Part shown: in pieces, positions 1 through 64,000 of the stretch
Layout: each line of letters starts with the position of its first letter
How positions within the stretch are numbered: the first letter of the stretch is position 1
IMG/VR virus record: IMGVR_UViG_3300023180_006024
Direction: 5' to 3' (one strand)
From: a virus
DNA: 64,000 nt
Position numbers and translations under genes: made by a program
The notes under the pieces: generated by a model
Told to the model about the DNA's origin: nothing
Seen by the model: only the letters and a program-made list of their open reading frames with translations
The model's database searches: none

Positions 1-284
1 CTAATGGCGAAGCATTTGGTAGTGGTATAACATTTCCTACAAATACGCATGTTGGCGATTATTTTTTACGCACTGACTTTTTGCCGAATAGACTATTTAG
101 ATATGATGGAAGTAGATGGGTAAAAATGGAAGATGCAGTAAGACATACACTTTCTAACAGCGATACAAGAAATACACAGCGCACAGGATTTGTTAATAAC
201 ACTAACGAAAGTAATATAGCAGGCGATACTGTAAAAGAAAGACAGAGCTTGAGTAAAGCACTCAAACCAAAGGCAGATAACTAA
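1..284 (+). CDS. C-terminal part of a probable neck/head-completion protein (gp14-like), 5'-truncated by the window
   Basis: The frame is open from nt 3 (NGEAFGSGITFPTNTHVGDYFLRTDFLPNRLFRYDGSRW...) to TAA at 284, which overlaps the ATG of the gp15-like gene. Function inferred from position only. Confidence 0.55.
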   Translation, partial: NGEAFGSGITFPTNTHVGDYFLRTDFLPNRLFRYDGSRWVKMEDAVRHTLSNSDTRNTQRTGFVNNTNESNIAGDTVKERQSLSKALKPKADN

Positions 285-1771
285 TGCAACATTTTTATGA
301 TGGACAGATTAGACGTTACATAACTCAAATTGTTAGATTGATGAGCGGATTTACCTATAAAACTAACGATGGAACTATATCAAGTATTCCTGTGATGTAC
401 GGAGATATCACTAGACAAGTTGCCAACATCATAAGAGAAAATAGTGAAAATAAACTTCCATCGGTGCCACGCATAAGTGTTTATGTGACAAATTTAGAAA
501 TGGACAGAAGTCGCTCAAGTGACGCAACATTTGTCAGTAAAATGAATATTAGAGAACGAGCATACGATAGTGATAATAATGAATATTTAAATACTCAAGG
601 TAAAAACTATACTATTGAACGTCCTATGCCAAGTCCATATACACTAGGAGTAGCAGTTGATATATGGACAAGTAACACTGATCAAAAGTTACAAATATTA
701 GAACAAATACTGATGTTATTTAATCCTAGTTTAGAAATACAAACAACAGATAACTATGTTGACTGGACTAGTTTAAGTGTAGTAAATCTAGATAGAGTAA
801 ACTTTAGTAATAGAACTATACCAGTAGGTGTTGATAGCGAAATAGATGTAAGTTCGTTAGAGTTTAGTACACCTATATATATTAGCTTACCAGTAAAGGT
901 AAAAAAGTTAGGCGTTGTAACAAATATTATTGCAAACATATTTAATGAAGCAACAGGAGATATTGACTTAGGCCAAAGTATGCCTGTACTTAGTGCATAT
1001 AGCGAAACTCCGCATCCTATTGAAAAAGTTGCAGATAGCAATCTTGATACAACAACAAGGGTAGACGATGTAACAAATAATAGAGTAACAACTTCAACAA
1101 CATTTAGAGATTATGGTGTTTATATTTTAGGAAATACTGCACAACTTGTTGATGGAAGAGATGTTGGCACTCATAACTGGAGAGAAGTCATTGAAGCATA
1201 TCCGGGGCAATATGTTGCAGATGTATCTAAAATAACATTACGTAAAGATAATACAGATAGTTTAATAGTTGGTACATTTACATTAAATGCAGTAAATGAG
1301 ACAAAACTTACTATAAACTGGGATTCAGATACTTTGCCAACAGGAGACGTAATAGAAGGACCTGCACGTAGTTCAAATAGTTTAACAAGCATAGATAAAA
1401 TAGTAGACCCATATAACTATAATCCAGCAACTGATAAAACTAGTGGATTTAGAGTATTGATATTAGATGATATAAATCCTAGCGATAATGTAGGACAGAA
1501 TGTAGGAGATACTCCATATAACTTTGCTTATGACGGGCCCGATGCATGGAAAAATGATGACGGTACAGATTTTGTTGCAGGAAAAAATGATATTATTGAA
1601 TGGGATGGTGCAAAATGGCACGTTGTATTTGATGCTAGTGCTACAACAACATTTACTAATACACAAAATCTTACAACTAATATTATCTACAAATGGACAG
1701 GCAGCGAATGGATACAAGCATATGAAGGCGAATATTCACATGGTAACTGGAATATCCAACTCGGTGGATAA
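284..1771 (+). CDS. Tail sheath stabiliser / tail terminator (T4 gp15-like) with C-terminal extension
   Basis: The N-terminus MQHFYDGQIRRYITQIVRLMSGF and IPVMYG...LPSVPRIS...QILEQILMLFNP resemble the T4 gp15 family. Confidence 0.75.
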   Translation: MQHFYDGQIRRYITQIVRLMSGFTYKTNDGTISSIPVMYGDITRQVANIIRENSENKLPSVPRISVYVTNLEMDRSRSSDATFVSKMNIRERAYDSDNNEYLNTQGKNYTIERPMPSPYTLGVAVDIWTSNTDQKLQILEQILMLFNPSLEIQTTDNYVDWTSLSVVNLDRVNFSNRTIPVGVDSEIDVSSLEFSTPIYISLPVKVKKLGVVTNIIANIFNEATGDIDLGQSMPVLSAYSETPHPIEKVADSNLDTTTRVDDVTNNRVTTSTTFRDYGVYILGNTAQLVDGRDVGTHNWREVIEAYPGQYVADVSKITLRKDNTDSLIVGTFTLNAVNETKLTINWDSDTLPTGDVIEGPARSSNSLTSIDKIVDPYNYNPATDKTSGFRVLILDDINPSDNVGQNVGDTPYNFAYDGPDAWKNDDGTDFVAGKNDIIEWDGAKWHVVFDASATTTFTNTQNLTTNIIYKWTGSEWIQAYEGEYSHGNWNIQLGG

Positions 1772-1779
1772 CTATTTGT

Positions 1780-2214
1780 ATGAAAAAGATAGTATGTAGT
1801 GGAGCTCTATTCTATACTCTCAACACTAGTAGATTTTTACTTTTACACAGAACTGCCAGTAAACATAATAATGTTTGGGGTTTAGTAGGCGGTACAAACG
1901 AAGAAAAAGAAACTCCATTTGAAGGTTTAACTAGAGAAATAGAAGAAGAAATAGGCTTCCTTCCTGAAATAAAAAAGACAATGCCTTTAGAAACATTTAT
2001 TAGTAAAGATGATCATTTTCATTTTCACACATATTTGTGCGTTGTAGAAAAAGAGTTTATTCCAAATCTAAATAATGAACATGATGGATATGCATGGGTA
2101 AGTTTTAGCAAATGGCCTAAACCATTACATCAAGGACTGACTAACACGCTTAGAAATAAAACGAATCAAAGAAAACTACAAACTGTTTTTGAAGTTGTCA
2201 AACTGTTGTCTTAA
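1780..2214 (+). CDS. NUDIX hydrolase
   Basis: Nudix box GGTNEEKETPFEGLTREIEEEIGF; downstream LNNEHDGYAW. Confidence 0.9.
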   Translation: MKKIVCSGALFYTLNTSRFLLLHRTASKHNNVWGLVGGTNEEKETPFEGLTREIEEEIGFLPEIKKTMPLETFISKDDHFHFHTYLCVVEKEFIPNLNNEHDGYAWVSFSKWPKPLHQGLTNTLRNKTNQRKLQTVFEVVKLLS

Positions 2215-5200
2215 CCAATCAAAATCATTGATTTTGCGCAATGCTTCAAGATTGCCTCTATTATTTTCACCGTATTTTTTGCCGTGAATAGCACCACTAA
2301 TCGCTGCATCACCAAACAACTTATCTTTACCTCTTGTACACCAAGCATTTAATCTAAACTCGGTTTCATCGTCAAGTTGTCCGTCAATTGCTCTTGCACT
2401 TAATTTTACACATTCACGGAAGGCACTACGCCACGTACTAAACTCGTCTGTATTAAACTTGGTAATATTGGATACTCTATTAACAGTTTTAAACAACGGA
2501 CTAATGCTTGTAGTCATATCAGGCTTGCTTGTGTCCATGTTAATAGTAAGATCTCTTGGTAATAGTTTTACAGCACCATAACCATATATTAATCCATTAA
2601 TAGGATTTTGTGACTTCCACACATGCACAGTTTTTCTACTGTCAGGATCATATGCAGGTACATAGTAATCAAAGTTAAAGTTGTCAACAATTTGAGCATC
2701 TGCGTCTACAATCCAAATCATATCTGTTTCAGCTGTTTGTGCTGCCATAATATGAGCTTGGTGTATACCTTCAACTCCATGCACCCTATGTATAGTTCTT
2801 TCAGGAAACTTTTGTAATAAGTTTTCAAAGTTTTCATTTGCATGTTCTTCATCTTTACTAATAAACACAATATCATAAAGAGTTGGATAACTTGCAATAA
2901 CTTCGTGTTGTTTCTTATTTGTTAAGAAACGCATGTTTATTTCTCGCTCAGTAACCGGAACTTTTTTGCTTACAAGACTAATGCCGTCCCACGCATCGCC
3001 GTTTTTAAATACATGATTTGTATTTCTTTCAAACCATTGATTATGAGAAAAATACATATCAAAATCAAAGTTATCTGCAATATTTACTTCAGGCGGAATC
3101 ATCCAAAACATTTCTGTTTTTGATTTTTTGAGAGCATGTTCGTAATCACTGTAGGTGTTGATTATAAACTTTTCGTATTTAATTGGGCCACTAGCAACAA
3201 TATTCCATTCTTTTCTTTTAGCAACTAGTCTATGCTCAATCTCTTTTTGTGTTAAAGGTGAACGTTTTGTCAGCAAGAATAAGCCATTGTGTAAATCTTC
3301 GTTATTTACTTTGTGTACAAATGTATGATTAATACTTCTATCATAACTGTTATGATGACTAAAATACATAGTCAAATCAAAGTCGTTGTTTATTTTAATA
3401 TTAGGAGTAGTTGCCCAAAACATTTCGGTGCTCGAATCTTCTATAGCTTCAAGATAATCATCGTATGTTTCGATATTAAATATATCATACGGTTTAGGCT
3501 TACTTACTACTGTTTCCCATTTTTTACTATTTGCGTAAAATCTATTTTCTACTTCTTTCCTAGTAACAGGACTATGTTTTGTAAACAAAACAACACCGTC
3601 ATAATGTTCCCCATTTAAAAATACATGATTTGTTTCTCTGTCATACCTATTATCATGAGAAAAATAAATGTCAAAATCAAAGTCTAAAATATCTAGATCG
3701 CTTGGTACACCCCAGAACATTTCAGTTTTACATGTATCTAATGCAGTTAAATAATCATCATAACTATTGATAGTAAACTTGTTATACATTACGGATTTAC
3801 TTGCAACAGTATTCCATTCTTTGCCTGCGAGCAAGTGTCTATATTCAACTTCACGCTGTGTTACTGGTCTGTGCTTGCTAAACAAAAATAATCCATTACG
3901 TAGTTTTTTATCACCAACTTGATGAATAAAACTATGATTTTGTTTTCTGTCATAGTCATTATCGTGGCTGAAGTAAATGTTAAAGTCAAAATCGCTTGTA
4001 TCTATGTTATTACTGCATCCCCAAAACATCTCAGTATTAGACGATTCTAATGCATTAACATAATCCATGTAAGTTTCAATATTGAACTTATCGTACACAA
4101 CTTTTGTACTTGCTTCAATATCCCATTCTTTAGCGTTTACTATATGTCTATATAATATTTCTTTTTCAGTAACAGGTGTATGTTTACTGAGTAAAAACAA
4201 ACCATTATACATTTTTTTGCCATCTACATTATGAATAAATGCATGATTTGTTTTACGATCGTATTCATTATTCCAATCAAAAACTATACTAAAATCAAAG
4301 TTATCTGTATTAATGTTATGTGTTTTTGCCCAAAATAGTTCTGTTTTTGTGTTATCTACAGCAACTAGATAATCTTCATATGTATCAATATTGAATATAT
4401 CGTATTGTTTAGATTCACTTAAAATAATATCCCATTCTTTTCTTTTTACAATATGTTTATGTTCAACTTCTTTTTCTGTAACCGGAGAATGTTTACTGTA
4501 AAGTATTACTCCATTATAACTTGTTTGATTACCTTTGTGTAAGAACTGATGGTTAGTGTTTCTGTCATACTCGTTGTCATGAGTAAAATAAATATCTAAC
4601 GGTGCACATAACTTTGTATAACTCGATAAACCCCAGAACATTTCTGTTTGAGTTTTACTAAATGCTTCAACATAATCATCGTATGTATCAATAACAAAAC
4701 TATCGTATTGTTTTGCTTTTGTGCAAGGACTTTTCCATTGTTTCACATCTATGATATGTCTATATTCGATTTCTTTACTTGTAATAGGTTTGTTAATACT
4801 TAGAAGAAAAATACCATTATACTTGTCATCACAATGCAAAAAGGCATGATTCATATTTCGATCAAATACGTTGTCATGACTAAAATACAAACTATAATCA
4901 AAGTTAGAATCATCAACGTTTCTAGACGTAGCCCAAAACATTTCTGTTGTTGAGTTATCTAATGCTTCAAGATAATCGTCATAACTTTCAACAATAAACT
5001 TATCATAAGTTTTTGGTTTACTTGCTACAATATCCCAATACTTACATTCAGCAATGTGTCTATACTGGATTTCTTTTTCTGTTACAGGCTTGTTTATACT
5101 CATCAAAAACAAGCCATTGTATAGTTGTTCGTCTTTTACTTCATGTATAAATGCATGATTAATATTTCTATCATATTCGTTATCATGTGTAAAATAAATG

Positions 5201-8200
5201 TCAAAGTCAAAATCACTTGTATCGATATTTTTACTTGTCATCCAAAACATTTCAGTTTCGCATGTATCCATTGCAAACTTGTAATCTTGCCAGCTATCAA
5301 CTGTGTAAACTTCGTATTTTTTAGGTCCACTAGCAACAATATCCCATTCTTTTCGATTTACTAAAAACCTGTGTTCTACTTCTTTTTTACTAATAGGACA
5401 ATGTCTACTGATTAAAAATAAACCGTTATAATATTCTTTATCATCAACTACATGTTTAAATGCATGATTTATTTTTCTATCATACTGATTGTCATGACTA
5501 AAATAAACACTTGAAAAATCAAAATCACTAGTATCAATATTAGCACTACTCATCCAAAACATTTCTGGACCGTTATTATAAAATGCCATTTCGTAATCTT
5601 CAAAACTATCCACAATATACAAAGGATATGTGATAGGCTTACTTGCTATTGTTAGCCATTCTTTGACATTAATAATATGTCTATACTCTAACTCTTTAGG
5701 TGTAATAGGAGAATGCTTACTTAATAAGAATAATCCGTTGTAGAGAATATTACCATCTACGCCATGAGCAAATGCATGGTTGTGTGTTCTGTCATATGTA
5801 TTATCATGAGTAAAATAGATACTAGAAAAATCAAAACTACTTGTGTCTATATTTTCACTATCTGCCCAAAATAACTCCGTTGTGCTTTTTTCAAGTGCAA
5901 TTTTATAATCTTCATATGTTTCGATTATAAACTTGTCATATTGTTTTGCACCACTTGCAACAATATTCCAATGCTTTACATTTATTAAATGTCTGTACTC
6001 AATTTCTTTTTCAGTAACTATACAGTTCTTTGAAAATAAAAATATACCATTGTAAAAATCTTCATTGTCTACTCTGTGAATAAATGCATGATTAATATTT
6101 CTATCATATGTATTGTCATGAGAAAAGTATAAATCTTTTACCATGCCACTATAAAAGTCAACGTTGTTTGTTACACCCCAAAACATTTCTGTTTTTGTAT
6201 TTTCTAGTGCATTTAAATAATCTTGATATGTTTCTACAACAAACTCGTCGTATATCACAGGCTTACTTGCAATAATATTCCATTCTTTACGTTTTAGTAA
6301 GTGTTTGTGCTCAATCTCTTTTTGACTAACAGGATTGTGTATACTCATTAACCACAACCCATTATACAAGTCTTTGCCATTTACTTGATGTATAAATGCA
6401 TGATTTGTTTTACGATCATATTCGTTACTATGTTCAAAATACTGATTAAAATCAAAATCTATACTAATATTAGGAGATGTTGCATAAAACATTTCTGTTT
6501 TTGTATTATCTAAAGCATATAGATAATCTTCATATGTTTCAACATTAAAAATATCATAGGATACTGCGGTACTTAAAACAACATCCCATTCTTTACGTTT
6601 AGCAACAAATCTATGTTCGACTTCTTTTTTTGTAAGTTTTTTATTTTTGTTTATAAGATATAAACCTGTGCGGAAAGTATCATTATTTGCAGCATGTAAA
6701 AAACTATGATGTTGATTTCTATCTATTACACTGTGGTAGCTGATATAAAAGTTTTCAATAACATCATAATCTAGGATATTGAGATTTTTACTGCTCATCC
6801 AAAACAAGTCTGTTGTTGTATTTTCCACTGCATCTAAGTAATCTTGATAGTTGTCTACTTCAAAAATATCATAAGATTTTGGAAAACTTGCAACAATATT
6901 GTGCTCTTTCTTTTTTACAAAAAACCTATTGTTTATTTCTTTTTCGCTTAATGACACATTTTTACTAAGCAAGGCAATACCGTCATACATGTCATTGTTC
7001 AAAAATACATGCGTGATGTTTCTATCGTATTGATTGTGATAATTAAAGTATAAATCAAACTCAAAATCTGATTTAACAACAACATCATCAGGCACTGCCC
7101 AGAACATCTCTGTTGAACTACGCTCTAATGCTAGTTTGTAATCATCGTAGTTATTGACTACAAACTGATCAAACTTTTTTGGGCGGCTTGCTACCACCTC
7201 GTGCTCTTTTTTATGAGTGTAAAATCTATGTTCAAACTCTTTTTTAGAAACTTTAGCGTTTTTTGAAAACAGTGCAATACCGTCGTAACTTTGATCATTT
7301 AAAAAGACATGATTGATGTTGCGGTCAAACTTTACATGATGATCAAAGTATAAACCAAAATCAAAGTCGTCGTCTACTTCTACATCATTTGGAACATACC
7401 AAAACATTTCAGTTTTACTATTTTCTAATGCATGTAAATAATCATCATAACTGTTAATAATAGGTTTATCATAAGGTACAGGATTACTTGCAAGTATTTT
7501 TACTTCTTTTTTATTGATGTAAAATCTATGATCAACTTCTTTATCGGTTAGTTCATAAAATTTTGGTAAAAGAACAATACCATCTTGGCTGTCTCCGTTT
7601 CTAAACATATGAGCATATTTTTGACTCCAGTCGTCTGGCTGATATGAAAACTTGAAAATAGGAGTCACGTCAATATCATCTGGTACGATCCATAACATAT
7701 CAGTTTCACTCAATGCTTGTGCTGTATCAATAGCATCTACACATTGTGCATGTGGAAATCTATCAAGCAGTTTTTTATATTGTGTAGAGTTTTCATCTCC
7801 AATAAAAAACAAATCAAACTGCGATTTTCCTTGATAAACGTCATAAACTCCTGCAATATGATCGTGTTTTTCTCTAAGTTCAGTTGTAAATCTAGTAGGA
7901 CACAACTTACACCATTCATAGGTTTTTATTCTGTGACTAGATTTATAAACATAAGGAAATACTTGTACTTTTCCTTTTGCAGTTGGCCGAACATATAAAG
8001 GAAATGTGTCTAGTAAGTCTAAATCTTCATGTATAATCCATACCCACTCTGCTTGGTCTTTGTATTGTAATGCTTGAGTTTCGTCTTCTGGATTATCTGT
8101 CCTGTGAATAGGCCAGGTGTTTAAAAAATGATTTTTTAAAACGTCTTGACCATTATATACCTTTTTTCCAAATTTTTCAAACTTATCAAATGCTGTGCTC

Positions 8201-8202
8201 AT
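2176..8202 (-). CDS. Giant repeat protein (2008 aa) with a C-terminal GT-A-like glycosyltransferase domain
   Basis: 15 tandem ~102-aa repeats, then YDIVFIS...GIHQAH...TDMIWIVDAD (DxD)...GYGAVKL...WRSAFRE. Confidence 0.75.
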   Translation of the reverse strand: MSTAFDKFEKFGKKVYNGQDVLKNHFLNTWPIHRTDNPEDETQALQYKDQAEWVWIIHEDLDLLDTFPLYVRPTAKGKVQVFPYVYKSSHRIKTYEWCKLCPTRFTTELREKHDHIAGVYDVYQGKSQFDLFFIGDENSTQYKKLLDRFPHAQCVDAIDTAQALSETDMLWIVPDDIDVTPIFKFSYQPDDWSQKYAHMFRNGDSQDGIVLLPKFYELTDKEVDHRFYINKKEVKILASNPVPYDKPIINSYDDYLHALENSKTEMFWYVPNDVEVDDDFDFGLYFDHHVKFDRNINHVFLNDQSYDGIALFSKNAKVSKKEFEHRFYTHKKEHEVVASRPKKFDQFVVNNYDDYKLALERSSTEMFWAVPDDVVVKSDFEFDLYFNYHNQYDRNITHVFLNNDMYDGIALLSKNVSLSEKEINNRFFVKKKEHNIVASFPKSYDIFEVDNYQDYLDAVENTTTDLFWMSSKNLNILDYDVIENFYISYHSVIDRNQHHSFLHAANNDTFRTGLYLINKNKKLTKKEVEHRFVAKRKEWDVVLSTAVSYDIFNVETYEDYLYALDNTKTEMFYATSPNISIDFDFNQYFEHSNEYDRKTNHAFIHQVNGKDLYNGLWLMSIHNPVSQKEIEHKHLLKRKEWNIIASKPVIYDEFVVETYQDYLNALENTKTEMFWGVTNNVDFYSGMVKDLYFSHDNTYDRNINHAFIHRVDNEDFYNGIFLFSKNCIVTEKEIEYRHLINVKHWNIVASGAKQYDKFIIETYEDYKIALEKSTTELFWADSENIDTSSFDFSSIYFTHDNTYDRTHNHAFAHGVDGNILYNGLFLLSKHSPITPKELEYRHIINVKEWLTIASKPITYPLYIVDSFEDYEMAFYNNGPEMFWMSSANIDTSDFDFSSVYFSHDNQYDRKINHAFKHVVDDKEYYNGLFLISRHCPISKKEVEHRFLVNRKEWDIVASGPKKYEVYTVDSWQDYKFAMDTCETEMFWMTSKNIDTSDFDFDIYFTHDNEYDRNINHAFIHEVKDEQLYNGLFLMSINKPVTEKEIQYRHIAECKYWDIVASKPKTYDKFIVESYDDYLEALDNSTTEMFWATSRNVDDSNFDYSLYFSHDNVFDRNMNHAFLHCDDKYNGIFLLSINKPITSKEIEYRHIIDVKQWKSPCTKAKQYDSFVIDTYDDYVEAFSKTQTEMFWGLSSYTKLCAPLDIYFTHDNEYDRNTNHQFLHKGNQTSYNGVILYSKHSPVTEKEVEHKHIVKRKEWDIILSESKQYDIFNIDTYEDYLVAVDNTKTELFWAKTHNINTDNFDFSIVFDWNNEYDRKTNHAFIHNVDGKKMYNGLFLLSKHTPVTEKEILYRHIVNAKEWDIEASTKVVYDKFNIETYMDYVNALESSNTEMFWGCSNNIDTSDFDFNIYFSHDNDYDRKQNHSFIHQVGDKKLRNGLFLFSKHRPVTQREVEYRHLLAGKEWNTVASKSVMYNKFTINSYDDYLTALDTCKTEMFWGVPSDLDILDFDFDIYFSHDNRYDRETNHVFLNGEHYDGVVLFTKHSPVTRKEVENRFYANSKKWETVVSKPKPYDIFNIETYDDYLEAIEDSSTEMFWATTPNIKINNDFDLTMYFSHHNSYDRSINHTFVHKVNNEDLHNGLFLLTKRSPLTQKEIEHRLVAKRKEWNIVASGPIKYEKFIINTYSDYEHALKKSKTEMFWMIPPEVNIADNFDFDMYFSHNQWFERNTNHVFKNGDAWDGISLVSKKVPVTEREINMRFLTNKKQHEVIASYPTLYDIVFISKDEEHANENFENLLQKFPERTIHRVHGVEGIHQAHIMAAQTAETDMIWIVDADAQIVDNFNFDYYVPAYDPDSRKTVHVWKSQNPINGLIYGYGAVKLLPRDLTINMDTSKPDMTTSISPLFKTVNRVSNITKFNTDEFSTWRSAFRECVKLSARAIDGQLDDETEFRLNAWCTRGKDKLFGDAAISGAIHGKKYGENNRGNLEALRKINDFDWLRQQFDNFKNSL
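2878..7473 (-). repeat. 15 tandem ~306-nt (~102-aa) intragenic repeats
   Basis: Recurring consensus YDxFxIxTYxDYLxALxxxxTEMFW...FDFxxYFSHDNxYDRxxNHxF...YNGLFLxSK...TxKExEHR...KEWxIVAS, counted by eye. Confidence 0.95.
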
Positions 8203-8801
8203 TGTAAATCTTTTAACCTAAATGATTTTGTTCCGTAATGTGCTATTTCTTGACTTAGAGCTGCATCTACATAGATTTCAAATCCAGCGTCATTTGCGTT
8301 TTTACAGAAAAAAATATCTTCGCCGCTTAAATCTTTTGTATCTTCGTTGTACAAATACTGATGATACGGTTTAGAAATATATTTATATACATGTGTTTTT
8401 ACCAACATACAGCCCATAGCAACTGCCCAAATTTTATGTAAACCTTGGTGTGCATCTAATCTTACATTTAGATTGCTTGAATCGGGCCAAGCAGTGATAT
8501 TGTATGGCGGTACTCTTGTGCTGTATGCTGCTGCAACAATATCTTTATCATGCTCTAATAAAGTGTTTATTGTTGCAGAAGGTACATGCATGTCACTATC
8601 TAACCACATAATATGTGTAGCATCATACTCTAAGGCTTGATCTACTAATGTGTTTCTTTGCTGAGGTATAACCGAACCTAAGTTAATAAAGATTTTAAAA
8701 TCAATGTTATTTTTTGTCAACAAAGAAGAAATATTAGATAAACTTAGTGCAAATCCTGCATGAACATAGTCTCGTGCAGGCACACATATTGCTACTTTCA
8801 T
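8199..8801 (-). CDS. GT2/GT-A family glycosyltransferase
   Basis: MKVAICVP...QRNTLV...HIMWLDSDM (DxD)...MGCMLVK...SGEDIFFC. Confidence 0.8.
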   Translation of the reverse strand: MKVAICVPARDYVHAGFALSLSNISSLLTKNNIDFKIFINLGSVIPQQRNTLVDQALEYDATHIMWLDSDMHVPSATINTLLEHDKDIVAAAYSTRVPPYNITAWPDSSNLNVRLDAHQGLHKIWAVAMGCMLVKTHVYKYISKPYHQYLYNEDTKDLSGEDIFFCKNANDAGFEIYVDAALSQEIAHYGTKSFRLKDLQ

Positions 8802-9208
8802 TAGACGATTTCTTCAGAAATAGTATCCAAGTTAAGTTGTTTTTCAGCACCAATAGTGCTTTCGTTTAGATCTCTTGCTTTGCCTACAGCAATCTTAACT
8901 GCTTCTTTAAAATCTTCACTAGGAAGAGAACTCATTACAACCATATTTTCAGGTTGAACTTTACCTAAAGTTAATAAGTCTGCTGCTGCTTTGTGTGCAA
9001 TGACGTTAATCCAATGAGTTCTGTCGTCTTGTTCTACACGATCAGGATGATTTACCTCAGCTTCTGATTCGCCACCTAAAATAGATTCTACAATCTCATT
9101 ATAAATGTCTTCATCTTCTAGGTTTAGTGAATCTAGTTTAAGTAGCTTTCTAGATTTGCTAAACTCCGTAGAAAGTTCAACATTGAGTATTTGGTATTTT
9201 GAATACAT
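8801..9208 (-). CDS. Hypothetical protein, first gene of the glycosyltransferase operon
   Basis: Open ORF. GGAG 6 nt upstream of the ATG at 9208 favours this start over 9220. Its stop overlaps the next start. Confidence 0.7.
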   Translation of the reverse strand: MYSKYQILNVELSTEFSKSRKLLKLDSLNLEDEDIYNEIVESILGGESEAEVNHPDRVEQDDRTHWINVIAHKAAADLLTLGKVQPENMVVMSSLPSEDFKEAVKIAVGKARDLNESTIGAEKQLNLDTISEEIV

Positions 9209-9230
9209 GTATATCTCCATTATTTGTTAT

Positions 9231-9259
9231 AATATATATAACTAAGTTTGTTTTGTCAA
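9231..9259 (-). promoter_or_regulatory. Sigma70-like promoter for the glycosyltransferase operon
   Basis: TTGACA-N17-TATATT on the minus strand. Confidence 0.75.
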
Positions 9260-9266
9260 GTGATTT

Positions 9267-11285
9267 TTATGGTATTTCATAACTATGAACATAACCAGCT
9301 TGATCTCTTAATATCATAGCCGTTCCTGTTGAATTTACATCCATTCCAGTTACAGCACTAATGTACCATGGAAGTGTAAATGTTCCGGTTATTGATGCAC
9401 TGTTACTACGAAACGGAGTTGGAAGTGAAATTTCGTAAATAATAGCTCTATCAACTAAACGTGTTTGAGTATACCTTGCGTTATAAGCCACCCAAACTTT
9501 ATCTCCTTCAGGAGACATAGCAAAACATCTTGCAAAGTATGACGCAGATGCCTTTCCTGTTATATTTGACAAGTTTAAAGAACTATAAAAACTTGCAGCA
9601 CTAGGACTACTGATTACGCTGCTTGTTCCTCTGCTGAATACTAGTGTTTGTGCAGTAGTGTTCCATTGTAAATATGCATGATAGATATATGGATACGTTG
9701 GTAGATACGTTGGGCTGTATGCTTGAAAATGTTGTACTTGAAAATCTGTAGTTACTGTGCTACCAATGGTTCTACTAGCATAACTATTACTTACACCATT
9801 AGCAATAGTTCCTGCTGAGTTTAACCTTCTATACATCAAAACATAGGTACCATTATAGTTAATAACTTGTGATATACCTATACTTGATTGCGGATGCATT
9901 TTCATGCTCATAACATTTTGAGGTGTACTTGAACTAAAATAAAAAGGCATTGCAGCAGTATGTGCCCAAGATCCAGAAGCTTGACTTGAGTTAATACTTG
10001 AAAAGTCGTAAGCAGTAGGCATGTCTTGTTCAATATATTCACGATTAATTATAGATAAAAAGGATGTTCCGTTTAGATTCCAACATACGCCACCTTCCAT
10101 AAGACCGTTATTGGTAGCATTAAGACCAGTATATTGCAACTCAGCTTGATCATCAAAATGCCACAAACTTAAATGTGCACCACTGTGTCTATTTGGTTTT
10201 GTGGTTTTAGTACTCCATGTTGACAAGTCCCATGCTGTGCTAAGTTCGTATGCAGTTATATATCCATTGTAGGTTCCAGGACCTCCGGCAACTAACTGTG
10301 TTCCATTTGGGGCAAATGCAACTGGTGCAATTCTTCCATATGTTGGAAGATCTGGGCCTCCAGTTTGTGTAGTAGTAGTACTGGGTTTCCAGTCAAACCA
10401 AGCTGTTCCACTATGAGTTTTCATGTCCATTGTTTTACCAGCAATGTAATATGCCCAAAAATGAAAACCATCGTCAGCAAAGCCACCTCTATAAAATGCT
10501 GTGCTTGTATTGTCAACTAATCCTACTAGATTTGGAAAACTTCCATCATATAATCCAGCAAATGTATAAGGTGTTCCCCCTGGCATTGTTCTATAGATTT
10601 CCCAGGAGCATTCTCCTGTAGATTTTTCACCCATGTAACAGAACATATAGCCACCATCTCTCCAAGCAATACCATTTCTTCCAGAATATCCTGAGTTTCG
10701 TTGTTGGTCTGTAAATGTTTCATCCGGTGTTGCACTAGCAGTACTAGTATCAAACGGTGTTGTACAAGTTCTAATAATAGCACCTTCGATGCCAAAGCCC
10801 AATGTGGTATTATGTTGTGTCAAAACTTTTGTACCGTCGGAGTTAAAGTCGATTTGATTTGCGCCTTTGTTAGTAGGTTCGTCTATATAAATGTCTGGAA
10901 CACCGTCACCTACTAAACTGGTTAAATCGTATGGATTTGGAATATTCCAAATAGCAGTCATTTCGCTACCAGAACTGCTTTGCCAAGCAACAGCAAGTTT
11001 TGATCCTCCATCTACCCACTGAGCATTGTAACTAGCACTTGTACCAGTGTACAGATAAGGAACTGGTTTGTTTGTTAATCCTCCACCCGGAACCAAAGAA
11101 GAAACAATCCAGTTATTACCACTAGTTGTAAGTCCGCCAAATGTTGCACTTAGAAATATAGTTGAACCAACTGAAATACCTAAATATGATCCTAAAACGC
11201 TCATTACAATAGGTGTACCGCTTGCACCAAAATAGTTGCGTACTTCTGTCATTGTTATTTGAGAGCCGGTAGGGGGTAATGCCAT
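9267..11285 (-). CDS. Putative receptor-binding adhesin (gp38-like N-terminus plus beta-propeller-like repeats)
   Basis: N-terminus MALPPTGSQITMTEVRNYFG is typical of proteins after S74-chaperone fibres. Repeated blades (YELSTAWDLST, IPNPYDLTS, CTTPFDTST, MPTAYDFSS). Lies directly downstream of the giant fibre. Confidence 0.6.
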   Translation of the reverse strand: MALPPTGSQITMTEVRNYFGASGTPIVMSVLGSYLGISVGSTIFLSATFGGLTTSGNNWIVSSLVPGGGLTNKPVPYLYTGTSASYNAQWVDGGSKLAVAWQSSSGSEMTAIWNIPNPYDLTSLVGDGVPDIYIDEPTNKGANQIDFNSDGTKVLTQHNTTLGFGIEGAIIRTCTTPFDTSTASATPDETFTDQQRNSGYSGRNGIAWRDGGYMFCYMGEKSTGECSWEIYRTMPGGTPYTFAGLYDGSFPNLVGLVDNTSTAFYRGGFADDGFHFWAYYIAGKTMDMKTHSGTAWFDWKPSTTTTQTGGPDLPTYGRIAPVAFAPNGTQLVAGGPGTYNGYITAYELSTAWDLSTWSTKTTKPNRHSGAHLSLWHFDDQAELQYTGLNATNNGLMEGGVCWNLNGTSFLSIINREYIEQDMPTAYDFSSINSSQASGSWAHTAAMPFYFSSSTPQNVMSMKMHPQSSIGISQVINYNGTYVLMYRRLNSAGTIANGVSNSYASRTIGSTVTTDFQVQHFQAYSPTYLPTYPYIYHAYLQWNTTAQTLVFSRGTSSVISSPSAASFYSSLNLSNITGKASASYFARCFAMSPEGDKVWVAYNARYTQTRLVDRAIIYEISLPTPFRSNSASITGTFTLPWYISAVTGMDVNSTGTAMILRDQAGYVHSYEIP

Positions 11286-11308
11286 TTATAAATTGTCCTA
11301 TTTTACTT

Positions 11309-11337
11309 ATTTTAACAAAAAGAATCTAAGATGTCAA
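11309..11337 (-). promoter_or_regulatory. Sigma70-like promoter upstream of the adhesin
   Basis: TTGACA-N17-TAAAAT on the minus strand. Confidence 0.65.
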
Positions 11338-11339
11338 CA

Positions 11340-11362
11340 AGTAAGGGCTTGATGCCCTTACT
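11340..11362 (-). terminator. Hairpin right after the giant fibre stop (terminator or processing stem)
   Basis: AGTAAGGGC-ttgat-GCCCTTACT, a perfect 9-bp stem with a weak U tract. Confidence 0.55.
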
Positions 11363-14300
11363 CTATTTATCTATCAACTTCTTGACCATTTCTTTAAGTT
11401 GATCTATTTCTTCCTGTTGTTCTTTTATAGCTTCGATTAAAAGAGGAACCATCTTTTCATACTTAACTGTTAAGTAATCCTCTCCTGATTTACTTCCAAT
11501 GTCGTCACCAGTCTGTTCATCACGTAGTCTATCAAACGGTGCATAATCAACTGCTTGTGGTAATACTTTTTGAACTTGTTGTGCAAGTACACCTGCATCG
11601 TTGACTTTTATAGTTGGATTAAATCCTAGTTCTTCTACTTCATCAATCCAATCATAATGCACACCTTGTAGTTGCTTAACTTTATCAATTGCATTTTCAA
11701 TAGGACGAATATTTGTTTTCAATCTTTCATCTGATGAATATGCTGTTACTTCGCCTGTTGCTGTAAACGATGCCGAAACATCAACAGTAGTATTGTTACA
11801 AGTTAGTCGAGTACCACCATTGTAATACAATCTAAAGTAACTGTTTCTTACAGCTAAGAAGTGTGCCTCGTTATCAACATCGTTATATAGATATGTGCTT
11901 GAGCTACCATCGTGCATTAACACAATGCGTCCGTCAATGCTAAGACCTTCCCAGCCGTTTACGCCGGAACCACTTGTTTGTATAGTACCATACTGTCCTG
12001 TAACATCGGTAATACCTCTAGTGCTGTCAACCCTAATAATACCGTCTGCACGTAAGTTACCTGGTGTGTATATACCGTTTGTAAACTCACTAGCATTATT
12101 CATACGCAACCAACCGTCATCAAAATCTGCACTCAATGCTGTTCTACTGTTAAACGCAATACCTCTATTATCGCTTGTGCTATTACCAGTAAAATCAATG
12201 ATATCGTCGCTTGTGCTTGAATAATCATAAGTTCCGCTTGCAGTATCATTTGCATCACTGCGTATAAACGACCCACTATCAATACCATCTATAGTGTCAG
12301 CATCAAGTCCTGAACCTGATCCATCGTTGCCAGAGTGCCAAACAGTATGTGCTGTTGCAGTGCCATTGTCATAAAACTTAAGACCATTAATACCGCTGCC
12401 AATATCAAGTCTTTCGCCTGTAGCATCTGATGCTAATCTTAATGTGCCGCCGTTTACATATTGCATGTAAGCACGTCTTGTTGTACCTTGATACCATCCA
12501 ATATAAGGAGAGTTGTTTGTTGTAGGAGCAACAATCTTAAATACTTCTCCGTCTCTTTGGAAAGTTATCTGTCCAGTTGCAGTGTCATTTGCATCACTAC
12601 GTAAGAAACTAGCACCTTGAATACCATCAACAGTATCAGCATCAACGCTTGTAAGTCCACTACCATTACCAGTAAATGTGTTTGTACCAATATTAACATC
12701 GCCAAAGTTGCTGGTAATACTACCTGCATCTAATGCACCTGTACCAGTAATGCCTGTGTAACTTCCACTTATTCTTGCGTTAGGCACTGTACCTGATCCA
12801 AGATTATCTGCATTAAGAGATGTAATACCACTACCACTACCTGTTATACTTCCAGTAACACTTAGGTTATTAGAAACGGTAGTTGTAGTATTGTTTACTT
12901 CTAGTCTCTCTACACCTGCTGTAACAACACGCCATTGATCGGTTGCATGGAACTGAATATAGTTGTTGCTATCACCTGTGTGGTAGATTCTATCAGCAAG
13001 TGCAATATCTTCAACACCTGTAATCACATTGCCATTCAAGTTTGTAGCACCAAGACTTACACTACCGGTTGCAGTCAAGTTACTTGTACCTATATCAATA
13101 TTTCCAAATCCGCTTGTTATAGACCCGCTTCCAAGTGCACCAGTTCCTGTAATACTTGATTGGTGTTGTGTAATACTGGTAGCAGCAATTCTGCCATCTG
13201 GTACAGTACCGCTTGTAAGTTGGCTTGCATTAAGTGCAGTCAAGTTTGTACCAACACCACTAAAGCCTGTTGTGCCACTAAATGTAAATGTTGTGGTATT
13301 TACGCTCAAGTTTACACCAGGTACACTAAACAAATCGTTGCTTGCATTACCAATAATAATAGCATTACTTGTAGTATTTGCTGCTGTTTCAACGTTATAA
13401 CCAATAAGAACGTTATTACTACCAGTTGTTAATGTATCGCCTGTGAATGCACCAATAGCAACGTTATTATCTCCAGTTACAAGTTCAAGTGCTTCAATAC
13501 CAACACTAGTGTTATAATCACCAGCAGTACTGTTTGATTGCGAACTTTTACCTATTGCTGTGTTACCTGCACCTGCATTAGTTCTTTGCTCCATTGCATT
13601 TGCACCAACTGCTGTGTTGTTGCTCACAGTTGTTACAGCGTTTAATGCATTGTAGCCTAGTGCAGTATTTCTGTCACCTGTTAGTCCTCCTGCAAATGTA
13701 GCATCACCAATACCTGTGTTAAACTGTGCACCCGTACCAATGCTGCCGCCTTCACCAAACACCAAGTTTGTTGCTTCGCCTTGATTGCCTCTACCAATCC
13801 TATGACCATTTACAGTAATATCGCTTGTAAATGTTTTACCTGCTTGACTAGTTGGCAATCTAGCATCGTTTACAGTTCCACTTGACAAGTTAGTTGCATT
13901 AAGTGCTGTAATATTTGCACCATTACCGTAGAATCCTGATCCTGTGTAAATCTTTTTAGCAACACCTAAACCGCCGCCAACACGCACAGCACCACTAGTA
14001 CTATTGCTTGCATCACTAGTATCACTAAATGTTTTTACACCTGCCATTGTTTGGTTACCGCCTAGGCGTGTACCTTGTACAGTACCTGATGTTAGCTGAC
14101 TTGCATTTAAATCTGTAAGTCCGCTGCCATTACCAGTAAATGTGCTTGTACCGATGTTGATGTTTCCAAAACCAGTTGTGATACTACCGCTATTAAGTGC
14201 ACCAGTACCTGTAATACTTGCTTGGTGTTGAGTTACGTTACTAACAGCAATACGAGCATCAGCTAGTGTACCACTATCAATATTAGATGCTGCAATGCTA

Positions 14301-17300
14301 CCTGTAAAGCTGGCACCATGTACTGCACCACCTACACCTAGTCCGCCTGTTATGACAAGCGCACCTGTGCTTGTACTAGTAGCACTAGTGTTATTTGTAA
14401 CGGTTGTTAATCCACTTGCTGTAAGAGTTGTAAATGCACCAGTTGAAGGTGTTGTTCCTCCGATTGGAACATTGTCGATAGCAGGTATAGTTAATGTTCC
14501 TGAAATACCAACATTGCCTGCGACACTTATATCATCTGCAAAACTAACAGTGCTTGTTGCGGCGCCAACATTGATTGTAGCTGCGCCTCCTCCAAAGTTT
14601 ACTGTTGTAGCATTTGTGTTTAGTAAGTTAAATGATGTTTGGTTTGTTGTAATATCGCCACCGTCAACATTTAAATCGCCATCAACATCAAGATCGTTGT
14701 TAACACTTGTAGTACCTGTTGCAGCACCAATGTCAACTGCTGTAGCTGCACCAAATGCATTCACTGTAGTTGCATTTGTATTCAACAAGTTAAATGTTGT
14801 TTGGTTTGTTGTGATATCGCCACCGTCGACATTTAAATCAAGATCAACATCTAAGTTATTGTTAATACTTGTAGTGCCAGTTGATGCACCGATGTCTATA
14901 GCAGTTGCACTACCACCAAAGTTGATTGTAGTAGCTGTGTCATCAAACAATGCCATTGTGGTGCTTGCTGCCTCAATGCCAGTTGTAAACTCAGGAGATG
15001 TAGCAAAAACTGCTGCACCTGTTCCTGTTTCGTCACTTAACACGCTTGCAAGTTGCGCACTAGTTGTTGCAGCGAACTGATTCAATCCTGTTTCAGTTCT
15101 TGCTAATGTACCGCTTGTTGGAAGTGTTACACTTGTATTACCTGTTGTTGTAAGTCCAAGAGTGTGAGCACCAGTGTGTGTAAAGCTACCTCCTAGTGTG
15201 ATAGTTTTACTACCATTGTTTACACCTGTACCACCGTAAGTTGGATTAATGACTGTAGCTTGCCATGTACCTGTGTTAACAGTACCTAGTTGTTGTAAAC
15301 TACTATTTACAACATTAGTACCAAGTGTTGTTGACGTTAAAACATTATTGCCATTTATACGATATGCTTTTGCACTTGCAAGTTCAAAGTTTTCACTGCT
15401 TGTCCAACTATCAGTAGCATCTACCCAGTTAATAGTTTTATCAGTTGTTCCTTTTAAGGTAATACCACCACCGTCTGCTGTAACATCAGTTGGTGTTGCA
15501 ACATTGCCAAGTTCGATATTTTTATCTTCAACAATAAGTGTTGCACTATCAACTGTGGTTGTTGTACCATTAACTGTAAGATTTCCTGTTATTTCAACGT
15601 CACCTGCAATGTTTGTATTACCTGTAGTATACGCCATTGTTACTTTATTCAAGCCGTCGCCAAAGTTAAAGTTACCATCTTGATCAACTTGCATACGTCG
15701 AGTACCGGCTGTGTAGAAGTCTAAGTCGTCATTGTCAGTACCTGATGTTGTTTCGGCCACAATGTAAGTATCTTGGTCAACGTCGATTACACCGCCTAAA
15801 CCACTCCAGTTTGTTCCATCATATCCTTCAAATTGTCCGTCTGTTGAGTTGTAACGAACTTGACCTTGTGCTGCTGTAGGTCTTTCAGCAGTTGTACCAA
15901 CTGGAAGTTTTACAGCACTTGTATCACTAAAGTTTGTGTATCCAGTTACTGTAACATCGCCTTCGGTATCAATGGTCATTCTTGTTGTTGATGTTTGTAA
16001 TGTTTCTCCACTAGTACCTGTTTGACCAGTTTTGATTATAACACTACCTCCAGTTGCATTACCTGTGCTTAATCCGCCTTGTATAGTGATATCGCCGCCG
16101 GCAATGTTTGTTCCTAGACCGTTTTCGCCTCTAATAACTGCACTCGAAGTACTTGCACTAGCTTCTGCACTACCAAAGATAACATCTCTATTTCTAATAA
16201 CCATTGTATTATCTTTAGAAATAGTACCTTGCACTACTACATTGGCAGCAGTCACATTTGCAGCAGTTCTAACTGTAAATGATGTTGCATCAATAGTTGC
16301 GCCACTTACTGGCCATGTACCATCTAAGTTTGTGACATTACTTCCAGAAATAATAATAGAATCGCCTGCACGGACACCAAGTGTTTCAGGTGTATAAGTA
16401 AATGTTATTTCTGTTGATGTTAATACAGTACCTGTGGTTTCTGCACTCAAAAATACTTCAGTTTCGGTTACACCAGTAACAGTTGTGTTAGCAGGAATAC
16501 TTCCGCTTCCTGTTACTGTCATACCATATTTTACACCAGTAGTGTCTGTAAATACCAAAGTTTTTTCAGCATTAGCAGTTGCTTCACTAGTATCTAAAGC
16601 AATACTTGCTAGGTTTACAACAACGTCTTGAGATGCTGTTGCTTCATAATCTAGAGCAAAACTTGTAATATCTCTCGTGTCGCTAGACTTACCTATTTTT
16701 ACATTGTGTGCATCGCCTCCAAGTTCTAAAGTCGTAACATTAGTATTATAAACTTGACCTAGAGCATCGCTTGAAGAGCTAAGTTTAGCTGAACCAACGT
16801 CTAGTCCTTCAGCAAGGTCAAGTGCTGTACCCCACTCAGGTGTACTACCGTTTGACTTTAAGAAAGTATTTGCACGACCGATGTTCAAAGTATTTAATGT
16901 ACCTGACGATTGTGCATAAAGTATATCACCTTGTGCATAGGTTGTTATAGCTGTGCCACCTCTATCAACAGGAACTGCACTTGTTAAGTTAGCAGGGTTT
17001 AAGAAGTATGCACTATCAAGTCCGTCAAGTGTACCAGCATCAACAATACCATCTTTAATGAATACTTCACCACTACCGTTTGAGTTAACATCAAACTGTG
17101 TTTGCAAGAAACGACTTACACCTAGTGTACTAAATGTACCTCCAGCATCATAGTCGGCATTTGCAATACCAATATTTACTGGATCACCATAATACTCACC
17201 TGCTGTGTTTAAACCAGTAAGAGTAATAGGGTTATCTGTTGTATTAGCTTTTTTCAAGGTTTGAACAACAACCTTGTATTCACTGTTACCAAACAATGCT

Positions 17301-20300
17301 GTCTCAGTATTAGCAACCCCACTTGCACCAAGTCTACTTGGAGATATTGTTCCAGAAATAATATTTTCTGCGTCAATGTTTGTAACAGCAAGAGTGTTCC
17401 AGTTTGCAATCAATCTACTTGAGGTGTTAACAATAGCATTTACTTGAACATTATTTCTAATAACTCTTGCACTACCTACACCATTAGTGCCAATATCTCT
17501 AGCGTTTGTAACTAGTCCATTGATACTGCTTAGTGCGTCTGAACGTAGAGCATGAATAGTAAATGAGTTAAGTGTGACACTTCCTACAAAGAATCTTGCA
17601 CCACTTGCAATCTCTGTGCCATTCACAGTTGGCAATGCGTTGCTAGTTGAACCATCTTCCAGTGATACAAGTCTTATAGCATCACCTGTTGTAAATCCAT
17701 GACCTACTACGACAACACTGTTATCAGTTAAGTTTACAGTGTATCTAGTAAAGTTGTGGTTGTTGTTAGCAGGTGTACTTAAGAAAGTTATCTGAGTATT
17801 TAAACTAAAGTCGTCATATACCTCAAAGGTGTCATCATCAACAACTTTAATATAATAAACATTACCGTTTAACAATCCGCCGATTGCAACATTTCCTAAT
17901 GTATCATATGTTACTGGATCGCCATTTGAAAATCCGTGAGCTGTGACACTTACTCTACTATCTGTATAGTTTACTGCACCGCCGCCGCCTGTTGTACCAG
18001 CTAGGAAGTTATGACTAATAGTGTCATCAAAGTTAATATCATTAGAATTTTGCACTGCTGTATTATCTTCAACAAAGTCAATACTCGATGCACTAGCAAC
18101 AAATAGTTCGCCTCCTAAGATGTCTACATACGCTCTATCTTCAATAGCAGATATTTCAATCTGGAATCCACTTCCTGTGCCGCCAATGTCACTAGCATTT
18201 GCACCTAACAAATCACCTGCCACATATCCTGTACCACCTCTTGTTAAGTCAACATCGGTAACAGCACCAGCCTGCACTGTGATGTTGGCTTTTGCACCTG
18301 TACCAGATCCAGTAACGCTTGTCATACTTACATTTTCGTATATTACCGATCCAGTTGTAGGAGTGTACAAGCTACCAGTTGTAATGTTAGCGTTATCTAC
18401 ACTTGCTGCAATACCTTCACGTAACTCTGTAACAGCACCTTGGGCGTTACCATCAGCACTTGTTACAATAGTATTTGCAGTACCAGTTACTGATTTTGAA
18501 GCTTCGTCGTCGCCTGTGTTTGCAATAGTAAATGTTGTTGTAGTAGGAACACTTAAAACCAAACCGTTTTGGTTATAGGTAGAATCGCCATCAACTGCAA
18601 CTTTTACGTTGTTGTCCACATTAATATTATGTGCTCCGCTAGTTGTTATAGTCGCAATATTTCCACTTCTACTTACATCTGTAATAGTTGCAATAGTAAA
18701 TGTATAAGTATCGTCGCTATCAAGTATTAAATACTGGCTACTGTTACTGCTACGTAAGAAGTAGTTATCAATAATTTCACTACTTACACCTTTTGAAGTA
18801 ATATTTACTCCGCTGTCTACGCCATTTACATAGATATTTCCAGCACTTACTTCCCAAGGATCGCCAGTGCTATCATCTGTTTTATCCCATGCTTCTCCGA
18901 TTGTAGCAACAAGAATATTAGTACTGAGAGAAAAATCACCTTTAGCATAAGCAGTTGCACCAGTTACTCCTGGTTGTGTAATAGTATCGCCGTCGCTTGC
19001 TGTAATAGTTCCAGATAAGTTAAGTTCTACCTGTTCGTATTCTTCAGTACCAATGTCACCAGCTTTCAAGTCAACTGCCGGAATATCTTCAATTTGTTCT
19101 AATCTAGATCGATATCCTTTGGTATTTGTGTTTGTAAACTGTCTAGTAGCAGGAATCAAGTCTGCGTTAAGCTGACCGTTAACATTGAGCTGTACAATAG
19201 CACCCGGAACAGCAGCAGAACTAACTGTCTTGTCAATAAAACCACCTAGTCTGTTTGACAAGAAGCTTCTAACAGCAAGCTGAGTACTCAAACGATTGTT
19301 GCTTGCGCCGCCTATTTCGTCATCACCTAAGTTAACATCAGTTGATATTTCTTCAATAGCAACATCACTAACACTAAGTTTCAAAGCGTCAAGTTCATCA
19401 ACCTGCACTTTGTTTCTAAAGGTAATGTTACCAGTTCTGTTGAACGCTGTAATAAAGTCACCAACTTTAAAGTCACCAAGTTCGTTTGTACCCGATGAGT
19501 AGCAACGTCCTGGCAGTTCTTCAAACTGTTCGTATTCTTCTCTTGTATTACCGCCGTTTTGTGGTAGAGCGTTGTAGTCTGTACCCGAACCTGCATATTC
19601 CCAAGTGTGTGCAGAACTGTTAACAATACTAGGTCTGTGGAACCAAAGTTGCTTCTCTGGAAGGTTGATAGTGTTTGTAACACTACTACTTCCGTCTGTA
19701 GCAGTGATGCTAAATGTTGCTGTACTCAAACCACGTTTAGTGGAAACTTCGTTTACACCAATATTTGTGTTAGGTGTGCCACTATGGTCTTCTGTAATAG
19801 TGCTAGTTGCATCAAACTGAATACGTAATGTGCTTGAGCCGACTGTAACTTCTTCAATACTTACAACAAGTAAGCGATCTGCAGGAATCCAACTTGCTAC
19901 AATAGCACTGTTATTGTTAGCACCTGTTGAACCTGTGATTGCTCTTCCTGGCACAAAGTTATAACTTTCTGCACCAGATTCTAGTTCAAGAGTTTGGTAT
20001 GTTGTATGACTTGACAATACTTCTTCAACAAAAAACTCAATAATATTACTTTTGAATATATGGTTTCCTGTGTTACTAAAGTTACTAAAGATTGTTACTT
20101 CAAACTCGCCACCGTCGTCATATGCAAGTGTAAATTCATCTTCGTTAATAATATTCACATAGTAAGTTTGTTCATCATCTAAACCACCAATAATAGTATT
20201 GCCATTGGCACTATAAACAACTTTTTGTAGATTTGTAAATCCGTGTCCTACTATTGTAAATATACCTGTAGCAACATCTAAAGCTGTTGCTGCATCAAAT

Positions 20301-23182
20301 GATGTTTCTGTAGGTGTTGGAATATAGTCATTTGTTATGTCACCTTCACTACTTACATCAAATGGATCTGGAAGTGTATCTGGATCTCTAATAATATCTG
20401 TAACAATATTAAATCTACTTTGAACAAAATCCTCAACTTCTGTAGTAATCTGTCCATATCCTGAGATTTCTGTGTTTGCAAGTGTAGCAGCTTGTTGAAT
20501 AGCTTTGATTGTTTGCAGTTCTTGTCCTGAAATTTGACTTCTAGAACTGTCTGCAATGTTTGCAGTAAAGTAACTCAAACCTGCGTTTCTAGAATATCTG
20601 TTTCCTGTATCCCACGTATCTTTAGCAACTGCATTTACAATCAGTTTTGTATCTCTCAAACATTTTGATTGATCATATGTAAAGTTGTACCACAATCCAG
20701 CATCGATTTGTTCATTAATGTATTGTGTAACTCTTTGAGCAATGTTAGTTGCACCTTCTGTTCCTAATGCATTGTTAGAATCGGCAACAAGTGTTTGGTT
20801 CGGCCATGTTGTGTCTGGTTCGCTTCTAACGATTTCGCCACCGTCGTTGTCAAGGTGATCAACTACAATTTGTACAAGTGCTTGGGCTTGTGTGCTTGCT
20901 GCTGCACTACCTGCGGCTGCACTTGTATCCTGTGTTTCCACATTTCCACTTGAAACTGTAACAGTGTTTTCTAAAATAACATCACCAATAACATCTTTGA
21001 GTCTGCCGTATGCAGCGATTGTTTCTTCTTTTTCACCTGATCCATATTGTGCGGATGTTCCGACAAAGTATTGGAAAGCTGCATCTCTAGTAAGCAAGTT
21101 ACCACCGTATGTCAAGTCATAAACAAGTGCATCAATAATAAGTGCAGTGTCTCTTTCGCACTTTGTTGCGTTATAAGTAAAATCTGTTGCAAACGGAGGT
21201 GTTCCTGCTGCAACTTGATCGGCAATCCATGCTGTAACTTCTTTCTTGATAAATGTTTTGTTGTTTAATAGCTGTGTAACTGCATTTGCATAGCCACTGT
21301 CACTAGCATTTCCAGTTCCGCCTGTTGGAGTTGGATAGCTGTATGTGTCTGCAATCTCTCCAGGAACATCGTTACTACTACCATTGGTAATAATATCAAT
21401 AACTTCATCCCAAAGGGCATTTGCTCTGGTAACTGCTGTTGCATCATTTAATGCTGCTGCGGTATATGCTTTTGCTTGTGTAAATGCTTCTACAGTTTGA
21501 TCTCTTTGATCATTAATAACAGTGTCGCTTGTTCCGTTATAATATTTAATAGCACTACTAATAGTTCTGTAGTTACTGTTAAACATAATATCGTAACGTA
21601 TAGCATCTAACAAGAATCTTACATCTCTTCTACACTTTTCTTCATTGTATGTAAATCCAGCCCAAATATTTGCAGTAGCTGATGAAATCTGTGCATTAAT
21701 CCATGTGACAGTGTCATTAGCAATCTGGTCTTCTTTACTTTTAAGAACATCATATGCTTCTTTATATCCTGGTTCTCTGTATCTAAGAACAAATTCTTCA
21801 ACTGGTGCTGTTCTGTTTAGCCCCACCATTGTGATAGTTTGTTTGCCTTCACTTTGACCAGTTTGAGTAACAAACGCACGGTCAAACTCGAACGCTTTTG
21901 GAGAATAACCAGATGAACGCAGAGCATACAAACCAAAGTTAGTAGCAGAGTTGGTAATAGAACAATAACCACCAGATTGTGTGTAAACACCGTTTAGTAG
22001 GAAGATTTGGAAACAGCTAACGATCTGTGCATAAGCATCGTTAAGTAGACGCCAACCTGTACCACCAAATGAAAGCATGGTGTATGCGTTAGCAACCATT
22101 GATTTACCTTGTTCAGGTACAGCGCCAATGGCAGGGTTTTCAGCTTCAATAGCAAACTGAGGAACGTTAGGAGAGTTTACAAGTGCACCATCAATCTTTG
22201 CACCACTACCTCCTAAAAACGAAATAATAGAACAGTTCTGTGTATACGGTGAAGTTACAATGCTTGGTTTTGTATTAGGTAAGTTTGTATATTCCGCACG
22301 GTCTGTTATATCTGTTGCATCAGGGTCATCAAACGTTGTTGCATAATCCCATGTAATCAATGGAACAAAGTTATCGTCAACGCCATCTCTAAATGTAAAT
22401 TCACCAAAGTAACATGCGTTACGAACACGTAGCATGTCCAAGTTAGCATTTGCAGGACGAATAATACATCCACGCAAACCGTCACCTTTGATAACAACGT
22501 TATCTGGAACAATAACTGGGTTGTCTTCTGTGTAGTCACCAACCGCAACTTTTATGTTAACACGTTTGTTGGTTAAAGTTCCATCAGGATTGTAAACTAA
22601 AGCACTTGCAAGTTTACATGCACGTTTAAGAGTTTTAACTGGTGCTGTCTGACCATCATTTTCATCGTCACCTTTGTCTGCACTAACATAGATAACATTT
22701 CCGCCAAACAAGTCTGAATCAACAAATTCTAGTTGTCCTGTAGCATCTGTACGTAGCAACTGACCTTTTGTACCTGCTGTAAGAGGCAAAGTTAGATTAT
22801 AACTAGCAGGAAGTGTATCAGGTGCTTTAATTTTTACTCCATCTTCACCAGATGCAGTAAGTTCTCTAAATGTAATAGCAGTTGCATTTTCCATGTCAAG
22901 GGCTTCTTTGATGTTCAAACCCTCGTTGGTTATTGTCATCTTTTCAGAATCATTAACTGTAAATGAAATCTCTGCTGATGCACTATCTCCTGCATCATCT
23001 ACTTTTACTTCAGTATTGTTTTCAAATATTCTTTTGGTAATATCTTGAACTGTATTATCATCACGCAGTAGGAACACTTTACCGTCTGCTGTGTTAATAG
23101 CTAGTTCGCCTGATTCTAGTTGAGATACTAGCGGTTGCTTACCCGCGACCGCACTTCGCTTGTGTCTAATCTTTGTTGCCAT
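11363..23182 (-). CDS. Giant tail fibre (3939 aa) with C-terminal peptidase S74 intramolecular chaperone
   Basis: N-terminal KRSAVAGKQP...GELAINTADGKVF fibre motif, a beta-helix-like domain, Gly/Thr-rich repeats, and C-terminal SDERLKTNI...IDKVKQLQG...GVLAQQV...VKYEKMVPLLIEAIKE. Confidence 0.85.
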   Translation of the reverse strand: MATKIRHKRSAVAGKQPLVSQLESGELAINTADGKVFLLRDDNTVQDITKRIFENNTEVKVDDAGDSASAEISFTVNDSEKMTITNEGLNIKEALDMENATAITFRELTASGEDGVKIKAPDTLPASYNLTLPLTAGTKGQLLRTDATGQLEFVDSDLFGGNVIYVSADKGDDENDGQTAPVKTLKRACKLASALVYNPDGTLTNKRVNIKVAVGDYTEDNPVIVPDNVVIKGDGLRGCIIRPANANLDMLRVRNACYFGEFTFRDGVDDNFVPLITWDYATTFDDPDATDITDRAEYTNLPNTKPSIVTSPYTQNCSIISFLGGSGAKIDGALVNSPNVPQFAIEAENPAIGAVPEQGKSMVANAYTMLSFGGTGWRLLNDAYAQIVSCFQIFLLNGVYTQSGGYCSITNSATNFGLYALRSSGYSPKAFEFDRAFVTQTGQSEGKQTITMVGLNRTAPVEEFVLRYREPGYKEAYDVLKSKEDQIANDTVTWINAQISSATANIWAGFTYNEEKCRRDVRFLLDAIRYDIMFNSNYRTISSAIKYYNGTSDTVINDQRDQTVEAFTQAKAYTAAALNDATAVTRANALWDEVIDIITNGSSNDVPGEIADTYSYPTPTGGTGNASDSGYANAVTQLLNNKTFIKKEVTAWIADQVAAGTPPFATDFTYNATKCERDTALIIDALVYDLTYGGNLLTRDAAFQYFVGTSAQYGSGEKEETIAAYGRLKDVIGDVILENTVTVSSGNVETQDTSAAAGSAAASTQAQALVQIVVDHLDNDGGEIVRSEPDTTWPNQTLVADSNNALGTEGATNIAQRVTQYINEQIDAGLWYNFTYDQSKCLRDTKLIVNAVAKDTWDTGNRYSRNAGLSYFTANIADSSRSQISGQELQTIKAIQQAATLANTEISGYGQITTEVEDFVQSRFNIVTDIIRDPDTLPDPFDVSSEGDITNDYIPTPTETSFDAATALDVATGIFTIVGHGFTNLQKVVYSANGNTIIGGLDDEQTYYVNIINEDEFTLAYDDGGEFEVTIFSNFSNTGNHIFKSNIIEFFVEEVLSSHTTYQTLELESGAESYNFVPGRAITGSTGANNNSAIVASWIPADRLLVVSIEEVTVGSSTLRIQFDATSTITEDHSGTPNTNIGVNEVSTKRGLSTATFSITATDGSSSVTNTINLPEKQLWFHRPSIVNSSAHTWEYAGSGTDYNALPQNGGNTREEYEQFEELPGRCYSSGTNELGDFKVGDFITAFNRTGNITFRNKVQVDELDALKLSVSDVAIEEISTDVNLGDDEIGGASNNRLSTQLAVRSFLSNRLGGFIDKTVSSAAVPGAIVQLNVNGQLNADLIPATRQFTNTNTKGYRSRLEQIEDIPAVDLKAGDIGTEEYEQVELNLSGTITASDGDTITQPGVTGATAYAKGDFSLSTNILVATIGEAWDKTDDSTGDPWEVSAGNIYVNGVDSGVNITSKGVSSEIIDNYFLRSSNSSQYLILDSDDTYTFTIATITDVSRSGNIATITTSGAHNINVDNNVKVAVDGDSTYNQNGLVLSVPTTTTFTIANTGDDEASKSVTGTANTIVTSADGNAQGAVTELREGIAASVDNANITTGSLYTPTTGSVIYENVSMTSVTGSGTGAKANITVQAGAVTDVDLTRGGTGYVAGDLLGANASDIGGTGSGFQIEISAIEDRAYVDILGGELFVASASSIDFVEDNTAVQNSNDINFDDTISHNFLAGTTGGGGAVNYTDSRVSVTAHGFSNGDPVTYDTLGNVAIGGLLNGNVYYIKVVDDDTFEVYDDFSLNTQITFLSTPANNNHNFTRYTVNLTDNSVVVVGHGFTTGDAIRLVSLEDGSTSNALPTVNGTEIASGARFFVGSVTLNSFTIHALRSDALSSINGLVTNARDIGTNGVGSARVIRNNVQVNAIVNTSSRLIANWNTLAVTNIDAENIISGTISPSRLGASGVANTETALFGNSEYKVVVQTLKKANTTDNPITLTGLNTAGEYYGDPVNIGIANADYDAGGTFSTLGVSRFLQTQFDVNSNGSGEVFIKDGIVDAGTLDGLDSAYFLNPANLTSAVPVDRGGTAITTYAQGDILYAQSSGTLNTLNIGRANTFLKSNGSTPEWGTALDLAEGLDVGSAKLSSSSDALGQVYNTNVTTLELGGDAHNVKIGKSSDTRDITSFALDYEATASQDVVVNLASIALDTSEATANAEKTLVFTDTTGVKYGMTVTGSGSIPANTTVTGVTETEVFLSAETTGTVLTSTEITFTYTPETLGVRAGDSIIISGSNVTNLDGTWPVSGATIDATSFTVRTAANVTAANVVVQGTISKDNTMVIRNRDVIFGSAEASASTSSAVIRGENGLGTNIAGGDITIQGGLSTGNATGGSVIIKTGQTGTSGETLQTSTTRMTIDTEGDVTVTGYTNFSDTSAVKLPVGTTAERPTAAQGQVRYNSTDGQFEGYDGTNWSGLGGVIDVDQDTYIVAETTSGTDNDDLDFYTAGTRRMQVDQDGNFNFGDGLNKVTMAYTTGNTNIAGDVEITGNLTVNGTTTTVDSATLIVEDKNIELGNVATPTDVTADGGGITLKGTTDKTINWVDATDSWTSSENFELASAKAYRINGNNVLTSTTLGTNVVNSSLQQLGTVNTGTWQATVINPTYGGTGVNNGSKTITLGGSFTHTGAHTLGLTTTGNTSVTLPTSGTLARTETGLNQFAATTSAQLASVLSDETGTGAAVFATSPEFTTGIEAASTTMALFDDTATTINFGGSATAIDIGASTGTTSINNNLDVDLDLNVDGGDITTNQTTFNLLNTNATTVNAFGAATAVDIGAATGTTSVNNDLDVDGDLNVDGGDITTNQTSFNLLNTNATTVNFGGGAATINVGAATSTVSFADDISVAGNVGISGTLTIPAIDNVPIGGTTPSTGAFTTLTASGLTTVTNNTSATSTSTGALVITGGLGVGGAVHGASFTGSIAASNIDSGTLADARIAVSNVTQHQASITGTGALNSGSITTGFGNINIGTSTFTGNGSGLTDLNASQLTSGTVQGTRLGGNQTMAGVKTFSDTSDASNSTSGAVRVGGGLGVAKKIYTGSGFYGNGANITALNATNLSSGTVNDARLPTSQAGKTFTSDITVNGHRIGRGNQGEATNLVFGEGGSIGTGAQFNTGIGDATFAGGLTGDRNTALGYNALNAVTTVSNNTAVGANAMEQRTNAGAGNTAIGKSSQSNSTAGDYNTSVGIEALELVTGDNNVAIGAFTGDTLTTGSNNVLIGYNVETAANTTSNAIIIGNASNDLFSVPGVNLSVNTTTFTFSGTTGFSGVGTNLTALNASQLTSGTVPDGRIAATSITQHQSSITGTGALGSGSITSGFGNIDIGTSNLTATGSVSLGATNLNGNVITGVEDIALADRIYHTGDSNNYIQFHATDQWRVVTAGVERLEVNNTTTTVSNNLSVTGSITGSGSGITSLNADNLGSGTVPNARISGSYTGITGTGALDAGSITSNFGDVNIGTNTFTGNGSGLTSVDADTVDGIQGASFLRSDANDTATGQITFQRDGEVFKIVAPTTNNSPYIGWYQGTTRRAYMQYVNGGTLRLASDATGERLDIGSGINGLKFYDNGTATAHTVWHSGNDGSGSGLDADTIDGIDSGSFIRSDANDTASGTYDYSSTSDDIIDFTGNSTSDNRGIAFNSRTALSADFDDGWLRMNNASEFTNGIYTPGNLRADGIIRVDSTRGITDVTGQYGTIQTSGSGVNGWEGLSIDGRIVLMHDGSSSTYLYNDVDNEAHFLAVRNSYFRLYYNGGTRLTCNNTTVDVSASFTATGEVTAYSSDERLKTNIRPIENAIDKVKQLQGVHYDWIDEVEELGFNPTIKVNDAGVLAQQVQKVLPQAVDYAPFDRLRDEQTGDDIGSKSGEDYLTVKYEKMVPLLIEAIKEQQEEIDQLKEMVKKLIDK
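14560..14900 (-). repeat. 162-nt (54-aa) tandem repeat inside the fibre gene
   Basis: Near-identical GGTTTGTTGT.ATATCGCCACCGTC.ACATTTAAATC at 14641 and 14803 (LNVDGGDITTNQTxFNLLNTNATTVN). Confidence 0.85.
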
Positions 23183-23289
23183 TAAGGCTGCCTCCTATTT
23201 AGGTGTGGGTCAAGTCTATAAAGACGCCCGTACTACACGATAGAAATCGTTGTAATGTTATTTATCATAGGAATAAAAGTGGCAGCTTT

Positions 23290-26200
23290 TTAGAAGCTAC
23301 CACCGTCGATTGTATCAGTCCAAACTGGTGTTGCATCCACATCGCTTGTTACAGTTAATATTTGGAAACTGTCTGTTGCATCAGCTGTGCCTGCTGCTGC
23401 TGTAACTTGAACTGGATCTGCTGCATTACCATAAAGTATACCATCTGTGGTAAATGTGCTTACACCAGTACCACCGTACTGTACTTCAAGATCAGTTGTA
23501 AGTGTTAGTGTTCCAACATCTGCATTTACTACTATTAATCTGTTGTTAATACTATCAATGATTTCTGTGCTGTCATCAGCAAATACACTTCCTCTAAACC
23601 CTGATGCGTCAAGTATACCAGTAACAAACAGGTCTTGATCTATTTGTAAGTCTGTTGTGATTGTTGTTGTATTTTCGCTTATTCTAAGTTTTTCAACTAG
23701 CGAACCTGCTATCATATTACTTACAACAAAGTCAAAATCTTCTTGTCCGCCGGTAACATCTTGAGCAATCACATCAAACTGTACACCTGTTTCAAAGTTG
23801 CTGTTTGTTGTTTCGAGCTCAAACTTCATACCAACACCAGAGCCTGCAACAGGTGTTCCACTTACGCTATGATGCGCTAGTGTAACTGGATAAACAATAT
23901 CATCTGCTGCGCTATCAGGAGCATTTGATACTATTTTAAAATCATCTGGTGTTTCAATAGTACCAGCTTTGATTAACAACTTATCAGTGTATAAATCTGT
24001 AAGTTGTAGTGTTCCAGTTGTATCACCGCCAATAAATCCTTGAACAAATAAGTTTTCTGCAACACCTAATCCACCTGCAATAGTAAGTGCACCAGTGTCA
24101 TATCTATAACTTGTGCTTGTGTTTGCAATATCAACTTGTATGCTAGAATCAATATCAAGATCGGTTTGTGTAAGAGTCAGTCTCTTTACACCATTAGTAA
24201 AGAACTCTAATGTATCTTCATCTGATCCTGGTGCTGTTTCTGGTCTAATAAATGTGTCTTGGTCAACGTCTTTTACGCCACCTAGCGAACCCCAAGCAGT
24301 ACCATCATAACCTTCAAACAAAGTATCATCTGTGTTAAATCTAATTTGACCTGTTACAGGTGATGTTCTTTGAGCAGTTGTACCAGCTGGAAGTTGGAGA
24401 CTTGCTGTACTATCAAATATAAAGTTTTCGTTGTTAAATGTAATAGTACCTGTTTCAGCACCAAATGTAATGCTTGTTGCATCTCCAAATGCATTTACTG
24501 TTGTAGCATTTGCATTTGCAAGATTAAATGTAGTTGCTGTTGTGGTAATATCTCCGCCGTTAACTGCAACATCTCCAGCTGCTTCAATATTTCTATCAAC
24601 AACAACATCAACACCTACAGTAAGGTTTTTCTCAATACCAACGCCGCCTTCGACAACTAATGCTCCAGTGTCTTTGTCAACACTATCAGTTACATTTTGT
24701 ATAACAATCTTTGGAGTTGCACCAAATGTAATATTTTCTGTAGTATTTTGAGTATCAACATTGATATAACTTGCAGATGCTTGTCTAACAGTGAATGCTT
24801 CTGCTGTGTTATCAGGAATGTTAAAGTCTGCATCACCAGCTACATTGATTGCATCTAATACTGCATCGTCACCAAATGTAAGCGAACCATCAACTTGCAT
24901 ATTGCCAGTAACAAATACATTACCGTTTATGCCCACGCCGCCTGATACTACTAATGCACCTGTATTTGAATCTGTTGCTTCTGTTGTGTTTTGGATTCTA
25001 ATAACTGGATTTACACCAAATAATACTTGTTCTGCACCATCTGTTGTGTTTACTTTGAAGTAACTGTTTGCACCTTCTAGTATTTCAAATGCACCTGTTG
25101 TAGCATCGTACACATTGTATGTTGCATTTGCATTAACTGTAAGATTGTCTACAACACTGTCGTTTGTACCAATAGTAACACTACCGTCTACATCAAGAGC
25201 ACCATTTAATACAGTGTTGTTATAAACTCTTAAATCACCTCTTACATTGAGATTTTTCTCAATGCCCATGCCACCTTCGATAACCAACAAACCACTGTCT
25301 GGACTGTCTGACTGGGTTGTTCCTTCAAATGTAATACTTGTTATTGTATCATCTAAACGGAATGATGTTGTGCTCAGATTCATTCTTTCCAAGCCATCTG
25401 TAACAAAACTCAGTTCGTTTTCATTTGATCCTGGCGAGCTTTCTGCTTCGATATATGTGTTACCATCTACATCTCTAACACCGCCTAGTGTGTTCCAAGC
25501 AATACCATCGTAGCCTTCAAAAATACCCAAGTCGGTGTTGAAACGAATATAACCTTCATCTGGGACAAGTCCTCTTTCACCTGTTGTACCTGTTGGTATT
25601 TTCATGTTATAAACACTGGTAAATCTAATGTAGTCGTTTTCTACTGTAAAGTTACCAGGAACAATACCTGCACTACCAATAGTGATTTCAGTAGCATCGC
25701 CAAACGCTTCAACTGTACCAGCTGTATCGTTGAATAAGCTCAAACTTGCGCTATCTGTACTAACAATAGTACCTTCGAAGAAAATATCGCCGCCAACATT
25801 TAAGTTTTTACCAATGCCTACGCCACCAGCAACTGTAAATGCACCGTCGGTTTTATTAGGACTTTCTTTATCGTTCAAAACACTAACAGTAGGAATAACA
25901 CCAAATGTAATGTTTTCAAGTGCATTTCTAGTATCAATACTAATATAATCTTCTGTACTCATGCTTACATTAAATGCTTGTTGAGTTTCATCAGGTAATG
26001 TTAGGTCAAAGTCACCAACAATAGTTGTATTGCCGCCTACATCAAGTGTACCAGTTACATCTAAATCATGTTTGATTTCTGTTAAACCAACTGTGTCAGC
26101 ACCTATTACAATACTAGTTGCACCACCTGCAAAGTTCACTGTGCTTGCGTTATCGTTGATCAAGTTAAACACAGTTGAAGTTGTACTTAAATCGCCACCG

Positions 26201-29200
26201 TCTACTGCAATATCAGTTTCAAACTGTACATCGCCTTCTACAACACCGCCAGTTAGTTTGTTTAGATATCTGTTTTCAACATACGTTACAACTGCAACTT
26301 GTGTAGGCACTGTATTAATATCAGCAACACCTGTGCTTGCAGTCATGTCTGCATTGTTACTTACTTCTTGTAGTTCAACACCAACAGGAATACCAAAACG
26401 TTTAAATGGACCAATACTTGCAATACCACTTAGATTGATTTCTTCAGCGTTTAATGTAATAGCACCTGTAAGTGCATTAACATTAAAGAAGTTACCAACT
26501 TTAAAGTTACCGATTTGGTCAACTGTACCACCTGCAAAAACCTTACCGTTATCTGTTTCAACAAACTCGTTTTCTGCAATAGGTGATCCGCCAAAGAATG
26601 GTAGAGCATTATAGGTAATACCTGCGCCAACATATTCAAATGCATGACCCGAAGTACTAACTGTGCTAACACGTTGCATACTTCCTTTTGTACCTTCAAG
26701 AACAGAAACAACACCTGGGAACAATGTTAGATTAGCTATACCACCATATTCGATGTTAAGTAGTCTAATCGCTTCATCTACAATATCGTCTAAATCATTT
26801 AAGATATCTTCACGCTGTTGTTTGACAAGAGAAGTTGGTCCTAAACTATCATAATGATGATCTTCCTCTGCAGGCAAATACGAAGTTCCTCCATATTCTA
26901 TAACATCTGCAATTTTATTGATCAATAAAGATGCATAGCCACCTGATGTAGAACTTCCGCCTATTGTTCCATAAGTTTGTGTTTCTGTAGTTCCAGATGT
27001 TGCTGTTACTTTCAAGTTTTGTGCAACTTTTTCAACTACGTCAGCAAGATGTCTATAGCTTAGTTCTGTAATAGATTCTTGTCCTGCAATAACTGCATTA
27101 CTATAATATGCTTCAGCTGCACGACGAGTTTGTTTATTGCCTCCAAACGTCATATCATAAACTGCTGCATCAACAATATAGGCAGTGTCTCTTTCACATT
27201 TTGCAACATCATAATCAAAAGATACAATGTTATCTGTAATATATGTAATAGTGCCTTCTTGTATTGTTGAGATATTATTCTCAACATTTATCATTGCTTC
27301 TGAAAGTCCAACTTCGATCCAGCTTACATCAGGGTTGCTGTTTTGCGGAGTTGTTGCAAGTCCGTCTGAATCAGATATAGCAGTAATAACAATATCAAAT
27401 AATTCACCAAGTTCTTCGCTTTCTGACGATGTTCCATATGTTCCAGATATACTTTGTGTTTCTGGATTACCAACCTCAGGAACAACAGCAGCACCTTGAA
27501 TGACTTGAATAGCTGTATCTCGCAAATGTTCTAATGCATCTTGTGTTTGAGATTCTTGTCCATAAACTTGTATTACACCGTCGTCAAAATAACTACGAGT
27601 AGCAATCAAAATACTTCTATTACCAAGATATAATAAGTCATGTGTAGCCGCATCAATAATACGTCCAGTATCTCTGCGACACTTGCTTTCATCATAACTA
27701 AATCCGTTTAGTACAGTATTAATATAGTTAATGTTATCGTCAAGTAACGCAGTTCTGTTTGTATTAATCAAATCCTTACTTGCAAGCAAGTTTGAAGAAC
27801 TCCAAGTATCATCCAGTGCTTCGTCTGCTGGCAATAACTCTAAAGTATTTGCTTTTACTACATCTCTAATAATATTAGCAAGTTCTGTTGATTTATTTGC
27901 TTCTTCACTTGATACAAGTCCAGCAGATGTATCTTGCCCTGAGTATGCTTCAAGTAAAACATCATATGTGATAAGACCAAGTTGTTCCATAGCGTTGCCT
28001 GTAGCAGTCCTTTGGTCTGCTGGAAGTTGACTTGTAGTACCAACAAAATATGCTTTAGCTGCTTCTTTTGTTGCAAGATTTGTGTTATAGTTTAAGTCAT
28101 GACTGATTGCATCAATAATGTAACCTAAATCTCTACGACATGTTGCTTCGTCATATACCAAAGATGGTTCGTTGTCTCTTATCCATAAAATAACTTCGTC
28201 TTCGATTAGTTTTCTATTATTTTGAAGCTGTATTCTTGCATTAGTGTGATCAACATTTACTCCAGTTGATGTCCATGTTAATGCATCTGCATTTGCTGTA
28301 CCATTAGTTAAAATATCAATCACTTCATCAAATGCTGCACTTACTGCTGAGATACTTGGAGCATCTGTAAGAACTGCTATTGTTTGTGTTTTTAATCTTG
28401 TGATTGCTGAGATAGTTTCGGTTAACTGATCGTTTATAACTTTTGCGGAGTTTGCTCTACGATAAGATAGACCATTCAACACAGCCCAATAGTTTGTTCC
28501 TAATGTTAAATCTTTTATAATACCATCTAATATTAATCCACTGTCTCTTCTACATTTTGTTGCATCATATATAAAATATTGATTGTTAATATGTAGAACA
28601 GTTTCTTCAATCAAGAAATCTCTATTATCTTGTAGCAATCTCGCTGAATCAATACGTTCTTGGCTAGCAGGAGTTGGTGATGGAAATGTTGTACCTTCAC
28701 TTGGTTCTACTTCGTATTGAACAATATTAAAGAAGTTTTCAAAGTTTTCTGTAATACGTGTTGTTGCAACTGAATCTGCTGCTGCATATGCTAATGCTTG
28801 TGTTTTAACATATCTTAGAGCCATTATAGTTGCAGGATTTTGATTTACATTAAAATACGTTGCTGTTGCACGTTGATATGCTTGAGCTGCAACTATTGTG
28901 TTGTGATTAGTTCCTAATCTTGTATCGCGAATGACTGCTTCTAAAACCAGTTGTACATCTCGTTTACATTTTGTTTGATCGTATGTAAAATCAGGATAGT
29001 TTTCTAAAACAAATGTTGTAGTTTCTTCTCCTAGATTATTTCTTTGTCCGTATGTTGTTAATGCTGCTGCTTCAACATCATCTGCTGCAAAACTAATATC
29101 AGGCAAAATTTGTTCTGGCAGATTGTTTAGATTACCCGCATCAATAACATCGATAATGATTTGCACTAGTTGTTGTAAAATAGTAGATTCTGTACCTGTT

Positions 29201-32200
29201 GCTGGCTCACCGCTTGTGTCTTGTGTAGTATCGTTACCGGTTGATCTACTTACAGCACCTTCTAAAACAACTTGACTTACAACTGTTTTTAATCTATCGT
29301 ATGCAGCAGTTGTTGCTTCTATTTCGTCTGAATCTGTTCCTAGCTGGTTTGCAGTACCAACAAAATATGCCTCTGCTGCAACTCTTGTTTGAGTATTACC
29401 GCCATATAAAACATCATACGCAAGTGCATCTACAATGTAACCAACATCTCTTTTACATTTTCTTTCATTGTAACCATTGCCGTTGTTATAAACGGATGGA
29501 TAAGTAATGTTTACCCATGCTGCTATCTCATCTTTTATAAACTCTTTGTTTGCAACCAGTTGTGCATTTGCATTTACTTTAGCATCATTTATACCAGTTG
29601 GTGCAGGGTAAGTAACTGTATCTGCATTTGTAATGTTTACATCTATTTCTTCTAAAACATCTACTTTGATAGCAGGCATATTATCTTGCCAGTTGTTGAA
29701 GGCAAATATCAAGTCTGCATCAGTGATATGTGAAATACTTGGCTCTGTAAGTGTTGGTAATACATTTGTATTTCCTGCTTCAATAACATCAATTACAACC
29801 TGTACAAGAGTACCAACTTCATCAACTTCTGTTGATGTTGCTGGATTAGTAGTTGTTTGTTGCCCCGAATAGGTTTCTAATATTATGTTTTGCATAATAT
29901 TAATCAGTTCGTTGTATGCAGCTATCGTGGCTGTTATCTCATCAGCACTTCCTAACTGACTTACTGTGCCTACTAGGTATGCATCAGCAGCTCTTCTTGT
30001 TGCAAAGTTGCCTCCATACTGAACGTCAAAACACACTGCGTCTGTGATAAATTTTACATCTCTTTCACATTTTACACTGTCGTATGTTAAACTTGGAAAG
30101 TTTGCAGCAATCCAAGTTGTAAGTTCAGTTGCAATATAGCCTCTGTTAAGTTGCAATAGTTCTCTTGCATATCTTTTGTTTACATCGACACCCGGATCTG
30201 TAAAAGTAATAGTATCTACAACATTTTCATCTTGACTACTATCAGCATTTTGTATGATATCGAGTATTTCGTCGAATGCTGCATCACTTCTTGTTACTGC
30301 TGTGCTACTAGATTCCATATAAGTTTCTGCACTAATGGTTTTCATGTATTCGTATGCACGTACAGTTTGTTGAGATTGGTTGCTCAACAAATATCCACTA
30401 TTAGCTCTTTGGTAACTCAATCCTGTTGTGACTGCATTGTAGTTTGTATTTAAAATAACATCCCATGCTACGCTATCAACAATGTAACCTATATCTCTTT
30501 CACACTTTTCTTTATTGAAGTTTAAACCTGTGAAAATATCTAAAAACTCTGTGAATAAGTTGTTAACTCTTGTTGTTGCTGTTGCACTTGCTGCAACATC
30601 TCCTAATGCAAGAATACTGTCCCTTGTATTTTCAAATGTTGCTTTTGAAACTGTAAACTGTACATCCGAAGATACAACACTTGCATTTGCTCTTGCATAA
30701 CTTACTGCTGCTGTTATTGTTCTAGAGTTACTGCCTGTTGCAATATCATAACCAATAGCTTCAACTAATAATCTAGTATCTCTTTCACATTTACTTTGAT
30801 TATAAGACAAGTTTGTAAACTGTGTACTAATATAGTTTGTAAGTTCGTCTACAATAAAGTCTTTGTTGGCTACAATATTATCTGCTGCTGCTCTTGTGCC
30901 TTCATCGATTGTAGTAATACTTCCTAAATCGATATCAGGAGCCGCAGTACTATCACCTTGATTTAAGTATGAAACTATTTCTGCAAAACGTTCAATAATA
31001 TAATATCTTGCATCTTCATTTGCAGGATCACTATCAGGAATACGAGCAAGCATTTCGTCTCTTGCTGCTTCAATACCGTAAATAGTTGGAGCAAGTTGTG
31101 CTGCAAGAACTTTATTTGCTCTTGCACGTAAATAACTTCTACCTGCTGCAATACTTTGATAGTTAGTTCCCATAACTAGATCACCAGCAACTGCATCTAC
31201 AATGCGTTGTGTGTCTCTACGACAGACAGCTTCGTCATATATAAACGGTTGTTGTGTAATATCATTTGCAGTTACATAATATGCATTTGAATCGCCAGGA
31301 AACTGTAATATACTACCAGTTTGTGGAATATCTCTCAAACCATTAACTTGAATGATTCTATTTGTAACAAGGTTAGCTGTAGCTGTTGCAATAACGTCAA
31401 ACCCGCCGCCAACAAATCTTACATCAGGTATTCTATCATAACCAGTACCGCCGTTTACTATTGTAACAGCAGAAATCTGTCCAGTTGTTGCATCAAGCGA
31501 TGCTGTACCAGTAGCCGTTATACCATTAGGATCTCCTAAAGGTGGATCAAACTCAACAGTAGGTACACTAGTATATCCTGCACCTGTACTATTTACTGTA
31601 ACACTACCTACACTTGAAAAATAATCCTGTGTTGGTCTAGCATTAGTAAATACTTTATCAAATAATCCGTCAGCAATGATAGCATAAGTTCCAAAGTCAC
31701 TAACACTGTTTGAAATACTTAGATATCCGCCTTTTGTTGCTTGGAAACCAACTCTTGTAAAAACAGAGAAGCAGCTAACAATCTGTGTATAACCTTCATT
31801 TGTAATGTGGAAACCAATACCACCTTGTGCAATCTGTGTAAATGCGTCAGCAACAAATGATTTAACCAAACTGTTTGGATCATATTGATTACCATCAACC
31901 AACATACCATTACCGCCGCCAGTTGTGTTAACACGTTTTGCTAGTGGAACTGTAGGATCATTCTCAATAGGCCTTGCACCTGGTGCAACACCTTCGATTT
32001 GTACAGTTTCAAATGGTATAAACTCAGTTCCGTCATTTAACCAAGGACCATTCATGTTTGTACAGTTTTGAACATAAGGTGACACAGTAACAAGTGCACC
32101 TGGTTTGATTTCAGCACACCAACCTGGATCTCTTAGTGCACGGAAAGTAAGTTGAAACAAATAACACGCATTATCCATATAAAATATAGTTTCTGTATTA

Positions 32201-32589
32201 TTTTTTGGATAAATTTGAGTATTACGTAAACTATCACCTCTAACAGTTTGTCTTGCTTTTAGTGTAATAGGGTTTTCTTCATAAAAGTCTCCGGCAGCAA
32301 CATGTATTGTAGCACCAGCAGGAGCTGCTTCAACCGCTGCTTTAACAGTTCTTTTTGCTTGCCCCGGTCCTGCACCTTTACCGTTGTTACTATCGTTACC
32401 TTGTAAACTCACATAGTAAACATTATCATTTGTTGCGCCAGGCGAGTTTCCTGTTACATTTAGATTACCTGTTATTGTAACATCTTTTCCTGGCAACGGT
32501 GTAAGTTCAATACTACCATCTGCGTTCAAAACAAACGATTGATTGTTTACTTTTCTTTCGTGTAATATCTGCTTCTTTATGTACTTCAT
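23290..32589 (-). CDS. Giant virion fibre/structural protein (3099 aa), paralogue of the 3939-aa fibre
   Basis: Shares the YVS..G.D.N.G beta-helix-like module, SPY.QNC, H..EY.G.G..YNALP and FEGYDG..W..LGG modules with 11363..23182. Carries ten CxRD repeats. Confidence 0.8.
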   Translation of the reverse strand: MKYIKKQILHERKVNNQSFVLNADGSIELTPLPGKDVTITGNLNVTGNSPGATNDNVYYVSLQGNDSNNGKGAGPGQAKRTVKAAVEAAPAGATIHVAAGDFYEENPITLKARQTVRGDSLRNTQIYPKNNTETIFYMDNACYLFQLTFRALRDPGWCAEIKPGALVTVSPYVQNCTNMNGPWLNDGTEFIPFETVQIEGVAPGARPIENDPTVPLAKRVNTTGGGNGMLVDGNQYDPNSLVKSFVADAFTQIAQGGIGFHITNEGYTQIVSCFSVFTRVGFQATKGGYLSISNSVSDFGTYAIIADGLFDKVFTNARPTQDYFSSVGSVTVNSTGAGYTSVPTVEFDPPLGDPNGITATGTASLDATTGQISAVTIVNGGTGYDRIPDVRFVGGGFDVIATATANLVTNRIIQVNGLRDIPQTGSILQFPGDSNAYYVTANDITQQPFIYDEAVCRRDTQRIVDAVAGDLVMGTNYQSIAAGRSYLRARANKVLAAQLAPTIYGIEAARDEMLARIPDSDPANEDARYYIIERFAEIVSYLNQGDSTAAPDIDLGSITTIDEGTRAAADNIVANKDFIVDELTNYISTQFTNLSYNQSKCERDTRLLVEAIGYDIATGSNSRTITAAVSYARANASVVSSDVQFTVSKATFENTRDSILALGDVAASATATTRVNNLFTEFLDIFTGLNFNKEKCERDIGYIVDSVAWDVILNTNYNAVTTGLSYQRANSGYLLSNQSQQTVRAYEYMKTISAETYMESSSTAVTRSDAAFDEILDIIQNADSSQDENVVDTITFTDPGVDVNKRYARELLQLNRGYIATELTTWIAANFPSLTYDSVKCERDVKFITDAVCFDVQYGGNFATRRAADAYLVGTVSQLGSADEITATIAAYNELINIMQNIILETYSGQQTTTNPATSTEVDEVGTLVQVVIDVIEAGNTNVLPTLTEPSISHITDADLIFAFNNWQDNMPAIKVDVLEEIDVNITNADTVTYPAPTGINDAKVNANAQLVANKEFIKDEIAAWVNITYPSVYNNGNGYNERKCKRDVGYIVDALAYDVLYGGNTQTRVAAEAYFVGTANQLGTDSDEIEATTAAYDRLKTVVSQVVLEGAVSRSTGNDTTQDTSGEPATGTESTILQQLVQIIIDVIDAGNLNNLPEQILPDISFAADDVEAAALTTYGQRNNLGEETTTFVLENYPDFTYDQTKCKRDVQLVLEAVIRDTRLGTNHNTIVAAQAYQRATATYFNVNQNPATIMALRYVKTQALAYAAADSVATTRITENFENFFNIVQYEVEPSEGTTFPSPTPASQERIDSARLLQDNRDFLIEETVLHINNQYFIYDATKCRRDSGLILDGIIKDLTLGTNYWAVLNGLSYRRANSAKVINDQLTETISAITRLKTQTIAVLTDAPSISAVSAAFDEVIDILTNGTANADALTWTSTGVNVDHTNARIQLQNNRKLIEDEVILWIRDNEPSLVYDEATCRRDLGYIIDAISHDLNYNTNLATKEAAKAYFVGTTSQLPADQRTATGNAMEQLGLITYDVLLEAYSGQDTSAGLVSSEEANKSTELANIIRDVVKANTLELLPADEALDDTWSSSNLLASKDLINTNRTALLDDNINYINTVLNGFSYDESKCRRDTGRIIDAATHDLLYLGNRSILIATRSYFDDGVIQVYGQESQTQDALEHLRDTAIQVIQGAAVVPEVGNPETQSISGTYGTSSESEELGELFDIVITAISDSDGLATTPQNSNPDVSWIEVGLSEAMINVENNISTIQEGTITYITDNIVSFDYDVAKCERDTAYIVDAAVYDMTFGGNKQTRRAAEAYYSNAVIAGQESITELSYRHLADVVEKVAQNLKVTATSGTTETQTYGTIGGSSTSGGYASLLINKIADVIEYGGTSYLPAEEDHHYDSLGPTSLVKQQREDILNDLDDIVDEAIRLLNIEYGGIANLTLFPGVVSVLEGTKGSMQRVSTVSTSGHAFEYVGAGITYNALPFFGGSPIAENEFVETDNGKVFAGGTVDQIGNFKVGNFFNVNALTGAITLNAEEINLSGIASIGPFKRFGIPVGVELQEVSNNADMTASTGVADINTVPTQVAVVTYVENRYLNKLTGGVVEGDVQFETDIAVDGGDLSTTSTVFNLINDNASTVNFAGGATSIVIGADTVGLTEIKHDLDVTGTLDVGGNTTIVGDFDLTLPDETQQAFNVSMSTEDYISIDTRNALENITFGVIPTVSVLNDKESPNKTDGAFTVAGGVGIGKNLNVGGDIFFEGTIVSTDSASLSLFNDTAGTVEAFGDATEITIGSAGIVPGNFTVENDYIRFTSVYNMKIPTGTTGERGLVPDEGYIRFNTDLGIFEGYDGIAWNTLGGVRDVDGNTYIEAESSPGSNENELSFVTDGLERMNLSTTSFRLDDTITSITFEGTTQSDSPDSGLLVIEGGMGIEKNLNVRGDLRVYNNTVLNGALDVDGSVTIGTNDSVVDNLTVNANATYNVYDATTGAFEILEGANSYFKVNTTDGAEQVLFGVNPVIRIQNTTEATDSNTGALVVSGGVGINGNVFVTGNMQVDGSLTFGDDAVLDAINVAGDADFNIPDNTAEAFTVRQASASYINVDTQNTTENITFGATPKIVIQNVTDSVDKDTGALVVEGGVGIEKNLTVGVDVVVDRNIEAAGDVAVNGGDITTTATTFNLANANATTVNAFGDATSITFGAETGTITFNNENFIFDSTASLQLPAGTTAQRTSPVTGQIRFNTDDTLFEGYDGTAWGSLGGVKDVDQDTFIRPETAPGSDEDTLEFFTNGVKRLTLTQTDLDIDSSIQVDIANTSTSYRYDTGALTIAGGLGVAENLFVQGFIGGDTTGTLQLTDLYTDKLLIKAGTIETPDDFKIVSNAPDSAADDIVYPVTLAHHSVSGTPVAGSGVGMKFELETTNSNFETGVQFDVIAQDVTGGQEDFDFVVSNMIAGSLVEKLRISENTTTITTDLQIDQDLFVTGILDASGFRGSVFADDSTEIIDSINNRLIVVNADVGTLTLTTDLEVQYGGTGVSTFTTDGILYGNAADPVQVTAAAGTADATDSFQILTVTSDVDATPVWTDTIDGGSF

Positions 32590-32921
32590 TATACTTCCAA
32601 ATAACTAATAGTAGCACTTAGTTTGTCGTCGTCAGGGCTGTTCAAAATAACCCTATCGCCTGCTTCCAATATCAGTCTTTCAACATTAAATGTAAATGTT
32701 TCTTGAGCTGGTAAAGATATACTATTCAATATTAAATTTTCGTTTGATTTAACTCCTCCAGATCCTTTAATAACATGCATATTAAAAGAACTATCGTTTA
32801 TACTGTTAGACGATGACGCATAGTTACAAACAAGTAATGTTGTGATAGCATACTTTTTGTCAGCAGGAACCGATAATGCCGTTGTGTCAGTTGATAGTAT
32901 TGATACATTGTTTATTGCCAT
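32589..32921 (-). CDS. Small putative virion protein
   Basis: 110-aa beta-rich ORF, stop/start overlap with the giant gene. Confidence 0.65.
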   Translation of the reverse strand: MAINNVSILSTDTTALSVPADKKYAITTLLVCNYASSSNSINDSSFNMHVIKGSGGVKSNENLILNSISLPAQETFTFNVERLILEAGDRVILNSPDDDKLSATISYLEV

Positions 32922-32932
32922 AATCTAATCCT

Positions 32933-33961
32933 TTAAAAAATAATACTGTAAAGTAATGCTTTGTTCCTACTAATCAATTCGTCGTTTGTGCTGTTTTCAT
33001 TAATAAAAAACAAACCTGTACCGCCGTCTGCTTCAGTCTTTGAATACAACTTTATACCATCAGTTGGTGCAGTTGGGTCTGTTTGTTTTTCTATTTCAAA
33101 CGGAAACCCTGTAATAATACTGCCTGTTCCATTGGCTGATATCCTCAAGTTACCATCAAGATTTGTTGTTTCCAAATCTCCAGTGCTAAAACGATAATCG
33201 AATATATCTGCATATGATGCTTTAAAAGTTGCTGTAACAATATTGTCTATTTGAATATCAACGCTGCTTACAGTAACATCTGGATCATCTGCATCAAATG
33301 CAGTTACCCTTGTGTCACTATCTTGAAGTGCGGCAATAGTATCTTGGAAGTTCCTTGAGTTATATGCCTTGACATAATCTTTTACAGATTTGACGTTTGG
33401 TATTGCATCGTCGTCAACTGGTGGTTGTAATCTGTCGTCAGTGCTTGGGTTTCCTTGTATTGCACCACTAACATACGGAAATAGTTGTTGTTCGTAGTCT
33501 ACTGTGCCTGTAACACTTAGAAATCCTGTTGAGTTTTCTCCTAAGAGATACAGATTTTGATCATCTGCTGTTTTAATACTTGCAACATGAATACCTAGGA
33601 AATCACCATTGTCATTTGTAAAACTAAATGCACCTGGCTGACTATCATTACCACCCGAGTCAATAGTTGTTAATCTTTCATCAAATAGTAGGTTAGCAAA
33701 AGTTAAAGTTCCTCTATCTATAATCAAGCCGGCAGTGTTTAATGAAACACCAGCGCCTGTTTCGCCGCTGTTGACTGTAATAGTATTATCAGATACTACC
33801 AAGTCACTAGAGCCAACAGTTGTTGTTTCACCTTGCACATTTAAGTTTCCATTAACGAATACTGTGCCTGTGCCGTCACCTGTATCAAATGTAAAGTTGC
33901 CTCCGTCGGAGATCTTTACTTTGTATTCGCTTACTTGATCATACTGTTGTAACTTTAACAT
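32933..33961 (-). CDS. Putative virion/fibre-associated structural protein
   Basis: GNLNVQGETTTV...VSDNTITVN motif shared with the fibre proteins; GGAG RBS. Confidence 0.65.
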   Translation of the reverse strand: MLKLQQYDQVSEYKVKISDGGNFTFDTGDGTGTVFVNGNLNVQGETTTVGSSDLVVSDNTITVNSGETGAGVSLNTAGLIIDRGTLTFANLLFDERLTTIDSGGNDSQPGAFSFTNDNGDFLGIHVASIKTADDQNLYLLGENSTGFLSVTGTVDYEQQLFPYVSGAIQGNPSTDDRLQPPVDDDAIPNVKSVKDYVKAYNSRNFQDTIAALQDSDTRVTAFDADDPDVTVSSVDIQIDNIVTATFKASYADIFDYRFSTGDLETTNLDGNLRISANGTGSIITGFPFEIEKQTDPTAPTDGIKLYSKTEADGGTGLFFINENSTNDELISRNKALLYSIIF

Positions 33962-33971
33962 GTATCACTCC

Positions 33972-34338
33972 TTAGATAGCTGTAAGTCTAAGTAATGATT
34001 CTGTTGAGTCGTCTTCTGCTGTCCATGTATAACGATTGTTGTTGAAGTCTACTGCTGTTCTGTTAAACAACTTTTTGATTGCAATAGCACCACCGCCATC
34101 AACAATACCAATGATTTGGCATTCGCCGTTTGCATTTGGTGCAGAACCATCCGAAGTTAATGTGCATACTTCAGTGACTGAATCACCGTCATTTGAACAG
34201 TTAAACTTGTTTGTTGCTCTTTGTGAAAGAATTTTTCCTTCATACAAACTTCCACCTGAGTAGAAGCGGATTGGAACTGTAGGTGCTGCATCAACACCAG
34301 TTGCTCCGAAGTTTCTTTTATTTACTGGACGTCCCATT
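33972..34338 (-). CDS. Hypothetical virion protein (likely start MGRPVNKRNFG at 34338)
   Basis: AAGGAG lies just upstream of the ATG at 34338. The longer start at 34418 runs through a structured leader. Confidence 0.65.
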
Positions 34339-34459
34339 GTTTTCTCCTTATGTTGACGTTCTAGGTCTACGGGGTTGGGTCCCCATAAGTCCTCATCGTG
34401 AGGCTCTCCTCTTGACATAAGTATTTATCTTTTTCGTAAAAATGGGTTATAATGTCCGT

Positions 34460-34490
34460 AAAAAAAGGCCTACCGTAGTAGACCTTTTTT
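34460..34490. terminator. Rho-independent terminator (bidirectional)
   Basis: AAAAAAGGCCTAC-cgta-GTAGACCTTTTTT. Confidence 0.8.
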
Positions 34491-34712
34491 AATAGTGATA
34501 GGTAGGACTAAGGATTACCTACAAGTGCCGTGACATATCCTGTCTACATAACTAGCACAACCTCACAATAGAATGGTTAGTTCTACTTTCTCTGCAACGC
34601 CTTGTCTCCAAAGTCTTACAGCGCCACCACAGCGTGTGAGTCAAGTTAATGCCTATGTGAAGCATCGTTTCCTTGCACTATCTAACTCGGACCGTCGTCT
34701 TTGTTATGTACT
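34460..34712 (-). ncRNA. Candidate ~250-nt structured non-coding RNA
   Basis: No tracked ORF. Bounded by a TTGACC-N17-TATATT promoter and a terminator, with several internal stems. Confidence 0.5.
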
Positions 34713-34713
34713 T

Positions 34714-34742
34714 AATATAGCAAAAGAATAAGCTAAGGTCAA
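34714..34742 (-). promoter_or_regulatory. Sigma70-like promoter
   Basis: TTGACC-ttagcttattcttttgc(17)-TATATT on the minus strand. Confidence 0.7.
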
Positions 34743-34763
34743 CCACTTTTTTTAAAAAAGTCA

Positions 34764-34792
34764 TAAAAAAAGGCCCCGTAGAGCCTTTTTTC
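34764..34792 (-). terminator. Terminator after the major capsid gene
   Basis: AAAAAAGGC-cccgtaga-GCCTTTTTT, just downstream of the gp23 stop. Confidence 0.8.
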
Positions 34793-34810
34793 TTATTTTT
34801 AAAATAAAAC

Positions 34811-35983
34811 TTAGCTGAAGCTTAGGTTTGCAGAAGTAACTTCTACTTTTTCTAGGTAGTCAGCTGCGTTACCAAGTGAAGACGCTGTGTTTGAAAGCTC
34901 AACATAACCGTAACGAGTCATGAAGCTCACGACTGGTTCGAATGTTGTTGGATCAAGTACAACACCGCTTGACATCAATGGGATGTATGGGCAGTAGAAT
35001 GCTGCTGCGTCTGATTCAGATGAACCTTTGTAACCTACAAGTACATCATCGTCGTCTGCATATGTGTTAACATAAATGCGCATTGCGTTGTTTAGTGTAC
35101 CAACCATTTTTGTGTTTGTTGGTGCTTCAAATGAACCTTCAGTAGTACGTGCAAACGCTGATGTTGTTGCTGATTGTAGTACTGTTAAGATTGCTGGTGA
35201 TACAACAGCCCAGTTACCTGCGCCTCTACGTGTACGTTGTGCGATACGGTTTGCTGCACGGTTAACTAGAACCGCTAATGCTGCATGTTCGTCACCAACG
35301 AATGTAGCTGTACCAGATACACCTGCTTGGTTGTATGTGTCTGTACCTGTACCTGCAAGTGTTGCTAGGCTACGTAGTACTTCTTGGTCGATTTCAGCAG
35401 TAATCTCTTGTGCAAGTGCTGCCATGATTTCTGCTTCTACGTCGATACCGTGTTGTGACTGAGCGTCTTGAGCTGACTCAAATGTCCAACGTGCTGATAG
35501 CTTACGTGATTTAGCTTCAACAGTTTGCTTCAAGATTTGGATGCTTAGTCTATTACCAGCTGTACCTTCTTTTGTTGCAGTTGCGTCTGCTTTACCATTT
35601 GCATTACCTGAATAACCTTCAGCAATTTTAAATGGTGAAAGTGCTTCTTCACCTGCTGTTGTTGATCCACCTGCTGTACCTGTGAACGCATCTGCATAGC
35701 GTACACGCAATGTGTGAATCTGGCCAACTGGACCAGTCATTGGTTGAACACCAACGATTTCGTTCGCGATCACTGTTGGCATAACACGTCTGATTACTGG
35801 TAGAATCACACGGTTTAATGTTGCTACGTTACCTGCAGAAGTTGCACCCGCTGTTGCTGTCTCCATCAAATGCTTACGAGTATTTTCAAGAGTTGTTTCC
35901 ATAACAGCTTTTTTGTTGCCTGAAAGGCCTTCGACTAGGGCACCTTTGGTCTCCTGCCAGCGACTTTCTAATAGTTCTGACAT
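34811..35983 (-). CDS. gp23: Major capsid protein (T4 gp23-like)
   Basis: LPVIRRVMP..IANEIVGVQPMTGPVGQIHTLR; VEAKSRKLSARWTFE.AQD; EITAEIDQE; FYCPYIPL; TRYG. Confidence 0.97.
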   Translation of the reverse strand: MSELLESRWQETKGALVEGLSGNKKAVMETTLENTRKHLMETATAGATSAGNVATLNRVILPVIRRVMPTVIANEIVGVQPMTGPVGQIHTLRVRYADAFTGTAGGSTTAGEEALSPFKIAEGYSGNANGKADATATKEGTAGNRLSIQILKQTVEAKSRKLSARWTFESAQDAQSQHGIDVEAEIMAALAQEITAEIDQEVLRSLATLAGTGTDTYNQAGVSGTATFVGDEHAALAVLVNRAANRIAQRTRRGAGNWAVVSPAILTVLQSATTSAFARTTEGSFEAPTNTKMVGTLNNAMRIYVNTYADDDDVLVGYKGSSESDAAAFYCPYIPLMSSGVVLDPTTFEPVVSFMTRYGYVELSNTASSLGNAADYLEKVEVTSANLSFS

Positions 35984-35995
35984 AATGTTTCTCCT

Positions 35996-37087
35996 TTATA
36001 ATCCAGCTAGACGCTTAATATCAATGACATTTTTGTCATTTGCGTCTGCTTCATTATTGAACTTTTCTTTTCTGTTGCCTGTAATTTCTTTGCCTTCTGT
36101 TAATGGTGCCTTCTGCTTTGCTGGGCTCTTACCATCAATAACCGATGGTAGGTATTTGTCAAACGATTCACGTAGTTTCTTCGTTTGAACTGTTTCCAGT
36201 AAATCTGTCATGATTTCTCGCTGATCTTTACCTAATGGTGCAATCAACTCGTTCATTACTTTTGTACGCTCTTGCGCTTCTACAAGACGAGATACTTCTT
36301 GATCTTTTACTTCAGCAATATCTTTTGCTTTAGCAGCAAGATCTTTTGCCTCAGATAGTAGTTTGTCTTTAGCTGCAAGAACTTTTAATAGTTTTTGAGT
36401 TTCTGATTTTTCGTTCAAATGCGATGACATGTACTCATTTGCAAATGCTTCAAAAATCTTACGCCCAAAATCATTTTGGCGTGCTGAATCAATGTCTTCT
36501 TTCAACTGCGAAATCTCATTTGTCAATGCTTTTTCAACAGTTTCTGAAATCATTGCTGCACTTTTTTGAATAAAGTTTGTTTTAACTTTATTTAGGTGGT
36601 CTTTGCTTTCACGTACTAAACGTACTTTTGTTTCAGCAAGATCTTTTTTGTCTTCTTGGAACTCTGCAATCTCTTGTGAAAGTTGATCTACAACAAACTC
36701 TTCAAGAACAGCAAACTTGCTTGCCATTGCTCTTTGATCTTCGTGTAGTTCATTAACTTCTTTTGCTAAGTTTTCTGTTACAAATCTTTGCAACATACTT
36801 GCATTTTCTTTCATTGCTACTGCATATTTTGCTTTTTGTTCTGCAAGTTGTTTACGATCTTCATGGAACTCTGTCATTTCCTCAGCTAGTTTTTCAGTAA
36901 CTAGTGCGTCAACGGCTTCAACCATAACACCTTTATCGTGCTCGTATTTTTTTGCAAACTCTTCACGCAGTTCAGCAGTTACAGCCACACGATTTTCATT
37001 AACTTTTGAATCAAAAGCTTCTTGAATTTCGGCAGCCATTTGCTCTGTGATTGCTTCGCTCTCTAAAAGGGATTTAAGTGCTTCCAT
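35996..37087 (-). CDS. gp22: Prohead core scaffolding protein (gp22-like)
   Basis: Glu/Lys-rich coiled coil between the protease and capsid genes. Confidence 0.85.
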   Translation of the reverse strand: MEALKSLLESEAITEQMAAEIQEAFDSKVNENRVAVTAELREEFAKKYEHDKGVMVEAVDALVTEKLAEEMTEFHEDRKQLAEQKAKYAVAMKENASMLQRFVTENLAKEVNELHEDQRAMASKFAVLEEFVVDQLSQEIAEFQEDKKDLAETKVRLVRESKDHLNKVKTNFIQKSAAMISETVEKALTNEISQLKEDIDSARQNDFGRKIFEAFANEYMSSHLNEKSETQKLLKVLAAKDKLLSEAKDLAAKAKDIAEVKDQEVSRLVEAQERTKVMNELIAPLGKDQREIMTDLLETVQTKKLRESFDKYLPSVIDGKSPAKQKAPLTEGKEITGNRKEKFNNEADANDKNVIDIKRLAGL

Positions 37088-37099
37088 TGTATTCTCCTT

Positions 37100-37720
37100 T
37101 TATTGGAGCCTGCTTATTATATCTAATAAGCTCTCTTTGATGTATTTTTTTGCCTTTGGGTCGCCTGTTACTTCTTTAGAAGTTAATAATGCCTTGTATC
37201 CACCTTTTTCGTTCATTATATGCTCGTAAATTGGTGTAGGATACGCACCGGGGGCGCTGGGCTGAGCCACAACGTCCACAGTGATTATTTCAAAGCCCGA
37301 AACATCTCCGGACTCGTTTACTTCACCGCTACCTCTAGATGAGACACCTAGTTTAACGCCGCTTTCTAGCATTGTTTTTACTAGGCCTCCCATCGGAGTT
37401 GGTAGGATTTTTAGTTTTCCGTAACCATTTGGTCCGTCCATCCACATTTCTGTTACCATGTGACATACACGATCAAGGTTAATATTAAGTCCTTCAGGAT
37501 GATCAACTTCGCCTAAAACTGAGTAACCGCCGCTTATTTGCTCATTGAGCGTGGTGACAGCCCTGCCAATTTCTTCTACGGGATAAACACGCTGGTTAGC
37601 GTTTTTTACGCCGCCTTGAATGCAAATACCTTTCATGTAAAGATCTTTGCCTTCGTTGGCAGACTCAACGACCATTCTAGCTTGGTCAAAACTTAGATTT
37701 TCACGTAGTTGAAACATCAT
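37100..37720 (-). CDS. gp21: Prohead protease (gp21-like)
   Basis: KNANQRVYP, LGEVDHP, KLKILPTPMG, LGVSSRGSG, DVVAQPSAPGAY. Confidence 0.95.
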   Translation of the reverse strand: MMFQLRENLSFDQARMVVESANEGKDLYMKGICIQGGVKNANQRVYPVEEIGRAVTTLNEQISGGYSVLGEVDHPEGLNINLDRVCHMVTEMWMDGPNGYGKLKILPTPMGGLVKTMLESGVKLGVSSRGSGEVNESGDVSGFEIITVDVVAQPSAPGAYPTPIYEHIMNEKGGYKALLTSKEVTGDPKAKKYIKESLLDIISRLQ

Positions 37721-37732
37721 TTAGTCCTTATC

Positions 37733-38704
37733 TTAGCTGCCAATAGTTGATTTTTTATTGTCAGCAGTCTCTGGCTTGCCCTTTTTCTCAGCGCCGTGGC
37801 CAGGTTCGTTTTTCATGCCAGATTTGGCACTTGTACCGCCTTTAACATTTCTGTTACCTGCGTTATCTTCTTTTGTAGATGGCTGTGCTAAACCGCCTGC
37901 TGTACCTTTTGTATCAGCTTCGCCGCCTGCTACGATGTTTGACGTTGTTCCGCCCATATCGTTTTTACCTGCTACTGGTGATTTTGCGTTTGCGCCGTTG
38001 TCACCTTTTTTTGGTTCGTCTGCCATTTTGTTAGCATACTCACGCATGATTTCTGCTGCTGATTTGTCTGTTGATTCTTCAACTTCTTCATCTGCTGCTT
38101 CTTCTACTTCCTCGTCAGCTGCTTCTTCTACTTCCTCGTCAGCTGCTTCAAATGGCATATCCATTGCTTCTTCTTCAGCTTCGTCGTCATCGCCTTCATC
38201 TTCGTCGCCCATCATTTTTTCAAACTCGGCTTGTAGATTTTGGAATGCTGCTTCTAGATCAGCCATTGCTTCTTCTGGACCTTCAGGTGCTTCTTCGTCG
38301 TCACCTTCTTCGTCATCATCGCCATCCATGTCGGCTGCAATGTCACCCATCATGTCGTCTGTTTCGTCTCCGCCCATTTCTGGTGCGTCTAGTTCGTCTA
38401 GACCAAACATTTCGTCAAGGTCGTCTTCTTCTGACTCGTCAACTTCTTCATCAGTTGCTTCGTCTACTTCCTCGTCTGCTGATTCATCAACTTCTTCATC
38501 AGTTGCTTCATCAACTTCTTCATCAGTTGCTTCGTCTAGGTCATCATCTTCTGATTCGTCGACTTCTTCGTCTGACTCGATGATGTTTTGGTAAATCTCA
38601 CGTGATTTTTCTACCACGATTTCGTGGAATAGCTCTTCTGCACCTTCTTTGTCTTCATTGACAAGACGCTCGAGCATTTCCTCAAACTTATTTAGATCAG
38701 TCAT
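37733..38704 (-). CDS. Highly acidic prohead core protein
   Basis: EEVDEATD/EEVEEAAD repeats; AAGGAG before the ATG at 38704; lies between portal and protease. Confidence 0.7.
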   Translation of the reverse strand: MTDLNKFEEMLERLVNEDKEGAEELFHEIVVEKSREIYQNIIESDEEVDESEDDDLDEATDEEVDEATDEEVDESADEEVDEATDEEVDESEEDDLDEMFGLDELDAPEMGGDETDDMMGDIAADMDGDDDEEGDDEEAPEGPEEAMADLEAAFQNLQAEFEKMMGDEDEGDDDEAEEEAMDMPFEAADEEVEEAADEEVEEAADEEVEESTDKSAAEIMREYANKMADEPKKGDNGANAKSPVAGKNDMGGTTSNIVAGGEADTKGTAGGLAQPSTKEDNAGNRNVKGGTSAKSGMKNEPGHGAEKKGKPETADNKKSTIGS

Positions 38705-38767
38705 GATTATCTCCTTTATTGTCAAGGCTGTCAGTTATATTTACACTTTTTAGAAAAATATGCGTAG

Positions 38768-38791
38768 AAATGGGCTCATTTGAGCCTATTT
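38768..38791. terminator. Hairpin / putative terminator
   Basis: AAATGGGCTCA-tt-TGAGCCTATTT inverted repeat after the 38802 stop. Confidence 0.55.
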
Positions 38792-38801
38792 TCTAAGCAG
38801 T

Positions 38802-39521
38802 TTAAGAAATATTAAATTGTTTTTTAAAATCTTTTACTGTAATATGTTCTAGATTTGGTATTCCTTCTAAGTTATCTGGCAAAAAATAATCTTTATCTTG
38901 CACAACTCTGATATATTTAGTACTAGAGTTTTGTCGTAATATAGTCATAGTTTGACGAGACCAGTTGCCAAAATACGTTGCTTTGTCATTAACTTTTTTA
39001 TAGTTATCAGTTCCTGCATAGATATTATTAACTAGTTCATGTTTTCTACCTATGCCTTGGTAGTCAAAACCTAAAATATATATAATATCATTTTCATGTT
39101 TGCTTGCTAAGTTGAGTGCAGTAGGTCCGCTACTCCAACCTAAGTTAGGATTAAAAAGGTTTAATCCTGGTATGCTTCTTGTATACTTGTTAGGGTTAGT
39201 CCATACATTTCCGTGTTGTAAATGGTAGTTTTTGTTGCTTATTTCACGTATCATTTTAGTGTCTACGGCAATCAAATAATCTGGATTAAAGGACCTATAC
39301 AATGCATTACAACCATATATTCTTCCGTGTGGTCTAAGTAATACAGGATCGATACTTTCTCTGCTAGTTCCATTGCCTAGAACAAATGCTGTACGTCCTA
39401 TAATCATACTAGGACGTTCTGCTATTTCTTGAAGTTGTTTTTGTTCTTGTCTAGCTTTTTCTAGGCGCTTCCTGGCTTTTCTTTGTTCTTTGGTTTCGCC
39501 AGGTATATATTTTTTAACCAA
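38802..39521 (-). CDS. Maf/DUF115 / GT42-like (sialyltransferase-type fold) protein
   Basis: AFVLGNGTSR, YGCNALY, PDYLIAVD, SSGPTALNLA, IYILGFD motif series. Confidence 0.6.
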   Translation of the reverse strand: MVKKYIPGETKEQRKARKRLEKARQEQKQLQEIAERPSMIIGRTAFVLGNGTSRESIDPVLLRPHGRIYGCNALYRSFNPDYLIAVDTKMIREISNKNYHLQHGNVWTNPNKYTRSIPGLNLFNPNLGWSSGPTALNLASKHENDIIYILGFDYQGIGRKHELVNNIYAGTDNYKKVNDKATYFGNWSRQTMTILRQNSSTKYIRVVQDKDYFLPDNLEGIPNLEHITVKDFKKQFNIS

Positions 39522-39529
39522 CTTAACTC

Positions 39530-39778
39530 CTACAGTGCTTCCTCAGGTTGCTGTGCTGCAATACCATACATTTGTCTTATATGCACTAAATCTTTTTGCG
39601 CCTCTTGTCTGTGCATATCATCTGCCCTACGTGCTTTGTTGATATCTTTAAGTGTAAGTCTAGTTTTACGTGTGTCATCCATATCTACAATTGATTCATC
39701 GTCTTCAGCATTATATCGCTGATCTTCAATAGGTTCCATTGTATCTTTGTCAAAGTAATATAGTTCACGTAATATCAT
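39530..39778 (-). CDS. Small hypothetical head-associated protein
   Basis: 82-aa ORF right after portal; MILRE N-terminus; RKTRLTL motif. Confidence 0.7.
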   Translation of the reverse strand: MILRELYYFDKDTMEPIEDQRYNAEDDESIVDMDDTRKTRLTLKDINKARRADDMHRQEAQKDLVHIRQMYGIAAQQPEEAL

Positions 39779-39785
39779 AATGTAT

Positions 39786-41504
39786 TTATGCTGTAGGTTC
39801 TACTTCAGCACCTCCTCCTACTACTGATGCATTATCTCCAGCCGATACATCATCATCGCCTGTGATTTCATCGCCTTGTGTATTTTCTGCATCTGCACTA
39901 ATATCGCTGCCTGTAATGCCTGCATCTCTGAGTTGACTTGCTGCATCTTCGCCTGGAACTTGTAGTAGTTCGTCATTTTCTTCACGCCATAACTTTTCGT
40001 TTTCGGCAATCTCTTCTTTACTTAAACCTAAGAAACGTTGTAATGCAAATCTGTTTGAAATAAAAGGAATCTGCTGCATTTGAGCAAAAGTTGATATTCT
40101 ATTGTTGTCAAGTTCTGCTTGACGGTAACTGGCAAAGTTTTGTGGAGGTTGTAATGTTAAGTCAAACATTGACACATCAATGTTTACACCTTTTTTACTT
40201 AGATATAGTTTAAACTCTCTGTTAAACACTTCAGTGATTAAACTTTGCAAACGTTCACAATAGTTGTTGAATCGTAGTTCTTGAATGTATGCTGTGCCTA
40301 CACGCCCGTCATTATACTGACTTGCACTGTCGTCTGCGCCTGTTGGCAAGTAACTCGAAGGAATACGCAAACCACGTAGCAGTTTGTTTGTAAAATATTT
40401 CAAGTCATCAATTTCACCTAGGTTAGTACCACCTGGCAGTGTTTCAACTTTTGATCCACGACCTTCGGCAGTCTGTGGAAAGAAGTAGTCTTCGTTGATT
40501 GACAGCGGATTATAGCTTGAGTCTACGACTGTTTGACCTCCGCCTGTCTTGGATGGGATGCGTCTTTGGTGTATTTCCGTTTTAACACGCTCCACAAACT
40601 GCATAGCAAGGTGTGAAGGCATGTTGCCCACATCAACGTAGAATACTCTGCGCTCTGGCGCACGTTGGACACGATAGATAATAATCGCATCTTCAAGCAG
40701 TTCTTTCTGCTTGTACACTTTAAAAATACTTTCAAGTAAGCTGTTACCAAAAGGAAAGTTTTGATCAAGACCTTCACTCATTGACAAGTGAACAATATGA
40801 TCAGCATCAACTGCTGTTTCATTTGACTCTGTGCTCCAACGACTTGTACCTGCATCAGGTGTTTTGCCTGTCATGTACTTTTGATCTAGTGTTTGATAAC
40901 CTGGTTGGTTACCTCCTGGGCCATAAGCATTTTGTGTGTTGATCTTGGTTGCACTCAACCCTTCATAAGCAATATTTAAATCTTTAATGATAAACTGTTC
41001 AGGACGTTTACCTTCACTTTCGTTTACAATAACTTTTGTAACATTAGCAGGATCTACATGAAACCATTTCTGTGTTTCAGGATCTCTAATAAAAAACTGG
41101 TCACCATACTTGAATGTGTTTCTTACAATTTTAAAAATACGCTGCTCAAACTCTTGTATTTTGCACCATTGTTTCAAATATTGTCCAATGATTTGTACTT
41201 CTGAGTTAGTTGGAGATGCATTAAACTTCAACTTAAATGGTGTTTGATTTTCTTTATTTTTTTGCGAACAAAACTCTGCAAGTATATCAAGAGCAGCATT
41301 TACTTCTGAATCGTTGTCCATTGTGTTGTACTGACCATAACGCTCAATACGGTTAGGTGAACCAACATACACATCGGGTAAGTGACTGCTATAGTTTGCT
41401 GCTGCTGGACCAATACCTGTTCCACGATTAAAGGAAAATGGAGAATAACTTCCACTAGTGTTCATGCTAGTAGGAACAGGTGTAAAATGTTTTTTCCAAC
41501 TCAT
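39786..41504 (-). CDS. gp20: Portal vertex protein (gp20-like)
   Basis: LLEDAIIIYRVQRAPERRVFYVDVGNMP; EDYFFP; VETLPGG.NLGEIDD; LRIPSS. Confidence 0.97.
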   Translation of the reverse strand: MSWKKHFTPVPTSMNTSGSYSPFSFNRGTGIGPAAANYSSHLPDVYVGSPNRIERYGQYNTMDNDSEVNAALDILAEFCSQKNKENQTPFKLKFNASPTNSEVQIIGQYLKQWCKIQEFEQRIFKIVRNTFKYGDQFFIRDPETQKWFHVDPANVTKVIVNESEGKRPEQFIIKDLNIAYEGLSATKINTQNAYGPGGNQPGYQTLDQKYMTGKTPDAGTSRWSTESNETAVDADHIVHLSMSEGLDQNFPFGNSLLESIFKVYKQKELLEDAIIIYRVQRAPERRVFYVDVGNMPSHLAMQFVERVKTEIHQRRIPSKTGGGQTVVDSSYNPLSINEDYFFPQTAEGRGSKVETLPGGTNLGEIDDLKYFTNKLLRGLRIPSSYLPTGADDSASQYNDGRVGTAYIQELRFNNYCERLQSLITEVFNREFKLYLSKKGVNIDVSMFDLTLQPPQNFASYRQAELDNNRISTFAQMQQIPFISNRFALQRFLGLSKEEIAENEKLWREENDELLQVPGEDAASQLRDAGITGSDISADAENTQGDEITGDDDVSAGDNASVVGGGAEVEPTA

Positions 41505-44272
41505 ACTTTTGCTCCTCTATAAAAATCTGTTGTCATGCCCCTTAATCCTCTTGCAGTCTTTTCGTTTATTTGATTACCAGTTGCTAATAGTTTTACCACG
41601 TGTAGCATAGTAGTATTTAACTGATCTACCTTATTTGCCAGTTGTTCTTGACTACCACTATAAAACGAATCTAGCATTTCTCCTGCTGGACTATTTCTTG
41701 GCACAATAGCTTCTTCGTTGTGAACCATTACAGGTGTACCTAATCCAAAATTTTCAAAACCATTTGTACCTATATTGTAAGCAGGTAGTTCGTTGATGTA
41801 ATCTTGAATAGTACCTGACAAATAGCCTTGCATTTCTTGTAGTTGCTGACCTTGATAGTTGTTACTAACATAAGTTTTTAATGCCCCTGCTAGTGCAGCT
41901 TTTGCTTCAGCACTGGTGTACTGTCCGCTTGACTCAAGTTCTCGATATGCTCTGTTTATATAGGTACTAGTATTATAAGCGTCTAACATACGTCTTGGAT
42001 CAAATGTTCCTCTAGTTGCTTGATTATAGAATAAGTCAGAATCTAGAGTGCTTTGTCCTATACCTGTTAGTGCTCCAAGTATGCCTCCTCCAAAGTTTTC
42101 ACCTCCGGATATACTTGAAGTTGTGTTTGCACCACCGCCGTCTATTGCGTCTCTTGCTGAGTTTATGATAGTGCTAAGAAGTTCGGGTATTCTTTCATTA
42201 AACACTGTAAGTATACTGTTACCGATAGTCTCTGATAAACTAGCAAATGTGGCTGCATTATCACTAAGTATTTCACTTACTGCTTGAGAAATACTTGATA
42301 ATATGCCTCCAGTTCTACCGCCAGTGCCATCTGGTCTAGTATTAGTTCCGTATATTAGTTCATTAATGTATTTTAATGCATTATCTATAACACTTGTACG
42401 CGGTAATGCATCGGGAAATAAAAGATCATTGATGTATTCTAATGCATTATCTATTACACTTGAACCTGGTAATGCATCGGGAAATAAAAGATCATTGAGT
42501 TTTGTTTCTATTTTTTCAAAAAAAGTAGGACCAGTTGATGCTGATGGAAATAATCTTTCGTAAATGTTAGAAAACAACCCGCCTACTCTGCGATCGGCAC
42601 CCATTCCGTCTGCTCTTGTGTTTTCCATTTTTCCAAGAAAGAAGTTTAACAATGTATTCACTATATCCGAGCCTGCTTTCTCTAATGCTGCACTAAATCC
42701 ATCTGATTTGTAAGTTGTGATTATACTGTCTATCCAAGATGTAAACTCATTAAACTTGGTGTCAATGTATGTAAATGTTGCATCCCAGTCAACACCTGCA
42801 AGTGTAGTGTTTATAGTTGAAACCAGTTTTGTCACATAACCTTCTTCGCCAAATGCATTTGTCATAAAGTTTTTCAATGCAGTTTGGAAACTAGGAATAC
42901 TTCCTTCAACTCCTTCCGGGGCAATAATATTTTTGATAGTGGTCATTAATGAACCAAAACTATCAAACAAGCCATCAGCTGCTGTTGAAGCATCAAGGAA
43001 CGCATCAACAAATGATTTTCTAGCATCTGTAACTGCTTGTTCAAATCCGCCAACAGTAGCAGTTGCTTTGTCTCTTTGTTCTTGTTCTTCTTCTGATAAG
43101 CCAGCACTTCTATCTTGTAGTTGATTGATTCTGAACAACTGATCAGCAAGTGAAACTAATCCACCTGTGACACCACTGCTACCTCTAAGTTGGTCAAGCA
43201 CTGCTTTATCGTTAGCATTTGAAAAGTTTTCTAGTGCTGGTCCTACTCTTGTTCTTAATACGTTTTGTAGTTCATCAAGTCCAACTTGTCCTTGTAAAAA
43301 ACTTTGAGCAAATGCAGTTATACCTGGAACTTGATTGGCTAACGCTTTACCTACGTCAGTTTGAGCAACACCGTCAGTTAAGTCCATAAGTGCATCAGCC
43401 AACGGTCCTGACAACTGACTATCAAGGAATGCTATACCTGATTGAAGGTTGACTCTAGCTTGTCCTTCTAGTCTGTTTACTTGAGCTCTTACACCTGCAT
43501 CTTGAACTTGTGCTGCCATCCTTTCTGCAATCTGATCACGTTCTTCGCCAGTTAACTTGGTTAACTTGTCTAGCTCTAATACATAAGCCATTGCAGCTTG
43601 TTGAGATATTTTATCAGTTCTTATTGAAGCATTTGATCTTCTACGTTCTAAATCTAAAAAGTTTATCAAACCTTCATTTACATCTTGTATAGTAAATCCC
43701 ATTGAAAACAAGTCGTTGCCAGCGCCACGTCTAAAATCTCTACTAAACTCACCTAGTACTCTTGCGCCACCAGTTACGTTTGCGCCAAATGTAACAAGTG
43801 TTTGTGAGTTACGTTGTACTAATGATGCAAAGTCTCCCATGTTCATTGCACTGTTAGCACTAGCAGCTATCATGTCAAACATGCTGTTATTAAAACTTGC
43901 ACCTACACTAGTAAGTCCACGTAAAGTATCAATAGTATCGTCGCCAAAACGAACTAGAGTGGTAAGCACACTGCTTGCACCAAACACTGCACTAGCAAAA
44001 TCTCCTAATCGATCTCCACCAATGGCTGCTTCTTTAATAAAACTTTTAGTAGCTTCAGTTGCAGATTTAAAACTTTTTGCAAGTGGGCCTAGTTGTTTTG
44101 TGTTTTCATTTAACGCTTTGGTATTAAGACCTCTGGCTTGTGCTTGTGCCTTTTGAAACTGGCTGTCGCTTGATATTTTTGTTCTAAACTCAGCCAGCAA
44201 TAGTTGCATTGTTGCTTCACTGGCAACACCGTTCCTACCGCCTACATTACTAATTTCAACTTCGTCAGCCAT
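41501..44272 (-). CDS. Probable tail tape-measure protein
   Basis: 923-aa Ala/Gly/Leu-rich helical protein with a C-terminal G(T)NGF...PVMVHNEEAIVP motif typical of tape measures. Lies next to the tail assembly chaperone. Confidence 0.65.
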   Translation of the reverse strand: MADEVEISNVGGRNGVASEATMQLLLAEFRTKISSDSQFQKAQAQARGLNTKALNENTKQLGPLAKSFKSATEATKSFIKEAAIGGDRLGDFASAVFGASSVLTTLVRFGDDTIDTLRGLTSVGASFNNSMFDMIAASANSAMNMGDFASLVQRNSQTLVTFGANVTGGARVLGEFSRDFRRGAGNDLFSMGFTIQDVNEGLINFLDLERRRSNASIRTDKISQQAAMAYVLELDKLTKLTGEERDQIAERMAAQVQDAGVRAQVNRLEGQARVNLQSGIAFLDSQLSGPLADALMDLTDGVAQTDVGKALANQVPGITAFAQSFLQGQVGLDELQNVLRTRVGPALENFSNANDKAVLDQLRGSSGVTGGLVSLADQLFRINQLQDRSAGLSEEEQEQRDKATATVGGFEQAVTDARKSFVDAFLDASTAADGLFDSFGSLMTTIKNIIAPEGVEGSIPSFQTALKNFMTNAFGEEGYVTKLVSTINTTLAGVDWDATFTYIDTKFNEFTSWIDSIITTYKSDGFSAALEKAGSDIVNTLLNFFLGKMENTRADGMGADRRVGGLFSNIYERLFPSASTGPTFFEKIETKLNDLLFPDALPGSSVIDNALEYINDLLFPDALPRTSVIDNALKYINELIYGTNTRPDGTGGRTGGILSSISQAVSEILSDNAATFASLSETIGNSILTVFNERIPELLSTIINSARDAIDGGGANTTSSISGGENFGGGILGALTGIGQSTLDSDLFYNQATRGTFDPRRMLDAYNTSTYINRAYRELESSGQYTSAEAKAALAGALKTYVSNNYQGQQLQEMQGYLSGTIQDYINELPAYNIGTNGFENFGLGTPVMVHNEEAIVPRNSPAGEMLDSFYSGSQEQLANKVDQLNTTMLHVVKLLATGNQINEKTARGLRGMTTDFYRGAKV
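42360..42497. repeat. 66-nt tandem duplication in the tape-measure gene
   Basis: TCATT.ATGTATT.TAATGCATTATCTAT...GGTAATGCATCGGGAAATAAAAGA repeated at 42360 and 42426. Confidence 0.9.
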
Positions 44273-44347
44273 TCAATCTCATTTCGTTAAATACGTAGTT
44301 AACTATACAGATATATATTGTATAGTATATTTATCCGGAGAAAATCA

Positions 44348-45199
44348 ATGCAAAATGCAAATCCATTAAGTAAGCACTTTAGACAACCAAAAATCTATAT
44401 CAACTTGCCTAGTAAAGGAATGTTTTATGCACCTGGATCGTTGGAAAAAACTGAAACAGGTGAATATCCTGTGCTTCCTATGACTGCAAAAGACGAAATA
44501 ATGATCAAGACGCCCGATGCATTGTTAAACGGAGAAAGCACAGTACAAGTTATACAAAGTTGTATGCCAAATATCAAAAATGCTTGGCATATTCCAAGTG
44601 TGGATATTGATGCAATACTACTTGCAATACGTATTGCTACCTATGGTGAGATAATGGAAGTTTCGTCATTTATCAAAGAGTTAGACGACGATCGCACATT
44701 TGAAATTAACTTGAGACCCATTTTAGATAACATACTTGCTCAAACATACGATCCGTTGTTAACACACGGTGACTTTACTTTTGAAACTCATCCACTAACA
44801 TATAAAAAGTTTACCGAGACTGCACTAAAAACCTTTGAAGAACAGAGATTGTTTCGAGTTGTAAACGATGATGAAATGTCAGAAGAAGAAAAGATAAGAC
44901 GTTTCAATGAAAGTTTTACAAAACTCACTGATATGAACATCACTCAAATCTATAACACTGTTGCAGCTATTAAATATGCAGATGAAGATCCAGTTGTTGA
45001 TAGAGCACATATAAATGAGTTTTTAGAAAATGCAGATACTACTATCTATAAAAAACTGATACAACACACTGACGAACAGCGTAAAAAGTTTTCTGTACAA
45101 CCATTTAAGGCAAACTTTTCTCAAGAAGATATCGAAGCAGGTGCACCAACTGATTATAGTATTCCTATCTCCTTTGATCAATCAAGTTTTTTCGGATAA
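44348..45199 (+). CDS. Baseplate hub / tail assembly chaperone (T4 gp26-like)
   Basis: NPLSKHFRQPKIYINLPSKG...PMTAKDE...DAILLAIRIATYGE; GGAG upstream of the ATG at 44348. Confidence 0.75.
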   Translation: MQNANPLSKHFRQPKIYINLPSKGMFYAPGSLEKTETGEYPVLPMTAKDEIMIKTPDALLNGESTVQVIQSCMPNIKNAWHIPSVDIDAILLAIRIATYGEIMEVSSFIKELDDDRTFEINLRPILDNILAQTYDPLLTHGDFTFETHPLTYKKFTETALKTFEEQRLFRVVNDDEMSEEEKIRRFNESFTKLTDMNITQIYNTVAAIKYADEDPVVDRAHINEFLENADTTIYKKLIQHTDEQRKKFSVQPFKANFSQEDIEAGAPTDYSIPISFDQSSFFG

Positions 45200-45423
45200 G
45201 GATCTTATCATGGCCTCTTGAAAAGATCCTACAAGAAGTAGACAAAATGGGTAACGAGGTTAAACAAATCAAACACAGCTTATTCAAAATGTGTTGGTTC
45301 ATGAGAGGTTCTGTTTCTATGAGCGAGATATATGAAACATCTGCTGAAGACAGAGAAGTAATGTCTAAACTTATTAATGATAACTTAGAAACTGCAAAGA
45401 AAACCAATCAACCGTTTTGGTAG
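45187..45423 (+). CDS. gp51-like chaperone extension, probably reached by a -1 frameshift (absent from the ORF track)
   Basis: The -1 frame is open from slippery T-TTT-TTC to TAG at 45423: RIRILSWPLEKILQEVDKMGNEVKQIKHSLFKMCWFMRGSVSMSEIYETSAEDREVMSKLINDNLETAKKTNQPFW. Confidence 0.7.
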   Translation, partial: FFRIRILSWPLEKILQEVDKMGNEVKQIKHSLFKMCWFMRGSVSMSEIYETSAEDREVMSKLINDNLETAKKTNQPFW

Positions 45424-46125
45424 TTACTTGCTAATTTTGTAACCTGCTGCCTTGAGTGTATCTATTGCTTGCTTTTCTGCAGGAGAAGGTGTTGCTCTAT
45501 TCGATTTAAAACTTGCCGGAGGTTCTTCTTGTGCAAATCTACTTTTATCAAATCCAGCTGCGCCGCCGTAACCTTTAGCAACAACCTGTTTAATAATATT
45601 ACGCACTTCTCCTTTGGTTAGTGTATCACCTGCTTCTGCTTCGTACATACCAGCCGCTACTCGTTGACTTTTAAACATTGGAGCAGGTCCGCCGATTTGA
45701 CTTGCAGGAACTACACCACTTGCATTTTTTGCTGCTGTGGCAGCTTTACTAATAGCTGAACCTGCTTTTTGTGCACCAACTTTAGCCATACCACCAAGTT
45801 TTGCTGCTGCTTGACCTGCTGCTCTTGCTTTATCTTGACGTGCTTGACTTTTTGCTGACTTTTTCATTGTTTTAGTTACAAAGTTTTTCATGATAGGTGC
45901 AGCAGCTTGACCAAGTCCTTTTTGATCAAAATATTTTTGTAATGCGTCAACAGTTGGTTTCTGTTTTGATGTTTTTAGATATGTAAGAAGTTCAACTTCC
46001 ATCTGACGTGCTTCATCACTAGTAGCACCCTTAGCAGCCTTTTTGGCTTGCTTCATCATTTTTGCTTTTTTAGTAAATGGAATTGCTTCATTTACATCTT
46101 CTGTAATAATCTGAAAAACTTGCAT
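45424..46125 (-). CDS. Lys/Ala-rich basic protein, putative internal head protein
   Basis: N-terminus MQVFQIITEDVNE carries I/V-x-E protease-type sites; perfect TATAAATA upstream. Confidence 0.55.
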   Translation of the reverse strand: MQVFQIITEDVNEAIPFTKKAKMMKQAKKAAKGATSDEARQMEVELLTYLKTSKQKPTVDALQKYFDQKGLGQAAAPIMKNFVTKTMKKSAKSQARQDKARAAGQAAAKLGGMAKVGAQKAGSAISKAATAAKNASGVVPASQIGGPAPMFKSQRVAAGMYEAEAGDTLTKGEVRNIIKQVVAKGYGGAAGFDKSRFAQEEPPASFKSNRATPSPAEKQAIDTLKAAGYKISK

Positions 46126-46164
46126 TGTGAGATATCCTTAAATGTAACTTATTATTATTTATAC

Positions 46165-46602
46165 ATTTAAGATGAACTTACGTTCATCTGTGTTATCGCT
46201 ATCGCTCAACACGAACTATGTTTTCTTGATTATAATACTAATAATGCATATGCGTAAGCATATGCTTTTAATATTATTCAGATTGTGAAGTCATAATTCG
46301 CCCGTTGCCGGGCGAAGGTAGCTTTGAAACATTATTCGAGTCGCTTCAGCCATCTTGTTAAAAGAGATTCAACTTGCGTTGTCGGAGGCGGTTGACCTGT
46401 ATCCCCCTACTCTAGCTTCGTCATATCAACGGAAGGCAGTTATTCCCTAACAAGCGAAAACACTTACCATGTGGTTGCTTTTTCTCAGAGCCACTATCCT
46501 TTAAAGCCTATCGTATACTTCTTCACGTGAGCATTCCACACCACCGGCAACGAGCATAACCTCGGCTGGATCTTGGAGTTTAATCAGAGCTCAATATATA
46601 GC
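46165..46602 (-). ncRNA. Candidate large structured RNA (or replication origin) downstream of the GIY-YIG gene
   Basis: ~440-nt stretch with no tracked ORF, richer in GC than its flanks, with three GNRA-capped hairpins on the minus strand and long-range stems. Confidence 0.55.
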
Positions 46603-47028
46603 CTATTTGTGTTCTAGTAGTGCCTGGCGTAGTTTTTGCGAACCACCAACTCTTACATTGATGATGCCGTTGTAGTATTCGTCTGTTTCTAATACACGCC
46701 TGTCAAACTGTTCTCGTGCTTCGATATAACTCATTTCTGCTCTGCTTTTACAGAAGTAAAGTATTTCACGAGTAAAGTTTTTTTCGCCTAGTGTTTTTAC
46801 ATCTTCGTTCAGTCTATCTGAACTTCCCCAGTATTCACGCCAATCGCTTTCTTTGTAACCGCGGCGTTTGTTCTTTTTGCCTTTTAGTGGTGGCTTGGTT
46901 GTTTTAAACTTTGCTAGTTTTTTGCCTACGTATTTTTGTTTTGTTTTTTTATTTGTAATCAGATATACAAAGCCTTCGTATTCATCTGGAATTGTTTCAA
47001 CTTTTTTGCCTTTATATGTCCAACTCAT
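46603..47028 (-). CDS. GIY-YIG endonuclease (Seg/EndoII-like, stand-alone catalytic domain)
   Basis: GFVYLITN...KYVGKK...YWGSS...FTREIL...E...YYN motifs. Confidence 0.85.
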   Translation of the reverse strand: MSWTYKGKKVETIPDEYEGFVYLITNKKTKQKYVGKKLAKFKTTKPPLKGKKNKRRGYKESDWREYWGSSDRLNEDVKTLGEKNFTREILYFCKSRAEMSYIEAREQFDRRVLETDEYYNGIINVRVGGSQKLRQALLEHK

Positions 47029-47035
47029 ATATTAG

Positions 47036-47281
47036 TTATTTTTTGCCTTGTGCTTCTCTTGCCTTTTTTGGATTATTGTTTTTTCTGCCGTCTTGTACAT
47101 GTCTAATGTGTTCTTCCATTATCTCATCACGTCTTACTTTGCAGAGATCACGTAGTTCGCCTAGCTTTTTGCGCACCTTTCTACGTTTTAACTCTGCAGG
47201 ACGCTGTTGGAATATTTCATTCAATGCGAAATAGTCCAATACTGCCTTGATTATCTTGTCATGTGTGTCTTCTTCGCTCAT
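47036..47281 (-). CDS. Hypothetical protein
   Basis: 81-aa ORF overlapping the gp46 stop. Confidence 0.65.
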   Translation of the reverse strand: MSEEDTHDKIIKAVLDYFALNEIFQQRPAELKRRKVRKKLGELRDLCKVRRDEIMEEHIRHVQDGRKNNNPKKAREAQGKK

Positions 47282-49056
47282 TCTACAATGTCAATATCGG
47301 TTGCATAGCTGGTAAAGCCATTTTCTTTAACAACTTTTAGTACATTGTTAACTCTACCAACTAGTTCGTCTTTGTGTGAGATAAGAAAAACATTTTTATT
47401 TCGTTCTCTTGTCATCTTTTTAAGAATGCCTATACTATTTTCTACTCCAGCAGTATCCATACCACTGTCAATCAACTCGTCAATAAACATTAAGTTAATA
47501 CTTTGGTATAAACTTTCCCAAACATCTCGAAATGCAAAGGAAAGACCAAGTATTAGCCTGTTACGTTCTCCACGTGACAAGTTATCGAAGTCTAAGTCCT
47601 GTCCTAGTTGTGTAATCTCTACTGCTAGGTCGTTTTGGAACACCACTTGATGCGGTAAGCCTATTTTATCTAGGTAATATGTGAGCCTTGCGTTTAAATA
47701 TGCCAAGTTTTGGTCGATAATCTTCTTTCTAATGAAAGAATCTTTGTTTGTAAGCAGTTTTAACAAGAACTCTTGGTGGTCTTTGAGGTTGTTTAACTCA
47801 TTCACCGATGTCCAATCAACTTCTTGCAATGCTGTTGTTTGTAAATCTTCAATTTGTGCCTGATAAGGATCTTCTTCTTGCTGTTTACTTAGCTTAGTTT
47901 GCTTTAAGTTATCTACGTTGTTTCTATGTTCATATGCTTCACGTGCAGTTTCGTAAAATGTAGTGGGTTTGCCGTTTATATTACCAATATCATCAAGAAA
48001 TCTCATGGTTGACTCTAGTTTATCAGCAACTTCTGTCTGATATGCTATTGAATCTTGTAGATCTTTAGTTTTTGTTGCAAGAATCTCTGCTTTTTTGTCT
48101 TCATGCAGTGCTTGACCGCAAGTATAGCAGGTTGCATCGTCTAAATCAGTGATATCCTTCTGTGCTTTGTCAACACTCTTGGTTGCTCGCATCAAAGCAC
48201 TCTCTAATGTAGACTTTTCTTTGTTTAAACTGGTTAAACGATTGTTTAATTCGGTCCAATCGCTAAGTTTTTCGTGACTATCTAGCTCTTTTTCAATATC
48301 TAGTTGTTCTAACTCGTTAATAGCATTGTCTAAACGCTGAATATCACTTTTTTGCTTGCTTTTCCATGCTTTTTGTCTATTAAACAGCGAATCGATACTG
48401 GTTTGTATCTTTTCGTTGGCAGAGTTAATAGCATCAATACGTAAAGTTTCTTCTGTAATAGCATCTTTTGTTTCTTTTATGCGATCTTTTAACGTATTTG
48501 CTTTATCACTGAGGATAGTTATACCTAATAACTGTTCAATAATAGCTCTCTGATCGTTTGTACGCATACTTAAGAACGGTTCGGTATATGTGTTTAATGC
48601 AACAATATGTTTGAACATATCGTGACTCATATTCAATAAATCACTGATACTTTCTTGTGTTTTTCTACTATCACCTTGACTTGCATCTTGTAAATCGTCA
48701 ACTTGTTCCTGTTCGTTTACATAAAACTTGAGTACATTAGGCGATCTACCACGTTCGATTCGATATTTGTTAGCGCCTTTCTCAAAGTTAAGCGTAACTA
48801 GCATGCCTTTGCTGTTTGTTTTGTTAATCAAGTTGTTTCTTTTGATGTTTGTAAGTGCTGTACCGTACAAAGCATAGGAAAGAGCATTGATAATAGTGGT
48901 TTTACCAGTGCCGTTTCTTGATCCTGTGTCATCTCCGCCTTGATCTAGGTTTTCACCTAATACAAGTGTAAGTTGTTCTTCGTCAAAGTCTACGGCTTGG
49001 GTTACATTTCCCACACTCATAAAGTTTTTTACTGTAAGGTCTTTAAGTTTTATCAT
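47278..49056 (-). CDS. gp46: Recombination exonuclease ATPase subunit (gp46/SbcC/Rad50)
   Basis: KNFMSVGN; Walker A NGTGKTT; CYTCGQ zinc hook; LSRGE signature; MFIDE Walker B; ISH. Confidence 0.95.
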   Translation of the reverse strand: MIKLKDLTVKNFMSVGNVTQAVDFDEEQLTLVLGENLDQGGDDTGSRNGTGKTTIINALSYALYGTALTNIKRNNLINKTNSKGMLVTLNFEKGANKYRIERGRSPNVLKFYVNEQEQVDDLQDASQGDSRKTQESISDLLNMSHDMFKHIVALNTYTEPFLSMRTNDQRAIIEQLLGITILSDKANTLKDRIKETKDAITEETLRIDAINSANEKIQTSIDSLFNRQKAWKSKQKSDIQRLDNAINELEQLDIEKELDSHEKLSDWTELNNRLTSLNKEKSTLESALMRATKSVDKAQKDITDLDDATCYTCGQALHEDKKAEILATKTKDLQDSIAYQTEVADKLESTMRFLDDIGNINGKPTTFYETAREAYEHRNNVDNLKQTKLSKQQEEDPYQAQIEDLQTTALQEVDWTSVNELNNLKDHQEFLLKLLTNKDSFIRKKIIDQNLAYLNARLTYYLDKIGLPHQVVFQNDLAVEITQLGQDLDFDNLSRGERNRLILGLSFAFRDVWESLYQSINLMFIDELIDSGMDTAGVENSIGILKKMTRERNKNVFLISHKDELVGRVNNVLKVVKENGFTSYATDIDIVE

Positions 49057-50066
49057 TCTAGCTCATTGTATATTTCTAAAAGTAACGATTTATTAAAGTT
49101 TTCACTATCTATTGCTAGTATTTCGTTACTAACAATCTGGTCAACACTTTCAAAGTGCTCGATATCTAGCTCTGAACTAATGTCTTCGATGCTTTTTTGT
49201 GGAATAAGAGTAATTTCTCTGCACTGATAGTCTTTAATAAAAGTTTCTTTGATAAAGGTAGCTTCTTCAAAGCTAATCGGCAAGTCTAATGTAACTCTCA
49301 AGTACATGTTAGGCTTAATCAGTGAGTCTTTTTCGTCAATCAACTGTGATAACTTTACTGTACGGTATTTAGGACAATCTAACCAGTTAATATATAATGG
49401 TTCTGCTGCATTTTCTCTATCCAACACCATCATACCACGGTCATCATCCCAAGCATCTGCATAGTTATGCGGAAATGCGTTACCAATATAGTGTACATTC
49501 TTCTGACTTTGACGTTTGTGGAAGTGTCCTGTAAACACATATTCAGGTTTTGTTAAGTTTTCTGCTTTAAGTTCGCCGTGATCTGGCATTCTTACCATAG
49601 CGTTCATTAAAAAGTTAGGAAGTTCAAAGTGTCCAAACATATATTTGCAATCTAGTGCTGCAACTTTTTTCCATTCGTCACTTACCATCCACGGAACCAG
49701 GGCAACATCTTCGATTTGCATAATATCATCAACGACTGTAATGCCAGGAATGTGTTTTGCCCACTCTGTGCTTTTAATATCACGTTTATCTTTGAAATAC
49801 AAATCGTGGTTACCAGCAAACATATAAAACTGATCAAATGCTGCACCTAGTTTTTCTAAACTGCGAATACCAGCATCCATAGTGGTTAAGTTAAGACTAT
49901 TTCTATTGTGATTCCAATCTCCACAAAAAATACCAGTCTCGCAACCATGTTCTTTTGCTGTTTCGATGTACCAATCGACAAAATCTTCACAATCTTTGTT
50001 ATGAACACGACTATTGCCTTTCATACCAAAGTGAATGTCAGTAAATACTGCTGCTTTTTTAAACAA
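49053..50066 (-). CDS. gp47: Recombination endonuclease subunit (gp47/SbcD/Mre11)
   Basis: TDIHFG, CGD, AGNHD, GHF and GHFHKR metallophosphoesterase motifs. Confidence 0.95.
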   Translation of the reverse strand: MFKKAAVFTDIHFGMKGNSRVHNKDCEDFVDWYIETAKEHGCETGIFCGDWNHNRNSLNLTTMDAGIRSLEKLGAAFDQFYMFAGNHDLYFKDKRDIKSTEWAKHIPGITVVDDIMQIEDVALVPWMVSDEWKKVAALDCKYMFGHFELPNFLMNAMVRMPDHGELKAENLTKPEYVFTGHFHKRQSQKNVHYIGNAFPHNYADAWDDDRGMMVLDRENAAEPLYINWLDCPKYRTVKLSQLIDEKDSLIKPNMYLRVTLDLPISFEEATFIKETFIKDYQCREITLIPQKSIEDISSELDIEHFESVDQIVSNEILAIDSENFNKSLLLEIYNELE

Positions 50067-50089
50067 ACTTATACTCCGTGTTTAATACT

Positions 50090-50118
50090 ATTGTAAAACA
50101 CTAATAAATCTAAGTCAA
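50090..50118 (-). promoter_or_regulatory. Sigma70-like promoter for the gp47-gp46-GIY-YIG operon
   Basis: TTGACT-N17-TACAAT on the minus strand. Confidence 0.75.
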
Positions 50119-50122
50119 CCGG

Positions 50123-50947
50123 TTATTTTTTCTCTGATTCTCTGCGGAGAGCAGCTTCCCACTCGCCTGCGTGTTGTCTTGTATGACTTGGATTGAGGTT
50201 ATTTATTTCAAGAATGTCATCTCGTATGTTTTGATTGCGTTTTTCGAGGTTTATAACTCGAACAAAACTGTTTGTGACTGCTGCTGTGTAATATGCAAAA
50301 GGATTTTGCGACTTTGATTCGTCAAACTGTAACCCAATCTGCGAAAGTTGCAAAATAGCTTGTCCTTTCATTTCGTCGTTGTAAGTATATCCACGCACAT
50401 TGCCTCTTGTGGCATATCTATCAACTAGTTTTAACCACATCATTGCAAGTTTGTTTGTAGCACGACCATTTGCTTTTTCAAAATAGCCGTTTTCCATGCC
50501 ACCGACCCAATGACTCTTTCCTACACATATTAAATTGTCGTTTTCGTCAAACTTCCAATGCTGAAATGGTGGAAAGTTTAGTTTTGTTTTTTTATCTGCA
50601 ACAGTTTTTGGGTTCTTTTTTCTACCAGGTTCGTCTGGAATGTGATCAAACGTCATAATACGGAAAACTAAATCTTCTTTTTGTATTTTTTTGTAATCAT
50701 ACTCGCATTCTGCAAGTTTAACCTTGTTACCTATTGATTTTTCATATTCGTATTTTTGATTTGTAAGTAGTTTAGCACGATTTTTCTTTGCTTCACTGAT
50801 TGTTCTAATATTGATTTTATCAACTGATGGTAATATAATATCATAACTTGCATATTCGGGATCGACAAAACTACAGAATGTGTTTTTTGACTTGTGTATT
50901 TCAGCAAGCATGTCTTTATTGTTTAAATAATTTACTTTTCTAGCCAT
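50123..50947 (-). CDS. gp55: Late-transcription sigma factor (gp55-like)
   Basis: NYLNNKDML...N.RGYTYNDEM...FDESKSQNPFAYYT...NSF.R.I..EKR; adjacent to gp47/gp46 as in T4. Confidence 0.85.
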   Translation of the reverse strand: MARKVNYLNNKDMLAEIHKSKNTFCSFVDPEYASYDIILPSVDKINIRTISEAKKNRAKLLTNQKYEYEKSIGNKVKLAECEYDYKKIQKEDLVFRIMTFDHIPDEPGRKKNPKTVADKKTKLNFPPFQHWKFDENDNLICVGKSHWVGGMENGYFEKANGRATNKLAMMWLKLVDRYATRGNVRGYTYNDEMKGQAILQLSQIGLQFDESKSQNPFAYYTAAVTNSFVRVINLEKRNQNIRDDILEINNLNPSHTRQHAGEWEAALRRESEKK

Positions 50948-50964
50948 ATGTGCTCCTAAGATTG

Positions 50965-51005
50965 TATTTATAATAAACTACGTACTTAAAAAAGTCAACT
51001 AAATA
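50965..51005. promoter_or_regulatory. Divergent promoter region (sigma70-like and late)
   Basis: Minus strand: TTGACT-N17-TATTAT (50970-50998) overlapping TATAAATA (50965-50972). Plus strand: TAAATA at 51000-51005. Confidence 0.7.
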
Positions 51006-51021
51006 CTATAGGAGACTCAGC

Positions 51022-51894
51022 ATGGCTTTTTGGAACTTTTTAGATACTATTGAAGATATTACTAACACTGTTGGAGGTGTTGTTAATACAGTTCAATCGG
51101 GTATTAACACAGTAAAAAATATTAAAAACACTTTTGACGATTTTATTGACGATCCGTTTGGATTAATTTCAACTATTCGTCGAGGAACAATACCTCCAGG
51201 AGCAGAACCATTAACTCCTATTATACAAAATGCTAGTTTTTTAGCAGACAATGGTAGTGGCGAAGATTGGAGAGTTAGAATACACATTCCGGCAAGTCCA
51301 CAAAACATGTTTGGAGCAGATATTTTTACTCCTTTAAGGAATAGCAACAACAGTATGGTATTTCCAACAACTCCACAGATTTTGGTTACACATAGTGCAA
51401 ACTATAGTATGCTTTCTCCAATACATACTAACTATCCATATCCTGTTTATCAAAACAGTCAAGTTGAGGATATTACCATTACAGGAGAGTTTCCGGTTGA
51501 AAACGAAGCAGATGGTAGATATTGGATTTCAAGTGTGCATTTTTTAAGAACGATTACAAAAATGTTTTACGGAAACGGAGATGCAAAAGGTGCCCCACCA
51601 CCTAGAGTAGCATTAAGCGGTTACGGAGATTTTATTTTTCAGCGTACTCCTGTAATAGTTAAAATGTTTAGTGTTGACTTACCAAGAGATGTAGACTATA
51701 TCAAAGTACCTATTGCACAAAGCGACATAGGCGATGCAAGTGCAGCAGGAACATACACATATGTTCCTACATTAAGCACACTAAACATTACAGTACAACC
51801 AGTATACAGTAGAGATATCACTAGACAGTTTAATCTTACAGACTTTGCAAGTGGTGCCTATATTACTGATCCTAATAAAGGAGGATTTATTTAA
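51022..51894 (+). CDS. Baseplate tail-tube cap/initiator (gp48/gp54-like)
   Basis: DWRVRI...VFPTTPQI...H.NY...HFLRTITKMFYG...GAPPP; first gene of the baseplate operon. Confidence 0.6.
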   Translation: MAFWNFLDTIEDITNTVGGVVNTVQSGINTVKNIKNTFDDFIDDPFGLISTIRRGTIPPGAEPLTPIIQNASFLADNGSGEDWRVRIHIPASPQNMFGADIFTPLRNSNNSMVFPTTPQILVTHSANYSMLSPIHTNYPYPVYQNSQVEDITITGEFPVENEADGRYWISSVHFLRTITKMFYGNGDAKGAPPPRVALSGYGDFIFQRTPVIVKMFSVDLPRDVDYIKVPIAQSDIGDASAAGTYTYVPTLSTLNITVQPVYSRDITRQFNLTDFASGAYITDPNKGGFI

Positions 51895-52193
51895 TGGCAC
51901 AATATTCACAGAAAAGTCCTTATCAGTTTACTAAACTAGAAAAAAACAATCTAGGTTATTATGTTCACGTTCCTATTATTGGCGAAGACGATGACATAAA
52001 CTATACTATACAACCGCAATATAACTTTAGACCTGATTTATTAGCATATGATTTATACAAAGATGCAAAACTTTGGTGGGTATTTACAAATCGTAATATG
52101 GAAATATTAAAAGATCCTATATTTGACTTTAGAGCTGGTGTTGAAATAAAGCTACCTAAACAAAGTTATCTCAGTAGAATACTTGGAGGTTAA
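51894..52193 (+). CDS. Baseplate wedge protein (gp53-like, LysM-like)
   Basis: YNFRPDLLAYDLYKDAKLWWVF..RN...DP. Confidence 0.8.
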   Translation: MAQYSQKSPYQFTKLEKNNLGYYVHVPIIGEDDDINYTIQPQYNFRPDLLAYDLYKDAKLWWVFTNRNMEILKDPIFDFRAGVEIKLPKQSYLSRILGG

Positions 52194-54551
52194 ATGGCTA
52201 CGCTTAGAAATGAACTGCACAAGTTTGTATCTTATAACTATCGTTGGAGATTTGCTTGTTTATCTCAAACCGAGTTTAATACGGGTAATATCACCTACAA
52301 TAGCGGTGTAACTCTTATTGAAACTGGCGGGCTAGGAAACAATGCTGTTGTACAAACAGCAGTTGAAAGAGCATTAGGCATTAATGTTGAATATTTCATA
52401 GATGATGTAAATATCGAATATTTGCACAGTTTCAATCCAGGTACAGGATATGCTAACGCAACTCAGTTATCGTTTACTGTAACAGAACCGTACAGTGTTG
52501 GATTATTTTTCCAAGCACTTGCAATAGGTGCAGCAGAAGTTGGTCACACTAACTATCTCAATACACCATTTTTGTTAGCATGTGAATTTGTTGGGTTTGA
52601 TGATTCAGGTGCAAGCAGTGTTGTGCCTGGTGCATTACTGTGCATAAAACTAGTAGACATGCAGTTTAGTGTAGAAGCGTCTGGAAGTGTATATCAGCTT
52701 AACGCAATACCATACAACCATGTTGCATTTGCTGATACATTTAACACAACTAGAACAAATACTACTTTTTCTGGTGCAACAGTATCAGAAGTTTTACAAG
52801 ATTTTATCACTGAAATAAACAGACAAGAATTTCAAAAATCGCAACAAGGTTTAGTTGCACAACCTGATGCATATAGAATAGAGTTTCCGAATGATATTTC
52901 ATCTGTTACAGGTGGAACAAATACATATACTCAAACTGTTCAAACTGGCGAAGATGCACAACGTGCTGTAGATGCTTCTTTAAGTGGTGCAAATGATTTT
53001 GTAGAGGCACAAGATTTTATAAGACAAAGAAGCATTGAAAATGCATTTAACCTAGATCCAAACCTAAGATTTGAACAAGAACAAAGTTTAAATGTTGTTC
53101 GAAGTGAAGCAGCGCAAGCAGCATTTGATCCGTCTGTAAACATAATAGGAAATGCTCCTATAGTCAACAACTTTTCTGATTTTGGTATAAACGATTTTGG
53201 TGATAACACTATCATTTGGAATGCTGAAAGAAGAGTATGGCAAAGAGGATCAATGTCTATTAGTGAAACCGATAGAAGATTTCAGTTTGCGCCAGGAACA
53301 AAAATAGAAAGAATAATAGAAGAAGTAATATTAACCAGTGATTATGGGCAGTCGTTATTGTCTCAAACACCAGTTGATGAAATGGTAAACTGGTTTAAGA
53401 TAACAAGTAGAGTTTTTGTAGCAGATGCACAAGAAGATCAAGTATCAGGTAGACCAGCTTATGAAATAGTTTATGTAGTTACTCCATTTAGAATGCATAT
53501 GAGTGCTATAAGTCAAGTTACAGCAGACTTTAGTTACTCCTATGCTATAGATAATGCACATAAAGCATATAGATATAGCTACACCGGCGATAATAGTGAT
53601 ATACTAGAGTTTACATTTAATATTGATAACAGCTTTTATAAAGAACTTGCAACTACTGCAAACACTCCTGCAAATGTTCACGAAGGTGGTAATATCACAG
53701 GTTTAGAAAATAATGCACAGTATTCTGCATCAGCCAGTGCTTCAGCTAATGCAACAAGCACGATTACAAGACATAATAGAGTGAACTTTATTCCTATTGA
53801 TGCAAGTGGCGGCGCCGGAATGGAAGAAAATGCTCTCAGAGCAGCTAGAATATTTAATGCAAATATTTTAAATAGCGATGTTGATAACATCGAACTAGAA
53901 CTTAAAATATGGGGCGATCCTTTTTATCTGCATGATAGTGATTTTGGTAACAGATCTGTATCTGCGGGACCAGAAGGATTAAATGCAGATGGTACAGTTG
54001 ATTTTTTACGATCAGAAGTTTTTGTTTTGATTGATTTTAAAAGTGCAGTAGATTATAACGGTAACTTATTACAAATAGATCCTATTAATCAGTTTAGTGG
54101 TGTATACAAACTTGTAACTTTCACAAGTAGCTTTTCTGACGGAATGTACAATAATACTTTAACACTACTAAGAATGGCAAACCAGCCTTCGAATAGTATT
54201 CTAAGATTACGAAACCTACTCAACGATTTGCCTCAGAATAACAATGCACTCATAGACGAGTTATCAAGTGTTGCAAACAACGAGTTTAAGCCGTTGTTAC
54301 AAAGAGCACAACAGTTTCAGCAAGCATACACACATTTTCAAAATCTAGATATTGAAAATTTAGCAAAACTTGCACCAGGAAATCTCGGACAGGTTCTTAA
54401 CCAGTTTGATAACCTAGTATCAGAAGCAAGACAGATAGAACAAAATATACAAAAAACTTTAGACTTTATACAAGATCCACTTGCAGGTATCAATGACTTT
54501 GCTAGAGATTTTAAATCACAACTAGATAACATATTTAAAGGATTACGATGA
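52194..54551 (+). CDS. Baseplate hub protein (gp27/gpD-like)
   Basis: FTVTEPYS..F, ELKIWGDP, FSGVYKLV...F..G motifs; lies between gp53-like and gp5-like genes. Confidence 0.6.
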   Translation: MATLRNELHKFVSYNYRWRFACLSQTEFNTGNITYNSGVTLIETGGLGNNAVVQTAVERALGINVEYFIDDVNIEYLHSFNPGTGYANATQLSFTVTEPYSVGLFFQALAIGAAEVGHTNYLNTPFLLACEFVGFDDSGASSVVPGALLCIKLVDMQFSVEASGSVYQLNAIPYNHVAFADTFNTTRTNTTFSGATVSEVLQDFITEINRQEFQKSQQGLVAQPDAYRIEFPNDISSVTGGTNTYTQTVQTGEDAQRAVDASLSGANDFVEAQDFIRQRSIENAFNLDPNLRFEQEQSLNVVRSEAAQAAFDPSVNIIGNAPIVNNFSDFGINDFGDNTIIWNAERRVWQRGSMSISETDRRFQFAPGTKIERIIEEVILTSDYGQSLLSQTPVDEMVNWFKITSRVFVADAQEDQVSGRPAYEIVYVVTPFRMHMSAISQVTADFSYSYAIDNAHKAYRYSYTGDNSDILEFTFNIDNSFYKELATTANTPANVHEGGNITGLENNAQYSASASASANATSTITRHNRVNFIPIDASGGAGMEENALRAARIFNANILNSDVDNIELELKIWGDPFYLHDSDFGNRSVSAGPEGLNADGTVDFLRSEVFVLIDFKSAVDYNGNLLQIDPINQFSGVYKLVTFTSSFSDGMYNNTLTLLRMANQPSNSILRLRNLLNDLPQNNNALIDELSSVANNEFKPLLQRAQQFQQAYTHFQNLDIENLAKLAPGNLGQVLNQFDNLVSEARQIEQNIQKTLDFIQDPLAGINDFARDFKSQLDNIFKGLR

Positions 54552-57500
54552 GATCACAAGAGCGTAGAAGTGCAAGATCTTCAGATAGATCTTACAACAC
54601 AGGACCTTTTATAGGTAGGATTGTATCTCACCTTGACCAAAAGTTTATGGGTGCGTTACAAGTACAAATATTAAATTACAATGACACAGGAGATGATTAT
54701 CAAGCAAGTAATGAAGTAATCACTTGTTTTTATGCACCTCCATTTTATGGAGCAACACCTAGTACTGGATTGCAAGGTGGCACAACTTATGCAGAAAGTA
54801 CACAAAGTTATGGCATGTGGTTTGTTCCTCCTGATGTGGGTTCAAAAGTTTTAGTAATGCTCATAGAAGGTAGAAGAGATTTTGGTTATTGGTTTGCGTG
54901 TGTGCCTGAAGAGTTTATGAACTTTATGATTCCTGACGGTAGAGCAAGTACTTTGAATACTACTGCTAATGCCGATCTGCAAAGTGAAATACCTGAAATG
55001 GTTGCAGCAGCAGAAGGACTGAAAGTTCCTGTAGGAGAATACAACAGAGCTACTATAGATCCAGCCGGAGAAACACAGCCTACTAACTACCCTAAACCTA
55101 GAAATGATTTGTTTATTGAAAGATTAACCGAACAAGGTTTATTAGCTGATGATATTAGAGGAACTACAAGCACAAGTGCTAGAAGAGAAGTTCCTAGCAT
55201 GGTTTTTGGTGTAAGCACACCTGGTCCTATGGACAAAAGACCAAACGCTCCTACTACTAATATTGGCACTGTGCAAAATGAAATAAATGTCCCAAGTAGT
55301 AGATTAGGTGGCAGTAGCATTGTTATGGATGACGGCGACGACAAGTTTGTAAGAGTAGGTCCTGCCGACAGCACTCCATCTGAATATATTGATAGAGAAT
55401 ATGGTTCAACAACTGAAGGCGATGTAACAATACCTGCTAATGAATTGATAAGGATGCGTACTCGTACAGGACATCAAATATTATTACACAATAGTGAAGA
55501 TTTGATTTATATAGGTAATGCCAGGGGAACAAGTTGGATTGAAATGACCAGCAATGGTAAAATTGACATTTATGCAAATGACAGTATAAGTGTGCACTCC
55601 GAAAACGACTTAAACTTCAGTGCGGATAGAGATATCAACTTTGAGTGTAGAAATATGAATATGGTTATTGGCGGCACATATAAAAATAGCACATCAAAAT
55701 CTCATAGCACTACATCAGGAGAGTTTTTTGCAGTCAAAGCCGGTGACAGTATAACACACGATGCAGGTACATTTATTTCAGATACTGCTCAATCAGGCAT
55801 TTCGCATAGTGCAAATTCAGGAAGCATTGGCATTACAGAAAGCGGCGAAATATGCATTGATAGTGATAGAAATATTAATGTAAACAGTGCAGACAATTTT
55901 AATCTTACCACAGGATTGAACTTTAATCTAAAGAGTACTGGAGGTATTTTCTTAACATCAACTGAAGCTGATTTACATTTGTTTAGCCAACAGCGTATGA
56001 ATATTAACACAAATGCTGTAATGAACCTTAGATCAGAAAGCACAATGAATCTGCATACAAAAAGTAACATGAATACACAAGTTGATGGAAAGCATAAAAG
56101 CACAGCAGATCTTGGATTTGAGTTTTTTACTCCTATTGCATATAATGTTTGGGCCGAAGGCAATATGAACCTAAAAGTTGACGGTGACATTCTTAGCTAT
56201 AGTAATGGTAATACATACATCAAATCTAATAACTACATAAATTTACAAAGTACTAATGATATAAATGTTAAATCATCGCAAGCTATTCGAATAAATCCTA
56301 CTGGTGCATTAAGTTTATACTCAGGTAATAATACGGTTTATATTGATGGCACAACTGATGTACGTATAAACGAAGGCGGTAGTACAGCAGCAAATACTGC
56401 TGATACAGCAAGACAAGCAGAAGAAGTAACTGTGTTCGCACCAGAAGCATATTTTGCATCAGAAGCAACACAGTGTGCTACACTTCCTCCGGTAAATCCT
56501 TTTGAAGCAGATTTGCTGGCTCGTAAGCCAATGCATGAGCCATGGGCACAACATGAAAATTTAAATCCGTTACTTTACACACCAGAAAGAACCGAAGCTG
56601 GACAACCATCGGAAGATAGTTTTAAAACTCCTATTGCTGATACATTTATCAATATTGGAAAAGATAGAGGCACAGCAGACACAACTGTTAGCACCACAAC
56701 TAACAGAGCTATTGAGCCTTTAGACGAGGGAGGCGATATTGGAGACGATGTAGATTTAGACCTAGTTGGATTAAGCGATAATGTTGAGTTTGCGTTTAAC
56801 TATCTAAAACAACAACTAAATCTTACAGATGCTCAAGCCGCAGGTATTGTAGGAAATATACGAGTTGAATCGTATCCAGAAATCAGACCACAAGCATACA
56901 ATGGCGCTGGCGGAGGTTTAGGTGCTAGAGGTATTGTGCAATGGCGAGGAGATAGAATACGCAAGTTTAGAGAACGTTACAATAAAGATATTCTAGAAGC
57001 AAGTTTACAAGAGCAGTTAGATTACCTTATTTGGGAAATCACAGATCCTACATCTCCTGAAGCATGGGCAAAAACTTTGGAAAGATTAAGAGAAACAAGA
57101 ACACCTGCAGAAGCAGCTAGAAGTTTTGAAGCTACATTTGAAAGATCGGGCGGACATAATCTAACTACTAGAGTTCGTTATGCTGAAGAAGTCTATCTTG
57201 CAGCACAAGATGCATTTGAACTTGTTGAAAGAACAGAACCTGGCTCACCGCCTCATCCAGATGTACGTATCGAAAGAGGTGAAGTTGTGCCAGAAGGCGA
57301 ATCCGATGTAGAAACAAATCCAAACGCAGAAAGTAGAAGTCTTTCAGGCGATGCTGGAGATATAGTTATACAACAAAACCGTGCATGTAGTAGACGATTT
57401 GATATTTCTCCGCAGTTAGAAAGAATACTTAGACGTGCCGCCGCTGCCGCAGGTATTACAAAAATCTATATTTCAAGTGCAGGTCAAGCACCAAAAGGAC

Positions 57501-57985
57501 ACCCTAATGCAGTGCAAGGAAGATATCCAAACGGAAATAGAGTGAGAAATAGTACAAGACACGACTGTATTACATTTAATGGAGAAAGCGGATATGCTCA
57601 TGCAGCAGATATTGATTTGTATCAGGGTAATACTATATTAGATGGTAGAAACTCTAGCCACCAAGCTATACTAAGAAGATTTTTACAAGTATGTGTTCAA
57701 CAAGGTGTAAAAGGGTTTGGTTGGGATTCTGGATCTCGTGGGCAATCTAGATATTATATGGGTCCGTGTAGATTCCATGTTGATCTTTATGGATTTTTGT
57801 CATATTGTCCTGGACCGTGGAGCACATCTAGAGGAAGAGCAAATCCTTCAGGCAGAGTAAGTGAAGGTCCTATTGCAGTATGGGGAGATAATATGAGGAC
57901 TGCACCTACTGCCTGCAGATGGGTAAGAAATGGAAACATAATCAGTCAAAGATATGATTGGTTCCCAAGAGCAGTTTTAAGTTAA
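54548..57985 (+). CDS. Baseplate central spike (gp5/VgrG-like) with tail lysozyme and M15-like peptidase domains
   Basis: OB-fold SYGMWFVPPDVGSKVLV; RTRTGHQILL beta-helix start; lysozyme-like AAGIVGNIRVES...GIVQWRGDR; C-terminal STRH...HAADID...FHVD. Confidence 0.8.
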   Translation: MRSQERRSARSSDRSYNTGPFIGRIVSHLDQKFMGALQVQILNYNDTGDDYQASNEVITCFYAPPFYGATPSTGLQGGTTYAESTQSYGMWFVPPDVGSKVLVMLIEGRRDFGYWFACVPEEFMNFMIPDGRASTLNTTANADLQSEIPEMVAAAEGLKVPVGEYNRATIDPAGETQPTNYPKPRNDLFIERLTEQGLLADDIRGTTSTSARREVPSMVFGVSTPGPMDKRPNAPTTNIGTVQNEINVPSSRLGGSSIVMDDGDDKFVRVGPADSTPSEYIDREYGSTTEGDVTIPANELIRMRTRTGHQILLHNSEDLIYIGNARGTSWIEMTSNGKIDIYANDSISVHSENDLNFSADRDINFECRNMNMVIGGTYKNSTSKSHSTTSGEFFAVKAGDSITHDAGTFISDTAQSGISHSANSGSIGITESGEICIDSDRNINVNSADNFNLTTGLNFNLKSTGGIFLTSTEADLHLFSQQRMNINTNAVMNLRSESTMNLHTKSNMNTQVDGKHKSTADLGFEFFTPIAYNVWAEGNMNLKVDGDILSYSNGNTYIKSNNYINLQSTNDINVKSSQAIRINPTGALSLYSGNNTVYIDGTTDVRINEGGSTAANTADTARQAEEVTVFAPEAYFASEATQCATLPPVNPFEADLLARKPMHEPWAQHENLNPLLYTPERTEAGQPSEDSFKTPIADTFINIGKDRGTADTTVSTTTNRAIEPLDEGGDIGDDVDLDLVGLSDNVEFAFNYLKQQLNLTDAQAAGIVGNIRVESYPEIRPQAYNGAGGGLGARGIVQWRGDRIRKFRERYNKDILEASLQEQLDYLIWEITDPTSPEAWAKTLERLRETRTPAEAARSFEATFERSGGHNLTTRVRYAEEVYLAAQDAFELVERTEPGSPPHPDVRIERGEVVPEGESDVETNPNAESRSLSGDAGDIVIQQNRACSRRFDISPQLERILRRAAAAAGITKIYISSAGQAPKGHPNAVQGRYPNGNRVRNSTRHDCITFNGESGYAHAADIDLYQGNTILDGRNSSHQAILRRFLQVCVQQGVKGFGWDSGSRGQSRYYMGPCRFHVDLYGFLSYCPGPWSTSRGRANPSGRVSEGPIAVWGDNMRTAPTACRWVRNGNIISQRYDWFPRAVLS

Positions 57986-57995
57986 GGAAGAATAC

Positions 57996-59066
57996 ATGGC
58001 ACAAGACGATTCATTGATAACTGTTGTTGCTAATGCAGTAGATGATGTTGGTCAAACAACTAATGACTTTACGGTGAGAGCAAGAAATGCTATACAAAAC
58101 GCAGATACAGTTTTTAATACTTTTGCAGAAAATATCGGAATAGAACTTGGATTATCACAAGTAGTAGAAAATCTAAGAGCTGCTGCATTACCAGATTCTC
58201 CTGTATCTGCTTTTGAAAACTGTATCAATGTATTTGATAGAATAGAAGGACCAAGAATCAAAGAAGGACTTCCTACTGCTAGTGATTTTGATGAAAACAT
58301 AAGTGGATTTGAAATCTTAGAAAAAAATCTACAAAAAGCTCTTGCATCAAACTGGAGGGTAAATGGAAAAAATAAGAACATTTTAGATGCATTTGTGTTA
58401 AGTGGTTATGATTACAGCAAAGATGGATATAAAGCAGAATACAACTGGAATGTTGCATTTATAAATTATATATTAAGCAGGAGTGGCTTTCGTTATTTAA
58501 AAACCTGTCAAGTTACACCGTATGAAAACTATGGTAGATCTATACCATTTACTAAGTTTGACAAAGTTAGAAAAAATGATATTTTGGTGTTTAAAAGTGT
58601 TGATTATAAACAAGTTTTAGGTTTTGTTCAGTCATATGATCCTGCTACAAAAACATGCAGTGCTATTGTAGGTAACGCAAACAGAGATGTAAAACTTGTT
58701 AGAAATATTCCAGTTTCTGCAACCAATCCTAAACTAAAACTAGTAACGATTAGGAGAAACTGGGATATACCTGAAGCATTTGACAAACCTTTGTACAACT
58801 TTAAAAGTCCTAATAATCCAAATAATGCGCAAGATCAGTTTTCTGCAGGATTACAATCTTTAGCAGATGTAGCAAAAGATCTTCCTATACCTTTAGATTT
58901 TGGAGTAGAAACAGTAAGAAACTTAACCGAAACAGTAAACACACTTGCACCTGGCGTTGTATCTGCGGTAGAGCAAGCAACAAAACAGTTGAATAATAGT
59001 CAAATAGCAAGTGATGTAACAGCAGTAAGTAATAGTTTGAGAAACAAGTTAAGTTCACTACAATAG
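57996..59066 (+). CDS. TIGR02594/CHAP-like protein, apparently catalytically degenerate
   Basis: WNVAFINYILSRSG...DILVF...QVLGFV...VGN matches the layout WCAAFVNW...GDIVVF...GHVGF...GGNQ. Confidence 0.5.
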   Translation: MAQDDSLITVVANAVDDVGQTTNDFTVRARNAIQNADTVFNTFAENIGIELGLSQVVENLRAAALPDSPVSAFENCINVFDRIEGPRIKEGLPTASDFDENISGFEILEKNLQKALASNWRVNGKNKNILDAFVLSGYDYSKDGYKAEYNWNVAFINYILSRSGFRYLKTCQVTPYENYGRSIPFTKFDKVRKNDILVFKSVDYKQVLGFVQSYDPATKTCSAIVGNANRDVKLVRNIPVSATNPKLKLVTIRRNWDIPEAFDKPLYNFKSPNNPNNAQDQFSAGLQSLADVAKDLPIPLDFGVETVRNLTETVNTLAPGVVSAVEQATKQLNNSQIASDVTAVSNSLRNKLSSLQ

Positions 59067-59081
59067 GAAAATAAATACGTT

Positions 59082-59525
59082 ATGAGCACTTTAGAAAAAA
59101 ATCTTTATAAAAATCTACAGATTAACAATCCTAGATACAAAAATAATCCTATTGTAAATAGGAGCTATAGAGGCTTGAGTACAGTTGATCCAAACTCAAA
59201 AGATTTTGTTTTAAATGATATTGCTTTAATCAAACAAGATATTGTTAATCATTTTCATATACGTTTAGGAGAAAAGTTAGAACAGCCGGAGTTTGGAACT
59301 ATTATTTGGGATGTTATATTTGAACCGTTGACAGATGCTTTAAAAAGTGCTATTGTTAAAAATGTAACCAATATTATAAACTACGATCCTCGTGTATCAG
59401 CAAACAACATAACAGTTGATAGCTTTGAATACGGTATACAGATTTATGCAGAACTAACATTTGTTGACTATAATATTAGCGAAAAACTTCGCTTTACTTT
59501 TGATTCAAGAAACAACATCTTTTAA
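59082..59525 (+). CDS. gp25: Baseplate wedge subunit (gp25-like)
   Basis: IKQDIVNHFHIRLGEKLEQPEFGTIIWDVIFEP...YDPRV. Confidence 0.9.
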   Translation: MSTLEKNLYKNLQINNPRYKNNPIVNRSYRGLSTVDPNSKDFVLNDIALIKQDIVNHFHIRLGEKLEQPEFGTIIWDVIFEPLTDALKSAIVKNVTNIINYDPRVSANNITVDSFEYGIQIYAELTFVDYNISEKLRFTFDSRNNIF

Positions 59526-59576
59526 TGTACGCATATTATAAAATGCATAAATATTGTATTAGCCGAGGATTGCAAA

Positions 59577-62500
59577 ATGTCATCAACTGATAGACAAAAT
59601 AGATTATTACTTGCCGAAGATTGGCAAAAAATATATCAGAGTTTCAAGTACGCAGATTTCAAAAGTTACGACTTTGAAAATCTTCGTAGAACTATGATCA
59701 ACTACATTAGACAAAACTATCCAGAAGATTTTAACGATTATATTGAATCAAGTGAGTATCTTGCATTGATTGATATGATTGCATTTCTTGGGCAAAATAT
59801 TAGTTTTAGAGTAGACCTTAATGCTAGAGAAAACTTTATAGAGCTTGCTGAACGCAGAGAAAGCGTTTTACGTATGGCAAGACTTTTAAGTTACAATGTA
59901 ACTAGAAATCAAGCAGCAAAGGGTCTTTTAAAGATTTCAAGTGTCAGCACCACTGAAAATATAACAGATAGCAACGGTACAAATCTAAGCGGTAAAACAG
60001 TAAAATGGAATGACACGGTTAACACTAACTGGTACGAACAGTTTATAAAAGTTGTAAATGCATCATTGAATACAATCAATAGATTTGGTACACCAAACAA
60101 ACTTGATAATGTTGCCGGCATACCCACAGAAAAATACAAAGTAAATGTTGCAAATGGTATTTTACCAATATTCACATTTAACTCAAGTGTGAATGGTGCA
60201 GACTTAGAGTTTGAAGTTGTAAGTGCAGACATACAAGATGGCTCTATTGTAGAAGAACCGCCATTACCAGGAAATACTTTTGGTATTCTATACAAAGATA
60301 ACGGACAAGGACCAGGAAGTACACAAAGTGGATTCTTTGTAAACTTTGTTCAAGGTAGTTTACAAAAAGGAGATTTTACAGTAAACTTGCCAACACCAAA
60401 TCAAACTATTGATATTAATATTACAAATGTAAACAATAATGATGTCTGGTTATATGGACTAAATGAAAGCAATGTAGAACAAGATTTATGGACAAAAGTT
60501 GAAGCAGTAGAAGGCAACAATATAATCTATAACAGTGTTTCTAAAGGTATTAGAAACATATTCAGTGTATTGACACGTAGCGAAGACAGAATAAGTCTAA
60601 TATTCAGTGATGGAACATTTGGAGAACTTCCAAAAGGCACATTTAGATCTTATTATCGTAGAAGTGCAAATAGAGATTTTGACATTTTACCTGCTGATAT
60701 AAAAAATGTTACTTTGCGTATTCCTTATACAAGTTCAAAAGGCAGAGTTGAAACAATGATCATTGTTGCAGATCTTGCTTCTCCTGTATACACAGCTACA
60801 AGCACAGAATCAACAGACAGTATTAAAACAAACGCACCAAGTACATATTATACACAAAACAGACTTATTACAGGTGAAGATTATAATGTAGGACCTTTAG
60901 GTGTAAGTCAAGAGATTATAAAAATTAAATCTATTAATAGAACCAGCAGCGGTATTAATAGATATTATGATTTGACTGACGCTACAGGAAAATATAGCAC
61001 AACAAATCTATTTGCTGATGATGGTATTCTTTATAAAGAAACTATTAACAAAGTTGATGCATTTGATTTTTTAACACGAACAGATATCGAAGCTATTATT
61101 AACAACAAAATAACAAGCATATTAGCTGATAATAATATTAGAAACTTTTATTTAAGCGAGTTTACTGAGCAAAACTACACTGAATTAAATCTAAAATGGA
61201 ATCAAGAAACATACGATTCTTCGTCTAGCTCTGGTTACATCACTGATGGAGATATAAACTTTGCAGTTTCAACCGCAACATCAGGGCCATTAAAATACGT
61301 AGAGCCTGGTGCATTGGTTAAGTTTACTCCGCCTGAAGGATATTATTTTGACAAAGATAATAAAATAGTGTTTGGCACTCCTGCTAACTTAGGAGACAAA
61401 ACAGAAATATGGACTAAAGTTATAAATGTTTACGATACAGGAACAAGTGTAACAGATGCAGGACTTGGAGGTATACTTTTAGATGATTTTGTGCCAACTG
61501 ATGCTGTTTTAAATAGTTTAAAAATTAAATATGTTAGAGATATTATTGATGATGTAAAAAATCAAATGATTGATCAAGTATTTTCTTATAAAACATTTGG
61601 ATTGCGTTACGATCTTGTTGACAGGCAATGGAAAGTAATCTTACAAGAAGATTTAAATGTTTTAGGAGATTTTAGTCTAGGTCTGGCAGGTGACGTTACT
61701 GGGCAAAAACTAGATTCTAGTTGGGTTGTCTTATTTGAAACTAACGGAGACACCTACAATATAACCTATCGTACAATAAGATATATTTTTGAAAGCAAAA
61801 GTCAAACAAGATTCTATTTTGATAATAACAAAAAAATCTATGATAGTAAAACAGGAAAGATCATAAGAGACAAAGTTTCTGTTTTAAATATCAACAGAGA
61901 TTTGTACAGTGAAGGAACAACATCTCCTTTTACAGTTGACTATGATTGGGCTATTAGCAGCGAGTTTAGAGACTTAAACGGTTATGTAGATAGTAAAAAA
62001 GTTGAAGTTATTTTCTTTGATAATGACGACGACGGTGTTGTAGACAATCCAGAAATATTTGAAAAGATTGTTACATTTGGAGATACAGATTATATCTTTT
62101 TGAAAAAAGTTGCCTATGCAGATAGCGAGTTTTACCAATATTGCGATGATGTTATTACTGTTGGTACTCCAGATGCAACAGTCGACGGTGTTTGGTACGA
62201 TGCAAATAATGATACTTTTTATTCTACAAATAGCAGTACAAGAAAAGTTACAGAACTCACTGGATATAAAGCGTTCAGAGGACGTGATAATCTAAAGTTC
62301 CAATATGTACATGCCAGTGATGAAAATGCACGTATAGATCCTAGCAGCAGTAATATTATAGATCTTTTTGTATTAACAAAAACATATGATACATTATTTA
62401 GACAATATTTGATTGGTAATGTGGCATCAATGCCATTGCCACAAAGCAGCGATAGTCTTTACAGAGATTACGGCGAATCAATCAATGCAATCAAAAGTAT

Positions 62501-62981
62501 CAGCGATGAAGTAATATACCATCCTGTAAAGTACAAAGTACTGTTTGGCGATAAGGCAGAAAATGCATTGAAAGCAACATTTAAAATAGTAAAATCAAAA
62601 GAGCGTGTTACAAATGATAATGATATTAAGTCAAGAGTTATTGAAGCAGTAAATCAATATTTTGCTTTAGAAAACTGGGACTTTGGAGAAACATTTTACT
62701 GGAGTGAACTTTCTGCATATATAATGAACAGTTTGTCACCTGATATTACCAGTATTGTTATTGTTCCTAATGATAGCACTAGTGCATTTGGTAGTTTATT
62801 TGAAGTAAACAGTGAAAGCGATGAGTTGTTTATTAGCGGCGCAACTGTGGCAGACGTTGAAATCATTACAGCAAATACAGCAGAAAAACTCAAATCTCAA
62901 GGAAATCTAGTAACAGATACTTCAAACACAACAGCTGGAATACAAAGCACCACTAATATAATAGTAGGTGGAGGATATTAA
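59577..62981 (+). CDS. gp6: Baseplate wedge subunit (gp6-like)
   Basis: DFENLR...DFNDY.ESS...LNARENFIELAERRESV..ARLLSY; FSDGTFG; ESTDSIKTNAP..Y.TQNRLITGEDY. Confidence 0.9.
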   Translation: MSSTDRQNRLLLAEDWQKIYQSFKYADFKSYDFENLRRTMINYIRQNYPEDFNDYIESSEYLALIDMIAFLGQNISFRVDLNARENFIELAERRESVLRMARLLSYNVTRNQAAKGLLKISSVSTTENITDSNGTNLSGKTVKWNDTVNTNWYEQFIKVVNASLNTINRFGTPNKLDNVAGIPTEKYKVNVANGILPIFTFNSSVNGADLEFEVVSADIQDGSIVEEPPLPGNTFGILYKDNGQGPGSTQSGFFVNFVQGSLQKGDFTVNLPTPNQTIDINITNVNNNDVWLYGLNESNVEQDLWTKVEAVEGNNIIYNSVSKGIRNIFSVLTRSEDRISLIFSDGTFGELPKGTFRSYYRRSANRDFDILPADIKNVTLRIPYTSSKGRVETMIIVADLASPVYTATSTESTDSIKTNAPSTYYTQNRLITGEDYNVGPLGVSQEIIKIKSINRTSSGINRYYDLTDATGKYSTTNLFADDGILYKETINKVDAFDFLTRTDIEAIINNKITSILADNNIRNFYLSEFTEQNYTELNLKWNQETYDSSSSSGYITDGDINFAVSTATSGPLKYVEPGALVKFTPPEGYYFDKDNKIVFGTPANLGDKTEIWTKVINVYDTGTSVTDAGLGGILLDDFVPTDAVLNSLKIKYVRDIIDDVKNQMIDQVFSYKTFGLRYDLVDRQWKVILQEDLNVLGDFSLGLAGDVTGQKLDSSWVVLFETNGDTYNITYRTIRYIFESKSQTRFYFDNNKKIYDSKTGKIIRDKVSVLNINRDLYSEGTTSPFTVDYDWAISSEFRDLNGYVDSKKVEVIFFDNDDDGVVDNPEIFEKIVTFGDTDYIFLKKVAYADSEFYQYCDDVITVGTPDATVDGVWYDANNDTFYSTNSSTRKVTELTGYKAFRGRDNLKFQYVHASDENARIDPSSSNIIDLFVLTKTYDTLFRQYLIGNVASMPLPQSSDSLYRDYGESINAIKSISDEVIYHPVKYKVLFGDKAENALKATFKIVKSKERVTNDNDIKSRVIEAVNQYFALENWDFGETFYWSELSAYIMNSLSPDITSIVIVPNDSTSAFGSLFEVNSESDELFISGATVADVEIITANTAEKLKSQGNLVTDTSNTTAGIQSTTNIIVGGGY

Positions 62982-64000
62982 TGGCATACGAAAAAAATCA
63001 AAACGAATCACCTATTCCTACAGACGAAAACTTTACAAGAACAGCTAGTGAGTTTCTTCCTAAGTATTTTAGAACTGATACAAACAAAAAGTTTCTACAA
63101 TCTAGTATAGATCAGATGATTAGTTCTGGAACACTTGAAAAACTGAATAGTTTTGCAGGTAGAAGATATGCAAGAGCAACAAAAGTTGATGATGCATTTT
63201 ATCCAGATGTAACAGAAACAAGAGAAAATTATCAGTTTGAAACAAGCACTGTTATTAAAGATACTTTAGATAATGTGACGTTTTTTGGTGATTATATTGA
63301 TTATTTAGGAGCCTTAAAGTACTATGGTGTGGATACAACAAATCATAATATTTTGAATAAGCAACAAAGTTATAGTTTAGATAGCCATATTGATTGGGAT
63401 AAGTTTACAAACTTTAGAGAATATTATTGGTTACCACTAGGGCCAAAACGTATAACAGTAGTTGGACAAAGTAAAAGCGTACAAAGTACATATAAGATTA
63501 CTACTAGTAATCAAGATGACAACACAACTTATGTGTTTACACCTAATGGATTTACTAATAATCCAACGATCACCCTTTACAAAGAACAAACATATCGTTT
63601 TGAAATCAATGCACCTGGGCACGGGTTTGCATTTACTTATAATAGAAATGTTGAAGATTTAAATCCTACAAATGAAATAGAACAAAATAATCTTTCAAGG
63701 ATATACACAAAAGGTATTAAAAAGTTTGTCTATGATAGCGAAGGAAAACTAGCAGAAACTGATTTAGATTACATTGAAAATGGTGTTATTGAATGGACTG
63801 TACCTGTAGATGTACCTGAAGATTTATATTACATAAGCGAAACAGATATTAATACAAGTGGTATTGTGTTAAGTAAAGATATCACAGAAAACAGCGAAAT
63901 CAATGTTGAAGAAGAAATACTAGGTAAAAAAACATACACAACAAGCAACGGTATTAAGTTGTCAAATGGTATGAAAGTTAGATTTGCCGGCAGTGTTACA
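62981..64000 (+). CDS. Large baseplate wedge protein (gp7-like), 3'-truncated by the window
   Basis: The ATG at 62981 overlaps the gp6 stop and follows GGAGG; frame begins MAYEKNQNESPIP...SEFLPKYFRTDTNKKFL. Absent from the ORF track, presumably because it runs off the window. Confidence 0.7.
   Translation, partial: MAYEKNQNESPIPTDENFTRTASEFLPKYFRTDTNKKFLQSSIDQMISSGTLEKLNSFAGRRYARATKVDDAFYPDVTETRENYQFETSTVIKDTLDNVTFFGDYIDYLGALKYYGVDTTNHNILNKQQSYSLDSHIDWDKFTNFREYYWLPLGPKRITVVGQSKSVQSTYKITTSNQDDNTTYVFTPNGFTNNPTITLYKEQTYRFEINAPGHGFAFTYNRNVEDLNPTNEIEQNNLSRIYTKGIKKFVYDSEGKLAETDLDYIENGVIEWTVPVDVPEDLYYISETDINTSGIVLSKDITENSEINVEEEILGKKTYTTSNGIKLSNGMKVRFAGSVT

What the first reader, a model, noticed from the sequence alone, without database searches (positions are those of the whole stretch)
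2176..8202. 2008-aa protein of 15 degenerate glycosyltransferase-like units plus one intact GT domain
Seen: each ~102-aa repeat echoes the C-terminal domain (YDxF..A...TEMFW..x.D...FDF.Y...H.F...YxG..L versus YDIVF..A..AETDMIWIVDAD..FNFDY...VHVW...GYGAVKL), but only the last keeps DxD (DAD). Two subtypes are interleaved: VPxD/HVFxN..DG in repeats 1, 2, 13 and 15, and S.N(I/V)/HAF.H...YNG in the other 11. A more divergent unit precedes the array. Inference: catalytically dead GT-A half-domains could act as a multivalent sugar or nucleotide-sugar binding array, a glycan chain-length ruler, or a scaffold for decorating the adjacent giant fibres.
Basis: partly seen in the sequence, partly recalled or inferred. 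Interest (0 to 1): 0.8.

Follow-up and report, generated by a model that had tools for sequence, protein, structure and literature searches.

The report
Phage glycosyltransferase on pseudo-enzyme stalk
An uncultured jumbo phage encodes a 2008-residue protein in which one intact sugar-transferase domain sits at the end of a chain of 16 to 17 shrunken, catalytically disabled copies of its own fold; nothing like this turned up in the libraries or papers searched, and its purpose is still unknown.

Summary
ORF 2176..8202(-) encodes 2008 aa: a lineage-specific N-terminal domain, one longer degenerate unit, 15 tandem units of 99-105 aa, and a 233-aa C-terminal domain with DAD.

- **C-terminal domain:** it models at pLDDT 92.8 and matches GT-A enzymes (Z 10-12).
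- **Repeat units:** three repeats model at pLDDT 94. In an unbiased scan of 48,161 chains, all 50 best hits are GT-A or nucleotidyltransferase folds, each aligned to exactly one unit. Z is only 4.3-6.8.
- **Homology:** profile comparisons link the units to the catalytic domain (E 3e-6, and transitively 1e-12).
- **Lost active site:** none of 694 units across the family keeps both DxD acids.
- **Selection:** the units evolve under purifying selection (dN/dS about 0.1), like the enzyme head.
- **Copy number:** long relatives carry 6-16 units, and shorter forms (543-850 aa) carry 2-5.
- **Fibre link:** unit number does not track fibre cassette number.

My best reading is a rigid non-catalytic stalk or scaffold carrying an active transferase within a conserved three-gene glycosylation module beside the giant fibre genes. 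The target is not shown. The scan found the same architecture earlier on other DNA (e1-5697562, e1-5337022). It is a new variant of a known kind.

The parts
2176..8202 (-). Whole ORF, 2008 aa plus stop (P0001)
7819..8202 (-). N-terminal domain, residues 1-128. Conserved only in the fibre-adjacent long forms. Possibly a very degenerate further unit or an anchoring domain.
7474..7818 (-). N unit, residues 129-243. A longer degenerate GT-A unit (IVPDD) that still has the helix-strand pair missing from the short units. Equivalent to the N domain of the common ~350-aa two-domain relatives.
7174..7473 (-). R1, type A unit (VPND)
6874..7173 (-). R2, type A unit (VPDD)
6559..6873 (-). R3, divergent type B unit
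3787..6558 (-). R4-R12, nine type B units (S/T-x-N at the DxD position). Boundaries at 6253, 5941, 5629, 5317, 5008, 4708, 4405 and 4096. This is the block whose copy number varies between relatives.
3490..3786 (-). R13, type A unit (VPSD)
3178..3489 (-). R14, type B unit
2878..3177 (-). R15, type A unit (IPPE), modelled packed against the catalytic domain
2179..2877 (-). C-terminal GT-A domain, residues 1776-2008, followed by a family-specific helical region
2698..2706 (-). DxD motif, D1833-A-D1835. Both Asp are invariant in 92 aligned relatives.
8199..8801 (-). 200-aa Anp1-like GT-A gene. Its TGA overlaps the array's ATG (ATGA), which suggests translational coupling.
8801..9220 (-). 139-aa protein (phrog_1409, function unknown), first gene of the conserved three-gene module. 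TAATG overlap with the next gene.
9231..9259 (-). Sigma-70-like promoter match TTGACA-N17-TATATT in the 46-nt gap before the module. A consensus match only.

Best explanation
**Architecture (shown).** The protein is a single-headed glycosyltransferase on a long stalk of pseudo-enzyme modules. The ancestral form, common in uncultured phages, is a ~350-aa protein: a degenerate GT-A 'N unit' followed by an active GT-A domain. In this jumbo-phage lineage a shortened copy of the N unit (~102 aa, one helix-strand pair deleted, first DxD acid lost) was duplicated repeatedly between the two. That gave 15 units here, and an N-terminal lineage-specific domain was added.

**Stalk role (inferred).** The modules do not catalyse sugar transfer. 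They pack head-to-tail into a fairly rigid rod that is conserved for its structure or surface.

**Enzyme role (inferred).** The rod holds or positions the C-terminal enzyme. The enzyme works with the translationally coupled 200-aa GT-A next door to glycosylate a phage-made target, most plausibly the giant fibres or another virion surface encoded alongside. The N-terminal domain may be the anchoring end.

**Donor (a lead only).** The donor may be a UDP-uronic acid, because short relatives sit directly after a UDP-sugar 6-dehydrogenase gene.
For: Architecture and homology:
- 15 units score 128-158 bits each.
- Unit profile against catalytic-domain profile: hhalign probability 87.7%, E 3.4e-6.
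- N units of relatives match positions 1-107 of the catalytic-domain profile at E about 1e-12. N units match the unit profile at 1e-11 to 1e-17.

Folds:
- The R15 plus C-domain model has pLDDT 92.8 and pTM 0.86.
- Foldseek returns only GT-A enzymes, E from 1.7e-6.
- VIA gives Z 10-12.2, rmsd about 3 A, with 130-143 residues aligned over model residues 100-243.
- The three-unit model has pLDDT 94.1 and pTM 0.85, with a long terminal strand running into the next unit.
- In the unbiased VIA scan all 50 listed chains are GT-A or nucleotidyltransferase folds. Almost every one is aligned to exactly one unit, about 100 of 103 residues.

Loss of catalysis:
- 0 of 694 family units have acids at both DxD positions.
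- Units are about 102 aa, against a 231-position minimal GT-A core (PMC7185993).

Selection:
- dN/dS is 0.10-0.12 for the array and 0.07-0.16 for the head.
- Units are colinear and individually orthologous between relatives.
- All family-invariant residues of the head are present here.

Context:
- p139, GT200, the array, a convergent NUDIX gene and gp15 are syntenic in every related locus with enough flank. The module follows a giant fibre gene that carries a Peptidase_S74 chaperone domain.
- ATGA and TAATG overlaps join the three module genes.
- Short relatives lie next to UDP-glucose/GDP-mannose dehydrogenase genes.

Precedent:
- B3GLCT has an inactive extra GT-A domain that is needed for acceptor binding (PMC13597200).
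Against: - No activity, donor, acceptor or virion location is shown.
- Rigidity rests on AlphaFold confidence with an alignment built from sliding windows of repeats, which can inflate inter-unit confidence. The tool gives no coordinates, so the shape and rise per unit were not measured.
- Unit number does not follow the nearer fibre's length or the CxRD cassette count.
- The module is preceded by sigma-70-like promoter matches, while the giant fibre gene has a TAAATA box. This could mean the module is expressed apart from virion genes.
- His54 and Glu82 are conserved in 100% of 694 units. Such invariant polar residues could mean a ligand site and not mere scaffolding.
- The head fails Pfam GT2 thresholds.
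Confidence: 0.5

Rival explanations
1. Multivalent acceptor-binding array. Each dead GT-A module keeps a vestigial pocket or hypervariable loops that bind a repeated element of the substrate (a glycan or a fibre domain), as the inactive N-terminal GT-A domain of B3GLCT binds its acceptor. The protein then clamps along a long repetitive target.
For: - B3GLCT precedent.
- A polar constellation (R50, H54, K74, E82, R86, K92, S99) is 89-100% conserved in 694 units.
- Two unit types occur in a conserved order, AA-B..B-ABA.
- The neighbouring fibres are themselves repetitive.
Against: - Unit number (15, 10, 8, 15) does not match CxRD cassette number (13, 12, 14, 12) in four related phages.
- Relatives with 2-5 units (543-850 aa) lie in sugar or radical SAM clusters or other non-fibre contexts, not beside fibres.
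- No binding is shown.
Confidence: 0.2
2. The protein is itself a virion fibre or whisker. The N-terminal domain is the attachment end, the rod of GT-A-derived modules is the shaft, and the GT-A head is the distal tip that binds or modifies host surface glycan during adsorption.
For: - The layout of N-terminal conserved domain, length-variable repeat rod and C-terminal globular head is that of phage fibres (established knowledge).
- The gene lies in the tail and fibre region between the giant fibres and gp15.
- The N-terminal domain occurs only in the fibre-adjacent long forms.
Against: - The head is 55-65% identical to most of the listed best hits among 3264 matches, free-standing 225- and 350-aa proteins. 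That is far more conserved than receptor-binding tips usually are.
- No trimerisation or chaperone element was found.
- The module has sigma-70-like and not late-type promoter matches.
Confidence: 0.15
3. Chain-length ruler or host-surface remodelling. The enzyme builds or caps a polysaccharide (host capsule or LPS, or a phage-made polymer), and stalk length sets the distance between an anchor and the active site, as the WbdD coiled coil sets O-antigen length.
For: - Stalk length varies in steps between lineages, from 2 to 16 units.
- Short relatives lie in sugar-nucleotide clusters.
- Earlier notes report a Kdo and glycan cluster elsewhere in this genome (not tested here).
Against: - There is no membrane anchor, coiled coil or partner terminator enzyme nearby.
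- Synteny is with fibre and tail genes, not with polysaccharide export genes.
Confidence: 0.1
4. The units are not dead. They have acquired a different activity or a cofactor or metal site built on the invariant His and Glu.
For: - His54 and Glu82 are conserved in 100% of 694 units, and Arg50 and Lys92 in 92-94%.
- dN/dS is as low as in the enzyme head.
Against: - A unit is less than half the minimal GT-A core.
- The equivalent His also occurs in the head (HVW), where it lies in a core strand, so a structural role is the simpler reading.
- I know of no precedent.
Confidence: 0.05

Closest known systems
B3GLCT, a two-domain GT-A glucosyltransferase (PMC13597200)
   Same: [quoted passage not shown] This matches the ancestral ~350-aa 'N unit plus head' form of this family.
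   Different: B3GLCT has one extra full-size domain. Here there are 16 to 17, of which 15 are miniaturised to about 102 aa. No sequence relation to B3GLCT was found or tested, and the acceptor is unknown.
COSMC (C1GALT1C1), a GT31 pseudo-glycosyltransferase (as described in PMC7185993)
   Same: A GT-A fold that lost DxD and catalysis and serves as a scaffold or chaperone for an active paralogue.
   Different: COSMC is a separate single-domain protein, not a tandem array fused to the enzyme.
GT2-like GT-A enzymes with solved structures (B4GALNT1 9h6l, ThuS 7msk, SunS 7msp, WrtF 9omh, SpsA 1h7l)
   Same: The C-terminal domain shares the GT-A core and the DxD position (Z 9.7-12.2). Single units align to the same enzymes at Z 5.5-6.8.
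   Different: Sequence identity is 8-13%. Pfam GT2 models are below threshold. The helical C-terminal region is family-specific. IspD-type nucleotidyltransferases score equally well by fold.
Multi-domain viral glycosyltransferases (chlorovirus PBCV-1 A064R and relatives; from my own knowledge) and mycobacteriophage virion glycosylation (Freeman 2023, as cited in PMC12619734)
   Same: Virus-encoded glycosyltransferases, encoded near structural genes, that decorate virion proteins. Several GT domains occur in one chain.
   Different: Those proteins have two or three domains that are each active. No long array of dead domains is described.
The same architecture noted earlier in this scan on other DNA (e1-5697562, 1496 aa; e1-5337022, eight units)
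   Same: Same family: a DxD-less module array ending in one intact GT-A head, with two unit subtypes.
   Different: This copy is at the top of the size range: 15 short units and 2008 aa, where the family maximum seen is 16 units and 2010 aa.

Membership tests
GT-A fold glycosyltransferase (C-terminal domain) | Rossmann-like alpha/beta/alpha core with a central mixed sheet | tested here: met
   Model pLDDT 92.8. Foldseek hits are all GT-A, E from 1.7e-6. VIA Z 10-12.2, rmsd 2.5-3.5 A, 129-143 aligned.
GT-A fold glycosyltransferase (C-terminal domain) | DxD metal and nucleotide-sugar motif at the end of the strand after helix 2 | tested here: met
   D1833-A-D1835. Both Asp are invariant in 92 and in 15 aligned relatives.
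GT-A fold glycosyltransferase (C-terminal domain) | xED catalytic base, G-loop and C-His of the common core (PMC7185993) | tested here: inconclusive
   Invariant YGYGG and invariant Asp in ..PDMTT.. are candidates. They were not mapped onto a structural superposition because no coordinates were available.
CAZy GT2 / Pfam PF00535 Glycos_transf_2 (C-terminal domain) | Score above the family's gathering threshold | tested here: not met
   13.7 bits against a cutoff of 23.3, E 0.06. There were no NCBIfam, PHROG or PDB sequence hits.
IspD-like nucleotidyltransferase (C-terminal domain) | Shared fold plus a glycine-rich nucleotide-binding loop after strand 1 | tested here: not met
   The fold matches at Z 10-10.9. 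However, the loop after strand 1 reads FIS(K/Y)(D/N)E, as in GT2 enzymes, with no Gly-rich signature. The signature itself is from my own knowledge.
GT-A fold derivative (each repeat unit) | Homology to a GT-A domain | tested here: met
   hhalign probability 87.7%, E 3.4e-6 against the head. Transitive link through N units at E about 1e-12 and 1e-11 to 1e-17. All 50 listed VIA-wide hits are GT-A-like folds, almost all aligned to one whole unit, but at only Z 4.3-6.8.
Active GT-A enzyme (each repeat unit) | Intact DxD and the full 231-position common core | tested here: not met
   0 of 694 units have acids at both DxD positions. Units are 99-105 aa and lack the helix-strand pair and the C-terminal half of the core.
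B3GLCT-type enzyme with an inactive accessory GT-A domain | The accessory domain forms the acceptor-binding cleft with the catalytic domain | not testable with these tools
   The R15-head model is confident (pTM 0.86), but no acceptor is known.
Phage tail fibre | Virion-attached, oligomeric shaft with a receptor-binding tip | not tested
   Only the gene's position beside fibre genes bears on this. No fibre-type domain was found in Pfam or PHROGs.

The most novel reading that the evidence does not exclude
The pseudo-GT-A modules form a new kind of phage shaft. It would be a rigid, length-tunable rod built entirely from a disabled enzyme fold, anchored to the virion or its giant fibres by the N-terminal domain, and carrying a live glycosyltransferase at its tip. 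The enzyme would then act at a set distance, either decorating the fibres during assembly or modifying host surface glycan on contact.
Probability: 0.15. Interest if true: 0.8.

Novelty: new variant of a known kind. Interest (0 to 1): 0.6.

Why it matters
Inactive duplicates of GT-A enzymes are known as single accessory domains or separate chaperones (B3GLCT, COSMC). B3GLCT's one extra domain was itself called unusual in 2026. Here the same principle is taken to 16 or 17 fused copies, shrunk to less than half the minimal GT-A core, yet each is conserved as strongly as the enzyme.

The family is confined to uncultured large phages: 107 clusters in 1.84 billion representative proteins. It has no Pfam, NCBIfam or PHROG model and no solved structure. 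It sits in a conserved module beside some of the largest fibre genes known in phages.

If the stalk positions the enzyme, it would be a simple, countable system for asking how spacing controls glycosylation. It would also point to glycosylated giant fibres in environmental jumbo phages. The miniature unit is of interest on its own as a lower size limit for a stable GT-A-derived fold.

Tried and rejected
- **Family libraries on the whole protein.** Pfam and PHROGs gave only sub-threshold noise: TcpQ at E 0.046 and phrog_18991 at E 6e-5.
- **Family libraries on the head.** NCBIfam, PHROGs and a PDB sequence search gave nothing.
- **DNA-level repeats.** Tandem Repeats Finder found none.
- **Cultured phages.** Only Ralstonia phage RsoM2USA carries a free-standing head homologue, at 44% identity. 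No cultured phage has the array.
- **Foldseek on the three-unit model against PDB.** No match at E <= 0.001, although the weak list is dominated by GT-A folds.
- **Own genome.** No whole genome is held for this window.
- **Ruler or scaffold test.** Fibre lengths are 3939/3099, 3603/2711, 3924/2532 and 3930/3106 aa. CxRD cassette counts are 13, 12, 14 and 12. Unit counts are 15, 10, 8 and 15. There is no relation with the nearer fibre or with cassettes. With the second fibre there is only a monotonic trend from three independent points.
- **N-terminal domain as a further unit.** Weakly supported against the head (probability 43%) and not against the unit profile (probability 3%).
- **T4-type late promoter.** TATAAATA occurs 3 times in the window against 7.8 expected, and none lies before the module.
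- **Literature.** Searches for tandem, degenerate or pseudo GT-A arrays in phages found no description of this architecture.
- **ESM Atlas.** It returned only uncharacterised viral clusters.


Full report
**Observation**

The minus-strand ORF 2176..8202 is open for 2008 codons in DNA of about 30% G+C. Anchoring on the T(E/D)MFW motif and building a profile shows 15 consecutive units of 99-105 aa (residues 244-1775). Each scores 128-158 bits. The units are 30-62% identical to one another, mean 46%. They are no longer detectable as DNA tandem repeats, so the duplications are old.

Before the units lie a longer divergent unit (residues 129-243, IVPDD) and a further conserved domain (1-128). After them lies a 233-aa domain with D1833-A-D1835.

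**What the C-terminal domain is**

It belongs to a very large, unnamed, almost purely viral family. There are 3264 hits, and most of the listed best hits are 55-65% identical. The ESM Atlas returns only uncharacterised viral clusters. The usual forms are about 225 aa (the domain alone) and about 350 aa (N unit plus domain). No Pfam, NCBIfam, PHROG or PDB sequence match passes threshold; GT2 models reach only E 0.06.

A model of R15 plus this domain, built on 92 sequences, has pLDDT 92.8 and pTM 0.86. Foldseek returns only GT-A glycosyltransferases, E from 1.7e-6. VIA aligns model residues 100-243 to B4GALNT1, ThuS/SunS, WrtF, SpsA and also IspD-type nucleotidyltransferases at Z 10-12.2, rmsd about 3 A, 129-143 residues.

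The DxD acids and about 40 other positions are invariant across relatives and are present here. The strand-1 motif FIS(Y)NE resembles the GT2 xPxYNE motif and not a nucleotidyltransferase glycine loop; that comparison rests on my own knowledge. I therefore read it as an active GT-A transferase of a family not captured by the libraries searched.

**What the repeats are**

Three lines of evidence agree.

- **Sequence.** The unit profile matches the head at hhalign probability 87.7%, E 3.4e-6. The match spans helix 2, the FW strand, the DxD position and the following strands. N units of relatives match positions 1-107 of the head profile at E about 1e-12. N units match the unit profile at 1e-11 to 1e-17.
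- **Secondary structure.** A unit has the same order of elements as the head, minus one helix-strand pair and minus the C-terminal helical region. I equate the missing pair with alpha1-beta2.
- **Fold.** A model of R7-R9 has pLDDT 94.1 and pTM 0.85. In a Foldseek-independent scan of 48,161 chains, all 50 listed hits are GT-A or related nucleotidyltransferase folds. Almost all align to exactly one unit (for example model 103..207), with about 100 of 103 residues at rmsd about 3 A.

The Z values of 4.3-6.8 would not be convincing alone, and Foldseek gives no hit at E <= 0.001. The uniform fold class and the coincidence with unit boundaries are what count. Each unit spans the whole core sheet of the enzymes it matches. 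It is a skeletonised GT-A core and not a half-domain.

**Are the units dead?**

I collected 694 distinct units from 71 long family members. None has an acid at both DxD positions. The first position is S, P, T or W. The last is N in 55% of units and D or E in 39%. At about 102 aa a unit is less than half of the 231-position minimal GT-A core (PMC7185993). Canonical nucleotide-sugar binding and transfer are therefore very unlikely.

The units are not decaying. dN/dS against two relatives is 0.10-0.12 for the array and 0.07-0.16 for the head. Several polar residues are nearly or fully invariant: His54, Glu82 and Leu71 at 100%, and Arg50, Lys74 and Lys92 above 90%. Whether these are interface or ligand residues could not be decided without coordinates.

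**Evolution and distribution**

Related viral contigs carry complete proteins of 543, 550, 845, 1268, 1286, 1372, 1471, 1493 and 2005 aa. The 5.8-billion-protein search finds 71 clusters of at least 1104 aa with 6-16 short units. The longest are 2008-2010 aa. Against 1.84 billion representatives the unit profile hits only 107 proteins, with at most 16 stretches in one protein.

Units are colinear between relatives, and the order AA-B...B-ABA is kept. The middle type B block is what expands or contracts. Other sublineages have expanded all-B, all-A or alternating arrays, and some have adjacent near-identical units. Expansion has therefore recurred.

Between the window and its 89%-identical relative, dS per unit ranges from 0 (R9) to 1.7 (R4, R15). 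This indicates recombination within the array.

**Context**

The window is a jumbo phage with a T4-type gp15 homologue that is only about 32% identical to PA5oct-like phages. On the minus strand the gene order is:

- a 3099-aa giant;
- a 3939-aa giant with a C-terminal Peptidase_S74 chaperone domain;
- a 672-aa protein;
- a 139-aa protein (phrog_1409);
- a 200-aa Anp1-like GT-A;
- the array.

The gene ends convergently overlapping a NUDIX gene that is followed by gp15. In every related locus of the N-terminal-domain type with enough flank, the 139-aa protein, the 200-aa GT-A, the array, NUDIX and gp15 are syntenic. The three module genes overlap by TAATG and ATGA.

Relatives with only 0-2 short units instead sit directly after a UDP-glucose/GDP-mannose dehydrogenase gene within radical SAM/SPASM clusters. 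This is a lead to a uronic-acid donor.

Four related phages, three of them independent, compare as follows.

| Phage | Nearer fibre (aa) | Second fibre (aa) | CxRD cassettes | Units |
|---|---|---|---|---|
| Window | 3939 | 3099 | 13 | 15 |
| G001 | 3603 | 2711 | 12 | 10 |
| G002 | 3924 | 2532 | 14 | 8 |
| G003 | 3930 | 3106 | 12 | 15 |

There is no relation with the nearer fibre or with cassette number. There is only an unproven monotonic trend with the second fibre. A one-unit-per-cassette scaffold is not supported.

**Mechanism**

I commit to a single active GT-A head carried on a rigid stalk of non-catalytic GT-A-derived modules. It would work with the coupled 200-aa GT-A on a phage-made target near the fibres. 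My confidence is about 0.9 for the architecture and pseudo-enzyme status, about 0.35 for the stalk/virion-glycosylation role, and 0.5 overall.

The architecture, homology, loss of DxD, purifying selection and synteny are shown. Rigidity (from pTM, with a repeat-derived alignment), enzyme activity, donor and target are inferred. The rivals are listed separately: a B3GLCT-like multivalent acceptor clamp, a true virion fibre, a polysaccharide ruler, and a new activity on the invariant His and Glu.

**Comparison and novelty**

The nearest known principle is the inactive accessory GT-A domain of B3GLCT (PMC13597200) and the pseudo-GT COSMC (PMC7185993). Both involve a single domain. Literature searches found no description of long GT-A pseudo-domain arrays. 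BFVD holds two uncharacterised uncultured-phage proteins of 804 and 1076 aa with a similar repeated fold at 12% identity, so the theme may be wider.

The scan had already noted this family on other DNA, and a follow-up reached a similar reading. I tested the claims independently here. I file this as a new variant of a known kind.

Noticed in passing
window 2878-7473 compared with L004:10730-15330: Synonymous divergence between the window and its 89%-identical relative is mosaic along the array. R9 has dS 0 and R6-R7 have 0.04-0.13, but R4 and R15 have about 1.7. This points to recent recombination between related phages inside the repeat array.
   Followed up: partly
window 11309-11362 and 9231-9259 (-); L030:8790-8845; L015:8757-8815: A hairpin followed by a near-consensus sigma-70-like promoter (TTGACA-N17-TAAAAT, TACAAT or TATATT) lies right after the giant fibre gene in three diverged relatives. 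The giant fibre gene itself is preceded by TAAATA plus GGAGG (window about 23190-23205). The glycosylation module may therefore be timed differently from the fibres.
   Followed up: partly
window 9267-11285 (-); L030:8868-9020: The 672-aa protein here corresponds in relatives to a small ORF of about 60 aa that matches only its first ~50 residues (52-70% identity). The gene is greatly expanded in this phage and its closest relatives.
   Followed up: no
window 23290-32589 and 11363-23182 (-); G001-G003: The C-x-R-D cassette count stays at 10 in the 2532-3106-aa giant of four related phages, although that protein's length differs by more than 500 aa. The count is 2-4 in the 3603-3939-aa giant.
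   Followed up: partly
L036:6737-9047; L033:8855-11635: Short family members (348 and 543 aa) lie immediately downstream of a UDP-glucose/GDP-mannose dehydrogenase gene, inside clusters with many radical SAM/SPASM genes, in two diverged contexts.
   Followed up: partly
BFVD entries A0A6J5LK21 (804 aa) and A0A6J5L5L5 (1076 aa): Two uncharacterised proteins of uncultured Caudovirales match the three-unit model over about 360 columns at E 5e-10 and 1e-8, but at only 12% identity. They may be a second, distant family of GT-A-derived repeat arrays.
   Followed up: no
window 2176-2214: The array gene and the convergent NUDIX gene (1780..2214, +) overlap by 39 nt at their 3' ends. The same arrangement is seen in the relatives.
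   Followed up: no
P0130 residues about 120-330: In a 1491-aa relative, two adjacent units are nearly identical over about 40 residues. This shows that unit duplication is still going on in some lineages.
   Followed up: no

Follow-up and report, generated by a model that had tools for sequence, protein, structure and literature searches.

ROOL and GOLLD are large non-coding RNAs of phages and prophages that often lie by tRNA genes and that form RNA-only cages. Another family of structured RNAs, the manA motif, was put forward as a candidate riboswitch to which no ligand has been assigned (Weinberg et al. 2010, Genome Biol 11:R31, PMC2864571). In the supplement to the same study (Additional file 1), the GOLLD alignment carries tRNA annotation and the asd RNA is treated as an independent RNA and not as a leader, given that its terminator is conserved, that it has no antiterminator and that the next gene has a separate promoter. 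manA RNAs that were refolded in vitro have since been reported from cryo-EM to form pentamers, decamers and a 60-subunit icosahedral cage (Ren et al., bioRxiv 10.64898/2026.07.01.735769). According to that preprint, the subunits of manA_A0F1 are joined by two kissing-loop contacts (L5–L7′ and L8–L9′) and those of manA_pho34 by a GNRA-receptor contact (L6–P6′) together with L5–L7′ and L3–L8′. Both RNAs are deposited (PDB 24QD and 23NR). The assembly was reported for five manA RNAs other than the one described here, at high RNA and Mg2+ concentrations and by in vitro refolding only, and the preprint calls manA a putative cis-regulatory element, without giving it a function or describing its genomic layout (bioRxiv 10.64898/2026.07.01.735769).

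Here, we describe a manA-family RNA in the 64,000 nucleotides of the IMG/VR virus record IMGVR_UViG_3300023180_006024 (hereafter, the window; coordinates are positions of the window, and its features are on the minus strand unless stated otherwise). Comparing the locus with those of related phages, we suggest, with a probability of about 80%, that the stretch at 34460–34742 is a free-standing gene for this RNA that has its own conserved promoter and terminator.

Genomic setting and family of the RNA

All genes that flank the RNA unit in the window are on the minus strand. Upstream lies the gene for a Gp23-type major capsid protein (34811–35983; PF07068, E = 4e-100; phrog_138), itself preceded by genes for a gp21-type prohead protease and a scaffold-like protein, and downstream are genes of 121, 342, 110 and 3099 aa. 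The best matches of the capsid protein (tblastn) are giant phages, that is, Vibrio phage 2.275.O (72%; 349 kb), Sinorhizobium phage Phosso (67–71%) and the Pseudomonas PA5oct and Cronobacter GAP32 groups (66–67%). Judged by this capsid similarity, the source is a giant Rak2/PA5oct-like phage and not a cyanomyovirus; it is an uncultured giant marine phage, and its clade is one of uncultured giant T4-like phages. A search of 50,697 cultured phage genomes by DNA similarity returned no match to the 600-nt region. Vibrio phage 2.275.O, the closest cultured phage by capsid, has no manA in its 349 kb, and its post-capsid stretch is just 120 nt. Elsewhere in the window, ARAGORN reports a 94-nt tRNA-Cys with anticodon ACA (19619–19712, minus strand) within a 3939-aa ORF (11363–23182); as Rfam finds no tRNA there at its gathering threshold, this is probably a false positive.

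An Rfam search of the 64-kb window (cmscan) identifies 34701–34492 (minus strand) as manA (RF01745; 55.4 bits versus a gathering threshold of 55.2, E = 2.1e-11), a borderline score that lies 0.2 bits over the threshold. The match spans the full model (positions 1–192 of 192) and is the sole above-threshold Rfam match in the window, in which the motif is present as a single copy. The unit is a member of the catalogued manA family and no new RNA class. Weak Rfam matches near the terminators (L20 leader, STnc RNAs and Phe leader) fall far under their thresholds and were set aside, as they reflect terminator hairpins only.

The minimum-free-energy (MFE) fold of the single sequence matches the manA architecture, and the core of nine helices (34492–34701) is supported by cmscan, by this fold and by covariation. 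Helix P1 (34699–34690), with the loop GACG, is followed by the closing helix P2 (34682–34678 paired with 34501–34497), which encloses P3 to P9. Loop L5 (UGUGGUG, 34625–34631) contains UGGU (34629–34626), which is complementary to ACCA in its partner, loop L7 (ACUAACCAU, 34573–34581). P6 is tipped by loop L6, a GNRA tetraloop (GAGA, 34605–34608), and is about 17 nt longer than the Rfam consensus, with compensatory changes in its inner helix. AGGAU in loop L8 (34537–34541) is complementary to AUCCU in loop L9 (34511–34515). The RNA has the conserved manA loops (L5 GUGGUG, L6 GNRA, L7 UAACCA and L9 GGUAAUC..AGUCC), which are kept in relatives.

A preliminary description of the locus had not recognised the family, although it had named Rfam cmscan as a check. 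Four of the five stems that it listed are nonetheless helices of the Rfam manA model: GATAG/CTATC is the closing helix, and TAGAA/TTCTA, GTGC..GACA/TGTC..GCAC and GTAGG/CCTAC make up P7, P8 and P9. The fifth, a long-range stem of CTTCACATAG with CTATTGTGAGG, was assigned the wrong partner and is rejected here: UGUGA pairs with the second UCACA (34639–34635), a pairing that covaries as UAGUA/UACUA in relatives, and loop L3 varies independently.

The signals that bound the RNA had been placed correctly, both in order and in position. Behind the intrinsic terminator of the gp23-type capsid gene (34792–34765, from a terminator scan), which forms the upstream boundary of the cassette and which, as an A-tract/stem/U-tract structure, could work bidirectionally, comes a sigma-70-type promoter (TTGACC-17-TATATT with a TG-extended −10, 34742–34714; 10/12 matches). 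This is the sole zero-mismatch match in the window to the clade pattern GGTTGAC-N15-TGnTATA. About 210 nt of ORF-poor sequence then lead to the second strong terminator that had been proposed (34491–34460), which folding resolves into a 13-bp hairpin (34490–34461) that runs into a U run and is made up of an A tract, GGUCUAC, the loop UACG, GUAGGCC and U7; the scanner did not list it because the A and U tracts were absorbed into the stem. In the MFE fold of the whole unit (−74.7 kcal/mol; z = −2.7, that is, better than shuffles), the manA motif and the terminator lie side by side, the terminator as a separate hairpin. Host sigma-70 RNA polymerase would be expected to initiate near A34707 and to stop at the U tract near 34462, such that the product would be a discrete RNA of about 245 nt and not the leader of the next gene. 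The start site near A34707 and termination at 34460–34491, including its efficiency, are predictions from sequence, and the sigma-70-type promoter alone suggests early expression of the unit.

The cassette and its neighbours in related phages

Using the capsid protein as the query, we collected 80 IMG/VR loci (79–94% identity) and searched these with a covariance model. It was trained on the window RNA together with nine homologues, and its structure was projected from Rfam. The model finds the RNA in 28 of the 80 loci, with every copy downstream of gp23 and on the same strand. In the alignment of these relatives, which was fitted to the manA model and is hence biased in its favour, 87.9% of cells are paired versus 35–43% in slid controls, and compensatory changes are found at 48 of the 54 base pairs; RNAalifold on a plain MAFFT alignment also recovers most helices. 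Close relatives score 30–54 bits against Rfam manA, most of them under the threshold, and a second group, located at the same site, scores 56–80 bits, so that these RNAs grade into canonical manA. One 17-mer that does not vary in the RNA is present in at least 116 contigs of IMG/VR and in no fewer than 119 JGI metagenome contigs; the latter contigs, as listed, are all of at least 1 kb, and none of them has the short length of the predicted transcript.

The RNA is accompanied by its flanking signals across these phages. In every copy of the first set of relatives, the pattern GGTTGAC-N15-TGnTATAnT ends approximately 7 nt ahead of the motif. Of 57 distinct copies, the promoter is found in 55, and 48 are followed within 60 nt by an intrinsic terminator; the remaining 9 copies, which lack a terminator, count against the stand-alone reading. 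A hairpin of −12 to −24 kcal/mol with a U run follows the RNA in 21 of 24 copies, and the same gp23 terminator stands ahead of the cassette in relatives in which the RNA comes directly after gp23. The cassette is present at 26 of the 62 capsid loci with enough sequence (IMG/VR), and in the other 36 the next gene, with its late promoter and freshwater-2 leader, comes directly after the gp23 terminator. The distance from gp23 to the cassette ranges from 111 to about 1000 nt, with other inserts between, and 7 of 52 copies are not located behind any capsid gene. Taken from these placements, the cassette is optional and movable and sits in a variable post-capsid gap.

This gap, by its contents, is a hot spot for small inserts. 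In some relatives, a 206–237-aa ORF and a 64–67-aa ORF lie between gp23 and the cassette (L002, 3732–4624; L008, 2203–3119; L009, 3737–4551; L013, 3732–4624; coordinates are those of the individual loci), with no Pfam match for the pair in L002; other relatives have a lone inserted ORF of 64–70 aa, and the copy in L014 has a weak cold-shock-domain match (E = 0.0045). In several relatives, glutamine-riboswitch aptamers (RF01739; 43–58 bits, threshold 35) are found between gp23 and the manA cassette (L025, 3734–3781; L005, 3736–3782; L075, 3733–3780; L047, 3954–4003; L055, 2734–2783; L035, 3972–4021), and in three relatives the aptamer overlaps the start of a 63–77-aa ORF that has no Pfam match. 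Glutamine riboswitches are a class typical of cyanobacteria and their phages, and the aptamers may hint at the hosts of these relatives. On the other side of the RNA, a tRNA-Gly(UCC) begins 5–6 nt past the manA-type RNA in L061 (3990–4063) and L022 (3999–4073). In L061, the terminator sits behind the tRNA, so that the RNA and the tRNA would share one transcript in the layout of a stable-RNA operon, from which RNase P would trim the 3′ side of the RNA.

The next gene in the window has signals of its own. A T4-late-promoter-like sequence, ATAAATAC (34421–34428, minus strand), lies outside the RNA unit, serves this gene and marks the downstream boundary of the cassette. The sequence occurs four times in the window (34421–34428, 39782–39789 and 50964–50971, all on the minus strand, and 59071–59078 on the plus strand), in all four cases directly upstream of an ORF start and in the matching orientation, which is in keeping with late promoters of the T4 type (TATAAATA-like) in the source phage; in relatives, GATAAATAC is kept after the RNA terminator. 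A freshwater-2-type 5′ leader (RF02980; 34335–34405, minus strand; 47.3 bits versus a gathering threshold of 49.9) is likewise a neighbour outside the RNA unit and belongs to the 121-aa gene (34337–33972, minus strand); RF02980 is found in more than 25 relatives (42–77 bits), with or without the manA cassette. To our knowledge, the freshwater-2 motif is known from metagenomes only, with no assigned organism. The motif extends from just past the conserved GATAAATAC to the start region AAGGAGAAAAC-AAUG, and in giant T4-like phages it would accordingly seem to lead the late transcript of a small, conserved gene of the structural region. The gene behind this leader in L061 (4149–4841) encodes 230 aa, the C-terminal part of which matches the ubiquitin-activating-enzyme E1 FCCH domain (PF16190, E = 1.6e-16); the 121-aa homologue in the window has no Pfam match.

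Leader, coding gene, monomer or multimer

A cis-acting riboswitch or attenuator would have manA sense a ligand and gate read-through of the terminator (34491–34460) into the 121-aa gene and those that follow. In favour of this, manA is placed among cis-regulatory riboswitch candidates by both Rfam and Weinberg et al. 2010 (PMC2864571), the motif of Prochlorococcus phage P-SSM2 sits directly ahead of a purL-like ORF, and attenuators classically have this order of elements, with a promoter ahead of a structured RNA, a terminator and then a gene. However, the terminator starts past the end of the motif, its sequence varies freely among relatives, and the RNA holds no matching complement to it: we found no conserved antiterminator among the copies compared, as the longest duplex between the 5′ arm of the terminator and the 3′ half of the RNA averages 5.5 nt in a copy's own pair versus 5.7 nt in cross pairs. 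The MFE fold accommodates both motif and terminator; the next gene keeps its late-type promoter and leader in the 36 relatives without the cassette; a tRNA and no ORF comes after the RNA in L061 and L022; and the downstream genes are of late structural type, for which early read-through would have no obvious purpose. The lack of an antiterminator, the separate promoter and leader of the next gene, the downstream tRNA and the lack of a conserved ORF argue together against a leader role, and we consider a riboswitch at this locus improbable. A small-protein gene, for which there is a 37-aa sense ORF (34665–34552) or a 52-aa antisense ORF (34573–34731) in the window, can be given almost no weight: neither ORF is preceded by a ribosome-binding site, the ATG of the sense ORF lies within helix P3 and is replaced in relatives by CUG, UUG, GUG or others, and substitutions track base-pairing rather than codons. 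Across 24 homologues, no ORF on either strand is conserved, the longest measuring 14–60 aa with differing start positions. The preliminary description, which had seen no tracked ORF and had read the stretch as a stand-alone small RNA insulated in a late structural block, agrees with this picture on both counts, in that the only ORFs inside are short and not conserved, and in that a conserved promoter/RNA/terminator cassette is followed by a gene with its own late promoter.

Returning to the free-standing gene that we favour, the loops of its RNA bear on how the product may work. We inferred the correspondence between the loop names of the preprint and the Rfam helices by counting hairpins, which places L6 on the GNRA loop, in agreement with the preprint. 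For L5 and L7, UGGU/ACCA alternates with UAGU/ACUA among relatives, with 96.8% of cells paired. The complement of the L9 5-mer is found in the same copy's L8 in 34 of 54 distinct copies, versus 2.6% for mismatched copy pairs, and at least five complementary combinations of L8 and L9 occur (AGGAU/AUCCU, CUGAU/AUCAG, AUGAU/AUCAU, GAGAG/UUCUC and CAGAA/UUCUG); the second group at the same locus has complementarity of L3 and L8 (UACCA/UGGUA) instead. On these substitution patterns, the complementarity of L5/L7 and of L8/L9 is maintained by compensatory evolution, in which pairing within a molecule and pairing between molecules look alike. The RNA may act as a multimer through L5/L7 and L8/L9 kissing loops and the GNRA L6, given the covariation of both loop pairs and the match of all three elements to intermolecular contacts in the preprint; we rate this reading at slightly under even odds.

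The RNA might otherwise work as a monomer, either as a decoy or sponge for a host or phage protein or as a base-pairing regulator, with the loop pairs forming intramolecular pseudoknots. All of the evidence for a stand-alone RNA fits this equally, covariation is blind to the difference between intramolecular and intermolecular pairing, and a possible pseudoknot is drawn in the manA motif as depicted by Weinberg et al. 2010 (PMC2864571). We nevertheless regard a monomer as unlikely, given that L5–L7′ and L8–L9′ were seen between subunits in every manA tested (cryo-EM maps, bioRxiv 10.64898/2026.07.01.735769) and that the variable neighbourhood of the cassette points to no target or partner protein. 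Extending the multimer reading, manA of giant phages can be envisioned as a self-contained mobile ‘RNA particle gene’ that would be expressed at a high level from its consensus-like promoter and would form pentamer-based shells in the cell with a role of their own. Such shells would assemble through the covarying L5/L7 and L8/L9 loops and might, for example, sequester or scaffold a host or phage component. This extension is tentative, and we would sooner doubt than expect it; if true, the family would have stood under the wrong heading, that of riboswitch candidates, for 15 years.

Comparison with catalogued manA and other non-coding RNAs

The window RNA and manA as catalogued in Rfam (RF01745) have in common the nine-helix layout, the conserved loops and a habitat of marine metagenomes and T4-like phages. 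The window copy differs in its threshold-level score, in its extended P6 (by about 17 nt) and in its origin from a giant Rak2/PA5oct-like phage. Whereas the Rfam entry has manA as a 5′ leader that regulates metabolic genes in cis, the window RNA has its own terminator, and the gene that comes next is a separately promoted structural gene. The missing cis-regulatory context lowers the claim of cis-regulation and leaves the family membership as it is, since the difference is one of context and not of fold.

The manA of Prochlorococcus phage P-SSM2 (NC_006883, 142837–143034; 181.6 bits) belongs to the same family, has a similar promoter (TTGACA-17-TATAAT) that ends about 7 nt ahead of the motif and, by our own reading of its sequence, has complementary L5/L7 (UGGU/ACCA) and L8/L9 (CUGUA/UACAG) loops. 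Unlike the window copy behind the capsid gene, it belongs to an early or metabolic part of the genome and has no terminator, and just 15 nt separate the end of its motif from the start codon of the purL-like ORF, which is followed by hsp20. As this copy abuts an ORF without an intervening terminator, the stand-alone layout marks a true contextual difference among members of the family, and the P-SSM2 layout makes a leader-type role elsewhere in the family at least possible. With respect to the RNAs that were refolded in vitro, A0F1-type loop pairs (L5/L7 and L8/L9), as judged from the loop description in the preprint, are present in the window RNA and in its close relatives, and the second group at the same site has L3/L8 complementarity, like manA_pho34.

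manA has been an orphan: catalogued among riboswitch candidates since 2010, it has had no ligand, and its in vitro assembly into RNA-only cages, as reported in the preprint, has come without a biological context. The locus described here and those of its relatives provide a natural setting in which manA is clearly its own gene, with a private promoter and terminator and sometimes with a tRNA in the same predicted transcript. Compensatory changes preserve the complementarity of the loops that are reported to join the subunits of the cage, which argues that these contacts are selected in nature, and related phages with and without the cassette offer a tractable experimental comparison.

Among other non-coding RNAs, ROOL and GOLLD resemble the window RNA in being non-coding RNAs of phages and, if the analogy with refolded manA RNAs applies to the window RNA, in forming RNA-only multimers. 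They are several times larger and have no sequence or model similarity to it (neither has an Rfam match in the window), and the window RNA is not a member of either family. For the asd RNA, the argument for a stand-alone RNA is the same as that made here, although its structure is unrelated and it is found in Lactobacillales and not in phages. To the published record of these RNAs, our analysis adds a stand-alone manA cassette in giant phages that are not cyanophage-like, together with the covariation of its loop contacts.

What the first reader, a model, noticed from the sequence alone, without database searches (positions are those of the whole stretch)
46165..46602. ~440-nt highly structured non-coding element directly after a stand-alone GIY-YIG nuclease
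Seen: it starts at the nuclease stop codon, has no tracked ORF and is richer in GC than its flanks. On the nuclease-sense (minus) strand, three hairpins are capped by GNRA loops: CAAC-GCAA-GTTG (46370-46381), TTCGCCCG-GCAA-CGGGCGAA (46297-46316) and AGATGAAC-GTAA-GTTCATCT (46170-46189). There is also a long-range CTTGTTAGGG/TTTTAACAAG pairing, a GTGGCT...AGCAACCAC stem and a palindromic GCATATGC-N4-GCATATGC hairpin (46246-46265). I could not see RNase P, tmRNA or group I/II intron core motifs. Inference: a large ncRNA co-transcribed with, and possibly partnering, a small nuclease that lacks an obvious DNA-recognition domain. Alternatively, a hairpin-rich origin or nicking site processed by the GIY-YIG and gp46/47.
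Basis: partly seen in the sequence, partly recalled or inferred. Interest (0 to 1): 0.8.

Follow-up and report, generated by a model that had tools for sequence, protein, structure and literature searches.

The report
Twin-box structured RNA in phage
The gene-free stretch behind a small nuclease gene of this uncultured giant marine phage encodes a real, knotted RNA of about 430 bases from a widespread but mostly uncatalogued family that carries one short word twice; its job is unknown, and the nuclease looks like a fixed neighbour rather than a partner.

Summary
Observation confirmed. The minus-strand fold is supported by compensatory changes in about 30 type-A relatives and, for its 3' half, in 65 diverse relatives.

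The element (46170-46602, minus strand) is a non-coding RNA gene with no Rfam 15 match. Its 3' half matches a covariance model built only from a different sequence type. That half carries the family's hallmark: two single-stranded 7-nt boxes, identical within each RNA (111 of 114) but differing between RNAs (18 words).

In divergent relatives the 5' third is the orphan Rfam motif Polynucleobacter-1 (RF01718). The window RNA is a variant without that domain.

In this phage clade the RNA always follows the GIY-YIG gene (170 of 170 loci). It usually precedes a hypervariable late gene that looks like an internal head protein. However, Polynucleobacter-1 plus twin-box RNAs occur without the nuclease in bacterial genome-bin contigs, and a 68%-identical nuclease in phage Melnitz has no such RNA.

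The RNA-guided-nuclease and origin readings are therefore not supported. Function is unknown, and I found no partner for the boxes. This scan has already reported the same family on other DNA many times.

The parts
46170..46602 (-). Whole non-coding RNA locus (type-A twin-box RNA). The 5' end is taken at the base after the nuclease stop and the 3' end at the last conserved hairpin. True transcript ends are not measured.
   Evidence: Conserved at 81-94% nt identity in about 27 IMG/VR loci. Alignment A1. Structure counts. The same order of modules is seen in types B and L079 and in the bacterial copies.
46528..46593 (-). 5' domain closed by a 5-bp helix (46589-46593 with 46528-46532). It encloses the small hairpin 46551-46564.
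   Evidence: Three of the five closing pairs change on both sides.
46471..46494 (-). GUGG/CCAC stem with an A-rich loop.
   Evidence: Two pairs show compensatory changes, with three pair types.
46354..46463 (-). Pseudoknot. The loop of hairpin 46440-46463 (bases 46448-46454) pairs with 46354-46360. Local hairpin 46384-46407 lies in between.
   Evidence: Helix 6 is 100% paired, with two pairs changing to G-U wobbles. In hairpin 46384-46407 one pair switches between G-U and A-U.
46370..46381 (-). Variable-length expansion hairpin. Here it is minimal, 4 bp with a GCAA loop.
   Evidence: In relatives the same position holds hairpins of 12 to about 100 nt with unrelated sequence. L002 keeps the stem through two compensatory changes and a GUAA loop.
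46230..46352 (-). Twin-box domain: ACUC + box 1, hairpin 1, UGAC, AAUCU + box 2, hairpin 2.
   Evidence: Model R1, built from type-B sequences only, gives 30.2 bits and E 2e-4. It is the only hit in the 64-kb window.
46331..46337 (-). Box 1 (GAAUAAU).
46297..46316 (-). Hairpin 1, 8 bp with a GCAA loop, between the boxes.
   Evidence: In 65 relatives, 8 of 9 pairs change on both sides and 95.5% of cells pair.
46273..46279 (-). Box 2 (GAAUAAU), identical to box 1.
46246..46265 (-). Hairpin 2, terminator-like, followed by an A/U-rich tract.
   Evidence: All five model pairs change on both sides across the family.
46190..46212 (-). Conserved 3' module: a 5-bp stem around a GA-rich internal loop and a 2-bp mini-hairpin.
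   Evidence: Present in all sequence types and in the bacterial copies. The mini-stem switches C-G to U-A. A 1-nt indel rules out a peptide.
46170..46189 (-). Hairpin 3, 8 bp with a GUAA loop; the last conserved element.
   Evidence: Three pairs show compensatory changes within type A.
46603..47028 (-). Stand-alone GIY-YIG nuclease gene (141 aa); a neighbour, not shown to belong to the RNA's function.
   Evidence: Pfam PF19835, 1.1e-32. phrog_447.
46126..46169 (-). T4-type late promoter TATAAATA (46156-46163) and a hairpin that covers the ribosome-binding site of the next gene. Both lie downstream of the RNA.
   Evidence: Read. Late-promoter-like words lie upstream of 62 of 98 such genes.
45424..46125 (-). 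Hypervariable late gene (233 aa, K/A-rich) with an N-terminus like the T4 internal-protein capsid-targeting sequence; a neighbour.
   Evidence: No Pfam, PHROG or phage match. The N-terminal motif is conserved across unrelated proteins of 92-563 aa.

Best explanation
Window 46170-46602 (minus strand) is a gene for a stable, pseudoknotted non-coding RNA of about 430 nt. It is a 'type A' variant of a family found in giant T4-like aquatic phages and in a few bacterial contigs. Other members of that family begin with the Rfam motif Polynucleobacter-1.

Shown:
- The fold is supported by covariation.
- The 3' half is homologous across sequence types.
- Two single-stranded boxes, each followed by a hairpin, stay identical to each other while the word itself changes between lineages.
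- Polynucleobacter-1 plus twin-box RNAs exist without the nuclease.

Inferred:
- In this phage the RNA is made by read-through from the gp47-gp46-GIY-YIG operon. It ends at hairpin 2 or hairpin 3, before the late promoter of the next gene.
- It acts in trans as a rigid scaffold that shows the same 7-9-nt word twice to one bivalent reader. The RNA would then be a sponge or adaptor, not a guide for the neighbouring nuclease.
For: Reality of the RNA:
- Type-A structure: 95.7% paired, 10 compensatory pairs against 4.5 in shuffles, 0 of 500.
- Hairpins 1 and 2 in 65 relatives: 95% paired, 13 of 14 pairs change on both sides, 0 of 500; slid controls 25-52%.
- A variable-length hairpin sits at a fixed site.
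- No ORF is present, and indels are not multiples of three.

Family membership:
- R1, built from type B only, hits 46230-46352 at E 2e-4.
- RF01718 lies 5' of the twin-box domain in 10 of 17 divergent loci and in L079.

Twin boxes:
- Identical in 111 of 114 unique RNAs, with 18 words.
- Identical in 80 of 83 loci found through the 3' module alone.
- For every variable position of box 1, the column with the highest mutual information is the same position of box 2. This extends to position 9.
- The word changes at least 22 times on the nuclease tree.
- The A-to-G change in both boxes is the only change unique to L071 and L074 in a 713-column alignment. It sits on two different backgrounds.

Independence from neighbours:
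- L268 lies between a histidine kinase and dehydrogenase and pilin genes. L266 lies beside integrase and Fic genes. Neither has a GIY-YIG gene.
- The Melnitz nuclease is 68% identical and has no such RNA.
- The late promoter lies 3' of the RNA.
Against: - No transcript data exist, so the ends, the promoter and stability are all inferred.
- No partner for the boxes was found in the RNA, in the spacer, in 4-10 kb of flanks, or as an enriched word in the window.
- Predicted accessibility is clear for box 1 only.
- A protein reader that tolerated 18 words would not by itself force the two boxes to match.
- In phages the RNA was never seen without the nuclease gene (170 of 170), so a phage-specific tie cannot be excluded.
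Confidence: 0.55

Rival explanations
1. Nuclease-RNA system. The RNA guides, activates or restrains the adjacent domain-only GIY-YIG nuclease, with the twin boxes as guide or decoy words.
For: Adjacency holds in 170 of 170 phage loci, down to 50% nuclease identity and 45-60% gp46 identity. The nuclease lacks a DNA-binding domain. No terminator separates the gene from the RNA.
Against: - Polynucleobacter-1 plus twin-box RNAs occur without the nuclease (L268, L266).
- The nuclease family is common without the RNA: phrog_447, Melnitz and cyanophages.
- No nuclease residue tracks a box change.
- There is no free variable end.
- The whole gp47-gp46-GIY block is syntenic, so linkage says little.
Confidence: 0.07
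2. Cis-acting control region. The RNA and its hairpins control read-through from the early or middle operon into the downstream late gene, or control that gene's timing. The downstream gene is hypervariable and resembles an internal head protein.
For: The RNA sits directly upstream of such a gene in at least 98 of 131 unique loci. There are two terminator-like hairpins, and a further hairpin covers the ribosome-binding site.
Against: The gene has its own late promoter 3' of the RNA. The bacterial copies, and some phage copies, have no such gene downstream. About 400 nt with pseudoknots is far more than an attenuator needs.
Confidence: 0.12
3. 'Match each other' signals. The two boxes are donor and acceptor sites for one reaction on the RNA or on its copy. 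This could be polymerase template switching, or excision and ligation of the 47-67-nt segment between them. Only their identity would then matter, not the word.
For: Covariation runs in parallel (position i with position i) and no third partner was found. The word switches fast between near-identical RNAs.
Against: - No reverse transcriptase or ligase gene lies in the locus.
- Concatenated units give no open frame unless their length is a multiple of three, and lengths show no such preference.
- No box-to-box deletion junction occurs in IMG/VR.
- JGI metagenome contigs gave only two unrelated chance matches.
Confidence: 0.08
4. DNA-level element: a replication origin, a nicking or homing site, or a recombination hot spot for swapping the variable gene.
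For: Many contigs break just after the nuclease gene. The next gene is a swappable cassette. The nuclease tree disagrees with its flanks: L001 has 99% nuclease but 80% gp46 identity, while L020 has 88% and 86%.
Against: Compensatory changes with strand-specific G-U pairs fit RNA, not duplex DNA. Cumulative GC skew has no turn at the site. The same element lies in a bacterial chromosome context.
Confidence: 0.03

Closest known systems
Polynucleobacter-1 RNA motif (Rfam RF01718; Weinberg et al. 2010, PMC2864571)
   Same: The closest relatives of the window RNA carry this 141-nt motif as their 5' third, upstream of a homologous twin-box domain. This holds for L079, for 10 of 17 divergent phage loci and for 4 genome-bin contigs. 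Both are orphan RNAs of aquatic origin with unknown function.
   Different: The window RNA has no RF01718 match even at E 10; a different 5' domain takes its place. The Rfam model covers only about a third of the full RNA. The twin boxes, the pseudoknotted core and the 3' module are uncatalogued.
GOLLD, ROOL and OLE large 'ornate' RNAs (cryo-EM study PMC12286853)
   Same: These are also large, highly structured orphan RNAs, several of them carried by phages or prophages. They too have conserved unpaired stretches, GNRA loops and variable peripheral hairpins.
   Different: There is no sequence or model match. This RNA is smaller, at about 430 nt. No self-complementary loops that would suggest homo-oligomers were seen. 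The twin-box feature has no counterpart in them.
Guide RNAs of mobile-element nucleases (HEARO/omega RNA with IscB or TnpB)
   Same: A structured RNA of a few hundred nt is encoded next to a small nuclease gene.
   Different: The nuclease here is GIY-YIG, not RuvC-type. There is no variable guide at either end. The RNA and the nuclease each occur without the other.
Paired identical recognition words: lambda nutL/nutR boxes; coronavirus leader and body TRS (from general knowledge, not tested here)
   Same: Two short words in one genome or RNA stay identical to each other while differing between related viruses, because one reader or one copying step uses both.
   Different: Here the two words lie only 47-67 nt apart in one folded RNA. 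No N-like protein, RNA-dependent polymerase or template-switch product is known for this phage.

Membership tests
Polynucleobacter-1 RNA (RF01718) | Covariance-model score at or above the gathering score of 37 bits. | tested here: not met
   No RF01718 match on 45900-46900 at E up to 10, nor in the whole window at gathering threshold. Relatives score 46-118 bits.
Twin-box RNA family (uncatalogued; defined within this scan) | Two identical 7-nt single-stranded words, the first after ACUC and the second after AUCU, 47-67 nt apart. | tested here: met
   GAAUAAU at 46331-46337 and at 46273-46279. Family-wide identity is 111 of 114.
Twin-box RNA family (uncatalogued; defined within this scan) | A covarying hairpin between the boxes and a second one after box 2; a match to a model built from other members. 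| tested here: met
   R1, built from type B only, gives 30.2 bits and E 2e-4 at 46230-46352. Covariation is shown.
Twin-box RNA family (uncatalogued; defined within this scan) | A conserved 3' module (stem with a GA-rich loop and a mini-hairpin) followed by a further hairpin. | tested here: met
   46190-46212 and 46170-46189. The pattern is shared by types A, B and L079 and by L266 and L268.
Group I or group II intron carrying a homing endonuclease | An intron core recognisable by model, and interruption of a host gene. | tested here: not met
   No intron model match at E up to 10. The flanking ORFs are complete genes with their own starts and stops, and the order is conserved in all loci.
RNA-guided nuclease system (omega RNA or HEARO type) | Obligate pairing of RNA and nuclease, and a variable guide segment at one end of the RNA. 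| tested here: not met
   Polynucleobacter-1 plus twin-box RNAs without the nuclease in L266 and L268. A nuclease without the RNA in Melnitz. The only hypervariable segment is an internal hairpin.
GOLLD / ROOL / OLE / raiA and all other Rfam 15 families | A covariance-model match. | tested here: not met
T4-type internal head protein (for the downstream gene only) | A conserved N-terminal capsid-targeting sequence ending in Glu before the prohead-protease cut, on otherwise unrelated proteins (PMC3012670). | tested here: inconclusive
   The motif M-[KRQN]-[ILV]-x-[DE]-[ILV], followed by E-[AG], heads unrelated proteins of 92-563 aa. Cleavage and packaging cannot be tested here.

The most novel reading that the evidence does not exclude
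The twin boxes are a pair of programmable 7-9-nt words that must match each other. Either they are twin guides that direct a protein to one matching sequence (in phages possibly the ever-adjacent GIY-YIG nuclease). Or they are donor and acceptor signals for a template-switch or excision-ligation step on the RNA. Either way this would be a new kind of RNA-programmed reaction in giant phages and some bacteria.
Probability: 0.07. Interest if true: 0.9.

Novelty: new variant of a known kind. Interest (0 to 1): 0.6.

Why it matters
Only one third of this RNA family has ever been catalogued, as the orphan motif Polynucleobacter-1 described in 2010, and its function is unknown. The full RNA is large and multiply knotted. 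It is strongly conserved across a big clade of uncultured giant T4-like aquatic phages, and it also occurs on bacterial contigs.

Its two boxes co-evolve by identity rather than by complementarity. That pattern is rare in RNA. It points to a specific but still unidentified molecular event: one bivalent reader, or a step in which one box is matched to the other.

Settling this would explain a conserved feature of abundant ocean viruses. It could also reveal a new RNA mechanism. This window adds a variant that has replaced the catalogued domain, which shows that the twin-box half is the constant core of the family.

Tried and rejected
1. Known RNA families. Rfam at gathering threshold and at E up to 10 gave nothing on the window element or on type B. 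ARAGORN found no tRNA or tmRNA there.
2. DNA similarity to cultured phages: none.
3. Coding or decayed coding sequence. There are no ORFs, indels break the frame, and the 3' module's apparent short peptide is broken by a 1-nt indel.
4. An anti-box inside the RNA. No consistent 7-of-7 complement exists, even allowing G-U pairs.
5. An anti-box in the A/U-rich spacer. An RNA's own box pairs no better than foreign boxes: 4.3-5.4 against 4.6-5.9 contiguous pairs for every word seen in two or more RNAs.
6. An anti-box in the 4-10 kb flanks. There were 61 own hits against 56.5 control hits, with no fixed position.
7. Enrichment of the word in the window: 10 occurrences against 14.5 expected.
8. The two boxes pairing with each other. 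Covariation is parallel, not antiparallel.
9. Box word against nuclease sequence: no residue tracks the change. From the tables alone, the word also does not follow the small upstream ORF, the start codon context or the type of the downstream gene.
10. A DRT2-like endless ORF from concatenated inter-box units: rejected.
11. Natural deletion of the inter-box segment. There were 0 hits in IMG/VR and 2 unrelated chance hits in JGI metagenomes.
12. A first, stricter Polynucleobacter-1 pattern in the genome collection found nothing. A looser one worked.
13. Supplementary alignments of the 10,006 viral candidate RNAs (PMC10690425) are not held. I could not check whether fragments of this RNA are listed there; that set tops out at 151 nt.

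Full report
**What is there.** On the minus strand, the 433 bases between the stop codon of a 141-aa GIY-YIG gene (46603-47028) and a T4-type late promoter (46156-46163) contain no gene. No ORF with a start reaches 40 aa, and sense-strand stop-to-stop frames are at most 29 aa. GC rises to 0.48 against 0.28-0.40 around it. Hairpin 46246-46265 is also picked up as terminator-like. The thermodynamic signal of the single sequence is modest and the same on both strands (z about -3). The case therefore rests on comparison with relatives.

**Setting.** The neighbours are gp47-like and gp46-like recombination nuclease subunits, an 81-aa ORF, the GIY-YIG gene, the gap, a 233-aa K/A-rich ORF, and then baseplate genes on the other strand. 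The gp46 homologue is at most 48.5% identical to any cultured phage; the best matches are jumbo phages such as PA5oct, Phosso and Atu_ph07. This is therefore an uncultured giant T4-like phage. No whole genome is held for it.

**Relatives.** IMG/VR holds at least 597 relatives of the nuclease gene.
- Almost all of the 80 loci fetched show the same order: gp46, small ORF, GIY-YIG.
- The nuclease gene is usually followed by an ORF-free gap of about 450-650 nt, longer where small ORFs are inserted. Next comes a gene that differs from locus to locus, at 137-563 aa.
- That variable gene nearly always starts with the same short motif, which resembles the capsid-targeting sequence of T4 internal proteins. 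Those proteins are themselves a hypervariable set of injected anti-defence proteins (PMC3012670).
- Many contigs break just behind the nuclease gene, as expected next to a hypervariable cassette.

**Three sequence types of one RNA.** The gaps fall into three groups. Type A holds the window and about 30 unique relatives at 81-94% identity. Type B is a second group. L079 stands alone, and its 5' part is the Rfam motif Polynucleobacter-1 (71.8 bits).

All three share the same 3' layout:
1. ACUC plus a 7-nt box.
2. A hairpin with a GNRA-like loop.
3. UGAC.
4. AAUCU plus the same box again.
5. A second hairpin.
6. An A/U-rich spacer.
7. A small conserved module.
8. A third hairpin.

A covariance model built only from type-B twin-box domains (A4, R1) finds the window's domain at 46230-46352 with 30.2 bits and E 2e-4. 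It is the only hit in 64 kb. The types are therefore homologous.

**Is it RNA structure?**
- On the model-based alignment of 65 diverse members, 95% of cells in the two hairpins pair. Thirteen of 14 pairs change on both sides, no shuffle of 500 reaches the observed values, and slid registers give 25-52%. That alignment is fitted to the model, which favours it somewhat. The MAFFT alignments show the same compensations by eye.
It has 10 compensatory pairs against 4.5 expected (0 of 500).
- A hairpin of variable length and unrelated sequence occupies one fixed position. It is 12 nt in the window and up to about 100 nt elsewhere.
- Conserved G-U pairs make the fold specific to the nuclease-sense strand.

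**The twin boxes.** Earlier notes of this scan pointed me to 'one word carried twice', and I tested this independently.
- In the window the word is GAAUAAU, at 46331-46337 and 46273-46279.
- Across 114 unique RNAs the two boxes are identical in 111, and the three exceptions differ at the last position. Eighteen different words occur.
- In the set found through the 3' module alone, the boxes are identical in 80 of 83.
- In an unbiased scan of the 155-column alignment, the best partner column of every variable position of box 1 is the same position of box 2. The relation extends to position 9.
- The word changes at least 22 times on the nuclease tree.
- ACAUGAA became ACGUGAA in both boxes on two different sequence backgrounds. 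No other change in the whole gap is unique to those sequences.
- Because the covariation runs in parallel, the boxes do not pair with each other.
- I found no co-varying complement in the RNA, the spacer or the held flanks, and no enrichment of the word in the window.
- Positions 4-6 read U-R-A in 17 of 18 words. I have no explanation for this.

**Relation to the nuclease.**
- For a link: 170 of 170 twin-box loci with enough upstream DNA have a GIY-YIG homologue 270-1365 nt upstream of box 2. This holds down to 50% nuclease identity and 45-60% gp46 identity.
- Against a functional link: the whole block is syntenic.
- The same small nuclease family (phrog_447) is common in phages that lack the RNA.
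- Phage Melnitz carries a 68%-identical copy in another context, with a 148-nt gap and no model hit, while its gp46 is only 26% identical.
- No nuclease residue tracks a box change.

The decisive evidence comes from the genome collection. A pattern taken from the Polynucleobacter-1 domain found four true RF01718 copies on genome-bin contigs.
- L269 is a mis-binned phage with gp46 and the nuclease.
- L268 lies between a hybrid histidine kinase and dehydrogenase, ComP and PilY1 genes.
- L266 lies beside integrase, Fic and DUF6876 genes.
- L268 and L266 both carry twin boxes and the 3' module, and neither has a GIY-YIG gene.
- L270 is only 2 kb long and was not examined further.

The family as a whole is therefore a unit of its own. 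For type A itself, no copy without the nuclease was seen.

**Relation to Polynucleobacter-1.** RF01718 lies 5' of the twin-box domain in 10 of 17 divergent phage loci. The catalogued 141-nt motif (PMC2864571) is thus the first third of a longer RNA. Types A and B have replaced that domain; type B has a simple hairpin there. The window RNA fails the RF01718 test but shares the constant core.

**Mechanism.**
- Shown: the fold, the homology, the identity constraint, and the independence of related family members from the nuclease.
- Inferred: the RNA is transcribed by read-through from the nuclease operon. It ends before the late promoter, so it is not the leader of the late mRNA.
- My best reading (about 0.4 for the mechanism itself) is a trans-acting scaffold that presents one word twice to a single bivalent reader.
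- The rivals are a cis control region, a 'match each other' reaction, a nuclease partnership, and a DNA-level site. All rank lower, for the reasons given under each.
- Tests of the 'match each other' idea were negative. Concatenated units give no endless ORF. No box-to-box deletion junctions occur in IMG/VR or JGI contigs.

**Novelty.**
- The family is absent from Rfam 15 apart from its optional 5' domain.
- A 2023 catalogue of 10,006 viral candidate RNAs, all at most 151 nt, may hold fragments of it. Its alignments are not held, so I could not check.
- This scan has already reported the same family on other DNA many times: 211 notes in at least 150 genomes. My results agree with those reports.
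- This window adds a type-A variant without the catalogued domain.
- It also adds a chromosomal bacterial copy.
- It adds the parallel mutual-information test.
- It adds the negative junction and concatemer tests.

Noticed in passing
window 45424-46125 (-) and the loci: The gene after the RNA is a hypervariable cassette of unrelated proteins, 92-563 aa long. All share one N-terminal motif like the T4 internal-protein capsid-targeting sequence. Many metagenome contigs break at this point.
   Followed up: partly
window 46126-46171 (-): A late promoter TATAAATA (46156-46163) lies here. An inverted repeat of about 9-10 bp has a 3' arm that covers the ribosome-binding site of the 233-aa gene. This geometry silences translation on read-through transcripts in T4.
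   Followed up: partly
L001, L020-L023, L114 versus the window: The nuclease gene tree disagrees with its flanks. L001 has 99% nuclease but 80% gp46 and 49% small-ORF identity. L020 has 88% nuclease but 86% gp46 and 83% small-ORF identity. Together with the 68% copy in the unrelated phage Melnitz, this suggests that the nuclease gene, perhaps with the RNA, moves by homing-like exchange.
   Followed up: partly
window 47036-47281 (-): The 81-aa basic ORF between gp46 and the nuclease gene diverges far faster than its neighbours: 30-50% aa identity where gp46 is 75-87%. It has no family match.
   Followed up: no
window 34492-34701 (-): A manA RNA (RF01745, 55.4 bits), a second structured RNA gene in the same window.
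   Followed up: no
window 19619-19712 (-): ARAGORN calls a 94-nt tRNA-Cys with anticodon ACA. Both the length and the anticodon are unusual.
   Followed up: no
L266:3500-3700: The bacterial or mobile-element copy carries the conserved 3' module plus hairpin twice, about 130 nt apart.
   Followed up: no
L179: One IMG/VR contig has the 3' module behind a different, GC-richer upstream sequence with no twin boxes. The module may also serve other RNAs.
   Followed up: no
L193: In one divergent phage, the ORF after the RNA starts like a second GIY-YIG endonuclease instead of a capsid-targeted protein.
   Followed up: no
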